Source of the DNA: Myxococcota bacterium
Lineage (GTDB): Bacteria; Myxococcota; Kuafuiibacteriia; Kuafuiibacteriales; Kuafuiibacteriaceae
NCBI GenBank assembly: GCA_036788295.1
Contig: DAIQNR010000003.1
Span: 74,211-138,210 of the forward strand
Reading direction: 5' to 3'
DNA: 64,000 nucleotides
A program made the position numbers and the translations under genes. Shown here piece by piece: positions 1 through 64,000 of this stretch (positions within the stretch are counted from its first letter, which is position 1; every line of letters starts with the position of its first letter). The notes beneath the pieces were generated by a model. That model had not been told where the DNA came from and did not search any database. It saw nothing but the letters and a program-made list of their open reading frames with translations.

Positions 1-1
1 G

Positions 2-1720
2 AAGCGGCCCTGGACCGTCCGCCGTCTCCTCGCCGTCCTCGGTCTCTCTGGCCTGGGCTGCGAGGCCTCGCCTCTGGCCATCGACATCGCCGACGGAGAG
101 GTGTTCGCCGCGGTCGCGCTGTCCGAGACCGGTGAGTGGCTCGGCGCTTCCGGCCTCGTGGGGCCCAGGGAGGGGCCGGTTTTCATCCCTCCGGCCCCCG
201 CCCACGTCGTCGCCCCGGTGTGGCCGATCGAAGCTCCGGGGATCATGGCCGGGCTCGGACGACCGGAGCCGCTCGAGCCGGCGACCGGCTGCGCCCCGGC
301 CCTGCCTTCGCCGCTGAGGGAGATCGTCGTCCGCGGCTCTTCACCGAACCCGCTCCCGGCGATGACCGCCCGCTGGCTCGAGGACGCCTGCCCTGGTCGG
401 GACGGCACGCCCATCGTCGAGTTCGGGTGCCGGAGCCTCGAGTTCTGCGTGCCGGCGGTGGCCCGCACCGGGCGCTGCTCGTTCGACGCCACCTTGACGC
501 CGGAGTGCGGGGGCTCGACGCTGAAGCTGCGGTTCGGACCGGCCGGAGACCTCTGCGTGCAGTCCGAGCAGCGCTGCACACCGCCCGAGGAGCCGCTCGG
601 AGCCTTCGATTGCGAGCTGATCTCCGGGAGCGGGCCGGTCTCCTGTCCAGTGCGCGTCATCTGGCCCCCTGAGGAACCCCCTCTCGAGGTGGATCGGTGG
701 CTTCGACTCCATGACCTGGACCCGGAGATCCCCGGTTTTGGTGAGACCATCTGGCGCCTCCCCACGGAGTCCATCCAGAGGAGCCTCGCCCCGGCGCTCG
801 CGCTCACTTCGAGCCGCGCCGTGGTGCTCGGCTTTCAGCCGCTCGACCGGAGGGGGCGGGCGCGGTGCCCGGACGACGATGACGTCCCGGTGCGCCTGCA
901 CGCGTTCGACCTCGACACCCTCGAGCCGGTCGGCGGCGGGCCGGTCCCTCCGTGCACGGCCTGGCTCGCCGCCACCCCGGCTGGCCTCGTCATCGCCTAC
1001 CCGGACCGAGACCAGAACCGGTGGAGACTCGCCCGGGTGGGTCTGTCCGGCGCGATCTCGTCCAGCGTGGTGCTCGACCATGCGCTCGACGCCCGGCTCA
1101 TCGGTCTGCGCTCCACCGGCGACGCGGTCCTCGTGACCTTGCGGTCGGGCCGGACCACCGTCATCGAGCGCGTCGGCCTCGACCTGTCCCCGGCGGGGGC
1201 GCCGCTCATCGAGCCCGGGCGCCCAGGACGAGCGAGCGGGGCCAACGGGTGGATCGTGGTCGGGGTCGAGAGCCCCGAGGGTCGGTTCGGGGTGCGTTAC
1301 GGGGGCAGCAGCAGGCAGGCGGCCGACTTCGAGCCGAACCGCGCCCTCTACCTCCCCGACGCCGACCACGACCCGGCCACGGAGATCTCCGTGTACGCGC
1401 TCTCCCGGGACCTCCCCGGCGTCGGGTTCTGGCCGGTCGGCGGCAATCCGACCCGCTCGGTTCGGCTCCCGCCGTTTCAAGTGGCCTCGATCCGGGTCGT
1501 GCGGCCCGGTCTCGCCTTGTTCGGGGGCATCGACGCCGGGCCGGGGGGGTTGCCGGTCGGCGTGGTGGGCCGAGCCGACCTGCCTGAAGGGAGGCTCTTG
1601 CTCGGGGATCTGCAGCTCGGAGCGAGCGGACCGGTGACCGAGGTCGAGGTCGATGCCAAGGGTCGCCCTTGGGTGCTGCTCGGATGGTCAGGTCGGGTGG
1701 CTCGGCTCCGGGTGCGCTGA
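2..1720 (+). CDS. Hypothetical secreted protein or lipoprotein. The gene appears to begin at or before the window edge, and the listed ORF from 101 is an internal Met.
   Basis: The frame is open from nt 2. Translation of 2-100 gives KRPWTVRRLLAVLGLSGLGCEAS, a signal-peptide/lipobox-like N-terminus. Composition is protein-like with W/F/Y/C/D/E. The overlapping antisense ORF 341-1480 is Arg-rich and looks spurious. Confidence 0.5.
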   Translation, partial: KRPWTVRRLLAVLGLSGLGCEASPLAIDIADGEVFAAVALSETGEWLGASGLVGPREGPVFIPPAPAHVVAPVWPIEAPGIMAGLGRPEPLEPATGCAPALPSPLREIVVRGSSPNPLPAMTARWLEDACPGRDGTPIVEFGCRSLEFCVPAVARTGRCSFDATLTPECGGSTLKLRFGPAGDLCVQSEQRCTPPEEPLGAFDCELISGSGPVSCPVRVIWPPEEPPLEVDRWLRLHDLDPEIPGFGETIWRLPTESIQRSLAPALALTSSRAVVLGFQPLDRRGRARCPDDDDVPVRLHAFDLDTLEPVGGGPVPPCTAWLAATPAGLVIAYPDRDQNRWRLARVGLSGAISSSVVLDHALDARLIGLRSTGDAVLVTLRSGRTTVIERVGLDLSPAGAPLIEPGRPGRASGANGWIVVGVESPEGRFGVRYGGSSRQAADFEPNRALYLPDADHDPATEISVYALSRDLPGVGFWPVGGNPTRSVRLPPFQVASIRVVRPGLALFGGIDAGPGGLPVGVVGRADLPEGRLLLGDLQLGASGPVTEVEVDAKGRPWVLLGWSGRVARLRVR

Positions 1721-1827
1721 CCGCGGCATCTCGGATCGTCGGGGGATTGGCGTTGCCGGGCCCGGCCCCGGCCGCTACTTGAATGGGCATTCAGCCGGGC
1801 GCTCGGCTCGGCCAAGAGGAGGCATCG

Positions 1828-3633
1828 ATGGCCCAAGTCCCATACAACGCTCCCGTCCGCGACATGCGCTTCGTCCTCGAGGAGCTCGTGGACCTCGAAG
1901 GGATCGCCCAGCTCCCCGGCTACGGCGAAGCCACCAAGGAGATGGTCGCCGCCGTCCTCGAAGAGGCGGCCAGGCTGGCGGGCGAGGTCCTCGCTCCGCT
2001 CAACGGCGTCGGAGATCGGGTCCACGCCCAATGGTCCGATGGGGTGGTGACCACCCCTCCGGGATTCAAGGAGGCCTACGCGGCCTACCGCGACGGCGGC
2101 TGGAATTCGCTGCCGTTCGAGCCGGAGCATGGGGGACAAGGCCTGCCTTGGTCGGTGGCGTTCGCCGTCCAGGAGATGCTGCACGCGGCCAACATGGGAT
2201 TTGGTCTATGCCCGCTGCTGAACCAAGGCGCGGTCGAGCTGCTCGAGGCCCACGGGACCGAATCGCAAAAGCAGATGTATCTGACCCGACTCATCAGCGG
2301 CGAGTGGACCGGGACCATGAACCTCACCGAGTCGGCGGCTGGCTCCGATCTGGGTCCGGTCAGCTGCAGCGCGGCGCCGGCCCCCGAGCTGGGCGCGGGC
2401 GCGTACCGGGTGTTCGGGCAGAAGATCTACATCACCTACGGCGAGCACGACTTCGCGGAGAACATCGTCCACATGGTGCTCGCGCGGACCCCGGACGCAC
2501 CCGAAGGCACAAAAGGCCTCGGGCTGTTCATCGTCCCGAAGCATCTCCCGAACGACGACGGCTCGCTGGGCGCCCGCAACGACGTCCGCTGCGTGTCGAT
2601 CGAGGGAAAGGTGGGCATCAACGCGAGCCCCACCTGCACGATGGTGTTCGGCGACGAGGGCGAAGGCGCGGTCGGCTTCCTGGTGGGCAACGATCCCCAA
2701 GGGGGGATTCGCGCCATGTTCACCATGATGAACAACGCCCGCCTCGCGGTGGGTCTCGAAGGGGTCGCCATCGGCGCCCGGGCCTACGAGCAGGCGGTGG
2801 CCTACGCTCGGGACCGGGTCCAGTCGAAGGATCTCACCGACCCGAAGGGCCCCTCGGTCCCGATCGTGCGCCACCCCGACGTGCGGCGCATGCTGCTGAC
2901 GATGCGGGCGCTGGTCGAGGCGAGCCGGGCGCTGACCTATTTCGCCGCCGGCGCGCTCGACCGGTCCAAGCGGCACCCCGACCCCGAAGAGCGGGCGCTG
3001 CAGGCGCGACGGGTCGATCTGCTCACCCCGGTGGTGAAGGCTTGGTGCACCGACAACGGGGTCGAGGTCGCCTCGCTCGGGATCCAGGTCCACGGAGGCA
3101 TGGGCTACGTCGAGGAGACCGGAGCGGCCCAGCACTGGCGCGACGCCCGCATCGCCCCGATCTACGAAGGAACCAACGGGATCCAGGCCGCCGATCTCGT
3201 CTTTCGCAAGACGGTGCGCGACGAGGGCGCGGCGGCCCGCGAGATGATCGGGAGCATGCGGTCTCTGGTCCAAGACCTGGGCCCGATGGGGGGAGCGCTC
3301 GCGGCGATGGGCAATCGGCTCGCGGCCGCGGTCGATGCGCTCGAGGCGGCGACGCAGTGGGTGGTCAAGACCGGGCGGGCCGACCCGGCCGCGGTCGCCG
3401 CCGGCTCCCGCCCGTTCCTCGAGATGTGGGGGCTCACCGTGGGCGGTTTCCTGCTCGCCCGCTCCGCGATGGTCGCGTCGAAGGCTCCCGCCGATGCGAC
3501 CGGCTTCTTTCGAGCGAAGATCGGCACGGCGCGCTTCTACGCCGACCATTTGCTCCCGCGGGTTGCGGGCTACCTTCCGAGCGTCACCGAGGGCGCGGCC
3601 GCCCTGCTCGAGTTCGATCTCACCGATCTGTGA
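1828..3633 (+). CDS. Acyl-CoA dehydrogenase, long (~600 aa) type with C-terminal extension
   Basis: MAQVPYNAPVRDMRFVLEEL... with typical ACAD motifs (GGQGLPWSVAFAVQEML, TESAAGSDLG, YEGTNGIQAADL). A GAGGAGG SD sits immediately upstream of the ATG at 1828. The ORF-track start at 1783 is probably too long. Confidence 0.85.
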   Translation: MAQVPYNAPVRDMRFVLEELVDLEGIAQLPGYGEATKEMVAAVLEEAARLAGEVLAPLNGVGDRVHAQWSDGVVTTPPGFKEAYAAYRDGGWNSLPFEPEHGGQGLPWSVAFAVQEMLHAANMGFGLCPLLNQGAVELLEAHGTESQKQMYLTRLISGEWTGTMNLTESAAGSDLGPVSCSAAPAPELGAGAYRVFGQKIYITYGEHDFAENIVHMVLARTPDAPEGTKGLGLFIVPKHLPNDDGSLGARNDVRCVSIEGKVGINASPTCTMVFGDEGEGAVGFLVGNDPQGGIRAMFTMMNNARLAVGLEGVAIGARAYEQAVAYARDRVQSKDLTDPKGPSVPIVRHPDVRRMLLTMRALVEASRALTYFAAGALDRSKRHPDPEERALQARRVDLLTPVVKAWCTDNGVEVASLGIQVHGGMGYVEETGAAQHWRDARIAPIYEGTNGIQAADLVFRKTVRDEGAAAREMIGSMRSLVQDLGPMGGALAAMGNRLAAAVDALEAATQWVVKTGRADPAAVAAGSRPFLEMWGLTVGGFLLARSAMVASKAPADATGFFRAKIGTARFYADHLLPRVAGYLPSVTEGAAALLEFDLTDL

Positions 3634-4222
3634 TCGAATCGCCGAGCAGCTCATCGAGCCGGCGCACCGCCCAATCGGCGAAGCCGCGGTGGGGGAACCG
3701 TCCCGACGGATCGACGTAGACCGTAACGCTCCCCGCGGCTCGCCCGGCCTGAAGGTCGAACGCAAAATCCCCCACCATCACCGAGTGCTCCGCGGAGCAG
3801 CCCCATCGGCGCAGGTGGACATGAATCCCAGCTGGGTCGGGCTTGGGCTGCGCGTCCTCTCGGGCCACGATCGAGTCGGTCGGAAACCACCGCAAAAGAC
3901 CGGTGGCTTCGAGCGTGATGCGGGCGGCAGGACCGGTGTTGCGGGTGAGAATGCCGAGCGCGGCCCCCCTCCGTTTTAGCTCGCGGAGCAGGGCGATGGC
4001 CCCCTCCGCCGGCTTCGCCGTTTGCGCGATGTCTTCTTCGATTTGGGCCAGGTGAAGCTCTACGGCGGCTCGCCGCTCTTCGGGCAGCTCCTCGAGCCGC
4101 TCCAGGATCGGACCCGGAGGCAGTCCAAGCGCCCGAGATATGGCGGGGAAGTCATGCTGGGCGACGGTCAACGTCCCGTCGAGGTCGAAGATCCAGCACG
4201 GACGATCGAGTGGAGAGCGCAT
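3620..4222 (-). CDS. HAD-superfamily hydrolase (phosphatase)
   Basis: N-terminal FDLDGTL (HAD motif I), a later GILTRNTG motif and MVGDFAFDLQAGRAAG (motif IV). It overlaps the upstream ACAD gene convergently by 14 nt. Confidence 0.8.
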   Translation of the reverse strand: MRSPLDRPCWIFDLDGTLTVAQHDFPAISRALGLPPGPILERLEELPEERRAAVELHLAQIEEDIAQTAKPAEGAIALLRELKRRGAALGILTRNTGPAARITLEATGLLRWFPTDSIVAREDAQPKPDPAGIHVHLRRWGCSAEHSVMVGDFAFDLQAGRAAGSVTVYVDPSGRFPHRGFADWAVRRLDELLGDSITDR

Positions 4223-4269
4223 GGGCGCGTGGTGTCGGTTGGCGGCGGGAGCAGCGTTCGACGTCGGCG

Positions 4270-5160
4270 TCAGTGGGCGCTGCAGCCGCGGCGCCCCATC
4301 CGCGCGCCCGAGCCGAGCGGAGCCGCCGGTCCATGGCCGGGCACGTGGTAGGGGAGGGGATCACCGTCGAGGGCCACCGTGAATCCCGGGCCGCCGTCCC
4401 TGTACGTCCGCTCGTGCCAGAAGTTCCGGGGGTCCTCGGCGAGGCGGAGGGTTCGACCCTCGCCGTCTTCGCCCATCACGACCTCGGTCGCAATGCGCTC
4501 TCCCCGCACCGGGAAGAACAGCTCGAGGCTTCCCCCGGTGCGCCGGTAGGTGAGGGTCTCGGTGGACCACTCCGACATGTCTCCCTCGTGGTACCAACCC
4601 ACGCCGCGGCCGTCGATCGTGGGGGCCTGAAGCTGGTACATCCTGAAGCCCTCGCCGCCCCGCCGGTCTTTGGTGGGCTCGATCCACAGCCGGGCGAGAG
4701 GGTGCTCGGCGGCGAACTCGAGGCTGCGGGGCCGGAGATCCTTCGTGTACCGGTTGTCGCCCGAAAACGCCGGGTCCTTCGGGAGGTGGAGCACCGCCCC
4801 CTCGCCGTCGAGCGCGTAGGGGACCTGGTGGTGGCTTCCGTCCTTCGTGAACACGAGCGTCAACGAGCCCGGCTCGGCGCTCCAGTGAAAGCTCCGGGTG
4901 TAGGTGAGCCCCATGCGCCCGTAGCGCACGAGCCCGATGCCGCCATCGTGGAAGTAGTAGAAGCGCAGCGGATCGCCCTCTCGCTCGGGGCGGGTGAACT
5001 GCCAAAGCCCCAGCAGCTCGGCCGGAGCCGCCACCGACGGATGCGCAGGCTCTGCCCGCTGCGGCGAGGGCGGTGGGGCGAAGAACGCGGCGCTGACCAG
5101 GGCGGCGGTGAGGCCGACCGCGAGGGGGTGCCATGCACGAAACTTCATGGTTGGAGCCAT
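4270..5160 (-). CDS. Hypothetical secreted protein
   Basis: MKFRAWHPLAVGLTAALVSAAFFAPPP is a signal peptide. GC3 codon bias is strong and the composition is W/Y/F-rich and protein-like. It lies 48 nt downstream of the HAD gene on the same strand, so likely in the same operon. Confidence 0.55.
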   Translation of the reverse strand: MAPTMKFRAWHPLAVGLTAALVSAAFFAPPPSPQRAEPAHPSVAAPAELLGLWQFTRPEREGDPLRFYYFHDGGIGLVRYGRMGLTYTRSFHWSAEPGSLTLVFTKDGSHHQVPYALDGEGAVLHLPKDPAFSGDNRYTKDLRPRSLEFAAEHPLARLWIEPTKDRRGGEGFRMYQLQAPTIDGRGVGWYHEGDMSEWSTETLTYRRTGGSLELFFPVRGERIATEVVMGEDGEGRTLRLAEDPRNFWHERTYRDGGPGFTVALDGDPLPYHVPGHGPAAPLGSGARMGRRGCSAH

Positions 5161-5395
5161 GCCCCGAGGGCAGCCCCGGCTGCACCCAAAATGCGCAAGC
5201 GGAGCGCAGGCGCAGCCGACGGGAGCCCGGTCGCTGCCGGCTCCGCCGGCGCCCGGACCGGGAGAATGGGGCCGATGGGTGCGCCCATCGGGGCATCTCT
5301 TGAACCTCGCCGCCCGACCCTTGGCAGCCGCGCGGGCGTCGCGCTACGGTCACGGGGTGCCGAGGCGCAACGAGCCCACCGAACTTGGAAGCTTG

Positions 5396-5704
5396 GTGCC
5401 CTACCTGTCTCCCGCAGCGGCTACGGCGTTGTTTTTCGCCGCGCGGCTCCTTCTGTCGAGCATCGACGGCGACTCGGCCACCCGGGCCGCCGGCCTCGCC
5501 GCCGATCCGGGCCGGGACGGCACCCAGCACCGGGCCGAGATCGCGCCGGCTCGAAGCGACGACGGCCCAAGCCCGTCCGTTCCGGGCACCGAGGAGGAAC
5601 TCCTCGAGCTGTTTCGGCGGGCCGGGAGCCTGCGGTTCGGGTCCGAGGCTTCGGCCGTGCACGACTTCCTCCCCATCGAGGTCCGGGTCCAGCGGCCCCG
5701 GTGA
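5396..5704 (+). CDS. Possible small hypothetical protein (~100 aa). The start is uncertain (TTG 5393 or GTG 5396).
   Basis: This is the C-terminal, protein-like part of ORF 4994-5704 (…EELLELFRRAGSLRFGSEASAVHDFLPIEVRVQRPR). A GGAAG SD precedes the TTG/GTG. The upstream part of that ORF is Ala/Arg/Pro junk. Confidence 0.2.
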   Translation: MPYLSPAAATALFFAARLLLSSIDGDSATRAAGLAADPGRDGTQHRAEIAPARSDDGPSPSVPGTEEELLELFRRAGSLRFGSEASAVHDFLPIEVRVQRPR

Positions 5705-5706
5705 GC

Positions 5707-6414
5707 TCACTCCTCGTCTTGGCGGGACACCGCGAGGCTGACCGCTCCTAGGAACAAGAACAGCGACGCGGCGCCAAATCCGAGCGTCGCCCACAGCGCA
5801 AAGCCGATGGCCCCGGACGCGACCGCGGTACGCAGCAGGATCGGGTCGCGCCGCCGTCTCTTGACCGCGGTCGGCCGCGCCGGCACCGGGACCAGCGGGG
5901 GTTCTGGGCGCAGGGCGTCGAGCACCAGAGGGAGGTCGTCGGGATCGGTGATCGGCGCATCGGCGAGCCGCCGCAACGGCCCGGCGAGCCGCGCCGCGGA
6001 GGGCACGAGAGCCCCATCGAACGGGACGACGAGGACCGGGGCCTCCGACTCGCTCGCCGCTTCGAGCGCGCCGAGCACCGACTTCGATGCCGCGAGCAGC
6101 GGCAGGTCGTCCGGCCACAAGAGCACCACGACCGCGTCGGCCGGCCCCTCCATCGAGAACCCACGCTCTCGCAAGGCCCGCTCCACCGCCTCTCGGCCTT
6201 TTCGTCGGTGGGCCAGCTCGGCCTCCTCGACTTCGGCACCGCACACGAGGACCCGCACGGCCGGACGGTAGCGCAAAGCGGGGCGGCGCTGGCTCTCTGT
6301 CGCCCGGTAGGCCGGCGGCGGGCTCGGTTTCTGCTCGGGAGCGGTGTTCTCGCTCCTCGGAGAGAGGCCGCGCTCGCCCGTCATCGACCGGAGGCGAGGA
6401 TTGATCGAGGCCAT
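5707..6414 (-). CDS. Hypothetical protein with a C-terminal transmembrane anchor
   Basis: This is the real C-terminal 235 aa of the spurious 631-aa antisense [13 protein letters not shown]…[18 protein letters not shown]…, ending in the hydrophobic helix [28 protein letters not shown]. Its ATG at 6414 is divergent from the hutU start 22 nt away. Confidence 0.5.
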
Positions 6415-6435
6415 CGAACCGGCGAACCTCCGCAC

Positions 6436-8103
6436 GTGACCGGCCCCCGCGCACCGACGATCCTCCCTCCGACCGGTCCCGAGCTGAGCTGCCAGGGCTG
6501 GGTCCAGGAGGCGGCCTACCGGATGCTGCAGCACAACCTGCATCCGGACGTCGCCGAGCGTCCCGAGGACCTCGTCGTCTACGGCGGGACCGGCAAGGCA
6601 GCCCGCTCTTGGGAGGCGTTTCATCTGCTGCTGCACGAGCTTCGCCGCCTCCGCGGCGACGAGACGCTGCTCGTGCAGTCGGGCAAGCCGGTGGCGGTGT
6701 TTCGGTCCCACGAGGACGCGCCTCGGGTGCTGATCGCGAACAGCAACCTGGTCGGTCGATGGGCGACCTGGGACCACTTTCGGGACCTCGAGCGGCGCGG
6801 CCTCATCATGTACGGCCAGATGACCGCTGGATCCTGGATCTACATCGGGACGCAGGGCATCCTGCAGGGAACCTACGAGACCTTCGTGTCGGCGGCCCGG
6901 ATCCATTATGGAACCGAAGATCTCTGCGGCCGGTTCCTGCTTACCGCTGGGCTCGGGGGCATGGGCGGCGCCCAGCCCCTCGCCGCCACCATGGCCGGGG
7001 CGACCGCGCTGTGCATCGAGGTGGACCGGTGCCGGGCCGAGCGCCGAGTCGAGACCGGCTACCTCGACGAGGTGGCGGACGACCTCGACGACGGCCTCCG
7101 ACGGGTCGAGCGAGCGCTCGCCGGCAAGGAGGCGCGCTCGATCGCGGTGATCGGCAACGCCGCCGACATCCTCCCCGAGATCGTGCGACGGGGCGTGGTC
7201 CCCGACCTCGTGACCGACCAGACGAGCGCCCACGATCCGCTCGGCGGCTATGTCCCCGCCGGCTACGACCTCGAGGGGGCAGCCGACGCGAGGCTTCGGG
7301 ACCCGCAAGGGTACGTCGAGGCGGCCAAAGCGTCGATGGCGAGGCACGTCGGGGCCATGCTCGAGCTGCAGCGCGCCGGATCCCACGTCTTCGACTACGG
7401 AAACAACATTCGGGCCTTCGCCGAAGAGGGCGGATGTTCGGACGCCTTCTCCATCGAAGGTTTTGTCCCGAAATACATTCGACCGCTGTTCTGCCGCGGA
7501 TCCGGCCCGTTTCGCTGGGTTGCCCTGTCGGGGGACCCAGCAGACATCCGGGTGACCGAAGAGGCGCTGCTCGCCGCGGTCCCCGACAAACCCCACGTCC
7601 ACCGGTGGATCCGACTCGCCCGGGAGCGGGTCCGGTTTCAGGGGCTCCCGTCCCGGATTTGCTGGCTCGAGATGGGGGAGCGGGCCCGGGTGGGCCTCGC
7701 CTTCAACGAGCTGGTCGCGTCAGGCCGGGTGAAGGCGCCGATCGTCATCGGCCGGGACCACCTCGACTGCGGATCGGTGGCGAGCCCGAACCGAGAGACC
7801 GAGGCGATGAGAGACGGGTCGGACGCCATCGCCGACTGGCCGATCCTGAACGCGCTCATCAACGCGGTGAACGGCGCGAGCTGGGTCTCCTTTCACCACG
7901 GCGGCGGGGTGGGCATCGGCTACTCGCTGCACGCAGGCATGGTCATCGTCGCCGACGGCACCGAGGCCGCCGCCCGCCGGCTCGAGCGCGTGCTCACCTC
8001 CGACCCGGGCATGGGCGTCGTCCGCCACGCCGACGCCGGCTACGAAGACGCCATCGCCCAAGCCCGCCGCACCGGCGTCCGCATCCCCGGCCTCTCCGAC
8101 TGA
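6436..8103 (+). CDS. hutU: Urocanate hydratase (urocanase)
   Basis: Clear urocanase signature: [54 protein letters not shown]…[28 protein letters not shown]…[10 protein letters not shown]. The in-frame GTG at 6436 gives a ~555-aa product, the normal urocanase length. The track ORF start at 6208 has no Met near the conserved N-terminus. Confidence 0.9.
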
Positions 8104-8160
8104 CCAACCCACTGTCGGAGCGAATGCAAACGACGCTCCGAAGCCTCGGAGATCGCTTTT

Positions 8161-8242
8161 TGCCCGGGGAGGGACTTGAACCCACACTCATTGCTGAAAC
8201 GGATTTTGAATCCGCCGCGTCTACCGATTCCGCCACCCGGGC
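8161..8242 (-). tRNA. tRNA-Leu (anticodon CAA), type II with long variable arm
   Basis: The reverse complement reads GCCCGGGTGGCGGAATCGGTAGACGC-G-GCGGA-TTCAAAA-TCCGT-TTCAGCAATGAGT-GTGGG-TTCAAGT-CCCTC-CCCGGGC-A. It has a 7-bp acceptor stem, a D-loop AATCGGTAGA typical of Leu tRNAs, the anticodon loop TT-CAA-AA, a 13-nt variable arm and the T-loop TTCAAGT. No CCA is encoded. There is one T·T mismatch in the T-stem. Confidence 0.8.
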
Positions 8243-8330
8243 TCGTTCGGGGCGGGGGAGACGCTGCCTCGCGGCCCCATCCGCGTCAAGGGCGATGGCG
8301 GAGCGATGCTCGGGCGGCTATGAGAGGCCG

Positions 8331-9545
8331 ATGGGAGCGGGGAGGTGGGCCGCCCTGGTCATGGCCGGGCTCACGGCGTGCTCGGGCTCGTGCGGTCGGC
8401 GCGCCGACGCGGATGAGACGTCCGGGCTGGCCGACCGGATCTACGTGTCGCCGGCAGCGTTCGACTTCTCCGAGAACCCGAAGCTGCTCGACCGCATCCT
8501 GCGGAGCCCCCACGGCTACTTCCGGTTCATCAACACCCCGTTCTCGCAGGCGGCCTGCGAGCGCTACGCTTCGCTGTACGCGGGCGTCCCGGAGGTGAAC
8601 CTGCACGGCGACGCCCACCTCGAGCAGTACGCCGTGACCGACCTCGGCCGCGGCCTCACCGACTTCGACGACTCCTCCAAGGGCCCGGCGATGCTCGACC
8701 TGCTTCGATTCGGCGCTTCGCTCGGTCTCGCGTTCCCCGAAGACGAGCACCGAAACCTCGCGATCGAGGCCTTCGACCGGTTCCTCGACGGGTACCGAGC
8801 AGCGCTCGAGGATCCGAAGCACGAGGCGCCGGCGCCCGATTGGGTGCACGAAGCGAGGCAGGAGTTCCGCGTCGACCGAGAAGCGTACTTCGGGTGGGTG
8901 AACGGGATCATGGAGCCGGTGGACCCGGATGAGCAGGCCGAGCTCGCGGCGGCGATGGCCGACTACGTGAAGGCCATGCACCAGAACGACCCCGAGCTCG
9001 ACCCTCGGTTCTTCGACGTCGAAGCCGTGGGGCGGCTGCGAATGGGGGTGGGCAGCGCGCTCGACGAGAAGTACCTCGTCCGGGTTCGGGGCCCGGGCCC
9101 CGACCCGCTCGATGACGTCGTTCTCGAGGCCAAGGAGGTGCGCAGCCTGTCCGGCATCGGCTGCGTCGAGGGGTCGCGATTCGTCGATCCGTTCCGGATC
9201 CTGCTCGCGCAGGCCCACCTCGCCTACGAGCCCTACGCGTACCTCGGCTACATCGACCTCCGGGGCAAGAAGTTCTGGATCCACTCCTGGGTGGACAACT
9301 ATCGGGAGCTGAAGCTCGGCGACCTGAGCGACCGGCCAGCGCTGCTCTCGCAGGTGGTGTACGACGCCGGGGTGCAGCTCGGGCGGGGCCACCCGAAGAT
9401 CGCCCGGGGGTTCGAGGTCCAGCTCAGGCAGGCGCTGCTTCGGTTCCTGGACAAGAACCGCTCGGCGCTGCGGGCGGCGGTCACGGAGCTGTCGGAAGCG
9501 ACGGTCGCGGCATGGCGGCGGTTCGAGGCCGAGGCCCAGCGGTGA
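8331..9545 (+). CDS. DUF2252-like lipoprotein
   Basis: MGAGRWAALVMAGLTACSGS has a lipobox (LTAC). An …NLHGDAHLEQYAV… motif is reminiscent of DUF2252. The alternative ATG at 8295 is 12 codons upstream. The N-terminal 560 codons of track ORF 6609-9545 are out-of-frame overlap with hutU and are rejected. Confidence 0.6.
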   Translation: MGAGRWAALVMAGLTACSGSCGRRADADETSGLADRIYVSPAAFDFSENPKLLDRILRSPHGYFRFINTPFSQAACERYASLYAGVPEVNLHGDAHLEQYAVTDLGRGLTDFDDSSKGPAMLDLLRFGASLGLAFPEDEHRNLAIEAFDRFLDGYRAALEDPKHEAPAPDWVHEARQEFRVDREAYFGWVNGIMEPVDPDEQAELAAAMADYVKAMHQNDPELDPRFFDVEAVGRLRMGVGSALDEKYLVRVRGPGPDPLDDVVLEAKEVRSLSGIGCVEGSRFVDPFRILLAQAHLAYEPYAYLGYIDLRGKKFWIHSWVDNYRELKLGDLSDRPALLSQVVYDAGVQLGRGHPKIARGFEVQLRQALLRFLDKNRSALRAAVTELSEATVAAWRRFEAEAQR

Positions 9546-9560
9546 GTCGCCGCCGCTCTC

Positions 9561-9980
9561 GTGCCCCGGGTCGGGCTTAGGAAGATCATGGACAAGCAGG
9601 AATTCGTCGTTCGGGCCCAGAGCCACGTGGCCCGATTGGTGGTGGGCGGCGACGGCAGCCGGGCCGCGGTCGCGTTCGGGGCCGGTCGATTCGAAGGCGC
9701 GGCGGCGGGGGTGGGCCGAGAGCTGTGGGGGCTCATCCGGGCGGAGGGGGTCAGCCCCGAGGAACTCAACGCGTTCGACGTCTTCACCGCGGACGACCGC
9801 CTCGTCGCGACGCTCCGGCCGGTGCTCGAGGGGGCGAGGGTCATGTGGCTCGTCCTGTACCGGATCGACAAGGCGAGCAGCGCGTTTCGCGCCCTCGGCA
9901 GCCGTCAGCGGCTCGGCGACGCGCTCGAGCTGTGCGCAGAGGCGATCTGCCGGGACGTGGCGCTCCCCCACAAACCGTAG
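9561..9980 (+). CDS. Hypothetical small protein
   Basis: The ORF has acceptable composition (MDKQEFVVRAQSHVARLVVGG…), but there is no recognisable motif. The antisense alternatives are Ser/Arg-rich. Confidence 0.3.
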   Translation: MPRVGLRKIMDKQEFVVRAQSHVARLVVGGDGSRAAVAFGAGRFEGAAAGVGRELWGLIRAEGVSPEELNAFDVFTADDRLVATLRPVLEGARVMWLVLYRIDKASSAFRALGSRQRLGDALELCAEAICRDVALPHKP

Positions 9981-10242
9981 CCCAAAGCCAGGCCCAGGGA
10001 CGCGAAGCTCGACGCCTTCTTCGGCTCTTTTCCGATCCGCGACCTCGGGCGCGGGATTCGTCGGGCGAGGCCTTGCGGCAGCAGCGGTGACGGCCTAACC
10101 ACCACCTCGTGGGTGTTCCTGCCGTTTGGCTCACACCGAGTCCCATGAGATTTCGCTCGCCTATCGGCAGACGGCATTTCTTCCCCAGCCCGCGCCTCGA
10201 CCTGTTGCCGCATGGCGCCGCGGCGGCGCCGTGATGGCGACT

Positions 10243-10710
10243 TCAGCAGGGGAGGCGCTCGATCTCGGCCATCAGCGCCGACATCCGGCCGAGCTGAGCG
10301 CAGACCTCGGCGATGTCGAGCTCCGGTTCGGACCGCAAGGCGAGCGCGGCGAAGAAGTCCCGCGCTGACACCATCCCGACCGGTCGTCCCCCGCCGTCGG
10401 TCACCGGCAGGTGGCGAAACCCATGCTCGAGAATGAGCGCGTAGCACTCGAGGACCGGCGTCTGTTCGCCCACCGTCATCGGGGCCCGGGTGCAGACCTC
10501 GGCCACCGTCGTCGAGCTCGGCGAGCGACCCGCCGACACGACCCGATCGAGCACGTCCCGCTCGGTGAACATGCCGGCCACCTTGCCCTCCTCGAGCACC
10601 ACCACGGCTCCTACGTGATGCTCCGTCATGCGCTGCGCGGCCCGCTCGACCGTCTCCTCGAGCGGGACCGTGATGACATGGGTGCGCATGAGCTTTCGGA
10701 CTTCCTGCAT
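10243..10710 (-). CDS. CBS-domain protein
   Basis: MQEVRKLMRTHVITVPLEETVERAAQRMTEHHVGAVVVLEEGKVAGMFTERDVLDRV… is a tandem CBS pair. A strong SD (GAAGGAGGGATC) precedes the ATG at 10710. The longer track ORF start at 10863 lacks an SD. Confidence 0.75.
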   Translation of the reverse strand: MQEVRKLMRTHVITVPLEETVERAAQRMTEHHVGAVVVLEEGKVAGMFTERDVLDRVVSAGRSPSSTTVAEVCTRAPMTVGEQTPVLECYALILEHGFRHLPVTDGGGRPVGMVSARDFFAALALRSEPELDIAEVCAQLGRMSALMAEIERLPC

Positions 10711-10907
10711 GATCCCTCCTTCGGCGGTGAGGCCGGGGCACCGCGGTGGATGCCAACGGGGCAAACTAGCCACGCGCAGCAACGGTCGCAACGCGACTTC
10801 TTGGCGCGGCGACCGGCCGGCCCCGAACCGAGGGAGGGAAGGCTTCCCGCGCGGTCCCCCCAATGGCGGATTGAGACCTACATTTTGACCGTGCGAGCCT
10901 CCCCGGC

Positions 10908-11357
10908 ATGTCCGTCCCCTCTTTGCTCGAACTGGCCGACCCGGCCGTGCTCGAACGACTGCACGCGGAGGTCCAGCACGCCGACGCTGCTCCCCTGCTC
11001 GCCCAGGCCGAGCTGGCCATCGAGGAGGAGCGCTTCGAGGACGCGCACCTCTTCTTGGCCGGCGCGCTGACCGCCGATCCGGAGCGGGCCCGCGCTTTTT
11101 GCGCCCTGGGGCGGCTCGCCGAAGAGGTGGGCGAGCTCGAGGCCGCCGAGCAGGCGTACCGCCGCGCGACGGAGTTCGAGGACGAGGGTGCAGCGCTCGA
11201 CCTGGCCGCTCTGCTCACCGGTTCGGGTCGCTTCGAGGAGGCGGTGGCCATCGCGACCGCGCTCGAGCTCGAAGCAGGCTCGGCCGAAGTTCGGGAAGGG
11301 GCCCGGCTGCTCGCCGGTCGGGCCTCGGCCCGGGGAGCTCGCCATGTCCAGGGTTGA
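10908..11357 (+). CDS. Small TPR-like/helical repeat protein
   Basis: Helical Ala/Glu/Leu-rich repeats (…FEDAHLFLAGALTADPERARAFCALGRLAEEVGELEAAEQAYRRATEF…). Its stop overlaps the start (ATG 11344) of the downstream RNB gene by 14 nt. Confidence 0.4.
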   Translation: MSVPSLLELADPAVLERLHAEVQHADAAPLLAQAELAIEEERFEDAHLFLAGALTADPERARAFCALGRLAEEVGELEAAEQAYRRATEFEDEGAALDLAALLTGSGRFEEAVAIATALELEAGSAEVREGARLLAGRASARGARHVQG

Positions 11358-14300
11358 CCGACGGTCGCCTCGCCCAGTTCCACCGGGGAAAACCGCGGGT
11401 TCGGCGAAGACCCGCGCCACGGCGGATGGGGCGCCGATCCACGACGCCCCCACCTCCCAGCCGTCGCCCGATCGGTCGTGGGAGAACGGGCGCCCGGAGC
11501 GCTTCGGGACCTCCGAGCCCTCTCGATCGGTGGGCGGGGCCAAAATCGTGGCCGAGGCCCAGCGCCGGGCCGGCATCGGCAAGGACGCCATCGCGGTGCG
11601 GATGAAGGACGAGTTGCCGATCGCCGAGGGCGAATCGGTGACGGGCATCCTGCGCCGCAAGCTGAATGGCGATCGGCTGGACCTTTCGATCGAGCTCGCC
11701 GATGGAAAGAGCCTTCGGCTCGACGCGAAGCAGGCGCTCGGGGTCCCCAATGGCGGCCGGCTCACCCTGCGCCGGGACGGGAAGGTGAGGCTCGACCCGG
11801 AAAACAGCGACCACGTCCGAAGCTTCGTGGGCCGGGTGGAGCTGGTCTCGGGGAAGCCGCACGCGGTGAGCACCGATCCGCTCGCCCCGTTTCCTCGCCT
11901 GCCGCTGTCCGAATTGGCCGGGGCCCGCCCCGGGGATCAGGTGCTCGTCCACGTCGAGGCCGGGCTGTCCGACCGGCGGTCCGGGCTCGTCGAGCAGGTG
12001 ATCCCAAAAGACGCGGCGTGGCCGGCGACGTTCACGAAGCTCGCGGTCGAGATGGGTGTGGAGGCGACGTTCGGTCCGAAGGTTCGGGCCGATGTCGAGA
12101 GGCTCGTCGCCTCGTTCGACCCGGCATCGATCCCGGGCTACAAGGATCTATCGGAGAAGCCGTTCTTCAGCATCGACAACCCATACTCGAAGGACTTCGA
12201 CCAAGCGATGCACATCGAGCCGACCCCGGGCCAGCCCGGTAAGCTCGATGTTCTCTACGCGGTGGCCGACCTCGACTTCTTCATGAAGCTCGCCGGGGAA
12301 GGCTCGGCGCTCGCCGAGCGCGCCCACCGGATCCAGACCACGACCTATCTTCCGGAGATGGACTTTCCGATCCTGCCTCGGGAGCTGAGCGAAGGGATCT
12401 GCTCGCTCAACGAAGGGGAGCGGCGCCCGGCCTTCGTCGTGAAGTTCACGGTCTCGCCCGACGGAAAGGTGGAGGCGCCCGAGTTCCTCGACGCGGTCAT
12501 CGTGAACCGAAAGAACGGGAACTATGGCGAGGCGCAGGCCCATCTCGACGGGCAGCGGGTGAAGGACCCCGCCTACGCGGGGGGAATCGACCGCCTGGGT
12601 GAGGTGGGGCGCCGGCTGCTTGGCGACGCCGAGCGCCGGGGCATGTTCACCGCGTCCGAAGGGGAGGCGTGGGCCAAGCTCGACCCTCGCACCGGCGGGA
12701 TCAGCCTCGAGCACCGAGGCGAGAAGTGGGTGGAGGCGGCCAACGCGCAGGTCTCGATTGCGGCCAACCGCCTGGTTGGCCGGTTCCTGCTCGACAACGC
12801 GGCGCCCGCGTTCCACCGCCGCCACGAGGAGCCGGACGCGGCCAAGCAGGACGGCGCCCGGCGCGTCCTGTCGAAGCTCGGGATCACCTGGGCCCCGGGC
12901 GAAGAGCCGTCGGCGGTGCTTGCCCGGATCGATTCGTCCACCACCAAAGGCCGGGCCGCCAAGCGAGCGGTGCAGCGCACCTTGCCCCGCGCCCACGTCT
13001 CGGCCGAGCCCGGCGCCCACCACGGGCTGAGGGTCGAGGAGTACGTGCAGAGCACGGCGCCGATGCGCCGGGCCCGAGACGCGCGCAACCACGCTTTCGT
13101 TCGGGCGGTGCGGGACGGCAAGACCCCCGATCGGAGCCGGCTGCCCGACGAGATCGCGCGGGCCCAGGAGGCCGAGGACCGCAGCCGGCGGCTCGACTGG
13201 GAGGTGAGGGCCCGGATCGCGACCGCCGCGCTCGCGGAGCACGTCGGCAAGCCGCTCGAGGCCGAGGTGCTCGGGGTGTCGCCGTGGGGGGTGAACCTGC
13301 GGTTTCCGTCGGTTGGCGTCGAGCTCGGGGTGCCGTTTCGGACGCTCGGCCTCGGGCGATTCGAACTCGGCGAGGACGGGACGGTCGCAAAGAGCAACGG
13401 CGTCGAGTTCCGGCTCGGGCAGAAGGTGCAGGCGAAGTTGCTCGAGGCCGATCCCCACGCGGCCCGGGCCCGGTTCGAGTTCCCGGGCGCGGCGGCGGTT
13501 CGCTCCCCGGGGAAGACCGGGAAGGCGCGGAGCGCCTCGGGGCCGGTCCGCGCGCTGTCCGAGGTTCGGGGCGACGGCTTCGAGTCCCCGCTCGTCGGGC
13601 AGCGGGTCCGCACCCGCGGGGTGGTGACGGCGGCCCACAAGGCCGGCTTCTTCTTGGTCCCCGAGGGCGCCGCGCCGGGCGCCGTGACTGGAGGGATCCA
13701 GGTCCGGACCAAGGCCCACGTCCGGCCCGGCGACGTGGTCGAGGTCGATGGGCAGGTCCACGAGCGAAAGAAGGCGGACGCCCCCTACGATCGCTCGGTC
13801 GTGGAGCTGGTCGAGGCCAAGGCCCAGGTCGTCGGGAAGACGGAGCCGCCGCCCGCGCTCGCGCTGACCGAGACGGTGCCGGCGGACAGAAAAGAGGCCG
13901 TCGAGTTCTGGCGGCAGCGGCTCGGGCAGCGGGTGAAGGTGGGACCGGCCACCGCGCTCGCGCCGAGCAACCCGTTTGGCGATCTCGTCGTGCTGCCCCA
14001 GGGCTGGGAGCCGGCGGGGGCGACTCGGACCGCCCGCGGCGGCGTGCTGATGCCGGACGGTGAGTTCAACCATCAGCACGTCGGGCTGAAGCTGCCCCGC
14101 GGGGCGGCCGCGTCGGTGGCGGTGGGCGACCAGGTGAACGGCACAGAAGGGGTCGTCATCTATCGCTCGGGCGGGTTTCAGGTCGAGCTCTCCGAGGCCC
14201 CCTCGGTGACGAAGGCCCCCACGTCCCCGGCGCCGGTCAGCCCTCTTGCCCCCGAGCCGGGAAAGATGGTGGTCGCGAACGTCAACGCCTTGAACCTCCA

Positions 14301-15117
14301 CCCGGGGGAGACGAAGCGGGCGGCGGCGCTCGCCGACCGGATCGTGAATGGTCTTTTGAGCCCGGACGTCATCGCGCTGCAGGAGATCCAGGACAACGAC
14401 GGGCCGGCGGCCACCGGCACCACCGCCGCCGACAAGACCTATGGGATGCTCATCGACAAGATTCAGCAGGCGGGCGGGCCGCGCTACGCCTGGTTCGACA
14501 TCCCCCCGCAAAACGGACAGGACGGCGGCCAGCCTGGTGGCAACATCCGCAACGGCTTTCTGTACCGGGAGGACCGGGTGAAGCTCGACGAGGAGTCGGT
14601 GGCCCGGATCGGCGAAGGCAACCCCGCCTTCGACGGGACGAGAAAGTCTTTGGCCGCCGTCTTCGAGATGGAGGGTCGCCGGCTGCTGGTGGTGAACAAC
14701 CACCTGTCGTCCCGGCGGGGCTCCTCGCCCTGGACCGCCGACGTCGAGGTCCCGGTGGTGGGCAAGGCCGAGGCCCGCCAGGCCCAGGCCGAGGCGGTGC
14801 GGGCCTTCGTCGATGCCGCCCGAACCAAGGAGTCAGGGCTCGACGCGGTCATGATCGGGGACATGAACGACGGCCACCGCTCCCCTGCGGTCGAACGTTT
14901 GACCCGGGGCGGGTTCGACGACATCACCCTGAAGGTCCCTCCGGCCGATCGCTTCGACTACAACTACCGAGGCACGCTTCAGACCCTGCAGCCGGTGGTC
15001 GGTAGCCCTGGCCTCGCCCAGCGCACCGAGGCCGCTTTCCTTCACAACAGCGTCTACGAAGGCGTGAAGGACTCGGACCACGATCCGGTCGTGGTCCGCA
15101 TCGACATGCGGTCCTGA
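11344..15117 (+). CDS. Multidomain nuclease: RNase II/R-family RNB exoribonuclease domain + central OB/S1-like region + C-terminal endonuclease/exonuclease/phosphatase (EEP) domain
   Basis: RNB catalytic motif PFFSIDNPYSKDFDQAMHIEP (the RNase II/R 'IDxxxxxDxDDA' region) sits at ~aa 280. The C-terminal ~300 aa carry EEP features (MVVANVNALNL…DVIALQEIQ…LVVNNHLSSRRG…DAVMIGDMND…SDHDPVVVRIDM). The single ORF is 1257 aa from ATG 11344; the track's longer start at 11188 runs through Arg-rich sequence. Confidence 0.8.
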   Translation: MSRVDRRSPRPVPPGKTAGSAKTRATADGAPIHDAPTSQPSPDRSWENGRPERFGTSEPSRSVGGAKIVAEAQRRAGIGKDAIAVRMKDELPIAEGESVTGILRRKLNGDRLDLSIELADGKSLRLDAKQALGVPNGGRLTLRRDGKVRLDPENSDHVRSFVGRVELVSGKPHAVSTDPLAPFPRLPLSELAGARPGDQVLVHVEAGLSDRRSGLVEQVIPKDAAWPATFTKLAVEMGVEATFGPKVRADVERLVASFDPASIPGYKDLSEKPFFSIDNPYSKDFDQAMHIEPTPGQPGKLDVLYAVADLDFFMKLAGEGSALAERAHRIQTTTYLPEMDFPILPRELSEGICSLNEGERRPAFVVKFTVSPDGKVEAPEFLDAVIVNRKNGNYGEAQAHLDGQRVKDPAYAGGIDRLGEVGRRLLGDAERRGMFTASEGEAWAKLDPRTGGISLEHRGEKWVEAANAQVSIAANRLVGRFLLDNAAPAFHRRHEEPDAAKQDGARRVLSKLGITWAPGEEPSAVLARIDSSTTKGRAAKRAVQRTLPRAHVSAEPGAHHGLRVEEYVQSTAPMRRARDARNHAFVRAVRDGKTPDRSRLPDEIARAQEAEDRSRRLDWEVRARIATAALAEHVGKPLEAEVLGVSPWGVNLRFPSVGVELGVPFRTLGLGRFELGEDGTVAKSNGVEFRLGQKVQAKLLEADPHAARARFEFPGAAAVRSPGKTGKARSASGPVRALSEVRGDGFESPLVGQRVRTRGVVTAAHKAGFFLVPEGAAPGAVTGGIQVRTKAHVRPGDVVEVDGQVHERKKADAPYDRSVVELVEAKAQVVGKTEPPPALALTETVPADRKEAVEFWRQRLGQRVKVGPATALAPSNPFGDLVVLPQGWEPAGATRTARGGVLMPDGEFNHQHVGLKLPRGAAASVAVGDQVNGTEGVVIYRSGGFQVELSEAPSVTKAPTSPAPVSPLAPEPGKMVVANVNALNLHPGETKRAAALADRIVNGLLSPDVIALQEIQDNDGPAATGTTAADKTYGMLIDKIQQAGGPRYAWFDIPPQNGQDGGQPGGNIRNGFLYREDRVKLDEESVARIGEGNPAFDGTRKSLAAVFEMEGRRLLVVNNHLSSRRGSSPWTADVEVPVVGKAEARQAQAEAVRAFVDAARTKESGLDAVMIGDMNDGHRSPAVERLTRGGFDDITLKVPPADRFDYNYRGTLQTLQPVVGSPGLAQRTEAAFLHNSVYEGVKDSDHDPVVVRIDMRS

Positions 15118-15125
15118 CCTTCATC

Positions 15126-15180
15126 GGCCCGACCCTCCATGGGGCCGGACCCTCCATGGGCCCGGACCCTTCACCGGCCC
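15126..15180. repeat. Approximately 17-bp degenerate tandem repeat (ccggaccctccatggg) x3 in a convergent gene junction
   Basis: ggcccgaccctccatgggg / ccggaccctccatgggc / ccggacccttcaccggc, read directly. It lies between the RNB-EEP stop (15117) and the last codons of the minus-strand J-domain-like gene. Confidence 0.6.
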
Positions 15181-16043
15181 GGGGATGAGCCGCCCTGGCC
15201 CGGCTCGTCCTTGGCGCTCGTCGCTCGGGCCGCCTGAAGCGCCCTCACCTCGGCCTCGATCTGCGGCTCGGTCAAGATGCCTTGCTCGACGAAGTACCTG
15301 CCGATCGGTTGCTGCAGGACCCGTTGCCGGCCAACGATGGCCAGCCGCTGAAACGGGGTCATCCAGCCCCGCCTCACCGCGTAGTCGCAAAACAGCTCGC
15401 CCGGCTCCTTCTCGCGCAGCGCGTCCAGGACCTGGTCGTCGGCCAGAATGCCCCAGGACTTCGCGATCTGGCCCACCGCCGGGCGCTGCGCCCGCTGCCA
15501 AGCGACCGCGGCGATCAGCTGGCGGAGCGTGATCAGGCCACGCCGGTGCAGGTGGCGGCCAAGCACCACCGTCCGCTCCACCGCCTCGGCCGGCGGCGGC
15601 GAGGGGCGCCGCTCGGCCAGGGCCTGGGTCTGGGCCTTCAGTTTGCCGAGCGCCTCCTTCAGCCGCTGGGTGGCTGCCTCGACGTCCCCCCCCGCGTTCT
15701 TGGAGGGCCGGGGCGCGTCGATGGTCACCGAAGAGAGCGGCGCGGGGCGGGGGTTCCACCGCCGGGGGGTCCGGTCCAGCTCATCGAGGACCGGCATCAC
15801 CCACGCCGCCTTCTCGGGCCCGAGCACGTCGGCGAGCAGGTCGAACGCGAGCGCGACCCCGCGCAGCGCCTCGGAGAGCTCCTCCTTCGACTTGCCCTCC
15901 GCATCGGGGTGGGGCGCTCGGTACTGCGCGGCTCGGGCCCGAAACGCTCTGGCCAGTGGGTCGCGAAACAGCACGAAGCCTCCCCCTCGAAGGTCCTCGC
16001 CGAAGATGATTTGGTACGCCTGGTGCAGTCGATGGGTCGTCAT
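15171..16043 (-). CDS. J-domain-like (HPD motif) protein with two GspE-N/MshEN-like helical repeats
   Basis: The N-terminus HQAYQIIFGEDLRGG…ARAAQYRAPHPDAEGKSKEELSEALRGVALAFDLLAD resembles a degenerate DnaJ J-domain with an HPD tripeptide. The C-terminal half has two 'GLITLRQLIAAVAWQR…/…YFVEQGILTEPQIEAEVRALQ' repeats like the T2SS-E N-terminal (MshEN) fold. SD GGGAGG precedes the ATG at 16043. The upstream 460 codons of track ORF 15171-17432 are antisense to the next gene and rejected. Confidence 0.5.
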   Translation of the reverse strand: MTTHRLHQAYQIIFGEDLRGGGFVLFRDPLARAFRARAAQYRAPHPDAEGKSKEELSEALRGVALAFDLLADVLGPEKAAWVMPVLDELDRTPRRWNPRPAPLSSVTIDAPRPSKNAGGDVEAATQRLKEALGKLKAQTQALAERRPSPPPAEAVERTVVLGRHLHRRGLITLRQLIAAVAWQRAQRPAVGQIAKSWGILADDQVLDALREKEPGELFCDYAVRRGWMTPFQRLAIVGRQRVLQQPIGRYFVEQGILTEPQIEAEVRALQAARATSAKDEPGQGGSSPGR

Positions 16044-16168
16044 GGGTCCTCCCTGCGCCGGTGTAGGTGACCGCCGCGGATGTAGGACTAGGTACGAGGC
16101 GCACTCCATGCGGTCAATGGGAGCGACGCGGCGAGATCTTCGCCTGCGCCGAACCGAGACACCCGCGC

Positions 16169-18448
16169 TCAGGCGCTCGGCTTGCCGGCCTCGCGGGCCC
16201 GGACCGGGGAGGCGCGGACGGTGTCGAGCTGCACGAGGCCCCCGCTGCCGAACCGTCCAAAGGACAAGACGCCGGTCGGGCACTGCTGCACGCAGGCCGA
16301 GCAGCGGACGCACTGCGGGTCGGCCATCGGCGCCCCCTTGTTCGCAAAGCTCATGATGTCGATGCCCTGGTGGCACACCGAGGTGCATACATTGCAGGAG
16401 ATGCACTTCTTCTTGTCGGCGAAGATCCGGAACCGAGAGAAGCGAGCATAGATGTGCATCAGCGCCGCGAGCGGGCAGGCAAAGCGGCACCACACCCGGC
16501 CGCTGAACCAGAAATACAGGCCGACCCCGAGGACCCCAGCGAGCCATAGATCGACCAAGTAGGCATAATTCAGCATGGAGAAGCCAAAGAGGCCCCCCTC
16601 GTTGAGGGCGAGCCGAAACCCGGCCTCGGCCGTTTGTCCAATCAGGGTATCGGGGACGGTCCAGGCCACGATCCGAGCGCCAAACAGCAGCAGGCAGACC
16701 GCGAGCAGAACCTGCCCCACCATGTTGAGCTGGTTGTACACCGGGCCGTGGGGCATCTTGTGGCGGTGGCGGTCCCCCATGGTCTCGGCGAGCGCGCCGC
16801 ACGAGCAAATCCACCCGCAGTAGGCGCCCTTTCCGTAGTAGTAGATGAGGAGCGGGATGAGGACGAAGGTCTGCACCGCACCGATCGCGAGCCACCAAGC
16901 CATGGGGCTCGGGGTGAAGAAGTTCCAGATGAAGAGCGGCCAAGCGAGGATGAACCCGAACGCTCGCCAGTACTCCCGCCCGTGGTCGTAACCCACCGCA
17001 GGAAAGAGGTTGTCGGCGAAGGTCTTGCCGAATCCAGCGTCGAACCCACCGTTGTGCCCGATGTAGGGGAGGATGAGGTAAGGGAGCAGGAACAAGGGCA
17101 GGATCTGAAATCCCATGAGGGTCATGGTCTGAGCGGTGACATAAGGGGTCCGTCTTCGCCGCATCCGGTCGATGCCGAAGCCGACGATGGCCGCGGTATA
17201 GATGAATGAGTAGTAGAAGCCGGGCTGGCGCAGCGTGATGGCCAGGGTGCCGAGCGCGGTGGAGGGATCTGCCGCCGCGGGGCCGAGCCCCGCGAGCCAG
17301 CCGGGCACGTTGTACGGAAACCACTGGTTCTGCTCGAAGGCCCGGGCGATGAACCCGTTGGTCTTCCAGTGGTACACGAAGATGCAAAACGACAAGAACA
17401 GCGCGAGCGACAGATAGGTCGAGGTGCGCCACTCTCCGCGGATGGGCACTCCGGAGCGCCGAAAGAAGTCGAGCGGGGCCTCCCGGCCGATGAGGGACAG
17501 GACGGTGTCGATCTTCATCCGCTCGAGCTCGCCCGCTTGGTTCTTCAGCACGACCGCGTTGTCCTCGATCGCGTCCACCTGGGTGCCGAGCTTCACTTCG
17601 AGCCGCGGGCCCGCTCGCTCGAGCGCGGCGAGATTCTCCGGTTTTGGCCTCGTGAGCGCCTCTTTCCGGTGGGCGAGGGTGACCTCGGCGCCCGCCCGTT
17701 CGAGCAGGACCGCCGCCTCCACCGCGGCGTCCCCCCCGCCGACGACGAGCACGCGCTCTGCGGCGTGGTCGGCCGGGTCATAGAGCCGGTTTTTGGCCCT
17801 TTCTTCTCCGGGCACGCCGAGCTGGCGGTGCTGGCCGCTTCGGCCGATGGCCACGATCACGCGCTCGGCGGTGAGGGAGCCGTCCTGGTGCTCGACGACG
17901 AGCTCGCCTCCCGCTCGGCGAATCCTCGTGACCTTCGCCGGGGTCACTTCGATGCCCTCGGTCTGCGAGACGAGCTCCTCGACGAGCGCCTCCTTGACGT
18001 TGGCCGACACCACGAGGGATCCAAGAGGGTTGAAGTCGGAGGGGTAGGTGTAGATCGGCTTTTTCTTCGGGAAGTTCTGGAGGGTCGAGAAGCGCCCCGA
18101 GGCTTCGAGCACCGCGAAGCGAAGCCCGGCCTTCTTCGCTTCGACCGCGGCCGACATCCCGGCCACGCCGGCGCCGACGATGACGAGGTCGAGCCGGCCG
18201 GGGTCTTCTTGGCGGCGAAACCCCGGGTCCGCGAGCAAGGTTCGGACCGCGCGGGCCCCCCCATCGACGGCGAACTTCAACAGCGGGACGCCGGTGAGGT
18301 CGCCCACGACGAAGAGGCCCTCGACGCTGGTGCGTCCGTCTTCGCGAATCTCGGGGAGCGGCTCCACCGCCCCTGCCGGCCAGCGGCCGTGCAGCCAGTG
18401 GGTGTACCAGGCGATCGGGTTCATGGCGGCGATGGTACGGCATCGCAT
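16169..18448 (-). CDS. FAD/NAD(P)-binding oxidoreductase fused to a polytopic membrane domain with Cys clusters and a C-terminal 2x[4Fe-4S] ferredoxin motif
   Basis: N-terminal Rossmann dinucleotide motifs (DLVIVGAGVAGMSAAVEA…; RVLVVGGGDAAVEAAVLLERAGAEVTL). These are followed by ≥6 hydrophobic helices with CGWICSCGAL, then CISCNVCTSVCHQG and CVRCSACVQQCP. SD GAGGAA lies 10 nt before the ATG at 18448. The track ORF extension to 19228 is antisense to the enoyl-CoA hydratase gene. Confidence 0.8.
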   Translation of the reverse strand: MRCRTIAAMNPIAWYTHWLHGRWPAGAVEPLPEIREDGRTSVEGLFVVGDLTGVPLLKFAVDGGARAVRTLLADPGFRRQEDPGRLDLVIVGAGVAGMSAAVEAKKAGLRFAVLEASGRFSTLQNFPKKKPIYTYPSDFNPLGSLVVSANVKEALVEELVSQTEGIEVTPAKVTRIRRAGGELVVEHQDGSLTAERVIVAIGRSGQHRQLGVPGEERAKNRLYDPADHAAERVLVVGGGDAAVEAAVLLERAGAEVTLAHRKEALTRPKPENLAALERAGPRLEVKLGTQVDAIEDNAVVLKNQAGELERMKIDTVLSLIGREAPLDFFRRSGVPIRGEWRTSTYLSLALFLSFCIFVYHWKTNGFIARAFEQNQWFPYNVPGWLAGLGPAAADPSTALGTLAITLRQPGFYYSFIYTAAIVGFGIDRMRRRRTPYVTAQTMTLMGFQILPLFLLPYLILPYIGHNGGFDAGFGKTFADNLFPAVGYDHGREYWRAFGFILAWPLFIWNFFTPSPMAWWLAIGAVQTFVLIPLLIYYYGKGAYCGWICSCGALAETMGDRHRHKMPHGPVYNQLNMVGQVLLAVCLLLFGARIVAWTVPDTLIGQTAEAGFRLALNEGGLFGFSMLNYAYLVDLWLAGVLGVGLYFWFSGRVWCRFACPLAALMHIYARFSRFRIFADKKKCISCNVCTSVCHQGIDIMSFANKGAPMADPQCVRCSACVQQCPTGVLSFGRFGSGGLVQLDTVRASPVRAREAGKPSA

Positions 18449-18505
18449 CGCCGTGGTTTCCTCGCCGCCGTTGACGGGGCCCCTGGGCTTCGGCAGCGTC
18501 CGGGC

Positions 18506-19285
18506 ATGGCGGAGGAAGCGGTTCTGCACATCGAGCACGACGGCGGGGTCACCACCCTGACCATCGACCGGCCCCAGGCCCTGAACGCGATCGACCGGGC
18601 GGTGGTGCGGTCCTTGTCGGCGGCGCTCGACGCTCTGCCGGCGGGGACCCGGTCGGTGATCGTGACCGGCGCCGGGCCCAAGGCGTTCGCCGCCGGGGCC
18701 GACATCAAGGCGATGGCCGATCTGAGCGCCCACGAGGCTCGCATCTTCGCCGACGAGCTGCACGGGGTGGGGCGCCGGATCGAGCGGCTCGAGGTGCCCG
18801 TCTTCGCCGCGGTGAACGGCTTCGCGCTCGGCGGCGGCTGCGAGCTGGTGCTCGCCTGCGACTTCGCCATCGCGGCCGAGAACGCGAAGTTCGGACAGCC
18901 CGAGGTGGGTCTCGGCGTGATCCCCGGCTTCGGGGGGACAACCCGGCTCGGCCGCAGAATCGGCGACGCGATGGCCCGCCAGCTCCTGTTCACCGGAGCG
19001 CTGATCGACGCCCAGGTCGCCCTGCGGGTGGGGCTCGTGACCGAGGTCCACCCCCCCGACTCGCTGATGCCGAGGGCGCGAGAGATCGCGGCCCAGATCG
19101 CGAAGAACGCCCCGCTCGCGGTGGCGCAGGCCAAGAGGAGCGCTCGGATCGCGGAGGAGACCGACCTCGCGACCGCGAACGCGTTCGAGGTGCAGGCCTT
19201 CGCGCTCTGTTTTTCGACCGAGGATCAAAAGGAGGGCATGCGCGCCTTCGTCGAGAAGCGCCCTCCGGCCTGGAAAGGGGCCTGA
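18506..19285 (+). CDS. Enoyl-CoA hydratase/isomerase (crotonase family)
   Basis: MAEEAVLHIEHDGGVTTLTIDRPQALNAI…FAAGADIKAM…AAVNGFALGGGCELVLACDFAIAAENAKFGQPEVGLGVIPGFGGTTRL is a canonical crotonase fold. The upstream 380 codons of the track ORF are Arg-rich junk. Confidence 0.9.
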   Translation: MAEEAVLHIEHDGGVTTLTIDRPQALNAIDRAVVRSLSAALDALPAGTRSVIVTGAGPKAFAAGADIKAMADLSAHEARIFADELHGVGRRIERLEVPVFAAVNGFALGGGCELVLACDFAIAAENAKFGQPEVGLGVIPGFGGTTRLGRRIGDAMARQLLFTGALIDAQVALRVGLVTEVHPPDSLMPRAREIAAQIAKNAPLAVAQAKRSARIAEETDLATANAFEVQAFALCFSTEDQKEGMRAFVEKRPPAWKGA

Positions 19286-19342
19286 GCCGTCGCGGTGCGG
19301 TCCGTCCTTGCCGAGCGGATGGCGGGATCGTAGCCCGGCGTC

Positions 19343-20461
19343 ATGGACCTGGAGCTATCCGCAGCGCAACGCGAGGTGAGGGAGCGGGCCCGGGCGGTGG
19401 CGACGGCGACGGTCGGGCCGCTCGCCGAAGAGCACGACCGGCAGCGGCGCTTCCCTGGGCCCCAGGTCCGGGCCCTGGCCGACGCGGGGCTGCTCGCGGT
19501 CTTGGCGCCGACCGCGGCGGGCGGCGCGGGCGCGGGCGCGGTGGCCTACTCGCTCGCGGTGACCGAGGTCGCTCGAGCCTGCGCTGCGACCGCGGTCACC
19601 ATGGCGGTGACGAACATGGTGGCCGACGCGATCGGCGCCTTCGGTAGCGAAGCGCAGGCCACCGCGCACGTCCCTCGGCTCGCGAGCGCCGAGTACTTGG
19701 CGGGGAGCTTTTGCTTGTCCGAGGCCAGCGCCGGCTCCGACGCGGCCGCCCTGAGCACCACCGCGACGAGGGAGGCGTCCGGCTACCGGCTCGATGGCAA
19801 CAAGCTGTGGATCACGAGCGGGGACGTCGCCGGCATCTATCTCGTGATGGCGAAGACCGACCCCGCGGCCCGGGCCCGAGGCATCTCTACCTTTCTGGTC
19901 CGGCCGGGGACCCCGGGGCTCGTGGTGGGCCGCCACGAGGAGAAGATGGGGCTTCGGGCGTCGAGCACGGTGGCCCTGCATCTCGAGGAGGTGTTCGTCC
20001 CGCAGGACGACCGCCTCGGGCCGGAAGGGGTTGGTTTTTCGGTGGCGATGCGCGCGCTCGACGGAGGCCGGATCGGCATCGGGTCGCAGGCTCTGGGCAT
20101 CGCCGAAGGAGCGCTCGAGGCGGCTCGCCCCTACGTTCGCGGTCGCCCCGGGACCTACGCTCGGTTCGGCGAGCTGTCGGCCCGGTTGGAAGCGGCCCGG
20201 TGGCTCGTCCTTCGGGCGGCGGCGCTGAAAGACGCCGGGTCGAAAGACTTCACCAAGGAGGCTTCCATGGCGAAGCTGTTTTCCACCGAGACCGCAAACC
20301 AGATCTGCAGGGAGGCGGTCGGGTGGGCCGGACCGGAGGCGCTCGTCCCTGGCCACCCGCTCGAGCGGCGCTTTCGCGACGTGAGGGTGACGACGATCTA
20401 CGAAGGCACGAGTGAGATCCAGCGCTTGGTGATCGCCCGCAAGCTGCTGACCGTTTCTTGA
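19343..20461 (+). CDS. Acyl-CoA dehydrogenase (short/medium-chain type)
   Basis: Full-length 372-aa ACAD with CLSEASAGSDAAAL, …YEGTSEIQRLVIARKLL. It lies 58 nt downstream of the hydratase gene on the same strand. Confidence 0.9.
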   Translation: MDLELSAAQREVRERARAVATATVGPLAEEHDRQRRFPGPQVRALADAGLLAVLAPTAAGGAGAGAVAYSLAVTEVARACAATAVTMAVTNMVADAIGAFGSEAQATAHVPRLASAEYLAGSFCLSEASAGSDAAALSTTATREASGYRLDGNKLWITSGDVAGIYLVMAKTDPAARARGISTFLVRPGTPGLVVGRHEEKMGLRASSTVALHLEEVFVPQDDRLGPEGVGFSVAMRALDGGRIGIGSQALGIAEGALEAARPYVRGRPGTYARFGELSARLEAARWLVLRAAALKDAGSKDFTKEASMAKLFSTETANQICREAVGWAGPEALVPGHPLERRFRDVRVTTIYEGTSEIQRLVIARKLLTVS

Positions 20462-20576
20462 AGCCTCGTCGGGGCCCTCGGCAGCTCGGCTCGGCGAAGG
20501 GGGTGCGCGACGTCGAGCGGCCACGAGGAAGTTTCGTCGGCGACCCGGTGGGGCGTGGTTGCGTCTTCAGCGAGAG

Positions 20577-21602
20577 ATGGCGGACAAGCAAACGATGCGA
20601 CTCTCGGTCGGGGTGGTGGGGTCGGGCGCGTGGGGGACGGCCCTCGGTCACTTGCTCGCCGAGCAGGGAGCGGACGTGCTCGCTTGGGCGTACGAGCCCG
20701 AGGTCGTGCTCGAGATCGAGCAGGAGCATGAGAACAAGACCTTTCTCCCCGGGGTGCGACTGCCCGACCACTACCGGGCCACCGGCGATCTCGAGGCCGC
20801 GGTTTGGGACAAGGACCTGGTCCTCGTGGTCGTCCCTTCCCACGTGCTGAGGCGGGTCATCGGGGACGCGGCGCCGTTTTTCGGGGAGGCGCCGATCGTG
20901 TGCGCGACGAAGGGCATCGAGGAGGGCAGCCTGCTCACGATGAGCGAGGTGCTCGAAGAGGTGCTCCCGCCGAGCATCCACCCTCGGCTCGCGTTCCTGT
21001 CCGGCCCGAGCTTCGCGAAGGAGGTGGCCCGCCGGGACCCGACCGCGGTGAGCATCGCGGCCAAGGACGGCGGGCTCGCCGAGCATCTGCGCGAGGTCTT
21101 GGCCGCGCCCCACTTTCGCACCTACTCCACCACCGACGTGGTCGGGGTGGAGCTCGGCGGCGCTCTCAAGAACGTCATGGCCATCGCCGCTGGCGCCTGC
21201 GATGGCCTCGGGCTCGGCTTCAACACCGTCGCCGCGCTCGTGACCCGGGGTCTGGCCGAGATGAACCGCCTCGCGGTGCACCGCGGGGCCCACCCGCTCA
21301 CCCTGGCCGGGTTGTCCGGAATGGGGGACTTGGTTCTCACCTGCATGGGCGGGCTCAGCCGAAATCGCACCGTCGGGCAGAGACTCGGCCGGGGCGAAAG
21401 CCTCGAGACCATCACCGGTGACATGCGCCAGGTGGCGGAAGGCGTTCGCACCGCGCGCTCTGCCCACCAGCTCGCCGCTCGGGAGGCGGTGGACATGCCG
21501 ATCACCGCTCAGGTCTACGCCATGCTCTACGAGGGGGTTCCGCCCGCCTCGGCGGTGCGCTCGCTCATGTCGCGGGCGCTCAAGGACGAGCTCGCGCCCT
21601 GA
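20577..21602 (+). CDS. gpsA: NAD(P)H-dependent glycerol-3-phosphate dehydrogenase
   Basis: RLSVGVVGSGAWGTALGHLLAEQG (Rossmann), …LSGPSFAKEV…, GALKNVMAIAAG…. The start is either ATG 20577 (weak GAGAG SD) or ATG 20595 (MRLSVGVVG, closer to the canonical N-terminus). Confidence 0.9.
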   Translation: MADKQTMRLSVGVVGSGAWGTALGHLLAEQGADVLAWAYEPEVVLEIEQEHENKTFLPGVRLPDHYRATGDLEAAVWDKDLVLVVVPSHVLRRVIGDAAPFFGEAPIVCATKGIEEGSLLTMSEVLEEVLPPSIHPRLAFLSGPSFAKEVARRDPTAVSIAAKDGGLAEHLREVLAAPHFRTYSTTDVVGVELGGALKNVMAIAAGACDGLGLGFNTVAALVTRGLAEMNRLAVHRGAHPLTLAGLSGMGDLVLTCMGGLSRNRTVGQRLGRGESLETITGDMRQVAEGVRTARSAHQLAAREAVDMPITAQVYAMLYEGVPPASAVRSLMSRALKDELAP

Positions 21603-21628
21603 GACGGAGCCTTGCTCCTTTTCGAGGG

Positions 21629-22990
21629 ATGGCGCACGCTCCGCGGGTGCACGACCCAGGCCTCGGGGATCTCGAGCTGCTGTCGGTCGTGGAGGCCGAC
21701 GGCCCGTTCGACCTTCGTCGGGCGCGCCCGGCCGCCGGCCTCGGTCTGCCCGACCGGGTCCTCGCTCGCCGGCCCTCCCGGGATCGGACCGACCGCGCGG
21801 CCCTTGCGACCCGCTTGACCCAGGCGTCCACGACCTCCGACTTCGTATCCCATCATCTGGTGCTTCAGACCCACGGCGTGCTGGAGACGCGGGAAGACAC
21901 GTGGCAGCTGTTCGAAGACTTCGACGGGGTAGCGCTCGACCGGACCCGAAAGTGGACGCTCCCGGTGCCGGCCGCGGTGTGGTTGGCGCGGACGCTGCTC
22001 GAAGCGCTGGCCCACGCCCACGGGCTCGGGGTGCTGCACCGGGCCATCGGTCCGTCGGCGGTGTGGGTGGGTCGAAGCGGCGACGTTCGCTTGGACTTCG
22101 GGCTGTGCACCCGGGTCGAGGACGTCGAGCACCAGCTGACCGCGCAGCTCGATGTGCGTTTCTCGAACCCGGAGTGGGTGGCCCGTGGGGTCGAAGGGCC
22201 CCAGCTCGACGCCTACGCGGTCACGGCCTTGCTCTGGATGTTCCTGACCGGCCGCCCGTTTCGCACGTCGGTGGCGCCGTTTGCCTACCGTCCGGCGTCG
22301 CGGATTCGGCCCGAGATCCCTCCGGAGCTCGACCAGGTGCTCGAAGCTGGGCTCGACCTCGGGTCGGGCAGCTACCCGAGCGCCGAAGCGCTCGCCGACC
22401 GGCTCGACTGGGTGTTCTTTCGCTCGCTTCGCGGAGACGACGAGCGGCACGGGCGCGCCGTGCTCGCGGAGCAGGTCGCCGAGCGCCTCCCGGAGCGATC
22501 GCGAATCCAGGACGTGCGCAGCGGGGAGAGCGTTTGCGGGGTCTACACCCTGGTCATGAGCGAGCTGAATGGCCCGGTGTCCCCCGGAGAGCTCGAGCCT
22601 CCGGAGGGGGAGCCCGAGACGCCGCCCGAGGGCCAGTGCTTGTTCGAAGGGCCGACCGTGCACGCGGAGGCGCCGTTCGCCGCCGAGCCGGAGAAGGACC
22701 TTGGGGAGGGGGAGGGCACCGAGAACCCCTCTGCGCCCACCCCTCCGCTGTTCCCTCCGCTCCGCGGCGCGCCCCCGCCGGCTCCCCTCCGCCGGGCGCC
22801 TCCGCCGGCCCCCAGAGAGCCCCCGCCCGAGCCGAACCCGGTCGGAATGACCCTGGTGTCGATGCCGTCGAAGCCCTCCTTCCCGGCGCCGCCCCCCGAA
22901 GCCAGGCCGGTGTGGGTCCCTCGCTCGGTGGGTTTTGTTTGTGGATTCGGCGCGGCGCTCGCTCTGATGTGGCGAGCTGGGTTACTGTAG
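21629..22990 (+). CDS. Protein-kinase-like pseudokinase with Pro-rich C-terminal region and C-terminal membrane anchor
   Basis: A kinase-fold remnant: GVLHRAIGPSAVWV stands in place of the HRDxKxxN catalytic loop with Asp replaced by Ala, followed by VRLDFGLC (DFG retained). There is no Gly-rich loop or VAIK lysine. The C-terminus is PPLFPPLRGAPPPAPLRRAPPPAPREPPPEP…, ending in a hydrophobic tail FVCGFGAALALMW. Confidence 0.6.
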   Translation: MAHAPRVHDPGLGDLELLSVVEADGPFDLRRARPAAGLGLPDRVLARRPSRDRTDRAALATRLTQASTTSDFVSHHLVLQTHGVLETREDTWQLFEDFDGVALDRTRKWTLPVPAAVWLARTLLEALAHAHGLGVLHRAIGPSAVWVGRSGDVRLDFGLCTRVEDVEHQLTAQLDVRFSNPEWVARGVEGPQLDAYAVTALLWMFLTGRPFRTSVAPFAYRPASRIRPEIPPELDQVLEAGLDLGSGSYPSAEALADRLDWVFFRSLRGDDERHGRAVLAEQVAERLPERSRIQDVRSGESVCGVYTLVMSELNGPVSPGELEPPEGEPETPPEGQCLFEGPTVHAEAPFAAEPEKDLGEGEGTENPSAPTPPLFPPLRGAPPPAPLRRAPPPAPREPPPEPNPVGMTLVSMPSKPSFPAPPPEARPVWVPRSVGFVCGFGAALALMWRAGLL

Positions 22991-23008
22991 CCCAATGACG
23001 GTATCGCG

Positions 23009-23986
23009 ATGAGAATGCAGCTGGCCCCAGGGGCCAACCTTGGCCCGTGGAGACTCGAGCGCCGGGTCGCCGTAGGCGGCATGGCGGAGGTCTGGGCGGC
23101 CACGGACCCGGTCCGGGGGCAGGTCGCGCTCAAGCTGACCCAAGTCGGCCCGCCGAGGGACGACGCCGAGCTGAACGCCTTTCACGACGAGCTTCGAATC
23201 TCGCGGCGCCTTCGCCACGACAACATCGTCCGGGTGTTCGAGGGCGAAGAACGGGACGGCTACCTCGTCCAGGTCATGGAGCTGCTCGACGGAATGGACC
23301 TCCGGCGGCTGCTCGGGCGCCTCAAGAAGACCCAGGGTCTGATGCCCCCCGAGCATGTCGCCTTCATCGGGCGCTCGATGGCGCGCGCGCTCGGCTACGC
23401 CCACTGGAAAGCGGGCTCCCGAGGCCAGCCCCTCGGCATCGTGCACCGCGACGTGTCCCCCCACAACGTGATGCTGCTGCGCGATGGTCGGGTGAAGGTG
23501 CTCGATTTCGGGATCGCGTGGGCGACCGAGCGGGCGACCCGGACGGTGACCGGAGTGGTCAAGGGCAAGACCAGCTACATGGCCCCCGAGCAGACCACCG
23601 GCAACATGCCCCTGACCGCGGCGACCGACATCTTCGCCACTGGCGTGGTGTTGTGGGAGTGCTTGACCGGAGAGCGATTGTTCAAGGCGAGCACCGAGGT
23701 GGAGACCATGCGCCGGGTGTTCGAATGCCGGGTGCCGCCCGTGGTCGAGCGGCGCCCCGACGTCCCCCCACCGCTCGCCGAGATCGTGCATCTCATGCTG
23801 GAGCCGAGGCCCAAGGACCGCCCCGACTCGATGCTCTTGGTGGAGCGCGCGCTTCAGAGCTTTCTGGTGCGAACCTATGAGCCAGAGCAGGTCGGAGCGG
23901 GCGCGTTCGCGAAGTGGATGGCGACCGAGGTCCCGCACCAGAGGCCAAAGCAGACCAGTGTGCTGGCCGCCCTGAACAACTCCTGA
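23009..23986 (+). CDS. Serine/threonine protein kinase
   Basis: VAVGGMAEVW (P-loop), VALKL, IVHRDVSPHNVML (catalytic loop), VLDFGIA, SYMAPEQ. It lies 19 nt downstream of the pseudokinase. Confidence 0.85.
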   Translation: MRMQLAPGANLGPWRLERRVAVGGMAEVWAATDPVRGQVALKLTQVGPPRDDAELNAFHDELRISRRLRHDNIVRVFEGEERDGYLVQVMELLDGMDLRRLLGRLKKTQGLMPPEHVAFIGRSMARALGYAHWKAGSRGQPLGIVHRDVSPHNVMLLRDGRVKVLDFGIAWATERATRTVTGVVKGKTSYMAPEQTTGNMPLTAATDIFATGVVLWECLTGERLFKASTEVETMRRVFECRVPPVVERRPDVPPPLAEIVHLMLEPRPKDRPDSMLLVERALQSFLVRTYEPEQVGAGAFAKWMATEVPHQRPKQTSVLAALNNS

Positions 23987-24093
23987 GCCGCCGCGGTTCT
24001 CTTCCCGCCGGCGCCGACGCGAAGAAACCCGCAGATTTCCCGCAGGGTGCGGTCTCGTCTCGTCGAGGCCGGCCGAACTGCTAGCTGCAGGCC

Positions 24094-24843
24094 ATGAAAC
24101 ACGCCATGCAACACGCGGTGGTGCAGGGGGCCAGCCGGGGCATCGGTCTCGGCCTGGTGCAGGGGCTGCTCGGGCGGCAGGTCGAGGTGGTCCACGCCAC
24201 CTGCCGAGACCCCGATTCGGCCTCGGAGCTGCGAGCGCTGGCCGGCCCGGACCGGCTCTTCGTTCACCGGCTCGACGTGACCGACGAGCCCACGATCGAA
24301 GCGGCGGCGGCGGCGATCCGGGCCCGGTCCCCAGAGCTCGACCTGGTCTTCAACGCCTCGGGGGTGCTCCACGGCGAGGGGCTTCAGCCGGAGCGGCGGC
24401 TGGAAGAGCTCGACCCGGGCCGACTCGGCCAGATCTTTCTCATCAACGCGATCGGGCCGCTGCTCGTCGTGAAGCACCTCCTGCCCGCGATCAGCCACGG
24501 GCGCCGGGCGGTCGTCGCCTCGCTGTCGGCCCGGGTGGGCAGCATCGGGGACAATCGCCTCGGCGGCTGGTACGGGTACCGGGCCTCGAAGGCCGCCTTG
24601 AACCAGCTGCACCGCAGCCTCGCGGTGGAGCTGTCACGGCGCGCGAAGCACGCCATCGCCGTCACCCTTCACCCGGGCACGGTCGCGACCCGGCTCACCG
24701 AGCCGTTTCGCCGCTCGGTCAAGGACGGCGCCCTCTTGACGGTCGAAGAAGCGTCGGAGCGCTTGCTCGTCCTCATCGAGGGGCTGAGCCCCGAGGACCA
24801 TGGGCGCTTCTACGACGGCACGAAGTCACCGATCGAGTGGTGA
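24094..24843 (+). CDS. SDR-family oxidoreductase
   Basis: VVQGASRGIGLGL (TGxxxGxG), NASGVL, and the YGYRASKAALN catalytic YxxxK. Confidence 0.85.
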   Translation: MKHAMQHAVVQGASRGIGLGLVQGLLGRQVEVVHATCRDPDSASELRALAGPDRLFVHRLDVTDEPTIEAAAAAIRARSPELDLVFNASGVLHGEGLQPERRLEELDPGRLGQIFLINAIGPLLVVKHLLPAISHGRRAVVASLSARVGSIGDNRLGGWYGYRASKAALNQLHRSLAVELSRRAKHAIAVTLHPGTVATRLTEPFRRSVKDGALLTVEEASERLLVLIEGLSPEDHGRFYDGTKSPIEW

Positions 24844-27408
24844 GCGGCGCCGGCGGGCAAGACCGAACCACGCGAGAAGGAGCAGCGCCACCGGGGCGGG
24901 CGCAGCCGAGCCGCAGTGCTCCGCCGGGGGCGCAGCCGCTGCCGCCGCCTCCACCGCCGCCGCCGACCATCGAAGCGGCTCGCTCCGGTTGCCCGATCCG
25001 TCCACCCCGATGAGCGTGACGCTCCGGCCAAGAAGGTCGGCGTACGGCAACACCGCCCTCGCCGCGTCGTGGCTCCAGGGCCGAAGCTCCACCGCCTCCA
25101 TCGGCCCGTCCCCGACCGCTCGCTCGAGCCGGAGGGCTCGCACGTCCTCGGTCTCTTGGTCCTGCACCGTCACCTCGAGGCCGCTGGGCCCGGGAACGGC
25201 CCGAACCTGGGGCGGGATGGGGTCCACCACCACCTCGAGCACGACCGGGCGTGGGTCGAGGGTCTCGTAGGCCCCGCGGGCCCGCGCCCGCACCTCGACC
25301 GCGTGGCGCCCGGGCACGATCAGGGCGGGCAGGCCCACTTGCAGGCGGCCATCGGAGGGGGCGGCGACAAAAGCGGTCCACAGGCCGGCCCCCGCTCGGA
25401 CTTGGTACTCGAGCCCATCGGCGGCGTCGGTGGGCAGGCCTTCCCCCAGCACGAGGCTCAGCGCGCCGGTGGGTCGGGGGCGGCCGTCCCGCTCCGCGAG
25501 GACCCCCGGCGCCTCGTCGAGGCGAGCGACGGTGCGGACTGGCCACTTCGCCGCGCTCGTCCCCGAGGAGGTGAAGGTCAACGAGAGGGTGAGGAAGTCC
25601 TGCCTCGCGCCGTCTCGGAAGATGTCGTTCACGCGAAGACCCACCGGCACCCCGAGCGCGCCGGAGACCGCGTTCGATAGATCGAGGTCGAAGGTCAGGG
25701 GCTGGCCGAGCAGCGCGCCGAGGGCCAAATCGAGCAGCGCGGGGAGGATCTCGGCGAAGTTCGCGTTCGGGAGCAGCTCGTTGAACGTCTCCTCGAAGCC
25801 GTCGATCCGCAGCTCGCCGAGGCCGGCTTCGAGGCGGTTGTCCGGCAGGACGGTGAGGTCGAGCCCCACGAAGACGTCGGCCTCCACCTCGAACGCTCGG
25901 ACATAGCGATTCTCCACCAGAACATGGAAGGCCACGCCCAGGTCGTCCAGGGACAGCTGCAGCAGCCAGTCCCGGATCGGGTTGCCCATCCGGTCGGTGC
26001 CGGTCTCGGCTCCGCTGCCGAATCGGAGCTGCGCCGGCCGACGGGGCTTGAGCTCCAGGATCACCGGCGCGGCATCGGCGGCGATCGTCGCGAGGTCCGA
26101 CGCGAGCAGCGACAACAGGGAGGCGTTCAGCGCGAACCCGCCGCCGGTCAGCGCTCGCACGTCGTCGCTGCCGAGCTTCAGGCACAGAGACCCGGATCGG
26201 TGCAGCGCGTGGAGGATCTGGTTCATGTACGCAGCCGAGAAGGTGCCGGCGATGTGGTAGGGCCGACCCTGGCTGTCGAGCCCGGCCAGCTCCGGCGCCG
26301 GTCCCACATCGGGGACGAAGTCGGGGAGGTCGCGGGCGCAGTCGGCGAGCCGACCTTCAGCGCCGCCGTCGATCCGGATGTCCATGCCCAGGTCCGGACG
26401 GGCCTCGACCGCGAAGCGACCGGGACGGGCCCCCACCAGCAGCCCGACCGGGAGGCCGCGCAGGAAATCGAGGCCGCTGAGCTCCCTCAGCGACACCTCG
26501 CCCTCGAACCGGGCCGGCTGCCCATTGAGCGCGTCGAGCGTGTCCCCGAGCAGACCCTGGATCACCGGCTCGAGGGCCCCCGAGATGGCGGGGCGCAGCA
26601 GGCCGATGAGCCCGTTGATGAGACCGACGGCGGTGGAGGTGATCCCGCCGCATGCGATGTGGCACTCCACGCAGCGCCCGCCCGGGTCGAGGCACACTCC
26701 GAACACCTCCAAGGCGCAGTCCGTGCACTCCGGCTCCGCGCAGTACGAGCTCGAGCCGAGCACCCGGAGGGCGAGCCCGTCGATGCGCAGCTGGCCGAGC
26801 TGCACCTGCACGTCGAGCAGCTGGTCCGGCCGCGGACCGACGCCGGGATCGATGACCGCTTCCACCGTGATCTGGGCGGCGTGGCGGACCGGGCCCGGAC
26901 CTAGGTTGCCGGTGATCGGGCACGAGAAGTCGCCCTGCACGATGTCGCCCTGCAGCCGCGCGTCGAGCCCCAAACGGAGGTTGGACAGGACCAGGCGGAC
27001 CTGGTTCGGTGCCTCGAACCGCAAGTCCACTTGCCGATCGAGGTCGTCGAGCCAGATGAGCGCCTCGGCCCGGCGGACCGTCGCTTCGGCGATTCCGATG
27101 TCGAACAGCTGCGCACTGGGAAGGGGGATGTGCAGGATGTCCTGCGCGTCTACGTACGGGCCCCCGGGGGCGCTGGGGCCAGCGAGACCAGCGCGAAGCA
27201 CCTCGGGGATCCGGGGCCGGACGAAGTCGAGGAAATCTTGGGTGACGCGGACGCGGGCCACGTCCTCTTGAACGACCGCGTCCGAGCGCCCAACCGGGAA
27301 CCGGTAGCCGGTCTCGGCGCAGCCGCCGCAGGTCGTCCCTCCGCCGCAACCGGCGAACACCAGCCCGGCCATGGCCACCGTCCGCACCGACCGCCTCCAA
27401 ACCCCCAT
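24826..27408 (-). CDS. Large secreted lipoprotein with C-terminal MYXO-CTERM-type sorting tail
   Basis: The N-terminus MGVWRRSVRTVAMAGLVFAGCGGG is a signal peptide with a lipobox. The C-terminus …AEHCGSAAPAPVALLLLAWFGLARRRRSPLDR has a Cys motif, hydrophobic stretch and Arg cluster. The product is 860 aa with strong GC3 bias. Confidence 0.7.
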   Translation of the reverse strand: MGVWRRSVRTVAMAGLVFAGCGGGTTCGGCAETGYRFPVGRSDAVVQEDVARVRVTQDFLDFVRPRIPEVLRAGLAGPSAPGGPYVDAQDILHIPLPSAQLFDIGIAEATVRRAEALIWLDDLDRQVDLRFEAPNQVRLVLSNLRLGLDARLQGDIVQGDFSCPITGNLGPGPVRHAAQITVEAVIDPGVGPRPDQLLDVQVQLGQLRIDGLALRVLGSSSYCAEPECTDCALEVFGVCLDPGGRCVECHIACGGITSTAVGLINGLIGLLRPAISGALEPVIQGLLGDTLDALNGQPARFEGEVSLRELSGLDFLRGLPVGLLVGARPGRFAVEARPDLGMDIRIDGGAEGRLADCARDLPDFVPDVGPAPELAGLDSQGRPYHIAGTFSAAYMNQILHALHRSGSLCLKLGSDDVRALTGGGFALNASLLSLLASDLATIAADAAPVILELKPRRPAQLRFGSGAETGTDRMGNPIRDWLLQLSLDDLGVAFHVLVENRYVRAFEVEADVFVGLDLTVLPDNRLEAGLGELRIDGFEETFNELLPNANFAEILPALLDLALGALLGQPLTFDLDLSNAVSGALGVPVGLRVNDIFRDGARQDFLTLSLTFTSSGTSAAKWPVRTVARLDEAPGVLAERDGRPRPTGALSLVLGEGLPTDAADGLEYQVRAGAGLWTAFVAAPSDGRLQVGLPALIVPGRHAVEVRARARGAYETLDPRPVVLEVVVDPIPPQVRAVPGPSGLEVTVQDQETEDVRALRLERAVGDGPMEAVELRPWSHDAARAVLPYADLLGRSVTLIGVDGSGNRSEPLRWSAAAVEAAAAAAPPAEHCGSAAPAPVALLLLAWFGLARRRRSPLDR

Positions 27409-27507
27409 ACCGCGGGCAAGCTACGGTGGCGTTGCGGCGTTGGTCAAAGGACCGAATGACGGAGCCCGGCGCTTGTCCGGCCGCGTTGCCGGTGCTCGGA
27501 TGCGCCC

Positions 27508-28203
27508 GTGGCCGGGGCCGACGATCCGATGAACCCCGAGGCGTGGTTCGGCGAGCCAGGGGTATGCGGCAGCTGCGTGGCCTGGCGGCCGGTGGAGTCC
27601 ACCGCCAGCGACGCGGTCGCGATCGGGCTGTGCCGACTGCGCCCCGAGCTTCGCCGGGTCCCTGGGGACCTCGCGAAGTGTCCGAAGTATCGGCAGCGGG
27701 GGGTGACCCGGCCGGAGCCAGGGCGGCGAGCGACGCGGACCGCCAAGCCCCGGTCCTCCGTGCCCGTCGTCTCGGTCGGTCCAGGGGCGTTCGAGCCGAG
27801 GCCGGAGCCGTCGTTTCGCCCGTGGCCCACTGAACCGGCGCCTCCTTCCGTGGAACTCGACGGCGGCACGGCGCCCCTGGTGGCGAGCGCGCTGCGCGAC
27901 CTGTTCGACGACGAGATCCCGGGGCGTCGGCGGGACATGCACTCGAAGTACCGCCAAGGGGGAAAGGTGACCGTGGTCGATGGCGCCGGGGTGGCCCGCT
28001 CCGTGCCCGCTCACCAAGTGTTTGCGTGGTTTTCGCGGCTGGCCCGCTCCTTCGATGCCCTCGAGGAGGCGGTGGACACCCACCCGTCGATCGGAGCCGA
28101 GGCGCTCGACATGGTGGAGCAGGTGCGGCGGATGCGGGGGAGCTTCACGACCTTCAACGTCCTGTTCGCCGACCGGGAAGACTACTTCACCGGCAAAGAA
28201 TAG
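27508..28203 (+). CDS. Hypothetical protein with Cys-rich N-terminus
   Basis: MNPEAWFGEPGVCGSCVAWRP…GLCRLRPELRRVPGDLAKCPKYRQRG is a possible zinc-ribbon. Codon usage is good. The alternative start is ATG 27529. Confidence 0.45.
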   Translation: MAGADDPMNPEAWFGEPGVCGSCVAWRPVESTASDAVAIGLCRLRPELRRVPGDLAKCPKYRQRGVTRPEPGRRATRTAKPRSSVPVVSVGPGAFEPRPEPSFRPWPTEPAPPSVELDGGTAPLVASALRDLFDDEIPGRRRDMHSKYRQGGKVTVVDGAGVARSVPAHQVFAWFSRLARSFDALEEAVDTHPSIGAEALDMVEQVRRMRGSFTTFNVLFADREDYFTGKE

Positions 28204-28265
28204 CGTTCGAGGGGGACTTCTGGACGACAGCGGAACCAGCGTACGCTCCCCCCGTGCAGCGGTGG

Positions 28266-30005
28266 ATGGGTCATCGAGGGTTTTCGTGGGCGCTCCTGGC
28301 GCTCGCCGCGTGCGGCGGGGGGTCCGAAGACCCGGCGCCGGATGCAGGGGTCCCTGTCGACGTCGGATCCGAGGACGCGGGTTCTGAGGACGCAGGTCCC
28401 GACGACGCGGGTTCCGACGACGCGGGTCCGCCGCCGATGCCGTGCCCGGACGGCATCGAGGCCCGGCGCTTGGCCCCGCCCGACCCGAGTTTCGGGTTTG
28501 GCGACCTGGCCGGGGACTTCACCGTCACGACGACGGACGGGTCGTTTTCGCTGTCCGAGCGGTGGACCGGCTGTGATTCCTACACCTTCGTGGGCTACGT
28601 GCCGCTTCGGGGCGACGCGCCGACCCAAACCGACCGGCTGTGGACGTCCCCGGTGGAGACGCTGCTCGGCACCCCGAGCGGAGCCCACTTCTTCTTTCTG
28701 TCCTGGGAGCCGACCGAGGCCGACCGGCGGGCGAGGGTGGAGTCGATGCAGGGCCGAATCGAGGCCGCGATCGCCAGCCTCCCGGCGGAGGAGCAAGCGG
28801 GGCAGCGGGCCCGGTTTCATTTCGTGATCGACGCTCCCACCGGCATCGAGGGCAGCGTCGGCCAGTTCCTGCGCGACTACCGCGCGTACATGGACGACCC
28901 CGCCGGCCGGGTGGACCTCGGGGACCGGGGGGTGGCGCCGCCGCCGTTTCCGTTTGCCTTCGCCATCGACCGCCACCAGCGCTGGGATCCGGTCGGCAAC
29001 CTGTCCGAGATCGTGGGCGGCAACTTCGCCCTTCGAATGGTGAGCTACCTGCCCGATTTCTTCGACCACAAGGCGCGCATCGCCCACCGAGTGCAGACGG
29101 AGCAGGAGGTGTGGACGGCCGAGCTTCTCGACGCCGAAGTGACGGCCCGGGTCCACCAGCTCGAGGCGACCTTGCCCACCGGGGCCGAGATGGCCCGGTT
29201 CGACACCCTGGAACTCGACCTGACCGACGTCTGCCGAGAGCGCAACGTCTTTGCTTGCTCGGAGTGGGACCGGATCGCCCGGTTCGACCTCTGCCTCGAC
29301 GAAGCGTGCACCGAGCGCCGCGAGCTCATCCGGTGGATCACCTCGTATTGGCGCCGAGGCGAGCAGCGCTGGATCATGGACGCGAGTCCGCTGCTCGGTC
29401 TGCTCTCGGACGGGGGCCATCGCCGGTTTCGGCTCGAGCTCGGCCCCGAGTGGGAGCGGCCCACCCCCAGGGTGATCCGAGCGGTCCTGCGGCTGTCGCG
29501 GACTGGAGGCCTCCGCTCGGCGGGGGCGGTCCGGGTCTTCACCGGAGGTCGGTTCGAGCAGAGCGGGGAGGCGAACTACAACAACCGGGAGCCGGTCGCC
29601 TTCACCCCGCCGGCGACGGCCCAGCGGGTCGAGCTGGTGCTGCTGCTCAGCGGGCATGGGCAGGTGCAGCCGTCGAACTGCGCCGAGTGGTGCGACCACC
29701 GCCATCGGTTCACGGTGAACGGGACCGCGTTGCCGGAGGTGCGGCACGAGGGCCGGGTCGGGTCGATCGGGGGCTGCGGTCCGGCGTCGGCTCGCGGCGT
29801 GGTCCCCGGCCAGTGGGGCAACTGGGCCCCCGAGCGGGCCTTCTGGTGCCCAGGGCTGCCGGTGGAGCCGATCCGCCTCGACATCACCGAGTTGGTCCGG
29901 CTCGGCGAGGAAAATCAGGTCGGCTACTCGGCGACGGTGCCGGGCACGATCGTGCTGCCCGGTGGGGACATCGCCCTGTCTGCCTACGTCGCTTGGTTCG
30001 AGTAG
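28266..30005 (+). CDS. Lipoprotein with acidic repeat linker and Cys-rich C-terminal domain
   Basis: MGHRGFSWALLALAACGGGS has a lipobox, followed by a linker with (S/P)(E/D)DAG repeats. The C-terminal region holds many conserved-looking Cys/Trp (NCAEWCDHRHRFTVNG…AFWCPGLP). Confidence 0.6.
   Translation: MGHRGFSWALLALAACGGGSEDPAPDAGVPVDVGSEDAGSEDAGPDDAGSDDAGPPPMPCPDGIEARRLAPPDPSFGFGDLAGDFTVTTTDGSFSLSERWTGCDSYTFVGYVPLRGDAPTQTDRLWTSPVETLLGTPSGAHFFFLSWEPTEADRRARVESMQGRIEAAIASLPAEEQAGQRARFHFVIDAPTGIEGSVGQFLRDYRAYMDDPAGRVDLGDRGVAPPPFPFAFAIDRHQRWDPVGNLSEIVGGNFALRMVSYLPDFFDHKARIAHRVQTEQEVWTAELLDAEVTARVHQLEATLPTGAEMARFDTLELDLTDVCRERNVFACSEWDRIARFDLCLDEACTERRELIRWITSYWRRGEQRWIMDASPLLGLLSDGGHRRFRLELGPEWERPTPRVIRAVLRLSRTGGLRSAGAVRVFTGGRFEQSGEANYNNREPVAFTPPATAQRVELVLLLSGHGQVQPSNCAEWCDHRHRFTVNGTALPEVRHEGRVGSIGGCGPASARGVVPGQWGNWAPERAFWCPGLPVEPIRLDITELVRLGEENQVGYSATVPGTIVLPGGDIALSAYVAWFE
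28366..28430 (+). repeat. 15-bp in-frame tandem coding repeat x4 encoding (S/P)(E/D)DAG
   Basis: gaggacgcgggttct / gaggacgcaggtccc / gacgacgcgggttcc / gacgacgcgggtccg, in the linker of lipoprotein 28266-30005. Confidence 0.8.
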
Positions 30006-30024
30006 AGCCCGCGGCCCATCGAGC

Positions 30025-31143
30025 TCATCGAGGCGGGAGGGCGGCCAGCCCCACGACCCCGGCCGAGACCGCCGGACGCAGGGCCAGGGCGACTCGCTCC
30101 GGCAAGGGGGACGAGCCGACCGCGGCCCCGAGCAGCACCGCGGCGGCGAGCGCAGCGCGCTCTTGGCGGCGCTCCCGTCGAGGCGAACGTCCGCTGAGGA
30201 TGCGGTCGATCGCGGCGACCGCCTCCCCGGCGGTGGCCGGACGGTCTTCGGGCCGGGGCGCGGCGAGCCAGCGCACGAGGGCCCGGGTCGAGGCTCGGAC
30301 ATGGGGCAGATGTCCGAGCCGATCCTCGCATTCCCGCGCCTTTTCGAGCAGGACGTCGGCGGCCGGACCGTGGAAGGGGGCGGTGCCGGCGAGCAGGGTG
30401 TGCAGGGTGACGCCCGCCGCGTACAGGTCGGCGGCCGGGCCGCAGCGGTCGCCGCGGGCCTGCTCGGGGGGCATGAAGCACGGGCTGCCGACGACGAGCC
30501 CGGCCCTGGTGGTGTCGTGCTCCTGGCGCGCTCGGGCGACCCCGAGGTCGGCGAGGCGAGGGACGATGGTCCCGTCCGCGGCTCGGTCGAGCAGCACGTT
30601 GGCCGGCTTCACGTCCCGGTGGACGATCCCGTGGGCGTGCAGAGCGGCGAGCCCGCACAGCACGTCCCGCAGCACACGGAGCGCGCGGTCTTCGGGGAAC
30701 GGCCCCAGGTCCCCGAGGCAGGTCTCGAGGCAGGGACCCGCCGCCCGCTCGAGCACGAGGTGATCGACGGGGCCCTCCCTCAGAAAATCGAGCACGGCCA
30801 CCACGTTGCGATGGAAAACCAAGCGCCCGACCCGAGCCTCGCGCTCGAAGCGGAGGCGGAGCTCGGCCGAGGCAGCGACGTCCCCAAAGAGGGTCTTGAT
30901 CGCGACCGACCGGCCGCTCGGCACGTGGAGGGCGTCGTGGACCCGGGCCATCGCCCCTTCCCCCAGTCTGTGCCCCACGAGGTACTCGCCGCCGAGCACG
31001 CGACCCACCAAGGGGTCTTCGACGGTGGCGATCAGGCGAACCCCGTCGTGGGCGCAGTGGCCGGGCCCCGTTCGGTACACCGAGCGGCACGCGGGGCAGT
31101 GGTGCAGACCCGAGTTGGCGCGGTCGGATGGCATGCAGGCCAT
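30025..31143 (-). CDS. Serine/threonine protein kinase with N-terminal Cys4 zinc-ribbon and C-terminal TM segment
   Basis: [34 protein letters not shown] (CxxC…CxH), then [32 protein letters not shown], and a C-terminal [11 protein letters not shown] helix. The track ORF extension to 31401 has no start support. Confidence 0.8.
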
Positions 31144-31342
31144 GGTCGCGTACCGGTCCAAGCTCACCGAGGTCCTCACGATTTTCGAGGTAAGCAGAAT
31201 CCGGGCCACCCCTGCGGACTCGGATCGGCGGGGGAGCGAGCGAGCGCCAAGGACACCGGCGTCGGTCGTGGGGTCGGGCGCCGAGACACCCGAGGTGGGG
31301 CGGCGAAGTGGTGGGTCCGAAGCCCACCTGAGGAACGAGGCG

Positions 31343-32968
31343 TTGACTGCCCGTCCCCTGCCGACCAGAACCCCGGCGGTGATTCCGCGGGAGAAGGACA
31401 ACGTCGTCTACATCGACTCCGACAGCGCCCCTCGCATCCTCCATTTCGGTGAGGATTTCCTGTACGAGCAGCTGCCGATCGGGACCCGCGTCATCTACCC
31501 GAACCCGCCGATCAAGGGGCTCGCGCAGCCCGACGCGGCCATTCGCTACGCGCTCAACCACCCCGAAGAGATGCCGCCGCTCTACGCGCTGCTCGAGCCG
31601 TCCATGAAGGTGACGATCGTCATGGACGACATCTCGCTGCCGCTGCCGGCGATGCGGCTGCCCGACGTCCGCCAGCGGGTGCTGACCATCCTGCTCGAGC
31701 AGCTCGCCGACCATGGGGTGGACGACGTGCGGCTGCTGGTCGCCAACGCGCTGCACCGCCGGATGACCGCCGGCGAGATGCGGCGCATGGTCGGCAGCAA
31801 GATCTTCGATCGCTTCTACCCGAAGCGGTTCATCAACCACGACGCCGAAGATCCGGACGCGATCGTAACCCTAGGGGAGACCGACATCGGCGAGGTGGTG
31901 AAGACCCACCGGTGGTGCGCCGAAGCCGACCTCACCATCTATGTGAACATCAACCTGGTCCCGATGGACGGGGGCCACAAGTCGATGGGCATCGGCACCA
32001 CCGACTACCAGGGGCTGAAGGCCCACCACAACCCGCGAACGATGCTCGAAGTGGATGGGTACATGGACCCGGCCAAATCCGAGCTCGCCGCTTCCGGCGA
32101 TCGCATCGGCCGGGTGCTCGATCAGCACCTGAAGGTGTTTCACATCGAGACCGCGCTCAACAACCGGATGTACGACCGGAGCATGAACTTCCTCGCCAAG
32201 AACGAGGATGACTTCTCCGAGCTCGACCGGCTCGCGTTCTTCGGTCTGCGCAAAGTGCTCGGCCGACTGCCCCGATCGGCGAAGCGCGAAGTGTTCCACC
32301 GGGTGCCGTCCCCGTATGAGATCATCGCGGTGCACGCGGGCAAGACCGAGCCGGTGCACCGAAAGATCCTCGAGAAGAACTACGAGCAATACTGCGTGCC
32401 GGTGAAGGGTCAGGCCGACGTGATGATCACCGGCATCCCGTTCATCAGCCCCTACAACGCCAACAGCATCCTGAACCCGCTGCTGGTGCAGGTCATGGCG
32501 CTCGGCTACATCTACAATTTGTACCGGGGCTCACCGCTGTTGCGGGATGGGGGCGTGCTCATCATCACCCATCCGCTGTTCGACCAGTTCGACCAGCGGT
32601 TTCATCCCAGCTACATCGAATTCTTCCACCGCTGCCTGACCGAGACACGGGACAGCTTCACGCTGCACCGGCGCTTCGAAAAGGAGTTCGCGACGAACCC
32701 GACGTACATCGAGATGTACCGCCGGGGGAACGCCTTTCACGGCGCCCATCCCTTCTACATGTGGTACTGGGGCGACTCGGGCCGGTCCAGGGTGGGAACG
32801 GTCATCTGCGTGGGAGCTGAAAACGAGCACGTCCCCCGGATCTTGGGCTGGGAGCGGGCCGCGACCCTGCACGACGCGATCGAGCGGGCCAAGGACCTCA
32901 CCCGCCCGAACCCCGAGATCTCGATGCTGCATCTGTCGCCGATCTTGATGACCGACATGAAGGGGTGA
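31343..32968 (+). CDS. LarA-like (lactate racemase / DUF2088) domain protein
   Basis: [38 protein letters not shown]…[14 protein letters not shown]… resembles the nickel-pincer LarA N-terminal region. I place the start at in-frame TTG 31343, which is preceded by AGGA at −8. No ATG exists between the divergent kinase start and the conserved region. Confidence 0.6.
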
Positions 32969-32974
32969 ACGGCG

Positions 32975-33691
32975 ATGATGCGAAAGGTCAACGTGCCCTG
33001 GCGGGGCGAGGCAGACCCGGCGGAGCGCTCCACCGCCGCCGCCTTCTACGACATGGACGGGACCCTGGTGCGCACGAACCTCGTCCACAGCTACCTCTTC
33101 GTCGCCAAGAACGAGCCCAGTCTCACCCGTTCGTTCACCAAGGCGGCGCTCGGGCTGCTCGAGCTGCCCGCGTTCGCGCTCGCCGACCGGCTGTCCCGGG
33201 CGCTGTTCAACGAGCTGCTGTACGCCGGCTACCGGGGCGCCTTCGCCGACCGCCTCGCCGAGCTCGCGGAGGAGCACTTCGAAGAGGTGCTGCGGCCCAA
33301 CATCTTCCCCGGGGTCTACGAGCTGGTGGACAGCGCCCGAAAGAAGGGCCTTCGCCAGGTGATCGTGTCGGGCAGCCTCGACGTGCTGGTGGCGCCGCTC
33401 GCCCGGCACCTCGGCATGGATGACTTCATCTGCAACCGGCTCGAGATGAAGGATGGCGTCGCCACCGGCAAACTCATCAAGCCGGTCGTCGCCGGGGCGG
33501 TGAAGGCCCGGCTGCTGCAGGAGTACGCTCGGACCTTCGGCGTCGACCTGCTGGACAGCTACGGCTACTCCGACAGCTACAGCGATTACGCGATGCTCGC
33601 GGTGGTGGGGCGGCCGGCGGCGGTGAACCCCGACCGCCAGCTCCGCCGGGCCGCCACCGAACTCGAGTGGCCGATCCTCGACGTGCGCTGA
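32975..33691 (+). CDS. HAD-IB family hydrolase
   Basis: AAFYDMDGTLV (motif I), later VIVSGSLDVLV and DSYGYSDSYSDYAML (motif IV-like). Confidence 0.75.
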   Translation: MMRKVNVPWRGEADPAERSTAAAFYDMDGTLVRTNLVHSYLFVAKNEPSLTRSFTKAALGLLELPAFALADRLSRALFNELLYAGYRGAFADRLAELAEEHFEEVLRPNIFPGVYELVDSARKKGLRQVIVSGSLDVLVAPLARHLGMDDFICNRLEMKDGVATGKLIKPVVAGAVKARLLQEYARTFGVDLLDSYGYSDSYSDYAMLAVVGRPAAVNPDRQLRRAATELEWPILDVR

Positions 33692-33707
33692 GCGGCCCCG
33701 CGCTCGG

Positions 33708-35216
33708 TCACCCCCCGTTCAGGGTGTAGCGGCGGGCGTAGCCGGTCTCGAGGTCGGTGAGCGCGATCTCCACCAAGCCGAGCGGCGTCACCTCGTACTC
33801 CTCGCGGACCATGGGCCCGCAGGCCCGCCGCTCCACCGGCACCTCCCCGAGGTTGACCCCGGGCTGGCGCAAGCGGGGGTCGAACGGGAACGTGATCTCG
33901 CCGATGGCCTGGAGGCGCTCGTGGGGCAGCCCTCGGGCGTCGAGGTGGCTGGTCTCGACGAACCGGTAGCGCCCTAGGTTGTGGGCGGCCCGGTACTCTC
34001 GCTGGATGCGGGCTCGGCCCAGCTCGCTCTTCGTGATCGCCGCTTCACGACCGAAGATCGGGTCGAAGGCGACATCTTTCCCCGCCTCGAGCTCCCGGAA
34101 CACCCCGAAGAAGCGGGAGAGGCGACCGGTGACCTCGAAACCCGCGGTCTCGTCGGCGGCGATGGCGAGGCCGATGGCCACCGCGGCGGAGGGGTGGGGC
34201 GATCGGTGCACCCGGCGCCCGAGGTCCTGGCGGAGCCGCCGGCCCACCACCGGCAGCGCGCTGCCGCCGCCGACGACGTAGAGCCCGGCCAGCGGCCGGG
34301 ACTCGGCCGCCTCGAGCACCGAGCCCATCGCCTCGATCGTGCGCTCCACCAGCGGGAGGCAAGCGTCGTAGTAGTCGGCGACGTCGAGCCTGGCCTCGCC
34401 CGCCCCGAGGCCGAGCTCGGACAGGTCGAGCAGGATGCGCCGGCTGTTCGGGTTCAGGCCCTCCTTGGCCACCCGGGCCCGCTCGAACAGCTCGGCTCCG
34501 GCGGCGCCCGATGGCGGCGCCGCGCCCACCTGCTGAAGCGCCATCTCCACGAGGACCTCGTCGAAGTCGTCGCCGCCGAGCCTCGGGTCTCCGCCGGTGA
34601 TGACCACGTCGTGGTGGAGGTCGCAGAGGTGGACGAGCGCGGCGTCGAAGGTCCCGCCGCCGAGGTCGTAGACCACGACGTGCTCTCGGCGGCCGTTCAG
34701 GGTGCGTCGAAACCGGTGGGTGTATTCGAAGCCGGCCGCGGATGGCTCGTCCAGAAAGCCGAGCAGCGAGAAGCCGGCCCGCCGAAACCCGTCGATGGTC
34801 ACGAAGCGCTGGGGGCCGAGCGCATGGGCGGGGGTGGCGACCACCGCCTCGAGCGGCCCCCCGTCATCCGGGGCGTTCGACGCGGTCCGCAGCGCCTCGG
34901 CGAGGGCCCGAAGAAACCGGACGAGCACGTCCTCGATCGTGAACTCGGTCCGGCCGAGCCGCACCCGGTGATGGGGCATGACCCCCTCGCCGCCGAGCAG
35001 CCGCTTGAACGAGCGCACGACCGTCCAGCCCGGCACCCCGACCCGCTCGAGGGCGTCGAAGCCGAAGACCAACTCACCGCCTCGTTCGGCCAGAACGCTT
35101 GGGAACCAATCGCAGACCTCGTCGCTGTGGTTCGAGAAGCTGACCACCGGGTAGTTGCCCCGGTCGCTGACCGCCACAACGGTGCGCGTGGTTCCAAAGT
35201 CGATTCCTAGTCTCAC
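33708..35216 (-). CDS. Hsp70-family (DnaK-like actin-fold ATPase) protein, non-canonical short form
   Basis: MRLGIDFGTTRTVVAV (phosphate-1), VVYDLGGGTFDAAL (phosphate-2), YVVGGGSALPVV (adenosine motif). The product is 502 aa and has no substrate-binding-domain lid. Confidence 0.8.
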   Translation of the reverse strand: MRLGIDFGTTRTVVAVSDRGNYPVVSFSNHSDEVCDWFPSVLAERGGELVFGFDALERVGVPGWTVVRSFKRLLGGEGVMPHHRVRLGRTEFTIEDVLVRFLRALAEALRTASNAPDDGGPLEAVVATPAHALGPQRFVTIDGFRRAGFSLLGFLDEPSAAGFEYTHRFRRTLNGRREHVVVYDLGGGTFDAALVHLCDLHHDVVITGGDPRLGGDDFDEVLVEMALQQVGAAPPSGAAGAELFERARVAKEGLNPNSRRILLDLSELGLGAGEARLDVADYYDACLPLVERTIEAMGSVLEAAESRPLAGLYVVGGGSALPVVGRRLRQDLGRRVHRSPHPSAAVAIGLAIAADETAGFEVTGRLSRFFGVFRELEAGKDVAFDPIFGREAAITKSELGRARIQREYRAAHNLGRYRFVETSHLDARGLPHERLQAIGEITFPFDPRLRQPGVNLGEVPVERRACGPMVREEYEVTPLGLVEIALTDLETGYARRYTLNGG

Positions 35217-35519
35217 GGCAAGATGATCTTGGCCCGATCTTCTCGTGCGCGCGAGTCCCTCATGGACATCGAGGTACGATTCTTCTCCCCGAGGTGATCC
35301 TGGGTGGGCCGACGGTCCCCCGAGGTCGTTCGGTTTCGAGCCGGTGGGCGCGACGCCGCCGGGGTGGGCGGATGTCTCCGTTCACGCGAATTCGGGCTTC
35401 GACGCGACAAAGACCAGTGAGGTTCTGAGCTCGATTGCGTCTTTTGGGTGAAATTCACGCAACCGACCGGGGTCGGGGACGATACGGTCGCGCACCTACA
35501 TAGGTGAGGCAAAACCTAC
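35217..35519. promoter_or_regulatory. Divergent promoter region between the Hsp70-family gene (−) and the calpain-like gene (+)
   Basis: A 303-bp AT-richer gap containing an inverted repeat gtgaa-a-ttcac (~35445) and a duplicated acctacat motif just upstream of ATG 35520. Confidence 0.25.
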
Positions 35520-37211
35520 ATGCCCAACGTGACGTTTCGTGACCCCCAGGTCCGGCGCTTCGTTCGCGACCTCGGCCGCCTCGAGTCGGCCCAGCTCACC
35601 GACGAGAACGTGCTCCGCTTGCTCGCGGCGGTCGGGGACCGCCCCTCCCGCCGGGAAGGCGAGGTCTACGCCGACATCACCCGGCCCGGCCTGTCTCGCT
35701 CCGAGCAGCTCGAAGCGGCCCAGTCGGGGATGAACCGCCGGGAGCGGGCCGACGTGGCGACGCTGCTCGACCGATCGGGCCTCGCCATGAGTCCTGGGGC
35801 CCGGAACTTTCTCGAGGCGCTGCTCGGCCGCGCCCCGCTGTCCGCCGAGGGGCCGCTGTCGGTCGATGGGGATCAGAAGGACGGAATCCGCGGGCGCGCG
35901 CGCCCCGGGGACCAGGTCGAAGCCATCAACCTGAGCACCGCTCCGTCGGGGCGGCTCCATCTCACCGACACGGTGGTCATCGGGGAGGCGGGGCTGGATG
36001 GCCGCTTCGTCGGCCGACTCCCCGACCTGCGGGAGGGGGACATCGTGAGGCTGCGGGCCCGCGGCCCCGGCCGGACCCCCACCGATTGGCTCACCGTCCG
36101 GGCCTGGGGGCTCGAGCGTGCGGACACCCGAAACGCGGTGGTCAACCTGGAGCGGATGGACCTCGTCCTCCGAGAGGGTGGCATCGCCGTCGCCCACAAC
36201 ACCGCTCGGCCCCTGTCCGAACCGGGGGCCATCGTCCGGTTCGAGAACGCCCGCACCGGCAAGACCAAGGAGGTGACCGTCACTGAGGCCGGGTCTCTGC
36301 CCGAAGGCCTGACCCTCGACGGGCGGCCGGGCGACCGGTTTCGGGTCGCGGTGTCCGACGGCGCGAACAACCGAGATTTCCGCGAGGTCGCGGGCACGCT
36401 GGTCGCGCCCGGGCAGACGGCGGGCGGCGGGGCCCGGGACCTCCCCGACCCGCTGCCGACGAAGGGAAACCAGGGGCCAGACGGCGAGGCGAAGGTGCCG
36501 AAGGCGTGGTTCGAGGGGCCGCTGTTTTCGGACGGACCGTCCGCGGCCGATGTGCGGCAGGGGGCGATCGGCAACTGCTACTTCCCGGCCGCGCTCGCAG
36601 CGATCGCCCACGCGCGGCCGGACGCGATCCTCGAGGCAATAGAGCCGGTAGGGGACGACGTCTACCGGGTGCGATTCTTCGAAAATGGGTCCCGGCGCCG
36701 CCCGGTCGAAGTGGAGGTCGACGCCGACCTCTACGTCCGGTCGTTCGGCGGCCCGATCTATGGGAGCACGCCGAGCGGCGCGACCCGGTCGGGAATGGAG
36801 CTGTGGTACCCGCTCATGGAGAAGGCCTACGCTCAGTGGAAGGGGGGCTACGAGGCGATCGGCAACGGCGGGATCGCCGGCCGGGTCATTTCGGAGGTCC
36901 TCGGGGGCTCGTACGACTACGAACGGGTCAACCCGGGCAACGCGCACGCCATCTACCGGATCGCGTCGGCAGCGGCGGAGGCAGGGCGGCCGATGGCGGC
37001 GGGCACCCACGGTACGGAACAGGCTGAAATGTACGCGAATTCAGGCATTTATGCCAACCATGCCTACTCGGTGCTCGGGGTCGAGGAGGAGGGCGGAAAG
37101 CGGTTCCTTCAGCTTCGGAACCCGTGGGCCCAAGGAGAGCCGGGAAAACGACGGAAAAAACGACGGGTTCTTTCGATTGAAGCTCGAGGACTTCGTGAAG
37201 TACTTCAGTAG
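35520..37211 (+). CDS. Calpain-like cysteine peptidase (peptidase C2) with unknown ~330-aa N-terminal domain. The 3' end is frameshifted, and the true C-terminus probably continues to 37233.
   Basis: Catalytic triad context: QGAIGNCYFPAALAAIAH (Cys), ANHAYSVLGV (His), LRNPWAQGE (Asn). After an A6 run at ~37150, the conserved calpain C-terminal strand (…NDGFFRLKLEDFVKYFSSLHVARV*) continues in the next frame (track ORF 36685-37233). That frame's TGA overlaps the ATG of the downstream gene. Confidence 0.7.
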   Translation: MPNVTFRDPQVRRFVRDLGRLESAQLTDENVLRLLAAVGDRPSRREGEVYADITRPGLSRSEQLEAAQSGMNRRERADVATLLDRSGLAMSPGARNFLEALLGRAPLSAEGPLSVDGDQKDGIRGRARPGDQVEAINLSTAPSGRLHLTDTVVIGEAGLDGRFVGRLPDLREGDIVRLRARGPGRTPTDWLTVRAWGLERADTRNAVVNLERMDLVLREGGIAVAHNTARPLSEPGAIVRFENARTGKTKEVTVTEAGSLPEGLTLDGRPGDRFRVAVSDGANNRDFREVAGTLVAPGQTAGGGARDLPDPLPTKGNQGPDGEAKVPKAWFEGPLFSDGPSAADVRQGAIGNCYFPAALAAIAHARPDAILEAIEPVGDDVYRVRFFENGSRRRPVEVEVDADLYVRSFGGPIYGSTPSGATRSGMELWYPLMEKAYAQWKGGYEAIGNGGIAGRVISEVLGGSYDYERVNPGNAHAIYRIASAAAEAGRPMAAGTHGTEQAEMYANSGIYANHAYSVLGVEEEGGKRFLQLRNPWAQGEPGKRRKKRRVLSIEARGLREVLQ

Positions 37212-37232
37212 CCTGCACGTAGCGAGAGTCTG

Positions 37233-37619
37233 ATGGCGATTCCGCCCGATCCCATCGAGGAGGTGATCCCCGCCTGCGGCGCCGCGGTGCTGGCGGAGGT
37301 GCTCTCCGTGCTCGAACCACAGAAGCCCCGGCGGGGGGCTCCCGCGGCCACCGGTCCACAGCCGACCTCGGCGCCGACGCTCGCTCCTCGGCAGCTCGTG
37401 AAGCTCCGGATCAGCGAGGTGCTGTTCGGCGACGGGTTTTCGCCCGGGTCGGAGTGCGTGGTCGAGAAGCCGCCCGGGGCCTATTCGCTTCGGGTGGGGG
37501 TCGTTGGGCCGTTTCTTCTCGGACCCGGGCTGCCGGCCGAAGTGCTCGGGCGGTATGGCCCCGACACCTACCCGATCGACGAGCTGAAGCGAGCGGCGCA
37601 CCGGGCCGGTCTTCGCTGA
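37233..37619 (+). CDS. Hypothetical small protein, translationally coupled to the calpain-like gene
   Basis: The ATG at 37233-37235 overlaps the TGA (37231-37233) of the frame-restored calpain ORF, giving TGATG. Composition is reasonable (MAIPPDPIEEVIPACGAAVLAEVLSVLEPQ…). Confidence 0.5.
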   Translation: MAIPPDPIEEVIPACGAAVLAEVLSVLEPQKPRRGAPAATGPQPTSAPTLAPRQLVKLRISEVLFGDGFSPGSECVVEKPPGAYSLRVGVVGPFLLGPGLPAEVLGRYGPDTYPIDELKRAAHRAGLR

Positions 37620-37657
37620 TCCTGGTCAGGCGAAGAGCGAGGTCTTCGATTTGCTGG

Positions 37658-39922
37658 TCAGGCGGGGACTTCGGCGGGAGCCGAACCCGCTGCTTCGGTC
37701 GCCTCCCCCAAGATCGCCTCGATCTCGGCGATCCGGGCCGCCCGCCGGGGGTCGAGCGGCCCCCGGGCGCTCGCGATCTCCCGGATGATCTCGAGCGCAC
37801 TCGTGCGGTCTTCGGGGCGGGGCAACAGGCGGGGGAGGGCGGCGATCGCCTCCTTGGGCCGGTCGAGCAGGAGCGTCTGCTGTTCCCGAATCAGCGTGCG
37901 GAGCGCGGGGGAATGAAGCGGGCCGTCGGCCACCAGCGGGCGGAAGCACTGCTTGAACGCGTTGAACCCCCGCTCATCGACCGAGTGGTCGGCCATCAGC
38001 ACGTACATGGTCGCCCGGAGCACCGCCTCGGGCAGACCGCCTCCGCCGAGCATCTCGTCGAGGTGTCGCCGCTGGCGGTCGGCCAGGTGGTCGAACACGA
38101 ACTCTCGGGTGGGACCGGGGTCGGGGGTCGCCGGGTCGAGCCCGAGCAAGCCTTGGGTGAGCGCGCCGCCGAACACCGCCTCGAACCACGCCTCGAGCGC
38201 GCGGTCCCGCTGGCTCGACCACGCGGAGGCGGCGTCGATGAGGCCGTCCACCGCTCGGCGCTGGGCCTGCCACAGGGGGTTGTCGTCGGCCACCGGGTGG
38301 CGGTGGCTGCGCACGTACCCCGCCGCCCAAGACAGGGGCAGGCCAGCGAGCCGCATGAGCGGGTTCTTCTGAGACCACAGGGTGTACCGAAGGCGCACCG
38401 GCTGGGCCTGCCGCAAAGCCTCTGCCCCCCGCTCGGTGGCGAGCCTTCGGACCACCGGCTGGGCGAAGCGGCGATACAAGGACGAGTTGACCGCCGAGAG
38501 CTTGGCCACCGCGGCGAAGCGGGCCGTGTTCTCGGGGCTGCGCCCGCCGATGCGCCGAAGGTCGTCGAGCGTGCGCGCCTTGAACTTCGTCGCGTACCGG
38601 CCCTCGACGTACCGGGAGTTTCGCTCGTCCTCCGGGATCTCGGTGATGACCGCCTCGTACAGCCCGGGAGGGAGCAGCTCGATGAGATCGATGTTCTCGA
38701 TGAACTCGGCGTGCTCCCGCTCGGCGAGGCGGCCGGACACGAAGATGCCGAGGTGCCCGACGTCCGGGTGCACGCAGTACACGATGGTTTGCTCGGCGGC
38801 CCGGATGTCCTCGACGCTGCGGTAGAGGTCGAGGATCCAGTTGAGGGCCTGCGCCGGAGGGGTGATGCGGTCCCCGTGGGAGGTGAGCACGACGATCGGG
38901 CTGCGGATGTTTCGGATGTCGATGCGGTGGCCGCTCGGGCTCCTCAGCTCGCCCCGGGAGAGTTTGTTGCCGATGAACAGCTCGCTCGAGATGAACCGGA
39001 TCTCATCGGCGTTCATCAAGAAGAAGCCGCCCCACCACCGCTCGAACTCGAGGAACCGCTCCGCCTCGGTGTCGATTCGCTCGTAGACCCGCCACGGCTT
39101 GCGCAAGTACGTGTTCGCCGGGTTCAGGCCCTCGAAGTTCTGAACGAGGTAGGCCCCGTCGAAGCGCCCGTTGCCGAGGTCGCTCGCCAGCTCACCGAGC
39201 CACGCTCCGCCCATCAAGCCCCCAAAGTACCGCATCGGGCTCGCCCCCCGGGGGCCATCCCAATAGGCGAGCGGGGTCCCGGCGAGCACGATCGGGCCTA
39301 CCTTGTCCGGGTTGGCCCCCCCTAGCAGCGTGACCGCCCACCCGGCCTGGCAGTTGCCGATGAGCACCGGATCGCCGTTGGCTTCCGGGTGCCGGCGCCG
39401 GACCTCCTCGAGAAACGCGACCTCCGCCGCGGTGATGTCCTCGATGGTCTGGGTGGGCTCGGGGTGCGGTCCAAAGCTCACGAAATAGCATGGGTGGCCG
39501 GCCCGGAGCGCCACCCCCACCTGGCTGTCGGTCTGCGAGCCGCCGATGCCTGGCCCCTGCCCGGCCCGGGGGTCGATGATGACGTACGGCCGCTTCGCGG
39601 GGTCCACCGCCATCCCCTCGGGGGGGATGATCTTCAGCAGCTGGTAGCTCGTCTTGCGGGGAAGATCTCGGCCGTCGAGGACCAGCTCGTAGTCGAAGCG
39701 GAGCACCGGCGGGTTTCCGGCCGCGTTGTGGGCCAGAAACTGCTGCCCTCGTCGGTGAAGCAGGTCCGCGTACAGGACGGCGCGCTCGGCGGCGTCGACT
39801 CCGTAGGACCAGACCGGGCGCAGCCAGGGGGCGGCGGCGTCGAGGAGGGCGAGTGGGGACGTATCGGCCATCGGTTGGGCCGAGGTTGCCACAACTTCAG
39901 GACGAATGCTGCGCCGCAACAA
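37658..39922 (-). CDS. DUF3141-like / PHA-synthase-like alpha/beta-hydrolase fold protein
   Basis: The 754-aa product has a nucleophile-elbow-like GNCQAGW and α/β-hydrolase-like segments (…VLAGTPLAYWDG…). This long architecture matches proteins often annotated poly(3-hydroxyalkanoate) synthetase-like. Confidence 0.55.
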   Translation of the reverse strand: MLRRSIRPEVVATSAQPMADTSPLALLDAAAPWLRPVWSYGVDAAERAVLYADLLHRRGQQFLAHNAAGNPPVLRFDYELVLDGRDLPRKTSYQLLKIIPPEGMAVDPAKRPYVIIDPRAGQGPGIGGSQTDSQVGVALRAGHPCYFVSFGPHPEPTQTIEDITAAEVAFLEEVRRRHPEANGDPVLIGNCQAGWAVTLLGGANPDKVGPIVLAGTPLAYWDGPRGASPMRYFGGLMGGAWLGELASDLGNGRFDGAYLVQNFEGLNPANTYLRKPWRVYERIDTEAERFLEFERWWGGFFLMNADEIRFISSELFIGNKLSRGELRSPSGHRIDIRNIRSPIVVLTSHGDRITPPAQALNWILDLYRSVEDIRAAEQTIVYCVHPDVGHLGIFVSGRLAEREHAEFIENIDLIELLPPGLYEAVITEIPEDERNSRYVEGRYATKFKARTLDDLRRIGGRSPENTARFAAVAKLSAVNSSLYRRFAQPVVRRLATERGAEALRQAQPVRLRYTLWSQKNPLMRLAGLPLSWAAGYVRSHRHPVADDNPLWQAQRRAVDGLIDAASAWSSQRDRALEAWFEAVFGGALTQGLLGLDPATPDPGPTREFVFDHLADRQRRHLDEMLGGGGLPEAVLRATMYVLMADHSVDERGFNAFKQCFRPLVADGPLHSPALRTLIREQQTLLLDRPKEAIAALPRLLPRPEDRTSALEIIREIASARGPLDPRRAARIAEIEAILGEATEAAGSAPAEVPA

Positions 39923-39962
39923 CCGACCGCAGCCTCGCCGGTCGGGTTGATGGTAGAAACCC

Positions 39963-40835
39963 TTAATGCGGCAGGCCCATTTCGGCGCGCATGGCCCGAA
40001 ACGCCTCGGTGCGGCGGCCGGCGTCGTCCCGGACGACGAGGGTCTCGCTCGTGGGCTCCCCCCCGGGCTCGCGCCCGCAGCTGAACACGGAGAAGAGGGG
40101 CATTTTGCCCGCTCTCGGCACGACGTCCACCCGGCGCAGCACCGCGAGCCCGGCGGCCTTGGCCGCGGCCTCGACCCGGGGGATCTGCCGGCTGTCCTCG
40201 CACACCACGAAGCGGCCGCCAGCGCGGTCGTCTTTCGGCGAAACGAGCAGCCGGGCGGCGGCGGCGCAGTACGCCTCGATCCCGCCCCGGGTTTCGAACC
40301 GGCACGGGCCCCGCTGCGGCTTGTCGGAGGCCACCCCCGAGCCCTCGGGCAAGTAGGGCGGGGTCCCGGTCACGAGGTCGAAGATCGGGCCCTCGGGCAG
40401 CATCGATGGATCCCGGAGGTCCCCGTGCCTCGCCTCGACCCGATCGCCGGCGCCGACGTGGGCGATGGAGCGGCGGCATAGATCCACGCTTAGGGCCTGC
40501 GCCTCCACGCCGATGAGCCGCGCGTTCTGAAATCGCCAAGCCAGCATCAAGAGCACGGAGCCGATGCCCGAGCCGAGGTCAGAGGCCCACCGGGGCGGAG
40601 GGCCTTGGCTGGCCACCGCCGCGGTCACGAAATCGTCGAGCGACCACCGGTGGCCGTCGAGGCGCTGCAGGATCTGCCAGTCTCCGAGCAGGTAGCACAG
40701 GTCTTCGCCGTCCCGAGGCTCGGCGGTTGGGCCGGAGCAGGGCGGGCCCGCGGCGCGAAAGCCAGGGGGACGGCGGGCCGCCCGCACGATCCCTCCCTCC
40801 GGGCTGTACCGGTCCCCGGGTCGAAAACTCCGCAC
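39963..40835 (-). CDS. SAM-dependent N6-adenine methyltransferase (tRNA m6A37 TrmN6-like)
   Basis: LIGVEAQALSVDLCRRS (SAM-binding region) and VTGTPPYLPEG (the (D/N)PPY N6-MTase motif). The true start is probably internal to the track ORF. The gene lies 40 nt upstream of the DUF3141-like gene on the same strand. Confidence 0.55.
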   Translation of the reverse strand: MRSFRPGDRYSPEGGIVRAARRPPGFRAAGPPCSGPTAEPRDGEDLCYLLGDWQILQRLDGHRWSLDDFVTAAVASQGPPPRWASDLGSGIGSVLLMLAWRFQNARLIGVEAQALSVDLCRRSIAHVGAGDRVEARHGDLRDPSMLPEGPIFDLVTGTPPYLPEGSGVASDKPQRGPCRFETRGGIEAYCAAAARLLVSPKDDRAGGRFVVCEDSRQIPRVEAAAKAAGLAVLRRVDVVPRAGKMPLFSVFSCGREPGGEPTSETLVVRDDAGRRTEAFRAMRAEMGLPH

Positions 40836-40953
40836 CGCCCCGAAACTGGCATCGGGGAGCGGTCTCGGCCATCGGCAACGGCGATCCGACTCGCGCCCGA
40901 GTCACCGCGGCTCGCCGATCCGACGACCGCCGTGGTAGGCCACCCTGCCTACC

Positions 40954-42537
40954 ATGTCCGTTGCTTGCTCATGGCCCCGCCCCCTTGTCGCCTCGGGCGG
41001 GCTCGTGATCGGCGTGCTGCTTTCTGCGTGTCCGAGCCTCGAGTTTCGCCCCCCCATCCCTCCCGCCGCCTCTCAGGAGTTCGCGCAAGATCCGCTCGAT
41101 GCGAGGGCCAAGGACTCGGTTGTGGAGACCCGAGTCGGGCTCGACCTGGCGCCGCTGGCTGCCCGGCTCGAGACGGCGCTCGGCGAGCTGCTCGGCGGCG
41201 TTCGGGTGGAGCTCGAGCGGGCGGGCACCAGCACCGTGGTCGGCGGGACCGGCTCCCCGCCGCCGGTCGAGCTCCGGCCGCTGACCGCCGATGGGGCCAG
41301 AATTTGGATCGAAATGCGGCCTCAACCGGTCAAGGCGCGCCTCGAGGGCGGTGAAGTCACGCTCGACGCCGACATCGCGATCGCCGCGGTGCTGACCGCC
41401 ACGGTGGGGTCCCGGCGGTTCGCCGACGCCTGCGGGTGCGCCGAGCGGTCGTGGTGCGAGGGGCGGCCGGGCGAGCCGCTCCGCGCGCGCCTCCGCTGGA
41501 GCGGTCAGCTTGGTCTTGGCGAGGCGTTCGGGCTGGCCGTGGAGCCGAAGAGCAAGGTGGCGATCGACGGCAGCTGCCTCTTGCGCCCCCGGAGGGCGCT
41601 AGAGGCCCTCGACGTGCTCGATCTGGTCCGATCCGCGCTCGACGGGGCGGCCCAACGCGGCGCTGCGCTCATCGAGGCCGAAGCGGCGCGATACGAAGCG
41701 CTCGAGGAGCAACTCGCTCCGCTGTGGGCCGGGCTCTCCGGCCTCGTTCCGCTCGAAGGGGACGATGGGCGGCGGCTCGCCCTGCGCCCAGCTGGGGTGC
41801 AGGTGGACGACTTTCAGCCTGCCGGGTCCCTGGCTGCGGTTCGGGCCCGGTTTCGGCTCAACCCGGTGATCACGCAGCGCGAGATGGAGCCGGTCGGCGA
41901 TCTGGTGCTCGGCTCCGTGCAGGACGCGGAGGGGTTTCGCGTCCTCGGATCCTTCGACGTCAGCCTGCAGCGGCTCGAGCGAGAGCTCGGCCAGGAGCTG
42001 CTCGGGCGGCGGTTTCCCCCCCGCTCCAGCGAGCGCTTCGTCGAGCTGACCGAGGTCGAGGTCCTTGGCGGCGCCCAGCGGGTGATCGTTCGGCTCGGGT
42101 TCGAAGGGTCGAGCCGAGGTGATTTGGTGCTGACCGGATACCTGCGGGCGAACGGCGAGACCGCGCAGATCGAAGCGAACGACATCGAGTTCACGCCGGA
42201 GTCGCTCGACGCGATCGGGATGCTCGCGGACGAGGTCGAGCGCTCGAATTTGACCGTGCAGCGCATCCCCTGGATGGACCCAGAACAGCTCGAGAACGAG
42301 GTTGCGCGGGCCCTCCGAAAGCCGCTGACGGCGCCGCTGCGCTCGGTCGAGAGCCGGGCCGAAGCGGCGGCGCAGCGTCTCGGGGTGCCGGGGCGACGCC
42401 TGCGCTTCATCGTCAACACGGAAGAGATGCTGGACGTGAGCCTCGCCCGGGAGCGAGCGCGGGTCGTCGTGCTGTTCGAGGGCGAGGGTAGGCTCGAGCG
42501 GGCGGCCGCTGTCCTTCCCGTGAACGGCTCGGACTGA
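40954..42537 (+). CDS. Hypothetical lipoprotein
   Basis: MSVACSWPRPLVASGGLVIGVLLSACPS has a lipobox. The 527-aa product shows good codon bias. No enzymatic motif is recognised. Confidence 0.6.
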   Translation: MSVACSWPRPLVASGGLVIGVLLSACPSLEFRPPIPPAASQEFAQDPLDARAKDSVVETRVGLDLAPLAARLETALGELLGGVRVELERAGTSTVVGGTGSPPPVELRPLTADGARIWIEMRPQPVKARLEGGEVTLDADIAIAAVLTATVGSRRFADACGCAERSWCEGRPGEPLRARLRWSGQLGLGEAFGLAVEPKSKVAIDGSCLLRPRRALEALDVLDLVRSALDGAAQRGAALIEAEAARYEALEEQLAPLWAGLSGLVPLEGDDGRRLALRPAGVQVDDFQPAGSLAAVRARFRLNPVITQREMEPVGDLVLGSVQDAEGFRVLGSFDVSLQRLERELGQELLGRRFPPRSSERFVELTEVEVLGGAQRVIVRLGFEGSSRGDLVLTGYLRANGETAQIEANDIEFTPESLDAIGMLADEVERSNLTVQRIPWMDPEQLENEVARALRKPLTAPLRSVESRAEAAAQRLGVPGRRLRFIVNTEEMLDVSLARERARVVVLFEGEGRLERAAAVLPVNGSD

Positions 42538-42604
42538 ACCGGCCACAGGACCCCGGCCGACTTCGCTCAGCGAGCGAGATTGGGCCCGGGCCCTCGCGGC
42601 TGCT

Positions 42605-44106
42605 CTAGAAATTCGCCTCGAGCCGGAGCGCGAAGGTCAGCTCCGGGTCGGTGAGCGGGCCGGCGGTGGGACCGTCGAACACCGTGAGCTGAAGCTCAGC
42701 CTCGAGCTCGAGCAGGTCGGTCATGTGCCACTGGGCGGACAGGGACGTGCCCTGGGCCATCTTCGCGAACCGGGCGGCATCGGCGAAGCCTTCCCGGAAC
42801 GCGGTCGGATCGAGGTGGATGCCCTGGACCCGCGCCGCGACCGAGACTCCCCCCCACTGGCCGCGGCTCGGGTCGAGCGGGCGCTTGGGGCTGATGCCAA
42901 AGAAGCCGTTCTCGTCGTCGGTCACGGCATAGCTCACCCATGCCTGCCAGGCCTGGTGCGCGACCGGTGCGGCCGCCTGGCCCCGCTGCACCCGCTGCAT
43001 GGACCAGACGTACTCGAAGAGCGCTTTCCATCGATCCTTTCGCCAAAAGCCGTGGGCAGAGAACCGGGCTCGGGTCCCGTTGGCGTACGCGCCGTCCTCT
43101 CCCCCCTGGTACTCGAAGATGCGCTGCCGTCCGAGGGTCGAGACCCGGCCGAGGCGAGCATCCTCGGGGTTGCCCCGCTCCTCTCCGTAGCTTCCGGACA
43201 GCCCCAGGCCAAAATGGTACAGCGCCGGCACGTCGAGCAGCCGAAAGGGCTGAAAGTAGATGCGCCCGGCGATCTCTGGGTCGTCGCGGGCCATCTCATC
43301 GATGCTCTCGAGGTCGGCCGCGCCGCTGAGCAGCGCCACGTCGTAGCTGAAGAACCCTTCTTTGGACTGGCCGTGAAAGAACACGCCCACGTCCCGATTC
43401 GGAGACAGCTCGTTGGGAAACCCCCGCTCGATGAACGTGAGCGCAAACGCTCGGGCCCGTCGCTCGAAGCCGAACGGCGACTTGAAGATCCCGACCCGCA
43501 CGCTGAACTCCGGAAAGCGCCGCCAGTCCAAGTAGAAGTCGATGGGCAGCGGACGCACCGCCACGTCGAAGGCGCCGCGAAAATCGAGCTCGCCGAACAT
43601 TACCGCCTCGATCGCGATGCGCAGCCGGCGGGGGAGGACATCTACGTCGCCGGTGGGGGCGAGGGTGAAGCGTCCATCGAGATGGGCGAGCCCCAAGGCC
43701 CGGAGCATGAACCGGCGGTCCGGGCTGCCGAACCACAGGCCGCGGTTCTTCGGAATGCCGGTGGGCCGGGCCATGGCGCCGGGGAGGATCTCGAGGTCGT
43801 ACACCATGCGGCGGCCGAAAGACCGGGCTTTGGCCCTGGTGCTCGTGCGGGTGGAGGACAACCGCCGCGGCGCGGCGCCCGGCGCGGCCTCGTCGGGCGC
43901 GGAGCCCGTCGCAGCCTCACTTGCCCCTCCGCCGGATTCGGGGTCCTCACGGTCCGGGGTCTCCCTCGTGCCGTCCTCGCTCGCACTTTCTTCTGCGGCC
44001 GCGGCTTCGGAGCCACCATCTTCGTCGGCGAAGGAGGGGCCGGCGGTGAAGAGCAGCAGCGATGCGACCAGAGCCGAGGCGCCGGAACGATGGTTTACCC
44101 TCACGC
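42605..44106 (-). CDS. Phosphate-selective porin O/P-family outer-membrane porin
   Basis: The signal peptide VRVNHRSGASALVASLLLFTAGPSFA begins at a GTG start at 44106. The product is acidic and Gly/Tyr/Phe-rich with β-strand alternation, and has a C-terminal …FALRLEANF terminal Phe typical of OM β-barrels. The longer track ORF start at 44977 is Arg-rich. Confidence 0.65.
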
Positions 44107-44293
44107 CCGCCCGCCGAGGGGAGGGTGCCGGACCGAGGTCCGCTCGGTCTGTCCGGCCACAATCATGGCCGCGGAGGTTAGCCAGAGCCGGGCGCCCTGC
44201 GTCAACCGCGAGGGAACCGAGCAATGGCTTCGAGCAACGGTTCGTTCCGCCCTTCTCGATAGATTCGGGCAGCGAGGGGCGCATCCTGCGGCC

Positions 44294-44971
44294 ATGATCA
44301 CGCTTCACCCGTCGAGCGCCCGGGGCCGCACCCGCCTGCCGTGGCTCGACAGCTTTCACAGCTTCTCGTTCGGGGATCACTACGATCCGGACCACATGGG
44401 CTTCTCGGCGCTCCGCGTCCTCAACGAGGACCGGGTGAAGGGGGGGACCGGCTTCGGGATGCACCCCCACCAGGACATGGAAATTCTCACCGTCGTCCTG
44501 TCCGGAGAGCTCGAGCACCGAGACAGCCTCGGCACCACCGCTCGCATCCGCCCTGGCGAGGTGCAGCGCATGACCGCCGGCACCGGCGTGCGGCACAGCG
44601 AGATGAACCCGGACCCGGACACGCCGGTTCACCTCCTGCAGATCTGGATTCTGCCCGAGCACCGGGGCCTCGCTCCGAGCTACGAGCAGCGGGCGTTCGG
44701 GGACGAGGGCCTCGTCCGGGTCGCAACGAGGGACGGCAGCGGCGCTACGCTGACCATTCACCAGGACGTCACGGTGCACGCGGGCCCGGTGCTTCGCCCG
44801 ACCGAGGTCCCGCTGTCCGGCCGGCGGGCGTGGGTGCAGGCGGCCGGCGGTCCGCTCACCGTGAACGGAGAGCGGCTCTGCCCCGGGGACGGCGCCGCCG
44901 TCGTCGGCGAAGAGCACCTCGAGGTCGGCGGGCAGGAGGGTAGCTTCGCTCTGGTGTTCGACCTGCCCTGA
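44294..44971 (+). CDS. Pirin-family protein
   Basis: RLPWLDSFHSFSFGDHYDPDHMGFSALRVLNEDRV…GMHPHQDMEILTVVLSGELEHRDSLG is a cupin pirin signature. The upstream 520 codons of track ORF 42725-44971 are antisense to the porin gene. Confidence 0.85.
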   Translation: MITLHPSSARGRTRLPWLDSFHSFSFGDHYDPDHMGFSALRVLNEDRVKGGTGFGMHPHQDMEILTVVLSGELEHRDSLGTTARIRPGEVQRMTAGTGVRHSEMNPDPDTPVHLLQIWILPEHRGLAPSYEQRAFGDEGLVRVATRDGSGATLTIHQDVTVHAGPVLRPTEVPLSGRRAWVQAAGGPLTVNGERLCPGDGAAVVGEEHLEVGGQEGSFALVFDLP

Positions 44972-45000
44972 CCCCAAGAACCCATCGGACCGGAGAAAAC

Positions 45001-45531
45001 ATGAACATCCTCGGCATCTCTGGGAGCCTGCGAAAGGGCTCCTTCAACACGAAACTTCTCCTTCATTTGAAGGAACGAGCGGCGCCCCGGGCCACCGTCG
45101 AGCTCGCGCACATCGGGAACCTCCCCCTGTTCGACGAGGACCTCGACACCCCGGCCGTGGTCGAGCGGTTTCGAGCCGACATCGAGCGGGCCGACGCCCT
45201 GCTCATCGCCACCCCGGAGTACAACTACTCCGTGCCCGGAGGGCTGAAGAACGCCATCGACTGGGCGTCGAGGCCGGCTTTTCAGTCCGTGCTCGCCCAC
45301 AAGCCGGCGGCCATGTTGGCGGCATCGAGGGGTCCGACCGGCGGGGCGCGGGCGCTTGGCCATCTTCGACAGATCCTCGGGGGCACGCTCACGCCGCTCT
45401 ATCCGGCTCCAGAGCTCGTGGTCCCGGCGGCGCACGCCGCGCTCGGCGACGGGGGTCCGGACGAGAAGCTCGCGGAGCGGCTCGAGCGGTTCTGGACCGG
45501 GTTTCTCGACTGGGTCGAGCGAGGTCGCTGA
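45001..45531 (+). CDS. NAD(P)H-dependent FMN reductase family protein
   Basis: MNILGISGSLRKGSFNTKLL…LIATPEYNYSVPGGLKNAIDWASR has flavodoxin-like fold motifs. A GGAG SD precedes the ATG. Confidence 0.85.
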   Translation: MNILGISGSLRKGSFNTKLLLHLKERAAPRATVELAHIGNLPLFDEDLDTPAVVERFRADIERADALLIATPEYNYSVPGGLKNAIDWASRPAFQSVLAHKPAAMLAASRGPTGGARALGHLRQILGGTLTPLYPAPELVVPAAHAALGDGGPDEKLAERLERFWTGFLDWVERGR

Positions 45532-45536
45532 GCGAG

Positions 45537-46967
45537 TCAGGCGGGGACGAAAAAGCCGTGAAACCCTGGCGGCTGGGGGTGGGGCAGCCGGTACCGGGCG
45601 ACGGTCTCGAGCGAGCCGGCGTCGAGGATCCACAGCTCGCTGGTGTCCGCTTCGGCCCGGTACACGACCGACAGCAGAAAGCCGTCGCCCTCGGCGGCGC
45701 CGGGGTGGCGGGGCACGAACAGCGGCTCGCCGGGGAGGTCGGCCCCGAGGTCTCGGACCAAAGTGGAGCCCGATGAAAAGTCCACTTTGGCGAGGCCGGT
45801 GTAGACCGGGACATCTCCGCCTCGGGCGGTCGCCCACCCTACGGTGTAGGGGAGGGCGACCCGTCGAGGGTCGATCGTGGGCAGCTCGAGCCCGGGGCCG
45901 TCGAGCCGCTCCTCTTCGATGCGTCCGGAAGGCAGATCGATCGTCCAGCGGGTGGGAAATCCGGCCGGAAACGGCGCCGCGCGGACCGCGTCCGCATCGG
46001 TGACATCGACGGTTCCCCCCACGAACTCGGGCATCCGGCATCCATCCACCACGAGCCGATCCCCGTCGTCGTAGGCCCCGAAGAAGTGAAACACGAAAAA
46101 CCCGCTCGGCGCCTCGAGCACCCGGGCCGGGCCCCCGTCCCTCGGCACCACGACCACCAGGGTCTTTGCGCTCGGGTCGGAGCGAATGGCCTCCACCGGG
46201 GTGCTGAAGCCGAGCAGGACGCGGGCCACCGCGAACGTGATCGGGCAGGCGAAGAACACCGCGTACCGACCGCTCAGGGCGAAGTCGTGCAGAAACGAGG
46301 GCCGGGGCAAGGGAATGGACTTCGCGTCGAGGCCGCTGCCTTGGGATCGGTACACGAACAGCCGGGGGCCCGGAGCGAAGAACAACCCGAAGTTGTGCAG
46401 CTCCCCGGTGGCGGCGCAGATCTTCGGGTGGGCCGAAAACGGTCGCTCCCGGTTCAGCAGCGACGCCGGGAACGGGTTGTGAAGCGCGCCGTCGAAGTCG
46501 TAGCGGCCGAACGTGGCGAGGCTGGCCGAGTCGAGCGCGTGGGGCTGGCCGGCTTCCCACAGCGCGAGCAGCCGACCCTCGTGGAGCACGACGCTGGTGT
46601 TGGCCGCGTTCTTGAATCGGGTGCGAAACAGGTTCTTCGCCGGGCCGCCCGGGACCTGGGTGCCGAACGCCCGGTAGAGCATGGCGCCGGCTTCGGCCTC
46701 TTCGCGGCGCTCGCGGGTCTCGACGTACCGGTTTCGGTAGCGGACCCCGCCCGGGCCGAGGGCAAACCGGCTCACCATGCCCTCTCCGTCGAAAGGGTGG
46801 AGCTGCTTCGTGCCGTGGACCTCGAGCCGGCCGGCCCCGTTTCGAAACAAGATCCCCTCGAGGCCATCGGGGACTCGGCCCTGCTCGGCGGGCAGCGCGA
46901 CGTCCACCTCGTCCTGCACCGGTCGGTACGCCCGCACCACCGATTGGATCGCGTCGCTGTGGGTCAT
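45537..46967 (-). CDS. Carotenoid cleavage oxygenase (RPE65/CCD family)
   Basis: The 476-aa product shows His-ligand contexts (…LHPFDGEGMV…, …FSAHPKI…, …FVFHFFGAYDD…, …GFHGFFV) typical of CCD β-propellers. Confidence 0.8.
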   Translation of the reverse strand: MTHSDAIQSVVRAYRPVQDEVDVALPAEQGRVPDGLEGILFRNGAGRLEVHGTKQLHPFDGEGMVSRFALGPGGVRYRNRYVETRERREEAEAGAMLYRAFGTQVPGGPAKNLFRTRFKNAANTSVVLHEGRLLALWEAGQPHALDSASLATFGRYDFDGALHNPFPASLLNRERPFSAHPKICAATGELHNFGLFFAPGPRLFVYRSQGSGLDAKSIPLPRPSFLHDFALSGRYAVFFACPITFAVARVLLGFSTPVEAIRSDPSAKTLVVVVPRDGGPARVLEAPSGFFVFHFFGAYDDGDRLVVDGCRMPEFVGGTVDVTDADAVRAAPFPAGFPTRWTIDLPSGRIEEERLDGPGLELPTIDPRRVALPYTVGWATARGGDVPVYTGLAKVDFSSGSTLVRDLGADLPGEPLFVPRHPGAAEGDGFLLSVVYRAEADTSELWILDAGSLETVARYRLPHPQPPGFHGFFVPA

Positions 46968-47030
46968 CGGCGGGGGACGTGCCCGCCCACGCTCGTGGAG
47001 GCAACCGCGAGCGGCCCCTGGCCGCGCCGG

Positions 47031-50000
47031 TCACCGCGCCGCGCCGACCACCGCTGCCGCCCCCGGGTGAAGGTCCACCGCCGAATCGGGCAGGCGCTCG
47101 GGGGGATCGCGCTCGAGCAGGCGGGTCGCAGCTTCCGTGGCCCCGAGGCTCGCGAGCAGCGCCGCTTGGTTTGCGACGGCGAAAGGGTGCCCGAAGCTCG
47201 CCGCCCGCCCGTAGGCAGCGTACGCGGCGGAAGCGTCGCCAAGGGCGAGCTCGGCCGCGCCGAGCAGGTTGTGCAGCCGGGCGTCCCGGTCGTCCACTTC
47301 GAGGCCCTGAAGGGCCATGAGCTTGGCCCGGCTGGCCTCGCCCTCGGCGAGCAGGTGCTCGACCATCGGACGGAGCGTGTCGAGGTCCCGCGGACGCCGG
47401 GCGATCCGAGCCTCGAGCTCCTTTCGGGCCGATTCACCGGTGGGGGCGGCCGCCGTGGGGCGCACCGCTGCCACCGCCTCCGTCGGGCCCTGGGCCAGGC
47501 AGCCCCGGGTCTCTGCGGTCAGCACCCCGAACGCGAGCGCGCGCTCGACGCAGGTCGAGAACAGCTCCTCGGCCCGGCCCTCGAGCCCTCCCACCTGCGC
47601 TTCGACCGCCGCGGTGTACTGAGCCAAGTCCTCTGCGGAGAGGCCCTCTGGCACCGGCGCCTCGGCGAGAAACCCGGCCATCTCCGCGTACGCCATCGCC
47701 ACCCGGTGGAGCGCGGCGACCGCCCAGATCCCCACACCGAGCCCGACCACCTCGACCATCGCCGCCTCGGTGCTCGCGAGCGCCTCGGCTTTGGCCGCCG
47801 CCGCTCGCTCGAGGTCGGGCAGGGCCGAGGCTTGGCGAAACCGCTCGAGGTGGGTCTCCCCGAGCCGAAACGCCGCTTCGGCCGCGTCGGCCCTCGCCTC
47901 CGGGGAGGCGGCCTTCGTCGTGGCCCGGACCGCAGCGGCGAAGTGGGAGGCCGCCGCGTCGAGCCGCCCGGCGTCCATTTCGGCGAGCCCGAGCACCAGG
48001 TTCGCTCGCTCCTTGGCGAGGCCCGCCCGGTCGAGGGCCTTCGCCACCGGCTCCGCCTCGCTCCACCGGGACGACACGCGCAGGCTCGCGAGCAGCGCCG
48101 AGCCGTATTCCGCCCGCTGCGCCGGGTCCTTGGACCGCTCGAACAGGGAAGAGAAGCCTTCCGCCGCTCGCGCGTGATCCCCGAGCAGCGCCCGCAGCCC
48201 CGCCGCTCGGGCTCGCTGCCGCCGGGCGGAGGCGTCGTCCGGAAACCGCGACTCGAACTCCTCGAGGTAGACCGCGGCCTGCTCGAAGGCCCCCACTTGG
48301 GTCGTGAACGCGGCCAGCGTGCCAAACACGTCTCCGAGGTAGGTCGATTCGGGGTAGGCGCCGATGAACTTGTTGCCGATGGAGAAGACCTGCTCGTAGT
48401 CCCGGGCCTCCTTGCTCTGAACGAACGCGGTGTACAGCGTCCGCTCCGCCACCGGCGAATCCCGGTTCTCCTCCCAATACTTGCGAAGGCTCGCCCCCGC
48501 GTCTTGCCCCGGTGCGTCCACCGACGCGGTGAGGATCACCTCGCCGATCTGCCGCTCCTCGGCCGCCTTCGCCGTGCTCTGCATTCGGCTCGCGAACGCC
48601 GGACCGCCGATCCTGAGCCCAGCGAGCTCCCGGGCCTTGTCGGCGAGCCCCACGTAGTCCCGCTCTTGGGCGAAGGCGTCGAGGATGAGATCGGCGACGG
48701 TCTCCGCCCGCGGATCCTTGGGGTATCGGGAGAGGAACTCATCGAAGACCCCTACGGCCCGGTCGAATTCGCCGCCTTCGAAGTAACTTCGGCCGATGTT
48801 GAGCTGCACCTCCGCGACTTTCGGGTGGTCCGGGTAGCGCTCGGTGAACGTCCGGCCGTTCTGGATGAGCCCGCGCTGCGCCCACAGCCGATCGAAGCGG
48901 GGCATCGTCGGTCCGCCCACTTCGAGCGCCTGACGGAACGCGGCGCAGGCGTCGATGAGCGCCGCTCGCTGCTCCTCGCCTTCGGACAGAAGGCGCGCGG
49001 TCTGCTCGAAGCGATCGCCGGCGTCGAGAAACCTCTTGGCCTCGAACAGGGTGTCGGCGAGGTTTTGGACCATCTGCTGCCGCTGGGGGCCGTTTGGGAA
49101 GCTCTCGAGGTAGCGCCGGTAGGCGCCGGCGACCCGGACCCCGAGCGCCGTGCTCTTCGCCTCTTTCGCTCGCTCCTGGGCTTTGGTGGCGAGATCCCGG
49201 GCCTGAAGCTCCACGTCGCGCTCCGCGGTCTGCCTGCTGTCCTTGGGGACCCGGGGGTCGAACCGATAGGCGTCGAGCGCGTCGAGCAAATCCCGGATGT
49301 CCTGGTCTACCCGGTCGAACCGTCCGCTCTTGACCGTCGCCTCGTACACGAGGCTCGTTCGCTCCAAGTTCTCGGACGGGTTGTGGGACAGCCGGGCCAG
49401 CTCCCGGAACACCCGCGCGGCGGCCGGGTAGTCTTGCTTCACCATGTACCTTCGACCGAGCTTGTCGAGCGCGAGCACGTAGAGGTTTCGCTCCGGGGCG
49501 AGCTTTCGAAAGTAGGGCAGGGCCTCCTTCGACGCCTTCACCTCGGTGAACACGAACACCAGGTCGAGCAGCGCCTCCCGCTTCACGTCGAGCCGGCGGT
49601 CGCCGCCGCCGCCGGGGGGACCCCAAGGGGACTTCACGGCCGCCTCGAAGTGCCGAAACGCGACCGGGAACTGGGTCTTGTTCATCGCGACCCATCCGAG
49701 CTTGAAGTGGGCGAGGTCGTGGGTTGGGGACACCGGGGCGCTGAGGACCTTTCGGTACCAGACCTCGGCTTCGTCGAGCTGGCTCTGGTCGAAATGGTAG
49801 TCGCCCAGGACCAGGTAGGCGTCGAGCACCAGCGGGCTCTTCGGGTGCTCGGCGGCGAGCTGCCGGTAGGTCGCGAGCATCTCTTCGTACGCGCCGAGCT
49901 CCCGCAACTCGTGGGCGAGGTAGAACCTCACCTTGTCGTTGTCGTCCCACTTCGCGAATTCGGACAGGATCCGGCGGTACATCTCGACCGCCTTCTCCTT

Positions 50001-50333
50001 CAGGAGCCGCGACGTGGGCGCGACCGCGGCGCCGCCCTCGCCGTCGCCCCGTGAGTCGTGAACGAGGTAGAACTCGTAGCGGGACTGCTCGGCGTACAGC
50101 TCCGCCAGCCGCAGATAGATGTCGGGGAGGTAGGGAGCGCCCCTAGACCTCGCGATCAGGGTCTCGGTGACTTCGATGGCCCGGGCGACCTTGCCGATGT
50201 CCCGGCGGAGCTTCTCCTCGAACAGCTTTCGCTCGTCCGCCGCCGAGCGGGGCCCGCCCGGGCCGGGCACCTGCGCCGCCGCGACCGACGAGCCAAGGAG
50301 CGACAGGAGGATCAGGCCTCTTCGTCGAAGCAT
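47031..50333 (-). CDS. Large secreted TPR-repeat protein (GltD/AgmU–NfsD-like size class)
   Basis: Signal peptide MLRRRGLILLSLLGSSVAAAQ, with SD GGGAGAG before the ATG at 50333. The 1100-aa product has >15 TPR-like helical pairs. The track ORF's additional 220 N-terminal codons are Arg-rich and start-overlap the upstream gene. Confidence 0.75.
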   Translation of the reverse strand: MLRRRGLILLSLLGSSVAAAQVPGPGGPRSAADERKLFEEKLRRDIGKVARAIEVTETLIARSRGAPYLPDIYLRLAELYAEQSRYEFYLVHDSRGDGEGGAAVAPTSRLLKEKAVEMYRRILSEFAKWDDNDKVRFYLAHELRELGAYEEMLATYRQLAAEHPKSPLVLDAYLVLGDYHFDQSQLDEAEVWYRKVLSAPVSPTHDLAHFKLGWVAMNKTQFPVAFRHFEAAVKSPWGPPGGGGDRRLDVKREALLDLVFVFTEVKASKEALPYFRKLAPERNLYVLALDKLGRRYMVKQDYPAAARVFRELARLSHNPSENLERTSLVYEATVKSGRFDRVDQDIRDLLDALDAYRFDPRVPKDSRQTAERDVELQARDLATKAQERAKEAKSTALGVRVAGAYRRYLESFPNGPQRQQMVQNLADTLFEAKRFLDAGDRFEQTARLLSEGEEQRAALIDACAAFRQALEVGGPTMPRFDRLWAQRGLIQNGRTFTERYPDHPKVAEVQLNIGRSYFEGGEFDRAVGVFDEFLSRYPKDPRAETVADLILDAFAQERDYVGLADKARELAGLRIGGPAFASRMQSTAKAAEERQIGEVILTASVDAPGQDAGASLRKYWEENRDSPVAERTLYTAFVQSKEARDYEQVFSIGNKFIGAYPESTYLGDVFGTLAAFTTQVGAFEQAAVYLEEFESRFPDDASARRQRARAAGLRALLGDHARAAEGFSSLFERSKDPAQRAEYGSALLASLRVSSRWSEAEPVAKALDRAGLAKERANLVLGLAEMDAGRLDAAASHFAAAVRATTKAASPEARADAAEAAFRLGETHLERFRQASALPDLERAAAAKAEALASTEAAMVEVVGLGVGIWAVAALHRVAMAYAEMAGFLAEAPVPEGLSAEDLAQYTAAVEAQVGGLEGRAEELFSTCVERALAFGVLTAETRGCLAQGPTEAVAAVRPTAAAPTGESARKELEARIARRPRDLDTLRPMVEHLLAEGEASRAKLMALQGLEVDDRDARLHNLLGAAELALGDASAAYAAYGRAASFGHPFAVANQAALLASLGATEAATRLLERDPPERLPDSAVDLHPGAAAVVGAAR

Positions 50334-51787
50334 CGGTTCTCTCCCAGAAAATCGAAACGCGAGAGCTCGTCGTTCCAGAACTCTCCCACGAAAGGATAGA
50401 TGGCGTCGGGTCCGGCCAGCGGGATGTCCTCGATGCGGCTCTGGCCCCGCCGGGCCCTGCGCTCGTCGAGCCGCCGATAGATGGCGAGCCCGACCTCGTA
50501 GTCGAGCAGGTACATTTGCTCCTCGAAGGCGACCAGCTCCTCGGCCCGAGCCCGGACCGCTTCGGTGAGCCGCGCGTCGATGATGCGGTCGGTCCTCTGG
50601 ATCGCGAGCTCGTGGATCTCCCGCAGGGCCTCGTCGAGCCCGGTCTCCCTGAAGTCCCCCCCGAACTCGTCCACCCGCTGGGCTTCGGCCTCGAGCGCGC
50701 GGCGAAACGCGAAGAGCCGATCGAGCCGGGGATCTTCCGCCCTCGCCGCCCGCCTCAAGACCGCGTCTTCCCGGAGGTCGTCTCGCCGCCGGATGTGCTC
50801 GAGCGTCGAACCGAAGTGGAGGCGAAAGCGCCGAATCTCCCGCTTCGCCGGGATGTAGTGGCACAGGCGCTGGTAGATGAGCGCCCGAAGCAGGAACTTC
50901 TCCGGGGCGACGAGATCTCGGTAGCTCGGGGCTTCGAGCGCGTAGAGCAGGCCCATCGCGGTCGGAAAGTTGGTCTGCCGGTACGCGGTCCACGCCCGCT
51001 CGAGCAGCAGCTGCCCTTCGGCGGCGGTCAGCTCGGGGACCTCGACCGCGCGGTACATCGCGTCGGCCGCGGGGTATTGCTTCTTTTCGTAGAGGACGCG
51101 GGCGAGCGCGAGCCGGGCTTGGTTTCGGGTCTCGGTCGGCGCCGCCGGGTGGGCGAGCGCGGCCCGAAAGCCCCGGACCGCTTCGGCTTCCTTCCCTCGC
51201 CCGAGGTCGTCGACCGCGGCCGCGTAGGCGGCCTGCGCCGCGTGCGGGCTCTTCCTGGGGATCGCGGCAAACAACCGATCCGCCCAGGTCCGACGGCCGT
51301 CGCGAAGGTCGGCGAGACCTTGAAAAAAGCGCACGAACCCAGCGACGTCGGGCGGCAGGTACCCAAAATCGCCGTCCACGAGCAGCCGAAGGTCGAGCAG
51401 CGACTCGTCGTGCGGGCCCTGCATCAGGCGCTCGATCTCGACGAGCGCTTCGGGGAGGATCTCGGGCTGCCTACCTACGAACGCGACCTCGAACAGCTGC
51501 TCGGCCCCCGCTTGGGTGAATCCGAGCCTGAAGAGCGAGACCCCGAGAAAGTAGCGAGCCCAGGTCCGGTTCTCGGCGGTGTCGGGGTTGGTAGCGACAT
51601 AATCGTACATTCGGGCCGCGGCCCGGCGGTGGTCGTCGCCATAGAAGGCCCCGAGGCCGTCCCGAAAGACATCCGGCGGGGCGGCGCGGCGCCGCGACGG
51701 AGCGCTGACCGCGGTCGATTCGGTCTTTTCGGCCGCCTCCTCGGCCGGAGCGAAGACGAGCACGGCCAAAACGGCAAGAGCGGTCAT
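50312..51787 (-). CDS. Secreted TPR-like protein (GltC/NfsC-like size class)
   Basis: Signal peptide MTALAVLAVLVFAPAEEAA, then helical-repeat content (…AAYAAAVDDLGRGKEAEAVRGFRAALAHP…). Its 3' end overlaps the downstream TPR gene start by 22 nt. Confidence 0.65.
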   Translation of the reverse strand: MTALAVLAVLVFAPAEEAAEKTESTAVSAPSRRRAAPPDVFRDGLGAFYGDDHRRAAARMYDYVATNPDTAENRTWARYFLGVSLFRLGFTQAGAEQLFEVAFVGRQPEILPEALVEIERLMQGPHDESLLDLRLLVDGDFGYLPPDVAGFVRFFQGLADLRDGRRTWADRLFAAIPRKSPHAAQAAYAAAVDDLGRGKEAEAVRGFRAALAHPAAPTETRNQARLALARVLYEKKQYPAADAMYRAVEVPELTAAEGQLLLERAWTAYRQTNFPTAMGLLYALEAPSYRDLVAPEKFLLRALIYQRLCHYIPAKREIRRFRLHFGSTLEHIRRRDDLREDAVLRRAARAEDPRLDRLFAFRRALEAEAQRVDEFGGDFRETGLDEALREIHELAIQRTDRIIDARLTEAVRARAEELVAFEEQMYLLDYEVGLAIYRRLDERRARRGQSRIEDIPLAGPDAIYPFVGEFWNDELSRFDFLGENRCFDEEA

Positions 51788-52509
51788 CGGGGCTCCTCCT
51801 CATCCACGTCGGGGCTGGGCGCCGTCCCCGGGAACAGGGCGTCGAGGACCAAATCCGGGTCCTCGGCCGGGGTCGTGCCCGCCGCTCGCTCGCCGCGGGA
51901 CCCGAAATGAAACCCGAGGGATAGGTTGATCTGCAGCAAGGTCTCGAGCGGGAGCAGCTCATCGAAGGCGACCGTGCCCCGAAAGTCGAGCCTGGCCGAC
52001 ACGCGAGAGCCCAGGTGGAGGCGGACTCCAGGGCCTCCCGATACCTGGTAGCGAAAGCCATCGCTGAAGTTCGCCACCCCGAACCCGAGGTGAAGGTGGG
52101 TGGACAGGTTCAGCACCGCCCGGTCGAACAGGGCTACCTTCCCGTAGAGGGGCGTGAACAGGAGTCCCGTGCTCGCCAAGTATTCGACCTGCGGCTCGAC
52201 GGTGGGCGCGACCCCGAACCGGGTCTCGAGCGACCCGGTGAGGCCGCTGTCGAGCGCCGCGGCGTAGCGAAAGTCCACCAGCTCGAGCGCGACGATCTCC
52301 GATAGATGCAAGGTGTAGCTGCCGCCGAGCGACAGGCCCGTGTACAGCGCGCTCGCCGGCAGCACCCCAACCCCCACGTCGAGCTCGTGGATGAGGCGGT
52401 GGGGTCGGTCCTCCCTGGCGACCACGCGCCCGCCCATTCGCCGCTCCTGCTCGCTCGCGAGCGCCTCGGTGGCGAAGAAGAAGACAAGCAGCGCGATGCT
52501 GGGCCTCAT
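51784..52509 (-). CDS. Putative outer-membrane β-barrel protein (GltA/B–NfsA/B-like), paralog of 52506-53195
   Basis: Signal peptide MRPSIALLVFFFATEALA, then alternating hydrophobic β-strand pattern (…YTGLSLGGSYTLHLS…, …LQINLSLGFHFGS). Its start overlaps the stop of the upstream paralog, and its stop overlaps the downstream start (ATGA). The track ORF extension to 52947 is Arg-rich. Confidence 0.55.
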   Translation of the reverse strand: MRPSIALLVFFFATEALASEQERRMGGRVVAREDRPHRLIHELDVGVGVLPASALYTGLSLGGSYTLHLSEIVALELVDFRYAAALDSGLTGSLETRFGVAPTVEPQVEYLASTGLLFTPLYGKVALFDRAVLNLSTHLHLGFGVANFSDGFRYQVSGGPGVRLHLGSRVSARLDFRGTVAFDELLPLETLLQINLSLGFHFGSRGERAAGTTPAEDPDLVLDALFPGTAPSPDVDEEEPR

Positions 52510-53195
52510 GGGACGTCTCCGAACCCAAACGACGCCGATAAGGTGAACAGACCGACCGTCTCGACGCCCTCCGGCTCCCCTTCCCGGAGGGCGCGGCGCA
52601 GGGCGGCGAAGAGCCGCCCGTCGAAGCGAGCGCTCAGCCACGACGACGCGTAGATGCGAAAGCCGAGCCCACCGCCGAGCGCCGGCCGCAAGTCCTCGAG
52701 CATCTCGTCGAAGGTGGGGCGGTCGCCGAAGAAGAGCCCGGCGTAGGCGCCGAGGACCACCGCGCCGTGGACGGTGTCTCGGTTGAACAGCACCTGCTTG
52801 CCGTACATGGGGCTCAGCTCGAGCCCGGTGGACAACAGCAGCCGGGGAGCAGAGAACTCGTCCGGCCGCCGGGCGAAGGTGCCGACCAGCTCCTCGTACA
52901 AGGAGGTCGGGTCGAGCAGGGCCCCGGTGACTTCGAGCACCTCCCACGCGAGGTGGGGGCTGAGGTGGTAGGTGTAGGCGAGACCGGCGGTGAAGCCCTT
53001 TTGGAACGGATCGAGCGGCATCGTGCCCACGGCGAGCCGCAGCTCGTGCCTCGTCCCATACTTTCGGGCTTGCACCGCCCCGGAGACCGCCGGCTCGGCG
53101 GCCGGGGCCGAGCCTGCGACCAGGCAGAGCAAGGCGGCGATGGACCCCGTTTTCAGGGGGACAGGTGGACGTCGCGGGACCGATTCGCGCGGCAC
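52506..53195 (-). CDS. Putative outer-membrane β-barrel protein (GltA/B–NfsA/B-like), paralog of 51784-52509
   Basis: Signal peptide …KTGSIAALLCLVAGSAPAAEPA (GTG start at 53195). The same strand pattern and similar length to the neighbour (…LAYTYHLSPHLAWEVLEVTGA…, …FTLSASFGFGDVP). Confidence 0.55.
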   Translation of the reverse strand: MPRESVPRRPPVPLKTGSIAALLCLVAGSAPAAEPAVSGAVQARKYGTRHELRLAVGTMPLDPFQKGFTAGLAYTYHLSPHLAWEVLEVTGALLDPTSLYEELVGTFARRPDEFSAPRLLLSTGLELSPMYGKQVLFNRDTVHGAVVLGAYAGLFFGDRPTFDEMLEDLRPALGGGLGFRIYASSWLSARFDGRLFAALRRALREGEPEGVETVGLFTLSASFGFGDVP

Positions 53196-53209
53196 GGCGG
53201 GACCCTACG

Positions 53210-55567
53210 TCAGTACGAGGTCGGGGCGAAGTTCCAGGGATAAGAGATCACCACATCTCCACCCTTTGGGGACGGGAAGCGCCAGTTCTTCAGCTTGTCC
53301 ATCACGCACCGGGCCACCGCCGCGTTTTGGAGCGTCGAGTGCTTCTGCTTGATGTCCCCCGCCCGTCCGTTTTGGCGGATGGTCCACTCGATGACGAGCT
53401 TGCCCTGGAGGCCAGGGCTCGACATGAGCGCCCGCTCGAAGCAGCTGACGACCTCGTTCGCGTGTTGGTCGATCACCTTCGCCACCTCTTCCCGAGATAT
53501 GTTCCCCTGCGCGGTCACCCGGCTCGGCACCGCCCGGTCCACCTTGCCCCGCACGGCGCCCCCGCTCGTCTTTCCGATCCGCGCGAACCCTGGCCCATCG
53601 CGCAGCAGGTCGGCGCTCCCGCGGGTGAGCGGCTTGCCTCCGCCCCCACCCCCGAGCCTCACGTCCGACGAAGGGGCCTTGCCGATGAGCGCGCCCACCC
53701 GAAAGCTCGATCCGCCGGGGGTCGAGACCGCGTCGAGGCTCGAGGCGGCGCTGACCATGCTCGGCGCGCCGGGGGCGGCGTTGGCCAGCTTGCCGAGCGC
53801 GCCGAGCACCCCCGCCTTCTTCACCTCGGGGGCGGGCGCTCCTTTGGGCGCGGCGGCCGGGGGAGCAGGGCTCTTTCGTTCGATTCGGGCCGGCTTCTTC
53901 TCCGCTTTGGCCACGGGAGGCGGTGCCTTGGCCGGCTCGGGCGCGGGCGGCTCTGGCTCCGGCTCCGGCTCCGGCTCCGGCAGGCTCACTTCCACCGGGC
54001 GGACCTCGTCGACCGCGGCCTCGGCCCAAATCTCCCTCGGGGCTCCGGAGAAGCTGGTGGCCGGGGTGGTGAGGCCGAGTACGAGGCCGAGCGCCAAGTG
54101 GACGAGCACCGCCGAGCCGAGCGCGCGCGGCACCGGTCCGTCGAGCCGCTTTCCGGCCGGAGGCGGAACGGGGACCGGCGGAGGGCTCACGAAGCGCAGG
54201 TGGCACCCCAGGTCGCCGATGCGGAGGTCGAGCGACTGGCCTTGCCGCAAGCGGACCGCGTACGTGTCACCCTTCGTGCTGACCGCGTGGCCCGGGATCT
54301 TCAGGTTGTCGAGGGGGACCTTTCGCCCCTCGTCGAGCAGCACGCCGGCCGCGTCGCTCGGGAAGCGGACCTCGGCGAGCCCCGGAGCGAGGAGCCGAGC
54401 CACCCGCAGGGGGCGACCGATCCCCAGGAGGTGGGCCGAGCGGCGAGGCTTTTCGAGCAGATCGATCCGGCGCAGCTCGTCCTTCCTCGACGCGATGACC
54501 TCGAGCGCGTGGGGCCGCTCCGCCGGAGGCGCCGAGCGGATGAGCTCGAGCAGCGAAAAGCCGGGCCGCTCGAGCGCCTCCGCCTCGTCCTCGTCGAGGC
54601 CTTCTTCCTCCTCGGCCGCCAGCTGAGGGTCGAGTTCATGCGCGGGCTCCCGTTTTTCCTGCCGGCTCTCTGCCGGTGCGGGCTCGGAGAACGGGTCCGA
54701 GATGGGGCGCCGCCGCAAGGGCGCCTGCTCCGTTCGCTCGGAGGCGAACGCCTCCGAGAACGGCATCGCCGCGTACGGATCGGGCGCCAAGTCCCCGAGC
54801 GCGATCGCCACCGTCGCCGGTTCCTCGTCGAGCGGCTCGTCCGGCGTCCCGGCGGCGCCAAAAGCGGAGGCCAGGGCCTCGTCCACCGAGCCGTAGGCCT
54901 CGGGAAGCGCGAACCCATCGTCAGCGGGGGTCGCGAGGTCCGCTTGCTCCTCGAGCACGTCCTCGCCGATCACCGCGATCCGGTCGGACACCGCCTCGTC
55001 GAGCCCATCGAAGATGTCGTCCGACCAGGCCCGCTCGCGAACGACATCGGTGGGGATGCGCCGCTCGCCCGGGGTCCGCGGAGCGGAGTCCATCAGCAGG
55101 TCCGCGGTCGGCGCCGGTCGCGCCGGCCGAACCACGGGGCCCGGTTCGGGTGCGCTCTGCCGCTTCTTGCCCGGGCCCGCCGAGGGGAGCGCGGCGGGGA
55201 CAGCCGACGGGCTCGGGACGGCGGAGGGAATGGGGAGCGCCGAGGGTCGGGCCCCCACCGGCTTCGGCTTCACCAGCTTGAGCTTCAGCACATGGCCGCC
55301 GACGCCGACTTCGTCTCGGGGGCCGATGAAGCCATGCTGAACCCGGGCCCCGTTGACGCGGACGCCTCCCGCGGTGCCGAGGTCCACGACCCGAACCTGG
55401 TCGTCCTCCCTGGATAGGATCGCGTGCGCGTCGTCTACGGCGCCGTCGTCGAGGCGAAGGTCGGCCTCCTCGCCGCTGCCCACGACGAGCTCCGGCTCGG
55501 TGAAGACCTCCGAGCCGACATACGCGCCGTCGCGGAAGACGAAAACGTGGAGAACCGGGACCGCCAC
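53210..55567 (-). CDS. FHA-domain protein of the AgmX/PglI (GltJ/GltG/NfsG) type: FHA – second FHA-like – TM – Pro/Glu-rich periplasmic linker – AgmX/PglI C-terminal domain
   Basis: N-terminal FHA (VFVFRDGAYVGSEVFTEPELVVGSGEEADLRLDDGAVDDAHAILSREDDQVRVVDLGTAGGVRVNG). A TM helix AVLVHLALGLVLGL is followed by EPEPEPEPEPP, KAPPPVAKAEKKP. The conserved C-terminal block GNISREEVAKVIDQHANEVVSCFERAL…GKLVIEWTIRQNGRAGDIKQKHSTLQNAAVARCVMDKLKNWRFP is characteristic of myxobacterial gliding/sporulation AgmX/PglI proteins. Confidence 0.8.
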   Translation of the reverse strand: MAVPVLHVFVFRDGAYVGSEVFTEPELVVGSGEEADLRLDDGAVDDAHAILSREDDQVRVVDLGTAGGVRVNGARVQHGFIGPRDEVGVGGHVLKLKLVKPKPVGARPSALPIPSAVPSPSAVPAALPSAGPGKKRQSAPEPGPVVRPARPAPTADLLMDSAPRTPGERRIPTDVVRERAWSDDIFDGLDEAVSDRIAVIGEDVLEEQADLATPADDGFALPEAYGSVDEALASAFGAAGTPDEPLDEEPATVAIALGDLAPDPYAAMPFSEAFASERTEQAPLRRRPISDPFSEPAPAESRQEKREPAHELDPQLAAEEEEGLDEDEAEALERPGFSLLELIRSAPPAERPHALEVIASRKDELRRIDLLEKPRRSAHLLGIGRPLRVARLLAPGLAEVRFPSDAAGVLLDEGRKVPLDNLKIPGHAVSTKGDTYAVRLRQGQSLDLRIGDLGCHLRFVSPPPVPVPPPAGKRLDGPVPRALGSAVLVHLALGLVLGLTTPATSFSGAPREIWAEAAVDEVRPVEVSLPEPEPEPEPEPPAPEPAKAPPPVAKAEKKPARIERKSPAPPAAAPKGAPAPEVKKAGVLGALGKLANAAPGAPSMVSAASSLDAVSTPGGSSFRVGALIGKAPSSDVRLGGGGGGKPLTRGSADLLRDGPGFARIGKTSGGAVRGKVDRAVPSRVTAQGNISREEVAKVIDQHANEVVSCFERALMSSPGLQGKLVIEWTIRQNGRAGDIKQKHSTLQNAAVARCVMDKLKNWRFPSPKGGDVVISYPWNFAPTSY
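53946..53982 (-). repeat. (GGCTCC)n hexanucleotide microsatellite encoding the (Glu-Pro)n linker of the AgmX-like protein
   Basis: ggctctggctccggctccggctccggctccgg on the + strand. It translates on the minus strand to EPEPEPEPEPP in the periplasmic linker. Confidence 0.8.
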
Positions 55568-55575
55568 TTGGGACC

Positions 55576-55947
55576 TCAGGGCTCGAACACGGTGCGCAAG
55601 GTGCGCTCCCGAAAGCTCTTGCGCCGCTCCACCATGCTGCTGAGGCCGGCCGCCTTTCGGGCGAAGAGGACCACCGCGCCGGTCTGGTTGCGCTGCCCTT
55701 GGACGAGCCGGTCGTCGAAGTCGATCCGGGTCGGTCCGCGCCCGGTGGGCTCGACCGGGACTGGCGCCGGCGCCTCAGCAGCGGGCGGCGGCGGAGGAGT
55801 GGGTCGCTTCGCCGGGGCCCGGCGCCGCGGCGGCGTCTTGCCGATCGCGGGCGAGAGGCCGAGCCCGGGGTCGAACGCGCCGAGCACCAGCCCGAAGGCG
55901 AGCACCCCGGCCAGTCGAGCGCCGACGCGCCCCCATCCGTTCGCCAT
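55576..55947 (-). CDS. Small membrane-anchored Pro-rich protein (TonB-like topology), first gene of the operon
   Basis: MANGWGRVGARLAGVLAFGLVLGAF (TM) – PPRRRAPAKRPTPPPPPAAEAPAPVPVEP – C-terminal ~45 aa. Its stop lies 9 nt upstream of the FHA gene start. Confidence 0.35.
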   Translation of the reverse strand: MANGWGRVGARLAGVLAFGLVLGAFDPGLGLSPAIGKTPPRRRAPAKRPTPPPPPAAEAPAPVPVEPTGRGPTRIDFDDRLVQGQRNQTGAVVLFARKAAGLSSMVERRKSFRERTLRTVFEP

Positions 55948-56205
55948 GGAACTGGCCTAGCGAGCCGCGCTGGCAAAGTCAAACCGATGACCGGCTAAGT
56001 CTTGGAAATGACCAGGACTCTGCTTCAATTTCGCCCGGGGTGCCCCGCCCCCCAGGAGGGGGTGCAGGCCCCGGGGCGCTCGCCCCCGGGCCCCTCGCGA
56101 ACCCAACCGCGGTCGTTTTGGGGGCCCGAGCCCCCGATGGGATGGGGAAGAGGGGACGATCGATGAACCGTTGGAGTTGGCAAGGTTCTAGCATTGTGAC
56201 CTTGC
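55948..56205. promoter_or_regulatory. Divergent intergenic region between the Glt/Nfs-like operon (−) and the TSP3/vWA lipoprotein operon (+)
   Basis: A 258-bp non-coding gap separates two back-to-back operon starts. Candidate −35/−10-like elements are present (ttgacc… / tggaaatgacc…), but no confident σ70 or σ54 match can be asserted by eye. Confidence 0.3.
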
Positions 56206-57561
56206 ATGAAACGACTGCCCCTGCGTTCGCCTCCCCTTGCCTTGACCGGTATCGCTGCAGCTCTGCTCTTTGCCGCGGCCCCGGCTCAGGCCCAAACCGG
56301 CTCCGGCGACGACGGAGGCGAGTGCTCGGGAGGGCTGTGCGGCACCCCCCTTCAATCCGGGGGCGGCGGCTGCGGCTGCGGCGGCGGGTCGATTCTCATC
56401 AACAACACCGACCGCGGCGACACCTACCAGTATGGGGACGACTACGACTCCGACGGGTTCGAAGACGACTTCGACAACTGCCCGTTCGTCTACAACCCGG
56501 AGCAGCTCGACGGAGACGGGGACGGGGTGGGCGACGCCTGTGACCTGTGCCCCGTCGTCGCCGACCCCCTCCAGATCGACACCGACAGCGACGGCCTCGG
56601 GGACGCGTGCGACCCCGACATGGACGGCGATGGCGTCCTGAACGCGGTGGACGTCTGCCCGCTGGTCGCCGACCCGCTGCAGCTCGACACCGACCTCGAC
56701 GGGCTCGGCAACGCCTGCGATCCGGATGACGACGGGGACGGCGTCCTCGACGGGCGAGACAACTGCCCGCTGTTCTACAACCCGGATCAGGTGATCCCGG
56801 CCGACGCCGAGGGGTTGTGCTACCTCGACTCCGACCGGGACGGCATCGACGACAGCGTCGACAACTGCTTCTCCGCGTTCAACCCCGACCAGGCCGACAT
56901 CGACGGGGACGGGATCGGCGACGCCTGCGACGGGGACATGGACGGCGACGGTCTCACGAACCTCCGCGACAACTGCCCACGGGTCGCAAATCCCGACCAA
57001 CTCGACACCGACCGGGATGGGATCGGCGACGCGTGCGACGACCGCCTGTGCTTCGTGGTGTGGCAGGCTGGCGCCGAGGACCTGCGGGACCCGAACCATT
57101 GCCTCGACCCCGAGCTGACCTTCACCGTGCTGTCGGTGCCCCAGGACATCGCCGAGGTGGGACAGAGCCGTCGCCTCCACATCTTCTCGAACCGAGAGAA
57201 CCAGCCGATGCGCTACGTATGGACCGTCGTCGGTCGGCCCGCCGGTTCGAGCGCCGAAGTGCAGCACCCCCGGGGCTCCGTGAACCAGTCCGACTACTTC
57301 GAATACCGCTACCAGCGGGACCGGGTGGCGAGCTTCACCCCGGACGTGCCCGGGGACTACCAGCTGCAGCTGTCGGCGGAGCTCGTGTTCGACGACCCGA
57401 TGTTCCCGGAGGTGACGTCGAGCCGGACCACCTTCAACCTCACCGCCACCGGTGAGCCGCAAAGCGGCTGCGCGGCTGCCGGCGGTCCGGTCCGGCCCCC
57501 GCTCGAGCTGCTGCTCGCCGCCGCGGGCGCCGTCCTGCTCCGGCGCCGCCGCCGGGCCTGA
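56206..57561 (+). CDS. Secreted thrombospondin-type-3 (TSP3) Ca-binding repeat protein with MYXO-CTERM tail
   Basis: Signal peptide [29 protein letters not shown], then ≥8 DxDxDGxxDxCD repeats ([33 protein letters not shown]…, [12 protein letters not shown]…). The C-terminus is [32 protein letters not shown]. Confidence 0.75.
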
Positions 57562-57666
57562 ACCAGGGCGCGGGCTTCGCGCGCCCCGATGAATCGAGGC
57601 TTGGGGCCGGTGAAGACCGGTGACCCGGGCCTTCTTTTCGGGGACCATGGTCCCCGGTCCCAAGCC

Positions 57667-59472
57667 ATGCGAAACCTCATCTTCGCCCTGCTGCTTCTCG
57701 CCGGCTGCACCCCCGAGACCCTTCGAGCCATCGACCAGGTGGAGGTTCGCGCGGTGGACGACAAGCTCGTCATCGAGGGCGAGGTGTGCACCGAGCCTCC
57801 GGAGCCGACCGACTTCCCGGTGAAGATCCTGTTCGTCATCGACGGGTCGGGGAGCATGCAGTTCGTCGATATCCCGTCCCGCCGGGCGCTCGCGGTGGAG
57901 GAGGTGATGCTCCGGCTCCGGGCGAACCCGAGCGTGTCGTTCGCGGTCGTCCGGTTCAACGAGTCGAGCGCGGTGCTCACCCGCCCGGGGACCGACATCA
58001 CCACGAACGAGCCGTTTTCGACCGACGTGTCCGGCGCATTCACCCGGGACCCGGCGGTGCTGGGCCAAGCGGTGCAGGAGCTGCGGGTGGCCGACTCCGT
58101 CACCGACTACCAGGGGGCCCTGTCCACCGCGTTTCTCATCCTCTCCCAAGACATGCTGGGCTCGCCCCGGGAGGAGCTCGCCCGGACGAAGTACGTGGTG
58201 GTGTTCTTGTCCGACGGGGACCCGTTTCCGAGTTGCTGCAGCCGCCGCAGCGAGGAGGTCGGGCTCTGCAACCGGGACACGAATCTGTTCTTCTGCGAGA
58301 ACCCAGACGCAATCCGCCAAAACCCTACCCAGCTCCCTTTTCACGAGGCGGGCGCCGACTACAACCAGCCGTACCAAATCTATGGCGCGGTCCGGGACAT
58401 CATGGCCCTCGAGGAGACGTTCGGGGCGGGCGAGATCCGGCTCCACACCGCGTTTCTGTTCGACCCCAACCTCGTCGAATCGCTCGACCCGGTCACCAAC
58501 TGCTACACGATCGCGGGCGTCAACTTCGTCTGCAGGGACGAGGCGATCGAGCTGCTCGGCAACATCGCCCGGATCGGGCAGGGCATCTTTCGCGACTTCT
58601 CCGCCGCCGAAGAGATCGACTTTCTCGGCTTCGACCTCTCGAGCGTTCGACGGGAGCGGGGGCTTCGAAACCTCTTCGTCGCCCACCGCTCGGCGACGCT
58701 CGACGACCGGTTCGCTCCGGAGCCGGACAGCGACGGCGACGGCCTGCCCGACCGGGTAGAGTTCGAGATCGGCTCGTCACGGACCGACCCCGACACCGAC
58801 GGCGACGGCTTCTCCGACCTGCTCGAGTTCCGCTTCACCCGGGGCGGGCTCGACCCGCTGGTGCCAAACCCTGGCTGCACGGGGGAAGACGACCGCCGTG
58901 ACGTGGACGGGGACGGCCTGCTCGCCTGCGAGGAGCGGTTCCTCGGCACCTCGGATCGGTTCTTCGACAGCGACGCCGACGGCCTGCCCGACGGGCTCGA
59001 GCTGCGGGTCCGGCTCGACCCCGCGGCCCACGACGCGCTGCTCGACGCCGACCTCGACGGGGTCCGAAACCGAGACGAGATCCGGGCCGGCACCGCCGTT
59101 CACCGGGACGAGGGCCAGGCCCGATCCAGCGTCGCCTACCGCAGCCGGACCGAAGACCGCGGCGTCGGCCCAAACGGTGGCCGCTGCTATGGGTTCGAGG
59201 TCAAGAACCTGCGCCTGACCACTCCGCTCGCCCGTCCCGGGGTCACGGGCAGCTTCGGTCGAAACGAGTTCCTCGTGTACGTCTCCGAAGCGTCCGAGGG
59301 CGACCCCGACGACCTCGCCCGGTTCAAGATCGGCTGCGCCTGCGCCCGGTACGTCGCGCCCGACTTCAAGGACCCGCCGCTCGGTCGGGTGGAGCTTTCG
59401 CCCGAAGACTTCGTTCGGCCGGAGGAGTTCGACCCCGCCATCCACTGCCGGGGCTGCGGAGACGCCCAGTGA
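57667..59472 (+). CDS. von Willebrand factor A (vWA) domain lipoprotein with C-terminal TSP3 repeats, paralog 1
   Basis: MRNLIFALLLLAGCTPE has a lipobox. vWA MIDAS context: KILFVIDGSGSM, DYQGAL, VVVFLSDGDP. It is Cys-rich, then carries DSDGDGLPD, DTDGDGFSD, DVDGDGLLACEE, DSDADGLPD repeats. The track ORF start at 57589 precedes the signal peptide. Confidence 0.75.
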   Translation: MRNLIFALLLLAGCTPETLRAIDQVEVRAVDDKLVIEGEVCTEPPEPTDFPVKILFVIDGSGSMQFVDIPSRRALAVEEVMLRLRANPSVSFAVVRFNESSAVLTRPGTDITTNEPFSTDVSGAFTRDPAVLGQAVQELRVADSVTDYQGALSTAFLILSQDMLGSPREELARTKYVVVFLSDGDPFPSCCSRRSEEVGLCNRDTNLFFCENPDAIRQNPTQLPFHEAGADYNQPYQIYGAVRDIMALEETFGAGEIRLHTAFLFDPNLVESLDPVTNCYTIAGVNFVCRDEAIELLGNIARIGQGIFRDFSAAEEIDFLGFDLSSVRRERGLRNLFVAHRSATLDDRFAPEPDSDGDGLPDRVEFEIGSSRTDPDTDGDGFSDLLEFRFTRGGLDPLVPNPGCTGEDDRRDVDGDGLLACEERFLGTSDRFFDSDADGLPDGLELRVRLDPAAHDALLDADLDGVRNRDEIRAGTAVHRDEGQARSSVAYRSRTEDRGVGPNGGRCYGFEVKNLRLTTPLARPGVTGSFGRNEFLVYVSEASEGDPDDLARFKIGCACARYVAPDFKDPPLGRVELSPEDFVRPEEFDPAIHCRGCGDAQ

Positions 59473-61304
59473 ACCAGAACCGGGGCCGGTGGGCGGCGCT
59501 CGTCGCGGGCGCGCTCTCCGCTGGGGGGTGCACCGATTTTGGGCTCTTCGTCGCCGCCACCGACGGGCCGGGGCCGTTCGACGACACGCTCGCCATCGAG
59601 ACCCGGTTTTGCACCGAGGATCCGGCGACGCTCGAGTTCCCGGTCAAGATCCTCTTCGTGGTCGATACTTCGCAGTCGATGAACGTCACCGATCCCACCG
59701 GAGGACGGCTCTCGGCGGTGCAGGAGGTCGTGGACAACTTCCTAGACGACCCGGGGACGAGCTTCGCGATCATCCAGTTCTCGGGGCAGACCAACGTGCT
59801 CACCCAGGGGCCGGACGGGGAGGACGGCTTCACCCGCGACCGGGAGGCGCTCGAGACCGCCATCGTCCGGCTCGGGGTGGCCGAGCAGCCGACGGACTAC
59901 GAGGGGGCGATCGCGAACGTGAACCGGGTCCTGAGCCGGGACATGGCCAACGCGAGCGAGCAGGCGCTGTCGCGCTCCCGGTACATCGTGGTCTTCTTGT
60001 CCGACGGGCTGCCCGACCCGGTTCGGCCGCCGACCAACACCCGCAGCTCCATCCTCCGGAGGGTCCGTGAGATCTCGGACCTGCAGCGGATCTATCGGCC
60101 AAGGGAGATTCGATTTCACACCGCGCTGCTGCTCGGGGCCCTGGGGACCGGATTTCGATGCGCCGACGCCGGTCTCGAGGGGGGCGTGGGGCGGTGCTCG
60201 GCCTTGAACACCGCTCCGCTGTGCGAAGCGGATCGCCGCTGCACGTGGATCTCGGTGGAGCAGGAGGCGACGAGCTTGCTCGAGGGCATGGCCGCGGCTG
60301 GCTCGGGCACGTTTCGGAGCTTCCCGAACGGCGAGTCGATCAACTTCCTTCGCATCGACTTCACGTCGATTCGCCGCATCTTCGCTCTCAAGAGCCTGGT
60401 GGTGAGCAACTTGAACGCCCGTCCTCGGTTCGAGTTTCCGCTCGGCATCGGAGCTGGTTTCGGGCGCGCGGTGGTGGACAGCGACGGCGACGGCCTGTCC
60501 GACGAGCGCGAGCTCGAGCTCGGGACATCGCTGACGTCCACCGACACCGACGACGATGGGTTTTCGGACCTGCTCGAGGTCCGCCTGTCCGCCTCCGGCT
60601 TCGACCCGCTCGACCCGAGCGACGCCGACTGCACGCCGGGGCTCGACCGCCTCGACACCGACGGAGACGGCCTGCTCGACTGCGAGGAGCGGTTCTTCGG
60701 CACGAATCGGAACCGCCCCGACGGCGACGCCGACGGCTTGCCCGACGTCGTCGAGCTGATGGGCGGCTCGAACCCGGTCGCCAACGACCTGCTCGCCGAC
60801 AACGACTTCGACGGGGCCCGAAACGGGGCCGAGGTGAGGGCCCACTCCGACCCGAATCGGCCCGACTCGGCCGAGCGGTCCCAGATCAGCTACCGGTACA
60901 GCATCGTCCGCCGCAGCCCCGAAGACCTCGCCCCGACCGATGCTCGGCAAGCGGTCCTGCGGGCGGGGCGGGAGTGCTACGAGGCCCGCGTCGAGAACGT
61001 GACCCTGGCCCCGACTCTGGATGGGAAGAACCGGATCATGATCTATGTGACGCAGGCCCCGTTCGACGACCCGGAGGACTTCGGTGAGCTTCGGGTGGCC
61101 TGCGTCGAGCCGTCCTTCTTTCCCCCGGACACCAGGCTGCCGCCGCTGTCCACGGTGTTCGTGCCCGAGTCCGCGTACGTGCGCCCGGAGGCGTTTCGGC
61201 GGTCGCTTCACTGCACCACCGGCGAGGTCCCGCCCCCCCGGGACGAGCGCTGCGTGGGGCCGATCGAATCTCTCGACCGGTCCTGCTTCGAGGAGGGCCC
61301 ATGA
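59469..61304 (+). CDS. vWA domain lipoprotein with C-terminal TSP3 repeats, paralog 2
   Basis: The GTG start overlaps the upstream stop (GTGA). The lipobox is LSAGGCTD. vWA motifs: KILFVVDTSQSM, DYEGAI, IVVFLSDGLP. TSP3 repeats: DSDGDGLSD, DTDDDGFSD, DTDGDGLLDCEE, DGDADGLPD. Confidence 0.75.
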   Translation: MNQNRGRWAALVAGALSAGGCTDFGLFVAATDGPGPFDDTLAIETRFCTEDPATLEFPVKILFVVDTSQSMNVTDPTGGRLSAVQEVVDNFLDDPGTSFAIIQFSGQTNVLTQGPDGEDGFTRDREALETAIVRLGVAEQPTDYEGAIANVNRVLSRDMANASEQALSRSRYIVVFLSDGLPDPVRPPTNTRSSILRRVREISDLQRIYRPREIRFHTALLLGALGTGFRCADAGLEGGVGRCSALNTAPLCEADRRCTWISVEQEATSLLEGMAAAGSGTFRSFPNGESINFLRIDFTSIRRIFALKSLVVSNLNARPRFEFPLGIGAGFGRAVVDSDGDGLSDERELELGTSLTSTDTDDDGFSDLLEVRLSASGFDPLDPSDADCTPGLDRLDTDGDGLLDCEERFFGTNRNRPDGDADGLPDVVELMGGSNPVANDLLADNDFDGARNGAEVRAHSDPNRPDSAERSQISYRYSIVRRSPEDLAPTDARQAVLRAGRECYEARVENVTLAPTLDGKNRIMIYVTQAPFDDPEDFGELRVACVEPSFFPPDTRLPPLSTVFVPESAYVRPEAFRRSLHCTTGEVPPPRDERCVGPIESLDRSCFEEGP

Positions 61305-63247
61305 CCAAAGAGCCTACGTTTGTGGCCAGACCCACCGAGAACCGGCGCCGAAGGAGCGCGACCCGCCGTTCGGGTTTTTGGCTGCTCGCCGCCGGGCTCG
61401 TCGCCTGCGGGGAAGATGCCGCCCCGACGCCGGACGCCGGGTCGGTGGACGGAGGAGATGGCCTCGGGGACACGTGCAGCTACGACACCCCGTGCCCGCT
61501 CGTTCCCGGCGAGCGGTTGGTGGGCACGATCGGCGAGGTGGGGGACGAGGACCCCTACGACTTCGTGGTCCCCGCGGCCGGCCGGGTCATCGAGATCGTG
61601 GTCGCAAACGACGCGAACTTCTCTCCGGTGCAGCTCGAAGCGGTGCTGTTCGAGCCGGGCGGGCAGGCGGTGGTGAACAGCCGGGGCCCGGCCCGGGGCC
61701 GGCAGCGGGTTGTGATCCAGACGGTGGCGACGGCGGCCGGCACCTGGCGGCTCGTGGTTCGGGACGTCGGGTCGGACTCCGCCGACCGCCGAAACCCATA
61801 CTTCGTCGACCTCCGCCTGCTCGACGACCCGGACGCAAACGAGCCGAACGACACCCCCGAGACGGCGACCCCGATCGCCCTTGGCGTCCCGGTGAGCGGG
61901 ACCATCGGCTCGCAGGGCGACCTCGACTGGTTCTCGGTGGAGCTTCGGCCCGGCACCTTGCTCGAGGTTCGGGCTTCCGCTGCCGAGGGGCTGGTTCGCC
62001 ACCGCTGGTCGCTTTTTGGCCCCGACGCGACCACCCGGCTCGTGCAGTCGACCGAGCCTCCGGCCGGGGCCCCGTGGCCGGTGGAGGTGCGGGCGCTCCG
62101 GGCCCAGGGCGGCCGCTACTTTGTGCTCGTAGAAGACGATCCGGAGGGCGGTCTGTCCGCCGATCCGGCCCAGCCGTACCGGCTCGAGCTCTTCGAGCGG
62201 CCGGAGCCGGACGGAAACGAGGGCCTCGAGGGCAACGACGTCCCCGAGCGGGCGACGCCGCTCGTCGCCGGCACGCCGATCCAGGGCTTCATCGCATCGG
62301 TGGCGGACGTGGACTGGTACGCGATCGAGGTGCCGGCCGCGTCGCCGGCGTCCCCGCGCTTGCTCACCGTGGACGTCGCCTATCCGGGGGCCTCGCCGGT
62401 GCAGCTGCAGATGACCGTGTTCGAGCCCGACGCGGAGACGCTCGTGTGCCAGCGCCGGGACGGCGACGCGTGCCTCGGGCGGCGCTTCGTCCGGGACGGC
62501 AGCGAGGGGCCGTCCCGCTTGTCCACGTCCCACGTCGTGGACGCGCCGGGGCGCTACCTCGTGTCGGTGCGCGACCTGCAGGACGACGACTTCGACGGCG
62601 AGCTCGCGTACACCGTGACCGTTCGGCTCCCCGACGAGCCGGACCGGCTCGAGACCTACGGGCCCGACAGCCGCTCGGAGGCGACCCTCGTGCTCCCGGT
62701 GACGGCGACCACCGGCGCCACCATCGAGTTCGACTGGGTCGAGGGCCATCTTTCCTACGCCGGGGACACCGATTGGTACCGATTCGACATCCCGGGCCCG
62801 GTGGACGCCTCGGAGGGGCAAAACGGGGACTGGCTGGTGGCGGTGGAGCTGCGCATGCCGAGCCCCACCCCGGTGGAGCTGAACGCGTTCTTCTTTGGGC
62901 CTGAGGGCAGCGACCGGGACCGGTACCGGGGCGTCGGCCAGCGGTGCCGCACCCCGAGACCAGAGGACCCCGACTTCTGCCAGTGGCCGGACGAGGAGAA
63001 CGGTCTCGACATCAACTTCTCGACCACGCTCGGCAGCGAGAGCGGGGAGTGCTTCGTGGTGTTTCGCGAGGTCACCGGCGCCGGCCCCCACTATTGGCGC
63101 ATGAGCGACCTCGACCGCGACGACCACGATCTGGGCCCGACCGGCCGCTACCGGTTGCGCATGATCATCACCGCCGGATGCCCGGAAGACAGCGCATGCA
63201 TGGGCCGATTCCGACAGGGCGGCATGGACCTGTGCGGCCGACCGTGA
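61301..63247 (+). CDS. Lipoprotein with four tandem pre-peptidase C-terminal (PPC)-like domains
   Basis: The ATG overlaps the upstream stop (ATGA). The lipobox is LVACGE. Four ~120-aa repeats each carry a NEPNDTPETATPI…G.I…GDLDWF/Y motif (ANEPNDTPETATPIALGVPVSGTIGSQGDLDWFSVE; GNEGLEGNDVPERATPLVAGTPIQGFIASVADVDWYAIE; …HLSYAGDTDWYRFD). Confidence 0.7.
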   Translation: MTKEPTFVARPTENRRRRSATRRSGFWLLAAGLVACGEDAAPTPDAGSVDGGDGLGDTCSYDTPCPLVPGERLVGTIGEVGDEDPYDFVVPAAGRVIEIVVANDANFSPVQLEAVLFEPGGQAVVNSRGPARGRQRVVIQTVATAAGTWRLVVRDVGSDSADRRNPYFVDLRLLDDPDANEPNDTPETATPIALGVPVSGTIGSQGDLDWFSVELRPGTLLEVRASAAEGLVRHRWSLFGPDATTRLVQSTEPPAGAPWPVEVRALRAQGGRYFVLVEDDPEGGLSADPAQPYRLELFERPEPDGNEGLEGNDVPERATPLVAGTPIQGFIASVADVDWYAIEVPAASPASPRLLTVDVAYPGASPVQLQMTVFEPDAETLVCQRRDGDACLGRRFVRDGSEGPSRLSTSHVVDAPGRYLVSVRDLQDDDFDGELAYTVTVRLPDEPDRLETYGPDSRSEATLVLPVTATTGATIEFDWVEGHLSYAGDTDWYRFDIPGPVDASEGQNGDWLVAVELRMPSPTPVELNAFFFGPEGSDRDRYRGVGQRCRTPRPEDPDFCQWPDEENGLDINFSTTLGSESGECFVVFREVTGAGPHYWRMSDLDRDDHDLGPTGRYRLRMIITAGCPEDSACMGRFRQGGMDLCGRP

Positions 63248-63637
63248 AGGACCTCGCGTTCGTTGGAGGTCCGGGCTAGCGTCGGCCAATGGAGCCGACG
63301 ACGAATCTCGAAAGGCGCCGGGTGACGGTTGGACTTCGAATTCGTCGGTTTCACCTCCCCCGGTCGAGAGCGCTCTGGTGGTGGGGCGGCTCTCTCCGAT
63401 CGGACCGGCGGCGATGCTCAAGGCGCTCGAAGAGATGATGCCGGGCGAATTCGTCCGGATCGACGCCGAGCACGAGCGGATCCAGCGCCTGCTCATCAAC
63501 GCCGTTCACCTGCGGCAGATCCCCTAAGAACGGCTGCTGCCGCTGCTCATCAAGCACTCCGAACCCCTGCTCGATGTGGCGGACATGCTACACATCGACC
63601 TCGACATCTTGGTGACCGCGACCGCGGAGGTGGAACT

Positions 63638-63997
63638 ATGATCGCGCAAACCTCGTGTTTCATCGAGCCTGCGCTGGAGCTTCACGAGCGCGCGACGGTG
63701 AAGGACGCGCTGCCTGCGCTCGAGAGAGGGCGGCCGGCCTGGTTTCGGCTCGGGGCCACGTGGGCGGCGGTGCTGCCGGACGCGGCGGTGGGGCACGCGC
63801 GCTCGAGGCGAATCATCGATCTGCCCCTCAGGGCGGTCGAGGCGGTGTCCGAAGACCGGCTCGACGACGACCCCGACGGAGCGGAGGACGCCGGAGGGTT
63901 CGTGCCCGTCGAGCGGGAGGGGCGTCTCGTAGGCCAGGTCCGGCGAGACCGCCTTCGGTCCTCCCTGGGCGAGACCGCCTTCGGTCCTCCCTGGTGA
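63638..63997 (+). CDS. Hypothetical small protein (possible CBS-like)
   Basis: SD GGAGGTGGAAC precedes the ATG at 63638 (MIAQTSCFIEPALELHERATVKDALPALERGRPAWFRLG…). The ATG overlaps the TGA of a small upstream frame (ATGA). The upstream 100 codons of track ORF 63329-63997 are junk. It ends within a 26-bp tandem duplication. Confidence 0.45.
   Translation: MIAQTSCFIEPALELHERATVKDALPALERGRPAWFRLGATWAAVLPDAAVGHARSRRIIDLPLRAVEAVSEDRLDDDPDGAEDAGGFVPVEREGRLVGQVRRDRLRSSLGETAFGPPW
63943..63994 (+). repeat. Perfect 26-bp tandem duplication at the 3' end of small ORF 63638-63997
   Basis: gcgagaccgccttcggtcctccctgg occurs twice, giving …SSLGETAFGPPW in the protein. It is immediately followed by the stop. 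Confidence 0.8.
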
Positions 63998-64000
63998 GGG

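Follow-up and report, generated by a model that had tools for sequence, protein, structure and literature searches.

A four-gene Mts-type surface-protein locus that probably works with a divergent Glt-like envelope complex in a Myxococcota genome

We analyzed a 64,000-nucleotide stretch of a Myxococcota genome (the window) and found four co-directional genes predicted to encode an Mts-type surface module, which probably works with a G5-type Glt-like complex encoded by the divergently transcribed operon opposite. Paralogs of the gliding machine serve different functions in Myxococcus xanthus: Glt drives gliding and Nfs assembles the spore coat. The proposed machine-plus-adhesin unit at this locus is well supported by synteny. 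A first-pass annotation of the sequence had suggested that the surface proteins form a unit with the neighboring Glt-like machine, and this is strongly supported by linkage recovered from both search directions and by single operons in which motor genes, a Glt core and TSP3, vWA and PPC genes occur together. The features of the locus are as follows.

56206..57561, + strand: P1, MtsC-type protein, 451 aa (NF047638, TIGR03901, TSP_3)
57589..59472, + strand: P2, MtsD-like predicted lipoprotein, 627 aa (Pfam VWA_2 and TSP3_bac, NF047639)
59469..61304, + strand: P3, second vWA/TSP3 predicted lipoprotein, paralog of P2, 611 aa (Pfam VWA_2 and TSP3_bac)
61301..63247, + strand: P4, predicted lipoprotein (lipobox LVAC) with four predicted PPC/collagen-binding-type domains, 648 aa (motifs, AF2 model)
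55948..56205, no strand: divergent intergenic region common to both operons, 258 bp, from the minus-strand ATG at 55947 to the P1 ATG at 56206
55576..55947, - strand: U1, small GltF-like protein, first gene of its operon, 123 aa (weak CglF match; adjoins the GltG-like gene in all related loci)
53210..55567, - strand: U2, GltG-like protein, FHA domain at the N-terminus and AgmX/PglI (TonB-C-like) domain at the C-terminus, 785 aa (Pfam FHA, Yop-YscD_cpl)
52506..53195, - strand: U3, outer-membrane beta-barrel, GltA/B-like, 229 aa (TIGR04565 OMP_myx_plus, 57.8 bits, cut-off 60)
51784..52509, - strand: U4, second outer-membrane beta-barrel, GltA/B-like, 241 aa in the public gene call (TIGR04565, 63.5 bits)
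50312..51787, - strand: U5, GltC-like TPR protein, 491 aa (NF033756 GltC, 75.5 bits, cut-off of 450 not reached)
47031..50333, - strand: U6, GltD-like TPR protein with a signal peptide, about 1100 aa, last gene of the operon (several TPR families; start ATG at 50333)

The P1-P4 open reading frames span 56206-63247 in the ORF list of the window, and all four have the high third-position GC that real genes should show. Reading the sequence at the junctions revealed a GTGA overlap between P2 and P3 (59469-59472), where the GTG start of P3 lies over the P2 stop, and an ATGA overlap between P3 and P4 (61301-61304). The layout first annotated, with four genes, these two overlaps and a divergent upstream region of 258 bp, is borne out by the ORF coordinates and the sequence. 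No sigma-70-type consensus promoter was found in this intergenic region, and a promoter/terminator consensus scan did not exceed chance level. Calcium-binding motifs and cysteines are abundant in all four proteins.

We assign P1 as an MtsC ortholog because it passes the cut-off of the NCBI equivalog model NF047638, named 'cell-cell cohesion MYXO-CTERM protein' (542.6 bits, cut-off 350; model positions 7-427 of 428). It also matched Pfam TSP_3 (E 4e-45) and the MYXO-CTERM model TIGR03901 (20.2 bits, cut-off 20). Besides a signal peptide, P1 contains a stretch rich in Gly and Cys, roughly 10 DxDxDG calcium-binding motifs of the TSP3 type and a beta-rich region. Its MYXO-CTERM sorting tag combines the invariant Cys422 with a hydrophobic helix and an RRRRR tail. 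Alignment revealed that Cys422 and the Arg tail are kept in 15 homologs. The earlier description of the locus as a lipoprotein operon therefore needs to be narrowed to P2, P3 and P4, which carry lipoboxes, as P1 has an ordinary signal peptide and a C-terminal MYXO-CTERM tag.

P2 and P3 are tandem paralogs, as first proposed, with 35% identity over their full length (E 9e-97). The probable P2 start is the ATG at 57667, which gives a 601-aa protein with the lipobox LLLAGC and matches the public gene call; the lipobox Cys is conserved among homologs. In P2, a vWA domain with a metal-ion-dependent adhesion site (MIDAS) and a Cys-rich insert precedes four TSP3-type motifs (380-494), and P3 has five such motifs at 337-452. 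These repeats had been described as ending both proteins, but they are central, and in each protein a conserved domain of some 130-160 aa follows at the C-terminus. Both proteins are best regarded as MtsD-like and not as MtsD equivalogs. MtsD was the best named NCBIfam match of both vWA domains, and P2 aligned end to end with the MtsD model, NF047639, a 'cell-cell cohesion' family (261.8 bits, model positions 12-638 of 651). P3 scored 162.3 bits, and neither protein reached the cut-off of 800. Function is therefore not simply transferable from MtsD.

The full set of MIDAS residues is present in both vWA domains: DGSGS 85-89, the T in TDY and the D in LSDG in P2, and DTSQS 66-70, T142 and D179 in P3. 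When 14 divergent vWA homologs were aligned, the MIDAS positions D46, S48, S50, T122 and D159 were invariant. A profile of the homologs aligned the DxSxS, T and D of the site with those of complement C2a (E 4e-8) and also with other vWA domains of solved structure. This profile was needed for the C2a alignment, as the P3 sequence by itself gave no match to solved structures. The concern raised in the first-pass annotation, that the vWA domains might lack MIDAS residues, is thus removed. No CglB family appeared among the NCBIfam matches of either vWA domain at E <=10, a weak negative as the library may include no CglB model. Two other vWA systems were considered and rejected: a Bat-type vWA/TPR aerotolerance system gave only weak BatB matches, and a phospho-binding pair of FHA and vWA domains conflicts with the predicted locations, cytoplasmic for the FHA domain but lipoproteins for the vWA proteins.

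P4 scored 23.6 bits against Pfam PPC (PF04151), under the gathering threshold of 25.9, and many of its close homologs carry a precomputed PF04151 match. Self-BLAST detected no internal repeats in P4; the domains are visible only through conserved motifs and the structural model. The AF2 model (pLDDT 78.6) has four beta domains, with beta-sandwiches at approximately 60-175, 190-300, 318-443 and 470-625 and a Cys-rich C-terminus. Each domain has one DxDW[YF] motif that is invariant in the homolog alignment (D82/D84, D207/D209, D336/D338, D489/D491). In the PDB, the model best matched PPC domains that bind collagen in a calcium-dependent manner: ColG s3a-s3b (5iku) at E 9e-11, and the collagen-binding domain of ColH (3jqw) with a TMt of 0.72 at 23% identity. 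The four PPC-type domains first annotated in P4 are thus supported by the predicted structure and by the invariant motifs, despite the sub-threshold Pfam score.

The operon opposite encodes candidate envelope proteins related to the gliding machinery. U2 scored above the cut-off of NF033768 (104.7 bits, cut-off 40), and its 135 bits against the GltG model NF033760 did not reach the cut-off of 650. Both this score and that of U5 against GltC are far under the equivalog cut-offs, and we classify U2 and U5, from these comparisons, as paralogs of gliding GltG and GltC and not as gliding genes themselves. No homologs of GltH, GltI, GltJ or GltK were seen, and no ExbB or ExbD genes occur within the 64-kb window.

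The window region corresponds, in gene order, sizes and position, to a known neighborhood of M. xanthus. G5 is an M. xanthus Glt paralog cluster, MXAN_1327-1331, in which MXAN_1327 is a GltD homolog of 1089 aa and MXAN_1331 is a GltF homolog (Luciano et al. 2011, PMC3169522). The gene order of G5 is that of U6 to U1, with MXAN_1331 as the positional counterpart of U1, a match of position and composition only. The proteins here and in G5 measure 1100 and 1089 aa (GltD'), 491 and 538 aa (GltC'), 785 and 749 aa (FHA-GltG') and 123 and 162 aa (GltF'). The window has two barrel genes (241 and 229 aa), whereas one is listed for G5 (246 aa). Both operons neighbor mtsC, which in M. xanthus is MXAN_1334, three genes away from G5; MXAN_1332 and MXAN_1333 lie between the two, whereas the window has only the 258 bp. 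The M. xanthus mts locus also has mtsC directly followed by an MtsD-like gene, as in P1-P2, and the order of vWA, TSP3 repeats and C-terminal domain in MtsD is that of P2. MtsC and MtsD are the known proteins of the mts locus; the window has two vWA paralogs and a four-PPC lipoprotein, a possible difference from M. xanthus. With P1 as MtsC, P2 and P3 as MtsD-like proteins, a G5-like operon opposite and MXAN_1327-1331 near mtsC, the arrangement is more familiar than the first-pass annotation had supposed.

We surveyed 80 MtsC loci kept from a genome scan, among which M. xanthus was not included. Of the 56 loci for which 7 kb or more of downstream sequence was available, 43 had the full four-gene set (mtsC, at least two vWA genes and a PPC gene). 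Two or more Glt-like genes were found within 10 kb in 26/80 loci, with divergent layouts as in the window (13), co-directional layouts (12) or a mixed layout (1). No Glt-like gene occurred within 10 kb in 13 of the 24 four-gene loci with full flanks. The set can therefore occur without close Glt/Nfs-like neighbors, which had been named beforehand as evidence against a shared unit, but in three contigs a Glt-like operon lies approximately 12-20 kb further away.

The reciprocal search, with U5 (GltC') as the query, recovered MtsC-like and/or vWA/PPC genes at all 11 of the G5-type metagenome loci that had long flanking sequence on each side. Of the loci whose GltC' match fell below 100 bits, three had a full 10-kb flank on one or both sides, and none of these carried Mts-like genes. 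The predicted co-occurrence of the four-gene set and Glt-like genes was thus recovered in both search directions. Gene order is constant within each arrangement, and the linkage has withstood at least three rearrangements and is still seen at approximately 30% identity. In other lineages, an MtsC paralog lies directly upstream of a gene series that begins ExbB-ExbD-ExbD-GltF'-GltG'. One locus (L142) is a tight 12-gene operon comprising ExbB, ExbD, ExbD, GltF', GltG', OMP, GltC' and GltD', then an unknown gene and the genes for a TSP3 protein, a lipoprotein with vWA and TSP3 domains and another with multiple PPC domains. P3 is 33% identical to the L142 vWA protein over its full length (E 8e-78), and the P3 type is the single vWA paralog present in the 12-gene operons. 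We did not find the strength of this Mts-Glt linkage described in the searchable literature.

From the gene structure, domains, motif conservation and linkage, we infer the localization, ligand binding, physical coupling and energization of the module as follows. By analogy with other MYXO-CTERM proteins, P1 would, after export, be anchored through its tag, and P2 and P3 would be outer-membrane lipoproteins displaying vWA domains with an intact MIDAS. The most likely role of the module is to bind other cells or matrix with the help of divalent cations, the cell-cell cohesion role after which the Myxococcus Mts proteins were named. Its most likely partner is the G5-type complex, in which GltG' would lie in the inner membrane and extend its FHA domain into the cytoplasm, GltC' and GltD' would be periplasmic TPR proteins, and two outer-membrane barrels and GltF' would complete the assembly. 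On the cell surface, this complex would keep the adhesins in place, present them or move them, much as CglB and CglD are served by GltA/B/K in gliding. The energy would come from an ExbB/ExbD-type motor encoded elsewhere in the genome, outside the window.

The Agl-Glt gliding system offers a close parallel, as it also combines a Glt-type envelope complex with Cys-rich outer-membrane vWA/MIDAS lipoproteins. CglB, a vWA protein, is retained by GltA/B/K. CglD combines a vWA domain with COMP/TSP3 calcium-binding repeats, as in P2 and P3, and its association with the Glt-CglB apparatus depends on Ca2+. A vWA/TSP3 lipoprotein working with Glt is therefore less novel than the first annotation implied. 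The domain order differs, as TSP3/COMP repeats come first and vWA last in CglD and the reverse holds for P2 and P3. An ExbB/ExbD motor resembling AglRQS is encoded in the same operon in loci related to the window. Relative to Agl-Glt, the extra partners in the window are MtsC with its MYXO-CTERM tag and the four-PPC protein. The Agl-Nfs (G3) spore-coat machinery is likewise a paralogous Glt-like cluster re-used for a non-gliding function. As described, however, it has a polysaccharide cargo and lacks vWA/TSP3/PPC surface proteins, unlike the window.

Alternatively, the Mts-like proteins could form a self-sufficient adhesion or matrix module exported by type II and Lol systems, with the Glt-like operon being separate and nearby through shared ancestry or co-regulation. 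In favor of this explanation, about half of the full-flank four-gene loci lack close Glt-like genes, and the type II secretion system is the reported route of MYXO-CTERM proteins to the surface. Gliding and twitching were also at wild-type level in a mutant with a polar insertion in MXAN_1327, the gltD homolog of G5, which argues against obligate dependence, although MXAN_1327 would be the last gene of its operon. However, the linkage has survived repeated rearrangement and sequence divergence, overlapping-gene operons unite both gene sets, and MtsC paralogs lie directly ahead of motor genes. We consider a self-sufficient module unlikely. The MXAN_1327 mutant had normal motility, whereas MtsC is reported to be involved in (non-A) motility; this contrast, the 13 loci without a near Glt-like gene, the lack of ExbB/ExbD genes in the window and the low MtsD scores of P2 and P3 count against the proposed unit.

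It is also conceivable, though we regard it as quite improbable, that the vWA/TSP3/PPC proteins bind and organize a polysaccharide or matrix polymer moved by the Glt-like machine, as Agl-Nfs handles spore-coat polysaccharide. Myxococcus cohesion and S-motility depend on exopolysaccharide, and the PPC-type domains of ColG and ColH bind a polymer, collagen. The Nfs paralog is reported to transport a glycan (PMC3858216). However, no polysaccharide synthesis or export genes lie beside the locus in the window or in the 12-gene operon, and the intact MIDAS sites favor a protein or acidic ligand, with a glycan ligand less likely. Adjacency by chance is very unlikely because of the reciprocal linkage (11/11 fully informative loci compared with 0/3 weak-match loci) and is at odds with the constant gene order, even though Myxococcota commonly carry vWA and TSP3 domains and several genomes have two to four MtsC paralogs.

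If Mts-type proteins do work with a G5-type complex, the linkage, which extends across many uncultured Myxococcota-type genomes, gives a concrete assignment: G5 would be the machine for Mts adhesins. This would fill a role for G5, which, like G4, has been without known function since 2011. It also suggests that Glt-type machines were paired with vWA/calcium-binding surface proteins earlier and more generally than in gliding, with a bearing on the evolution of multicellular cohesion and surface motility in this group. More tentatively, TSP3, vWA/TSP3 and multi-PPC proteins may have been obligatory surface partners of G5-type Agl/Glt-like cores from the start. Handling of adhesins for cohesion between cells or with matrix, by these motor-driven envelope machines, would then have preceded gliding, CglB/CglD-Glt would be a later derivative, and G5 would operate the Mts cohesion proteins.

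The mts genes were reportedly tied to cell-cell cohesion by Zhang et al. in 2007 (J Bacteriol 189:7937), and we know of no mechanism for this cohesion that followed. Literature searches with MXAN_1330-1337 and MXAN_1327-1331 returned no link between G5 and mts. A protein search seeded with Vulgatibacter MtsC matched only MAGs and Vulgatibacter and did not return M. xanthus. One publication mislabels MXAN_1327 as a Tad pilus gene.

P1, the MtsC-type protein, heads a plus-strand operon of four surface-protein genes. Open reading frames are present throughout at the positions where the first-pass annotation had placed these genes, and all four carry the third-position GC excess that marks real genes in this genome (GC of the window ~70%):

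56206-57561 (+), P1, MtsC-type protein
57589-59472 (+), P2, vWA/TSP3 lipoprotein
59469-61304 (+), P3, vWA/TSP3 lipoprotein
61301-63247 (+), P4, four-PPC lipoprotein

Direct reading of the sequence confirmed two further features of that annotation: the start/stop overlaps (GTGA and ATGA), and the 258 bp that separate P1 from the divergent minus-strand gene. In the public gene call, P2 begins at an internal ATG (57667), which yields a clean lipoprotein signal, LLLAGC. On a near-identical public contig (CAZDDJ010000003.1, assembly GCA_964504175.1), the locus lies near the contig end, and no related gene was found between P4 and that end.

Pfam detected TSP_3 repeats in P1, and the protein scored 542.6 bits (cut-off 350) against NCBIfam NF047638, 'cell-cell cohesion MYXO-CTERM protein MtsC'. 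P1 is thus MtsC by NCBIfam assignment. In place of the lipobox once attributed to it, P1 carries an ordinary signal peptide, with a MYXO-CTERM tag at the C-terminus. The evidence that associates MtsC and MtsD with cohesion and non-A motility consists of their family names and one citing sentence.

P2 and P3 both contain VWA_2 and TSP3_bac domains (Pfam) and are paralogs, as first proposed, with 35% identity across their full length (E 9e-97). They had also been said to end in TSP3 repeats, but the repeats lie mid-protein, ahead of a conserved C-terminal domain. Both matched NF047639, 'cell-cell cohesion protein MtsD' (P2, 262 bits; P3, 162 bits), and the P2 alignment covers this model end to end. 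Since the scores are far under the cut-off of 800, we consider P2 and P3 MtsD-like rather than equivalogs. The DxSxS motif is present in both vWA domains, and an alignment of 14 divergent homologs from related loci revealed that the MIDAS residues D, S, S, T and D are all invariant. When the profile of this alignment was compared with vWA domains of solved structure, the best match was complement C2a (E 4e-8), whose corresponding residues align with DxSxS, T and D in the profile. The MIDAS, on which the first-pass annotation had staked its adhesin proposal, is therefore intact. Even at a permissive threshold, both vWA domains matched MtsD best among named families, and neither matched a CglB family in NCBIfam, a library that may have no CglB model.

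The Pfam match of P4 to PPC is sub-threshold. Nevertheless, the four PPC domains first proposed are supported by four invariant DxDW[YF] motifs and by four beta-sandwich domains in an AlphaFold model built from 20 sequences (pLDDT 78.6). The top PDB matches of this model were calcium-dependent collagen-binding domains of the clostridial collagenases ColG and ColH. The 16 closest homologs of P4 share 42-60% identity with it, and remoter matches are PPC-domain proteins.

Across the shared intergenic region lies the Glt-like operon, whose proteins (primed names denote Glt-like paralogs) all score far under the equivalog cut-offs of true gliding proteins. Counted from that region, its genes are:

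first (-), small GltF-like protein
second (-), GltG-like protein, 785 aa, with an FHA domain and an AgmX/PglI C-terminal domain
third and fourth (-), two small outer-membrane barrels
fifth (-), GltC-like TPR protein (U5)
sixth (-), GltD-like TPR protein, ~1100 aa

Matched by order and size, this operon has a gene order identical to that of the M. xanthus Glt paralog cluster G5, with similar sizes. G5 comprises MXAN_1327 (1089 aa, GltD homolog), MXAN_1328 (538 aa, GltC homolog), MXAN_1329 (246 aa, GltB homolog), MXAN_1330 (749 aa, FHA domain, GltG homolog) and MXAN_1331 (162 aa, GltF homolog) (Luciano et al. 2011, PMC3169522). MtsC is given as MXAN_1334, with Zhang et al. 2007 cited as the source; therefore mtsC lies three genes from G5 in M. 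xanthus, and the window holds the counterpart neighbourhood. The arrangement was first considered not commonly described, but the locus is a relative of the named mts genes and the G5 cluster of M. xanthus. We found no published link between G5 and the mts genes in the searchable literature. Relative to the public contig that carries the P4 match (L081), coordinates left of ~55567 are shifted by 6 nt (window side ~53200-55567) and GltG' has 787 aa there versus 785 aa in the window, which suggests a small indel in this gene between near-identical assemblies.

An MtsC alignment was used to scan genomes, one per species. The 80 loci returned come almost entirely from MAGs of Myxococcota type, and they were compared with all window proteins by tblastn. 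Downstream sequence of 7 kb or more was available for 56 of the mtsC loci; mtsC is directly followed by two or more vWA/TSP3 genes in 44 of these, and a PPC gene is also present in 43 of the 44. The four-gene set is a conserved module, because 43/56 loci carry all of it. At least two Glt-like components occur within 10 kb of mtsC in 26/80 loci, so the co-occurrence anticipated in the first-pass annotation is found beyond this genome. They are upstream and divergent in 13, as in the window, downstream and co-directional in 12, and mixed in one. Against this linkage, 13 of the 24 four-gene loci with full flanks lack any Glt-like gene within 10 kb; the set thus does occur without such close neighbours, in part contrary to the proposed association. 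A different lineage has a second MtsC paralog ahead of a block of ExbB, two ExbD, GltF', GltG', barrels, GltC' and GltD'. On three contigs the four-gene set lies ~12-20 kb upstream of such a block.

The MtsC loci vary in other genes. Two close relatives of the window locus have a tandem second MtsC paralog, located after mtsC and before the first vWA gene (L001:11507-12925, L004:11377-12894), and several assemblies have 2-4 MtsC-like loci (e.g., JAUVBB: L025, L044, L053, L065). In many lineages the PPC gene is followed by a third vWA/TSP3 paralog (L018, L023, L025, L033, L035, L073; L024, L032, L041-L043, L045, L071, L074), without counterpart in the window; it has ~900 aa in L037 (278-2983) and is shorter in some loci. 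At L037:6985-9682, a cytochrome b gene and a multihaem cytochrome c gene separate the block of the third vWA gene from the second mtsC paralog. Three more conserved genes of no Pfam family (~448, 157 and 805 aa) accompany the cluster in other lineages (L037:2592-6871, L012:6902-9714) and also occur upstream of mtsC (L021, L024, L032, L038, L041-L043, L045, L047, L062, L071). The 157-aa gene is often immediately upstream of mtsC, and the order in L012 is 805-aa gene, 157-aa gene, mtsC. None of the three has a homolog in the window. They might correspond to MXAN_1332 and 1333, the two genes parting G5 from mtsC in M. xanthus.

For the reciprocal scan, metagenome contigs were searched with an alignment of GltC' homologs, and loci with at least 180 bits to U5 were defined as G5-type. 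All 11 G5-type loci with long flanks on both sides contain MtsC-like and/or vWA/PPC genes. Six with one long flank gave no Mts-like match; five of these have no DNA on the expected side, and in the sixth (L089) the arrangement, hence the expected side, cannot be told. Of the three loci below 100 bits to U5 that have a full 10-kb flank on one side or both, none had Mts-like genes. In a distant group (~30% identity, 43-51% GC), all genes run in one direction; this result is not circular, because the group was absent from the seed alignment. Locus L142 has twelve tightly packed or overlapping open reading frames:

ExbB, ExbD, ExbD
GltF', FHA-GltG', outer-membrane barrel, GltC', GltD'
446-aa protein of no named kind
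TSP3 protein like the N-terminal half of MtsC (215 bits)
vWA/TSP3 lipoprotein, 33% identity to P3 across its full length
multi-PPC lipoprotein, 755 aa

That vWA/TSP3 lipoproteins work with a Glt machine is already known. CglB, a vWA lipoprotein of gliding, stays on the cell only with GltA, GltB and GltK and forms complexes with outer-membrane Glt proteins; CglD, a lipoprotein with vWA and COMP/TSP3 repeats, associates with the Glt-CglB apparatus in a calcium-dependent manner. Because of this analogy and the conserved linkage, we interpret the G5-type complex as most likely handling Mts-type adhesins, a reading beyond domain content and synteny: it would retain, expose or move them, powered by an ExbB/ExbD motor, for which the M2 cluster around MXAN_3004 is a candidate in M. 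xanthus. The surface proteins, which lipid anchors or the MYXO-CTERM tag are predicted to hold at the outer membrane, would bind in a divalent-cation-dependent way through MIDAS, TSP3 and PPC.

The main evidence against obligate dependence is a polar insertion in MXAN_1327 that left gliding and twitching unchanged (Luciano et al. 2011, PMC3169522). This would be the last gene of the operon, and only motility, not cohesion, was scored in the mutant. A credible alternative is that the adhesion module is independent and simply stays close to the Glt-like genes; a polymer-handling unit of the Nfs kind is less likely. Chance adjacency is effectively excluded by the difference between G5-type loci (11/11 with Mts-like genes) and the loci under 100 bits (0/3).

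As far as the searchable literature shows, two findings are undescribed: the linkage of an Mts-type module (TSP3 protein, vWA/TSP3 lipoprotein, multi-PPC lipoprotein) to a G5-type core across a wide range of uncultured lineages, and the union of both with the motor in a single operon in some lineages. The function of G4 and G5 was stated as unknown (Luciano et al. 2011, PMC3169522); the Mts-G5 linkage would offer a putative one for G5, a reading likewise not described in the searchable literature.

The Glt-like operon is followed immediately, on its own strand, by genes for an RPE65-family carotenoid oxygenase (45537-46967 (-), E 1e-119) and a phosphate-selective porin O/P domain protein (42605-44977 (-)); neither was seen linked to the locus in other genomes. 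The window also encodes a 1348-aa protein with an RNB (RNase II/R) domain and a C-terminal endonuclease/exonuclease/phosphatase domain (11071-15117 (+)), a 720-aa protein with a lactate racemase N-terminal (Lar_N) domain (30806-32968 (+)) and a DUF3141 protein with a very strong match (37658-39922 (-), 797 bits). A calpain-family cysteine protease domain (Peptidase_C2, E 2e-25; 35520-37211 (+)) adjoins a divergent Hsp70-like ATPase (33708-35216 (-)).
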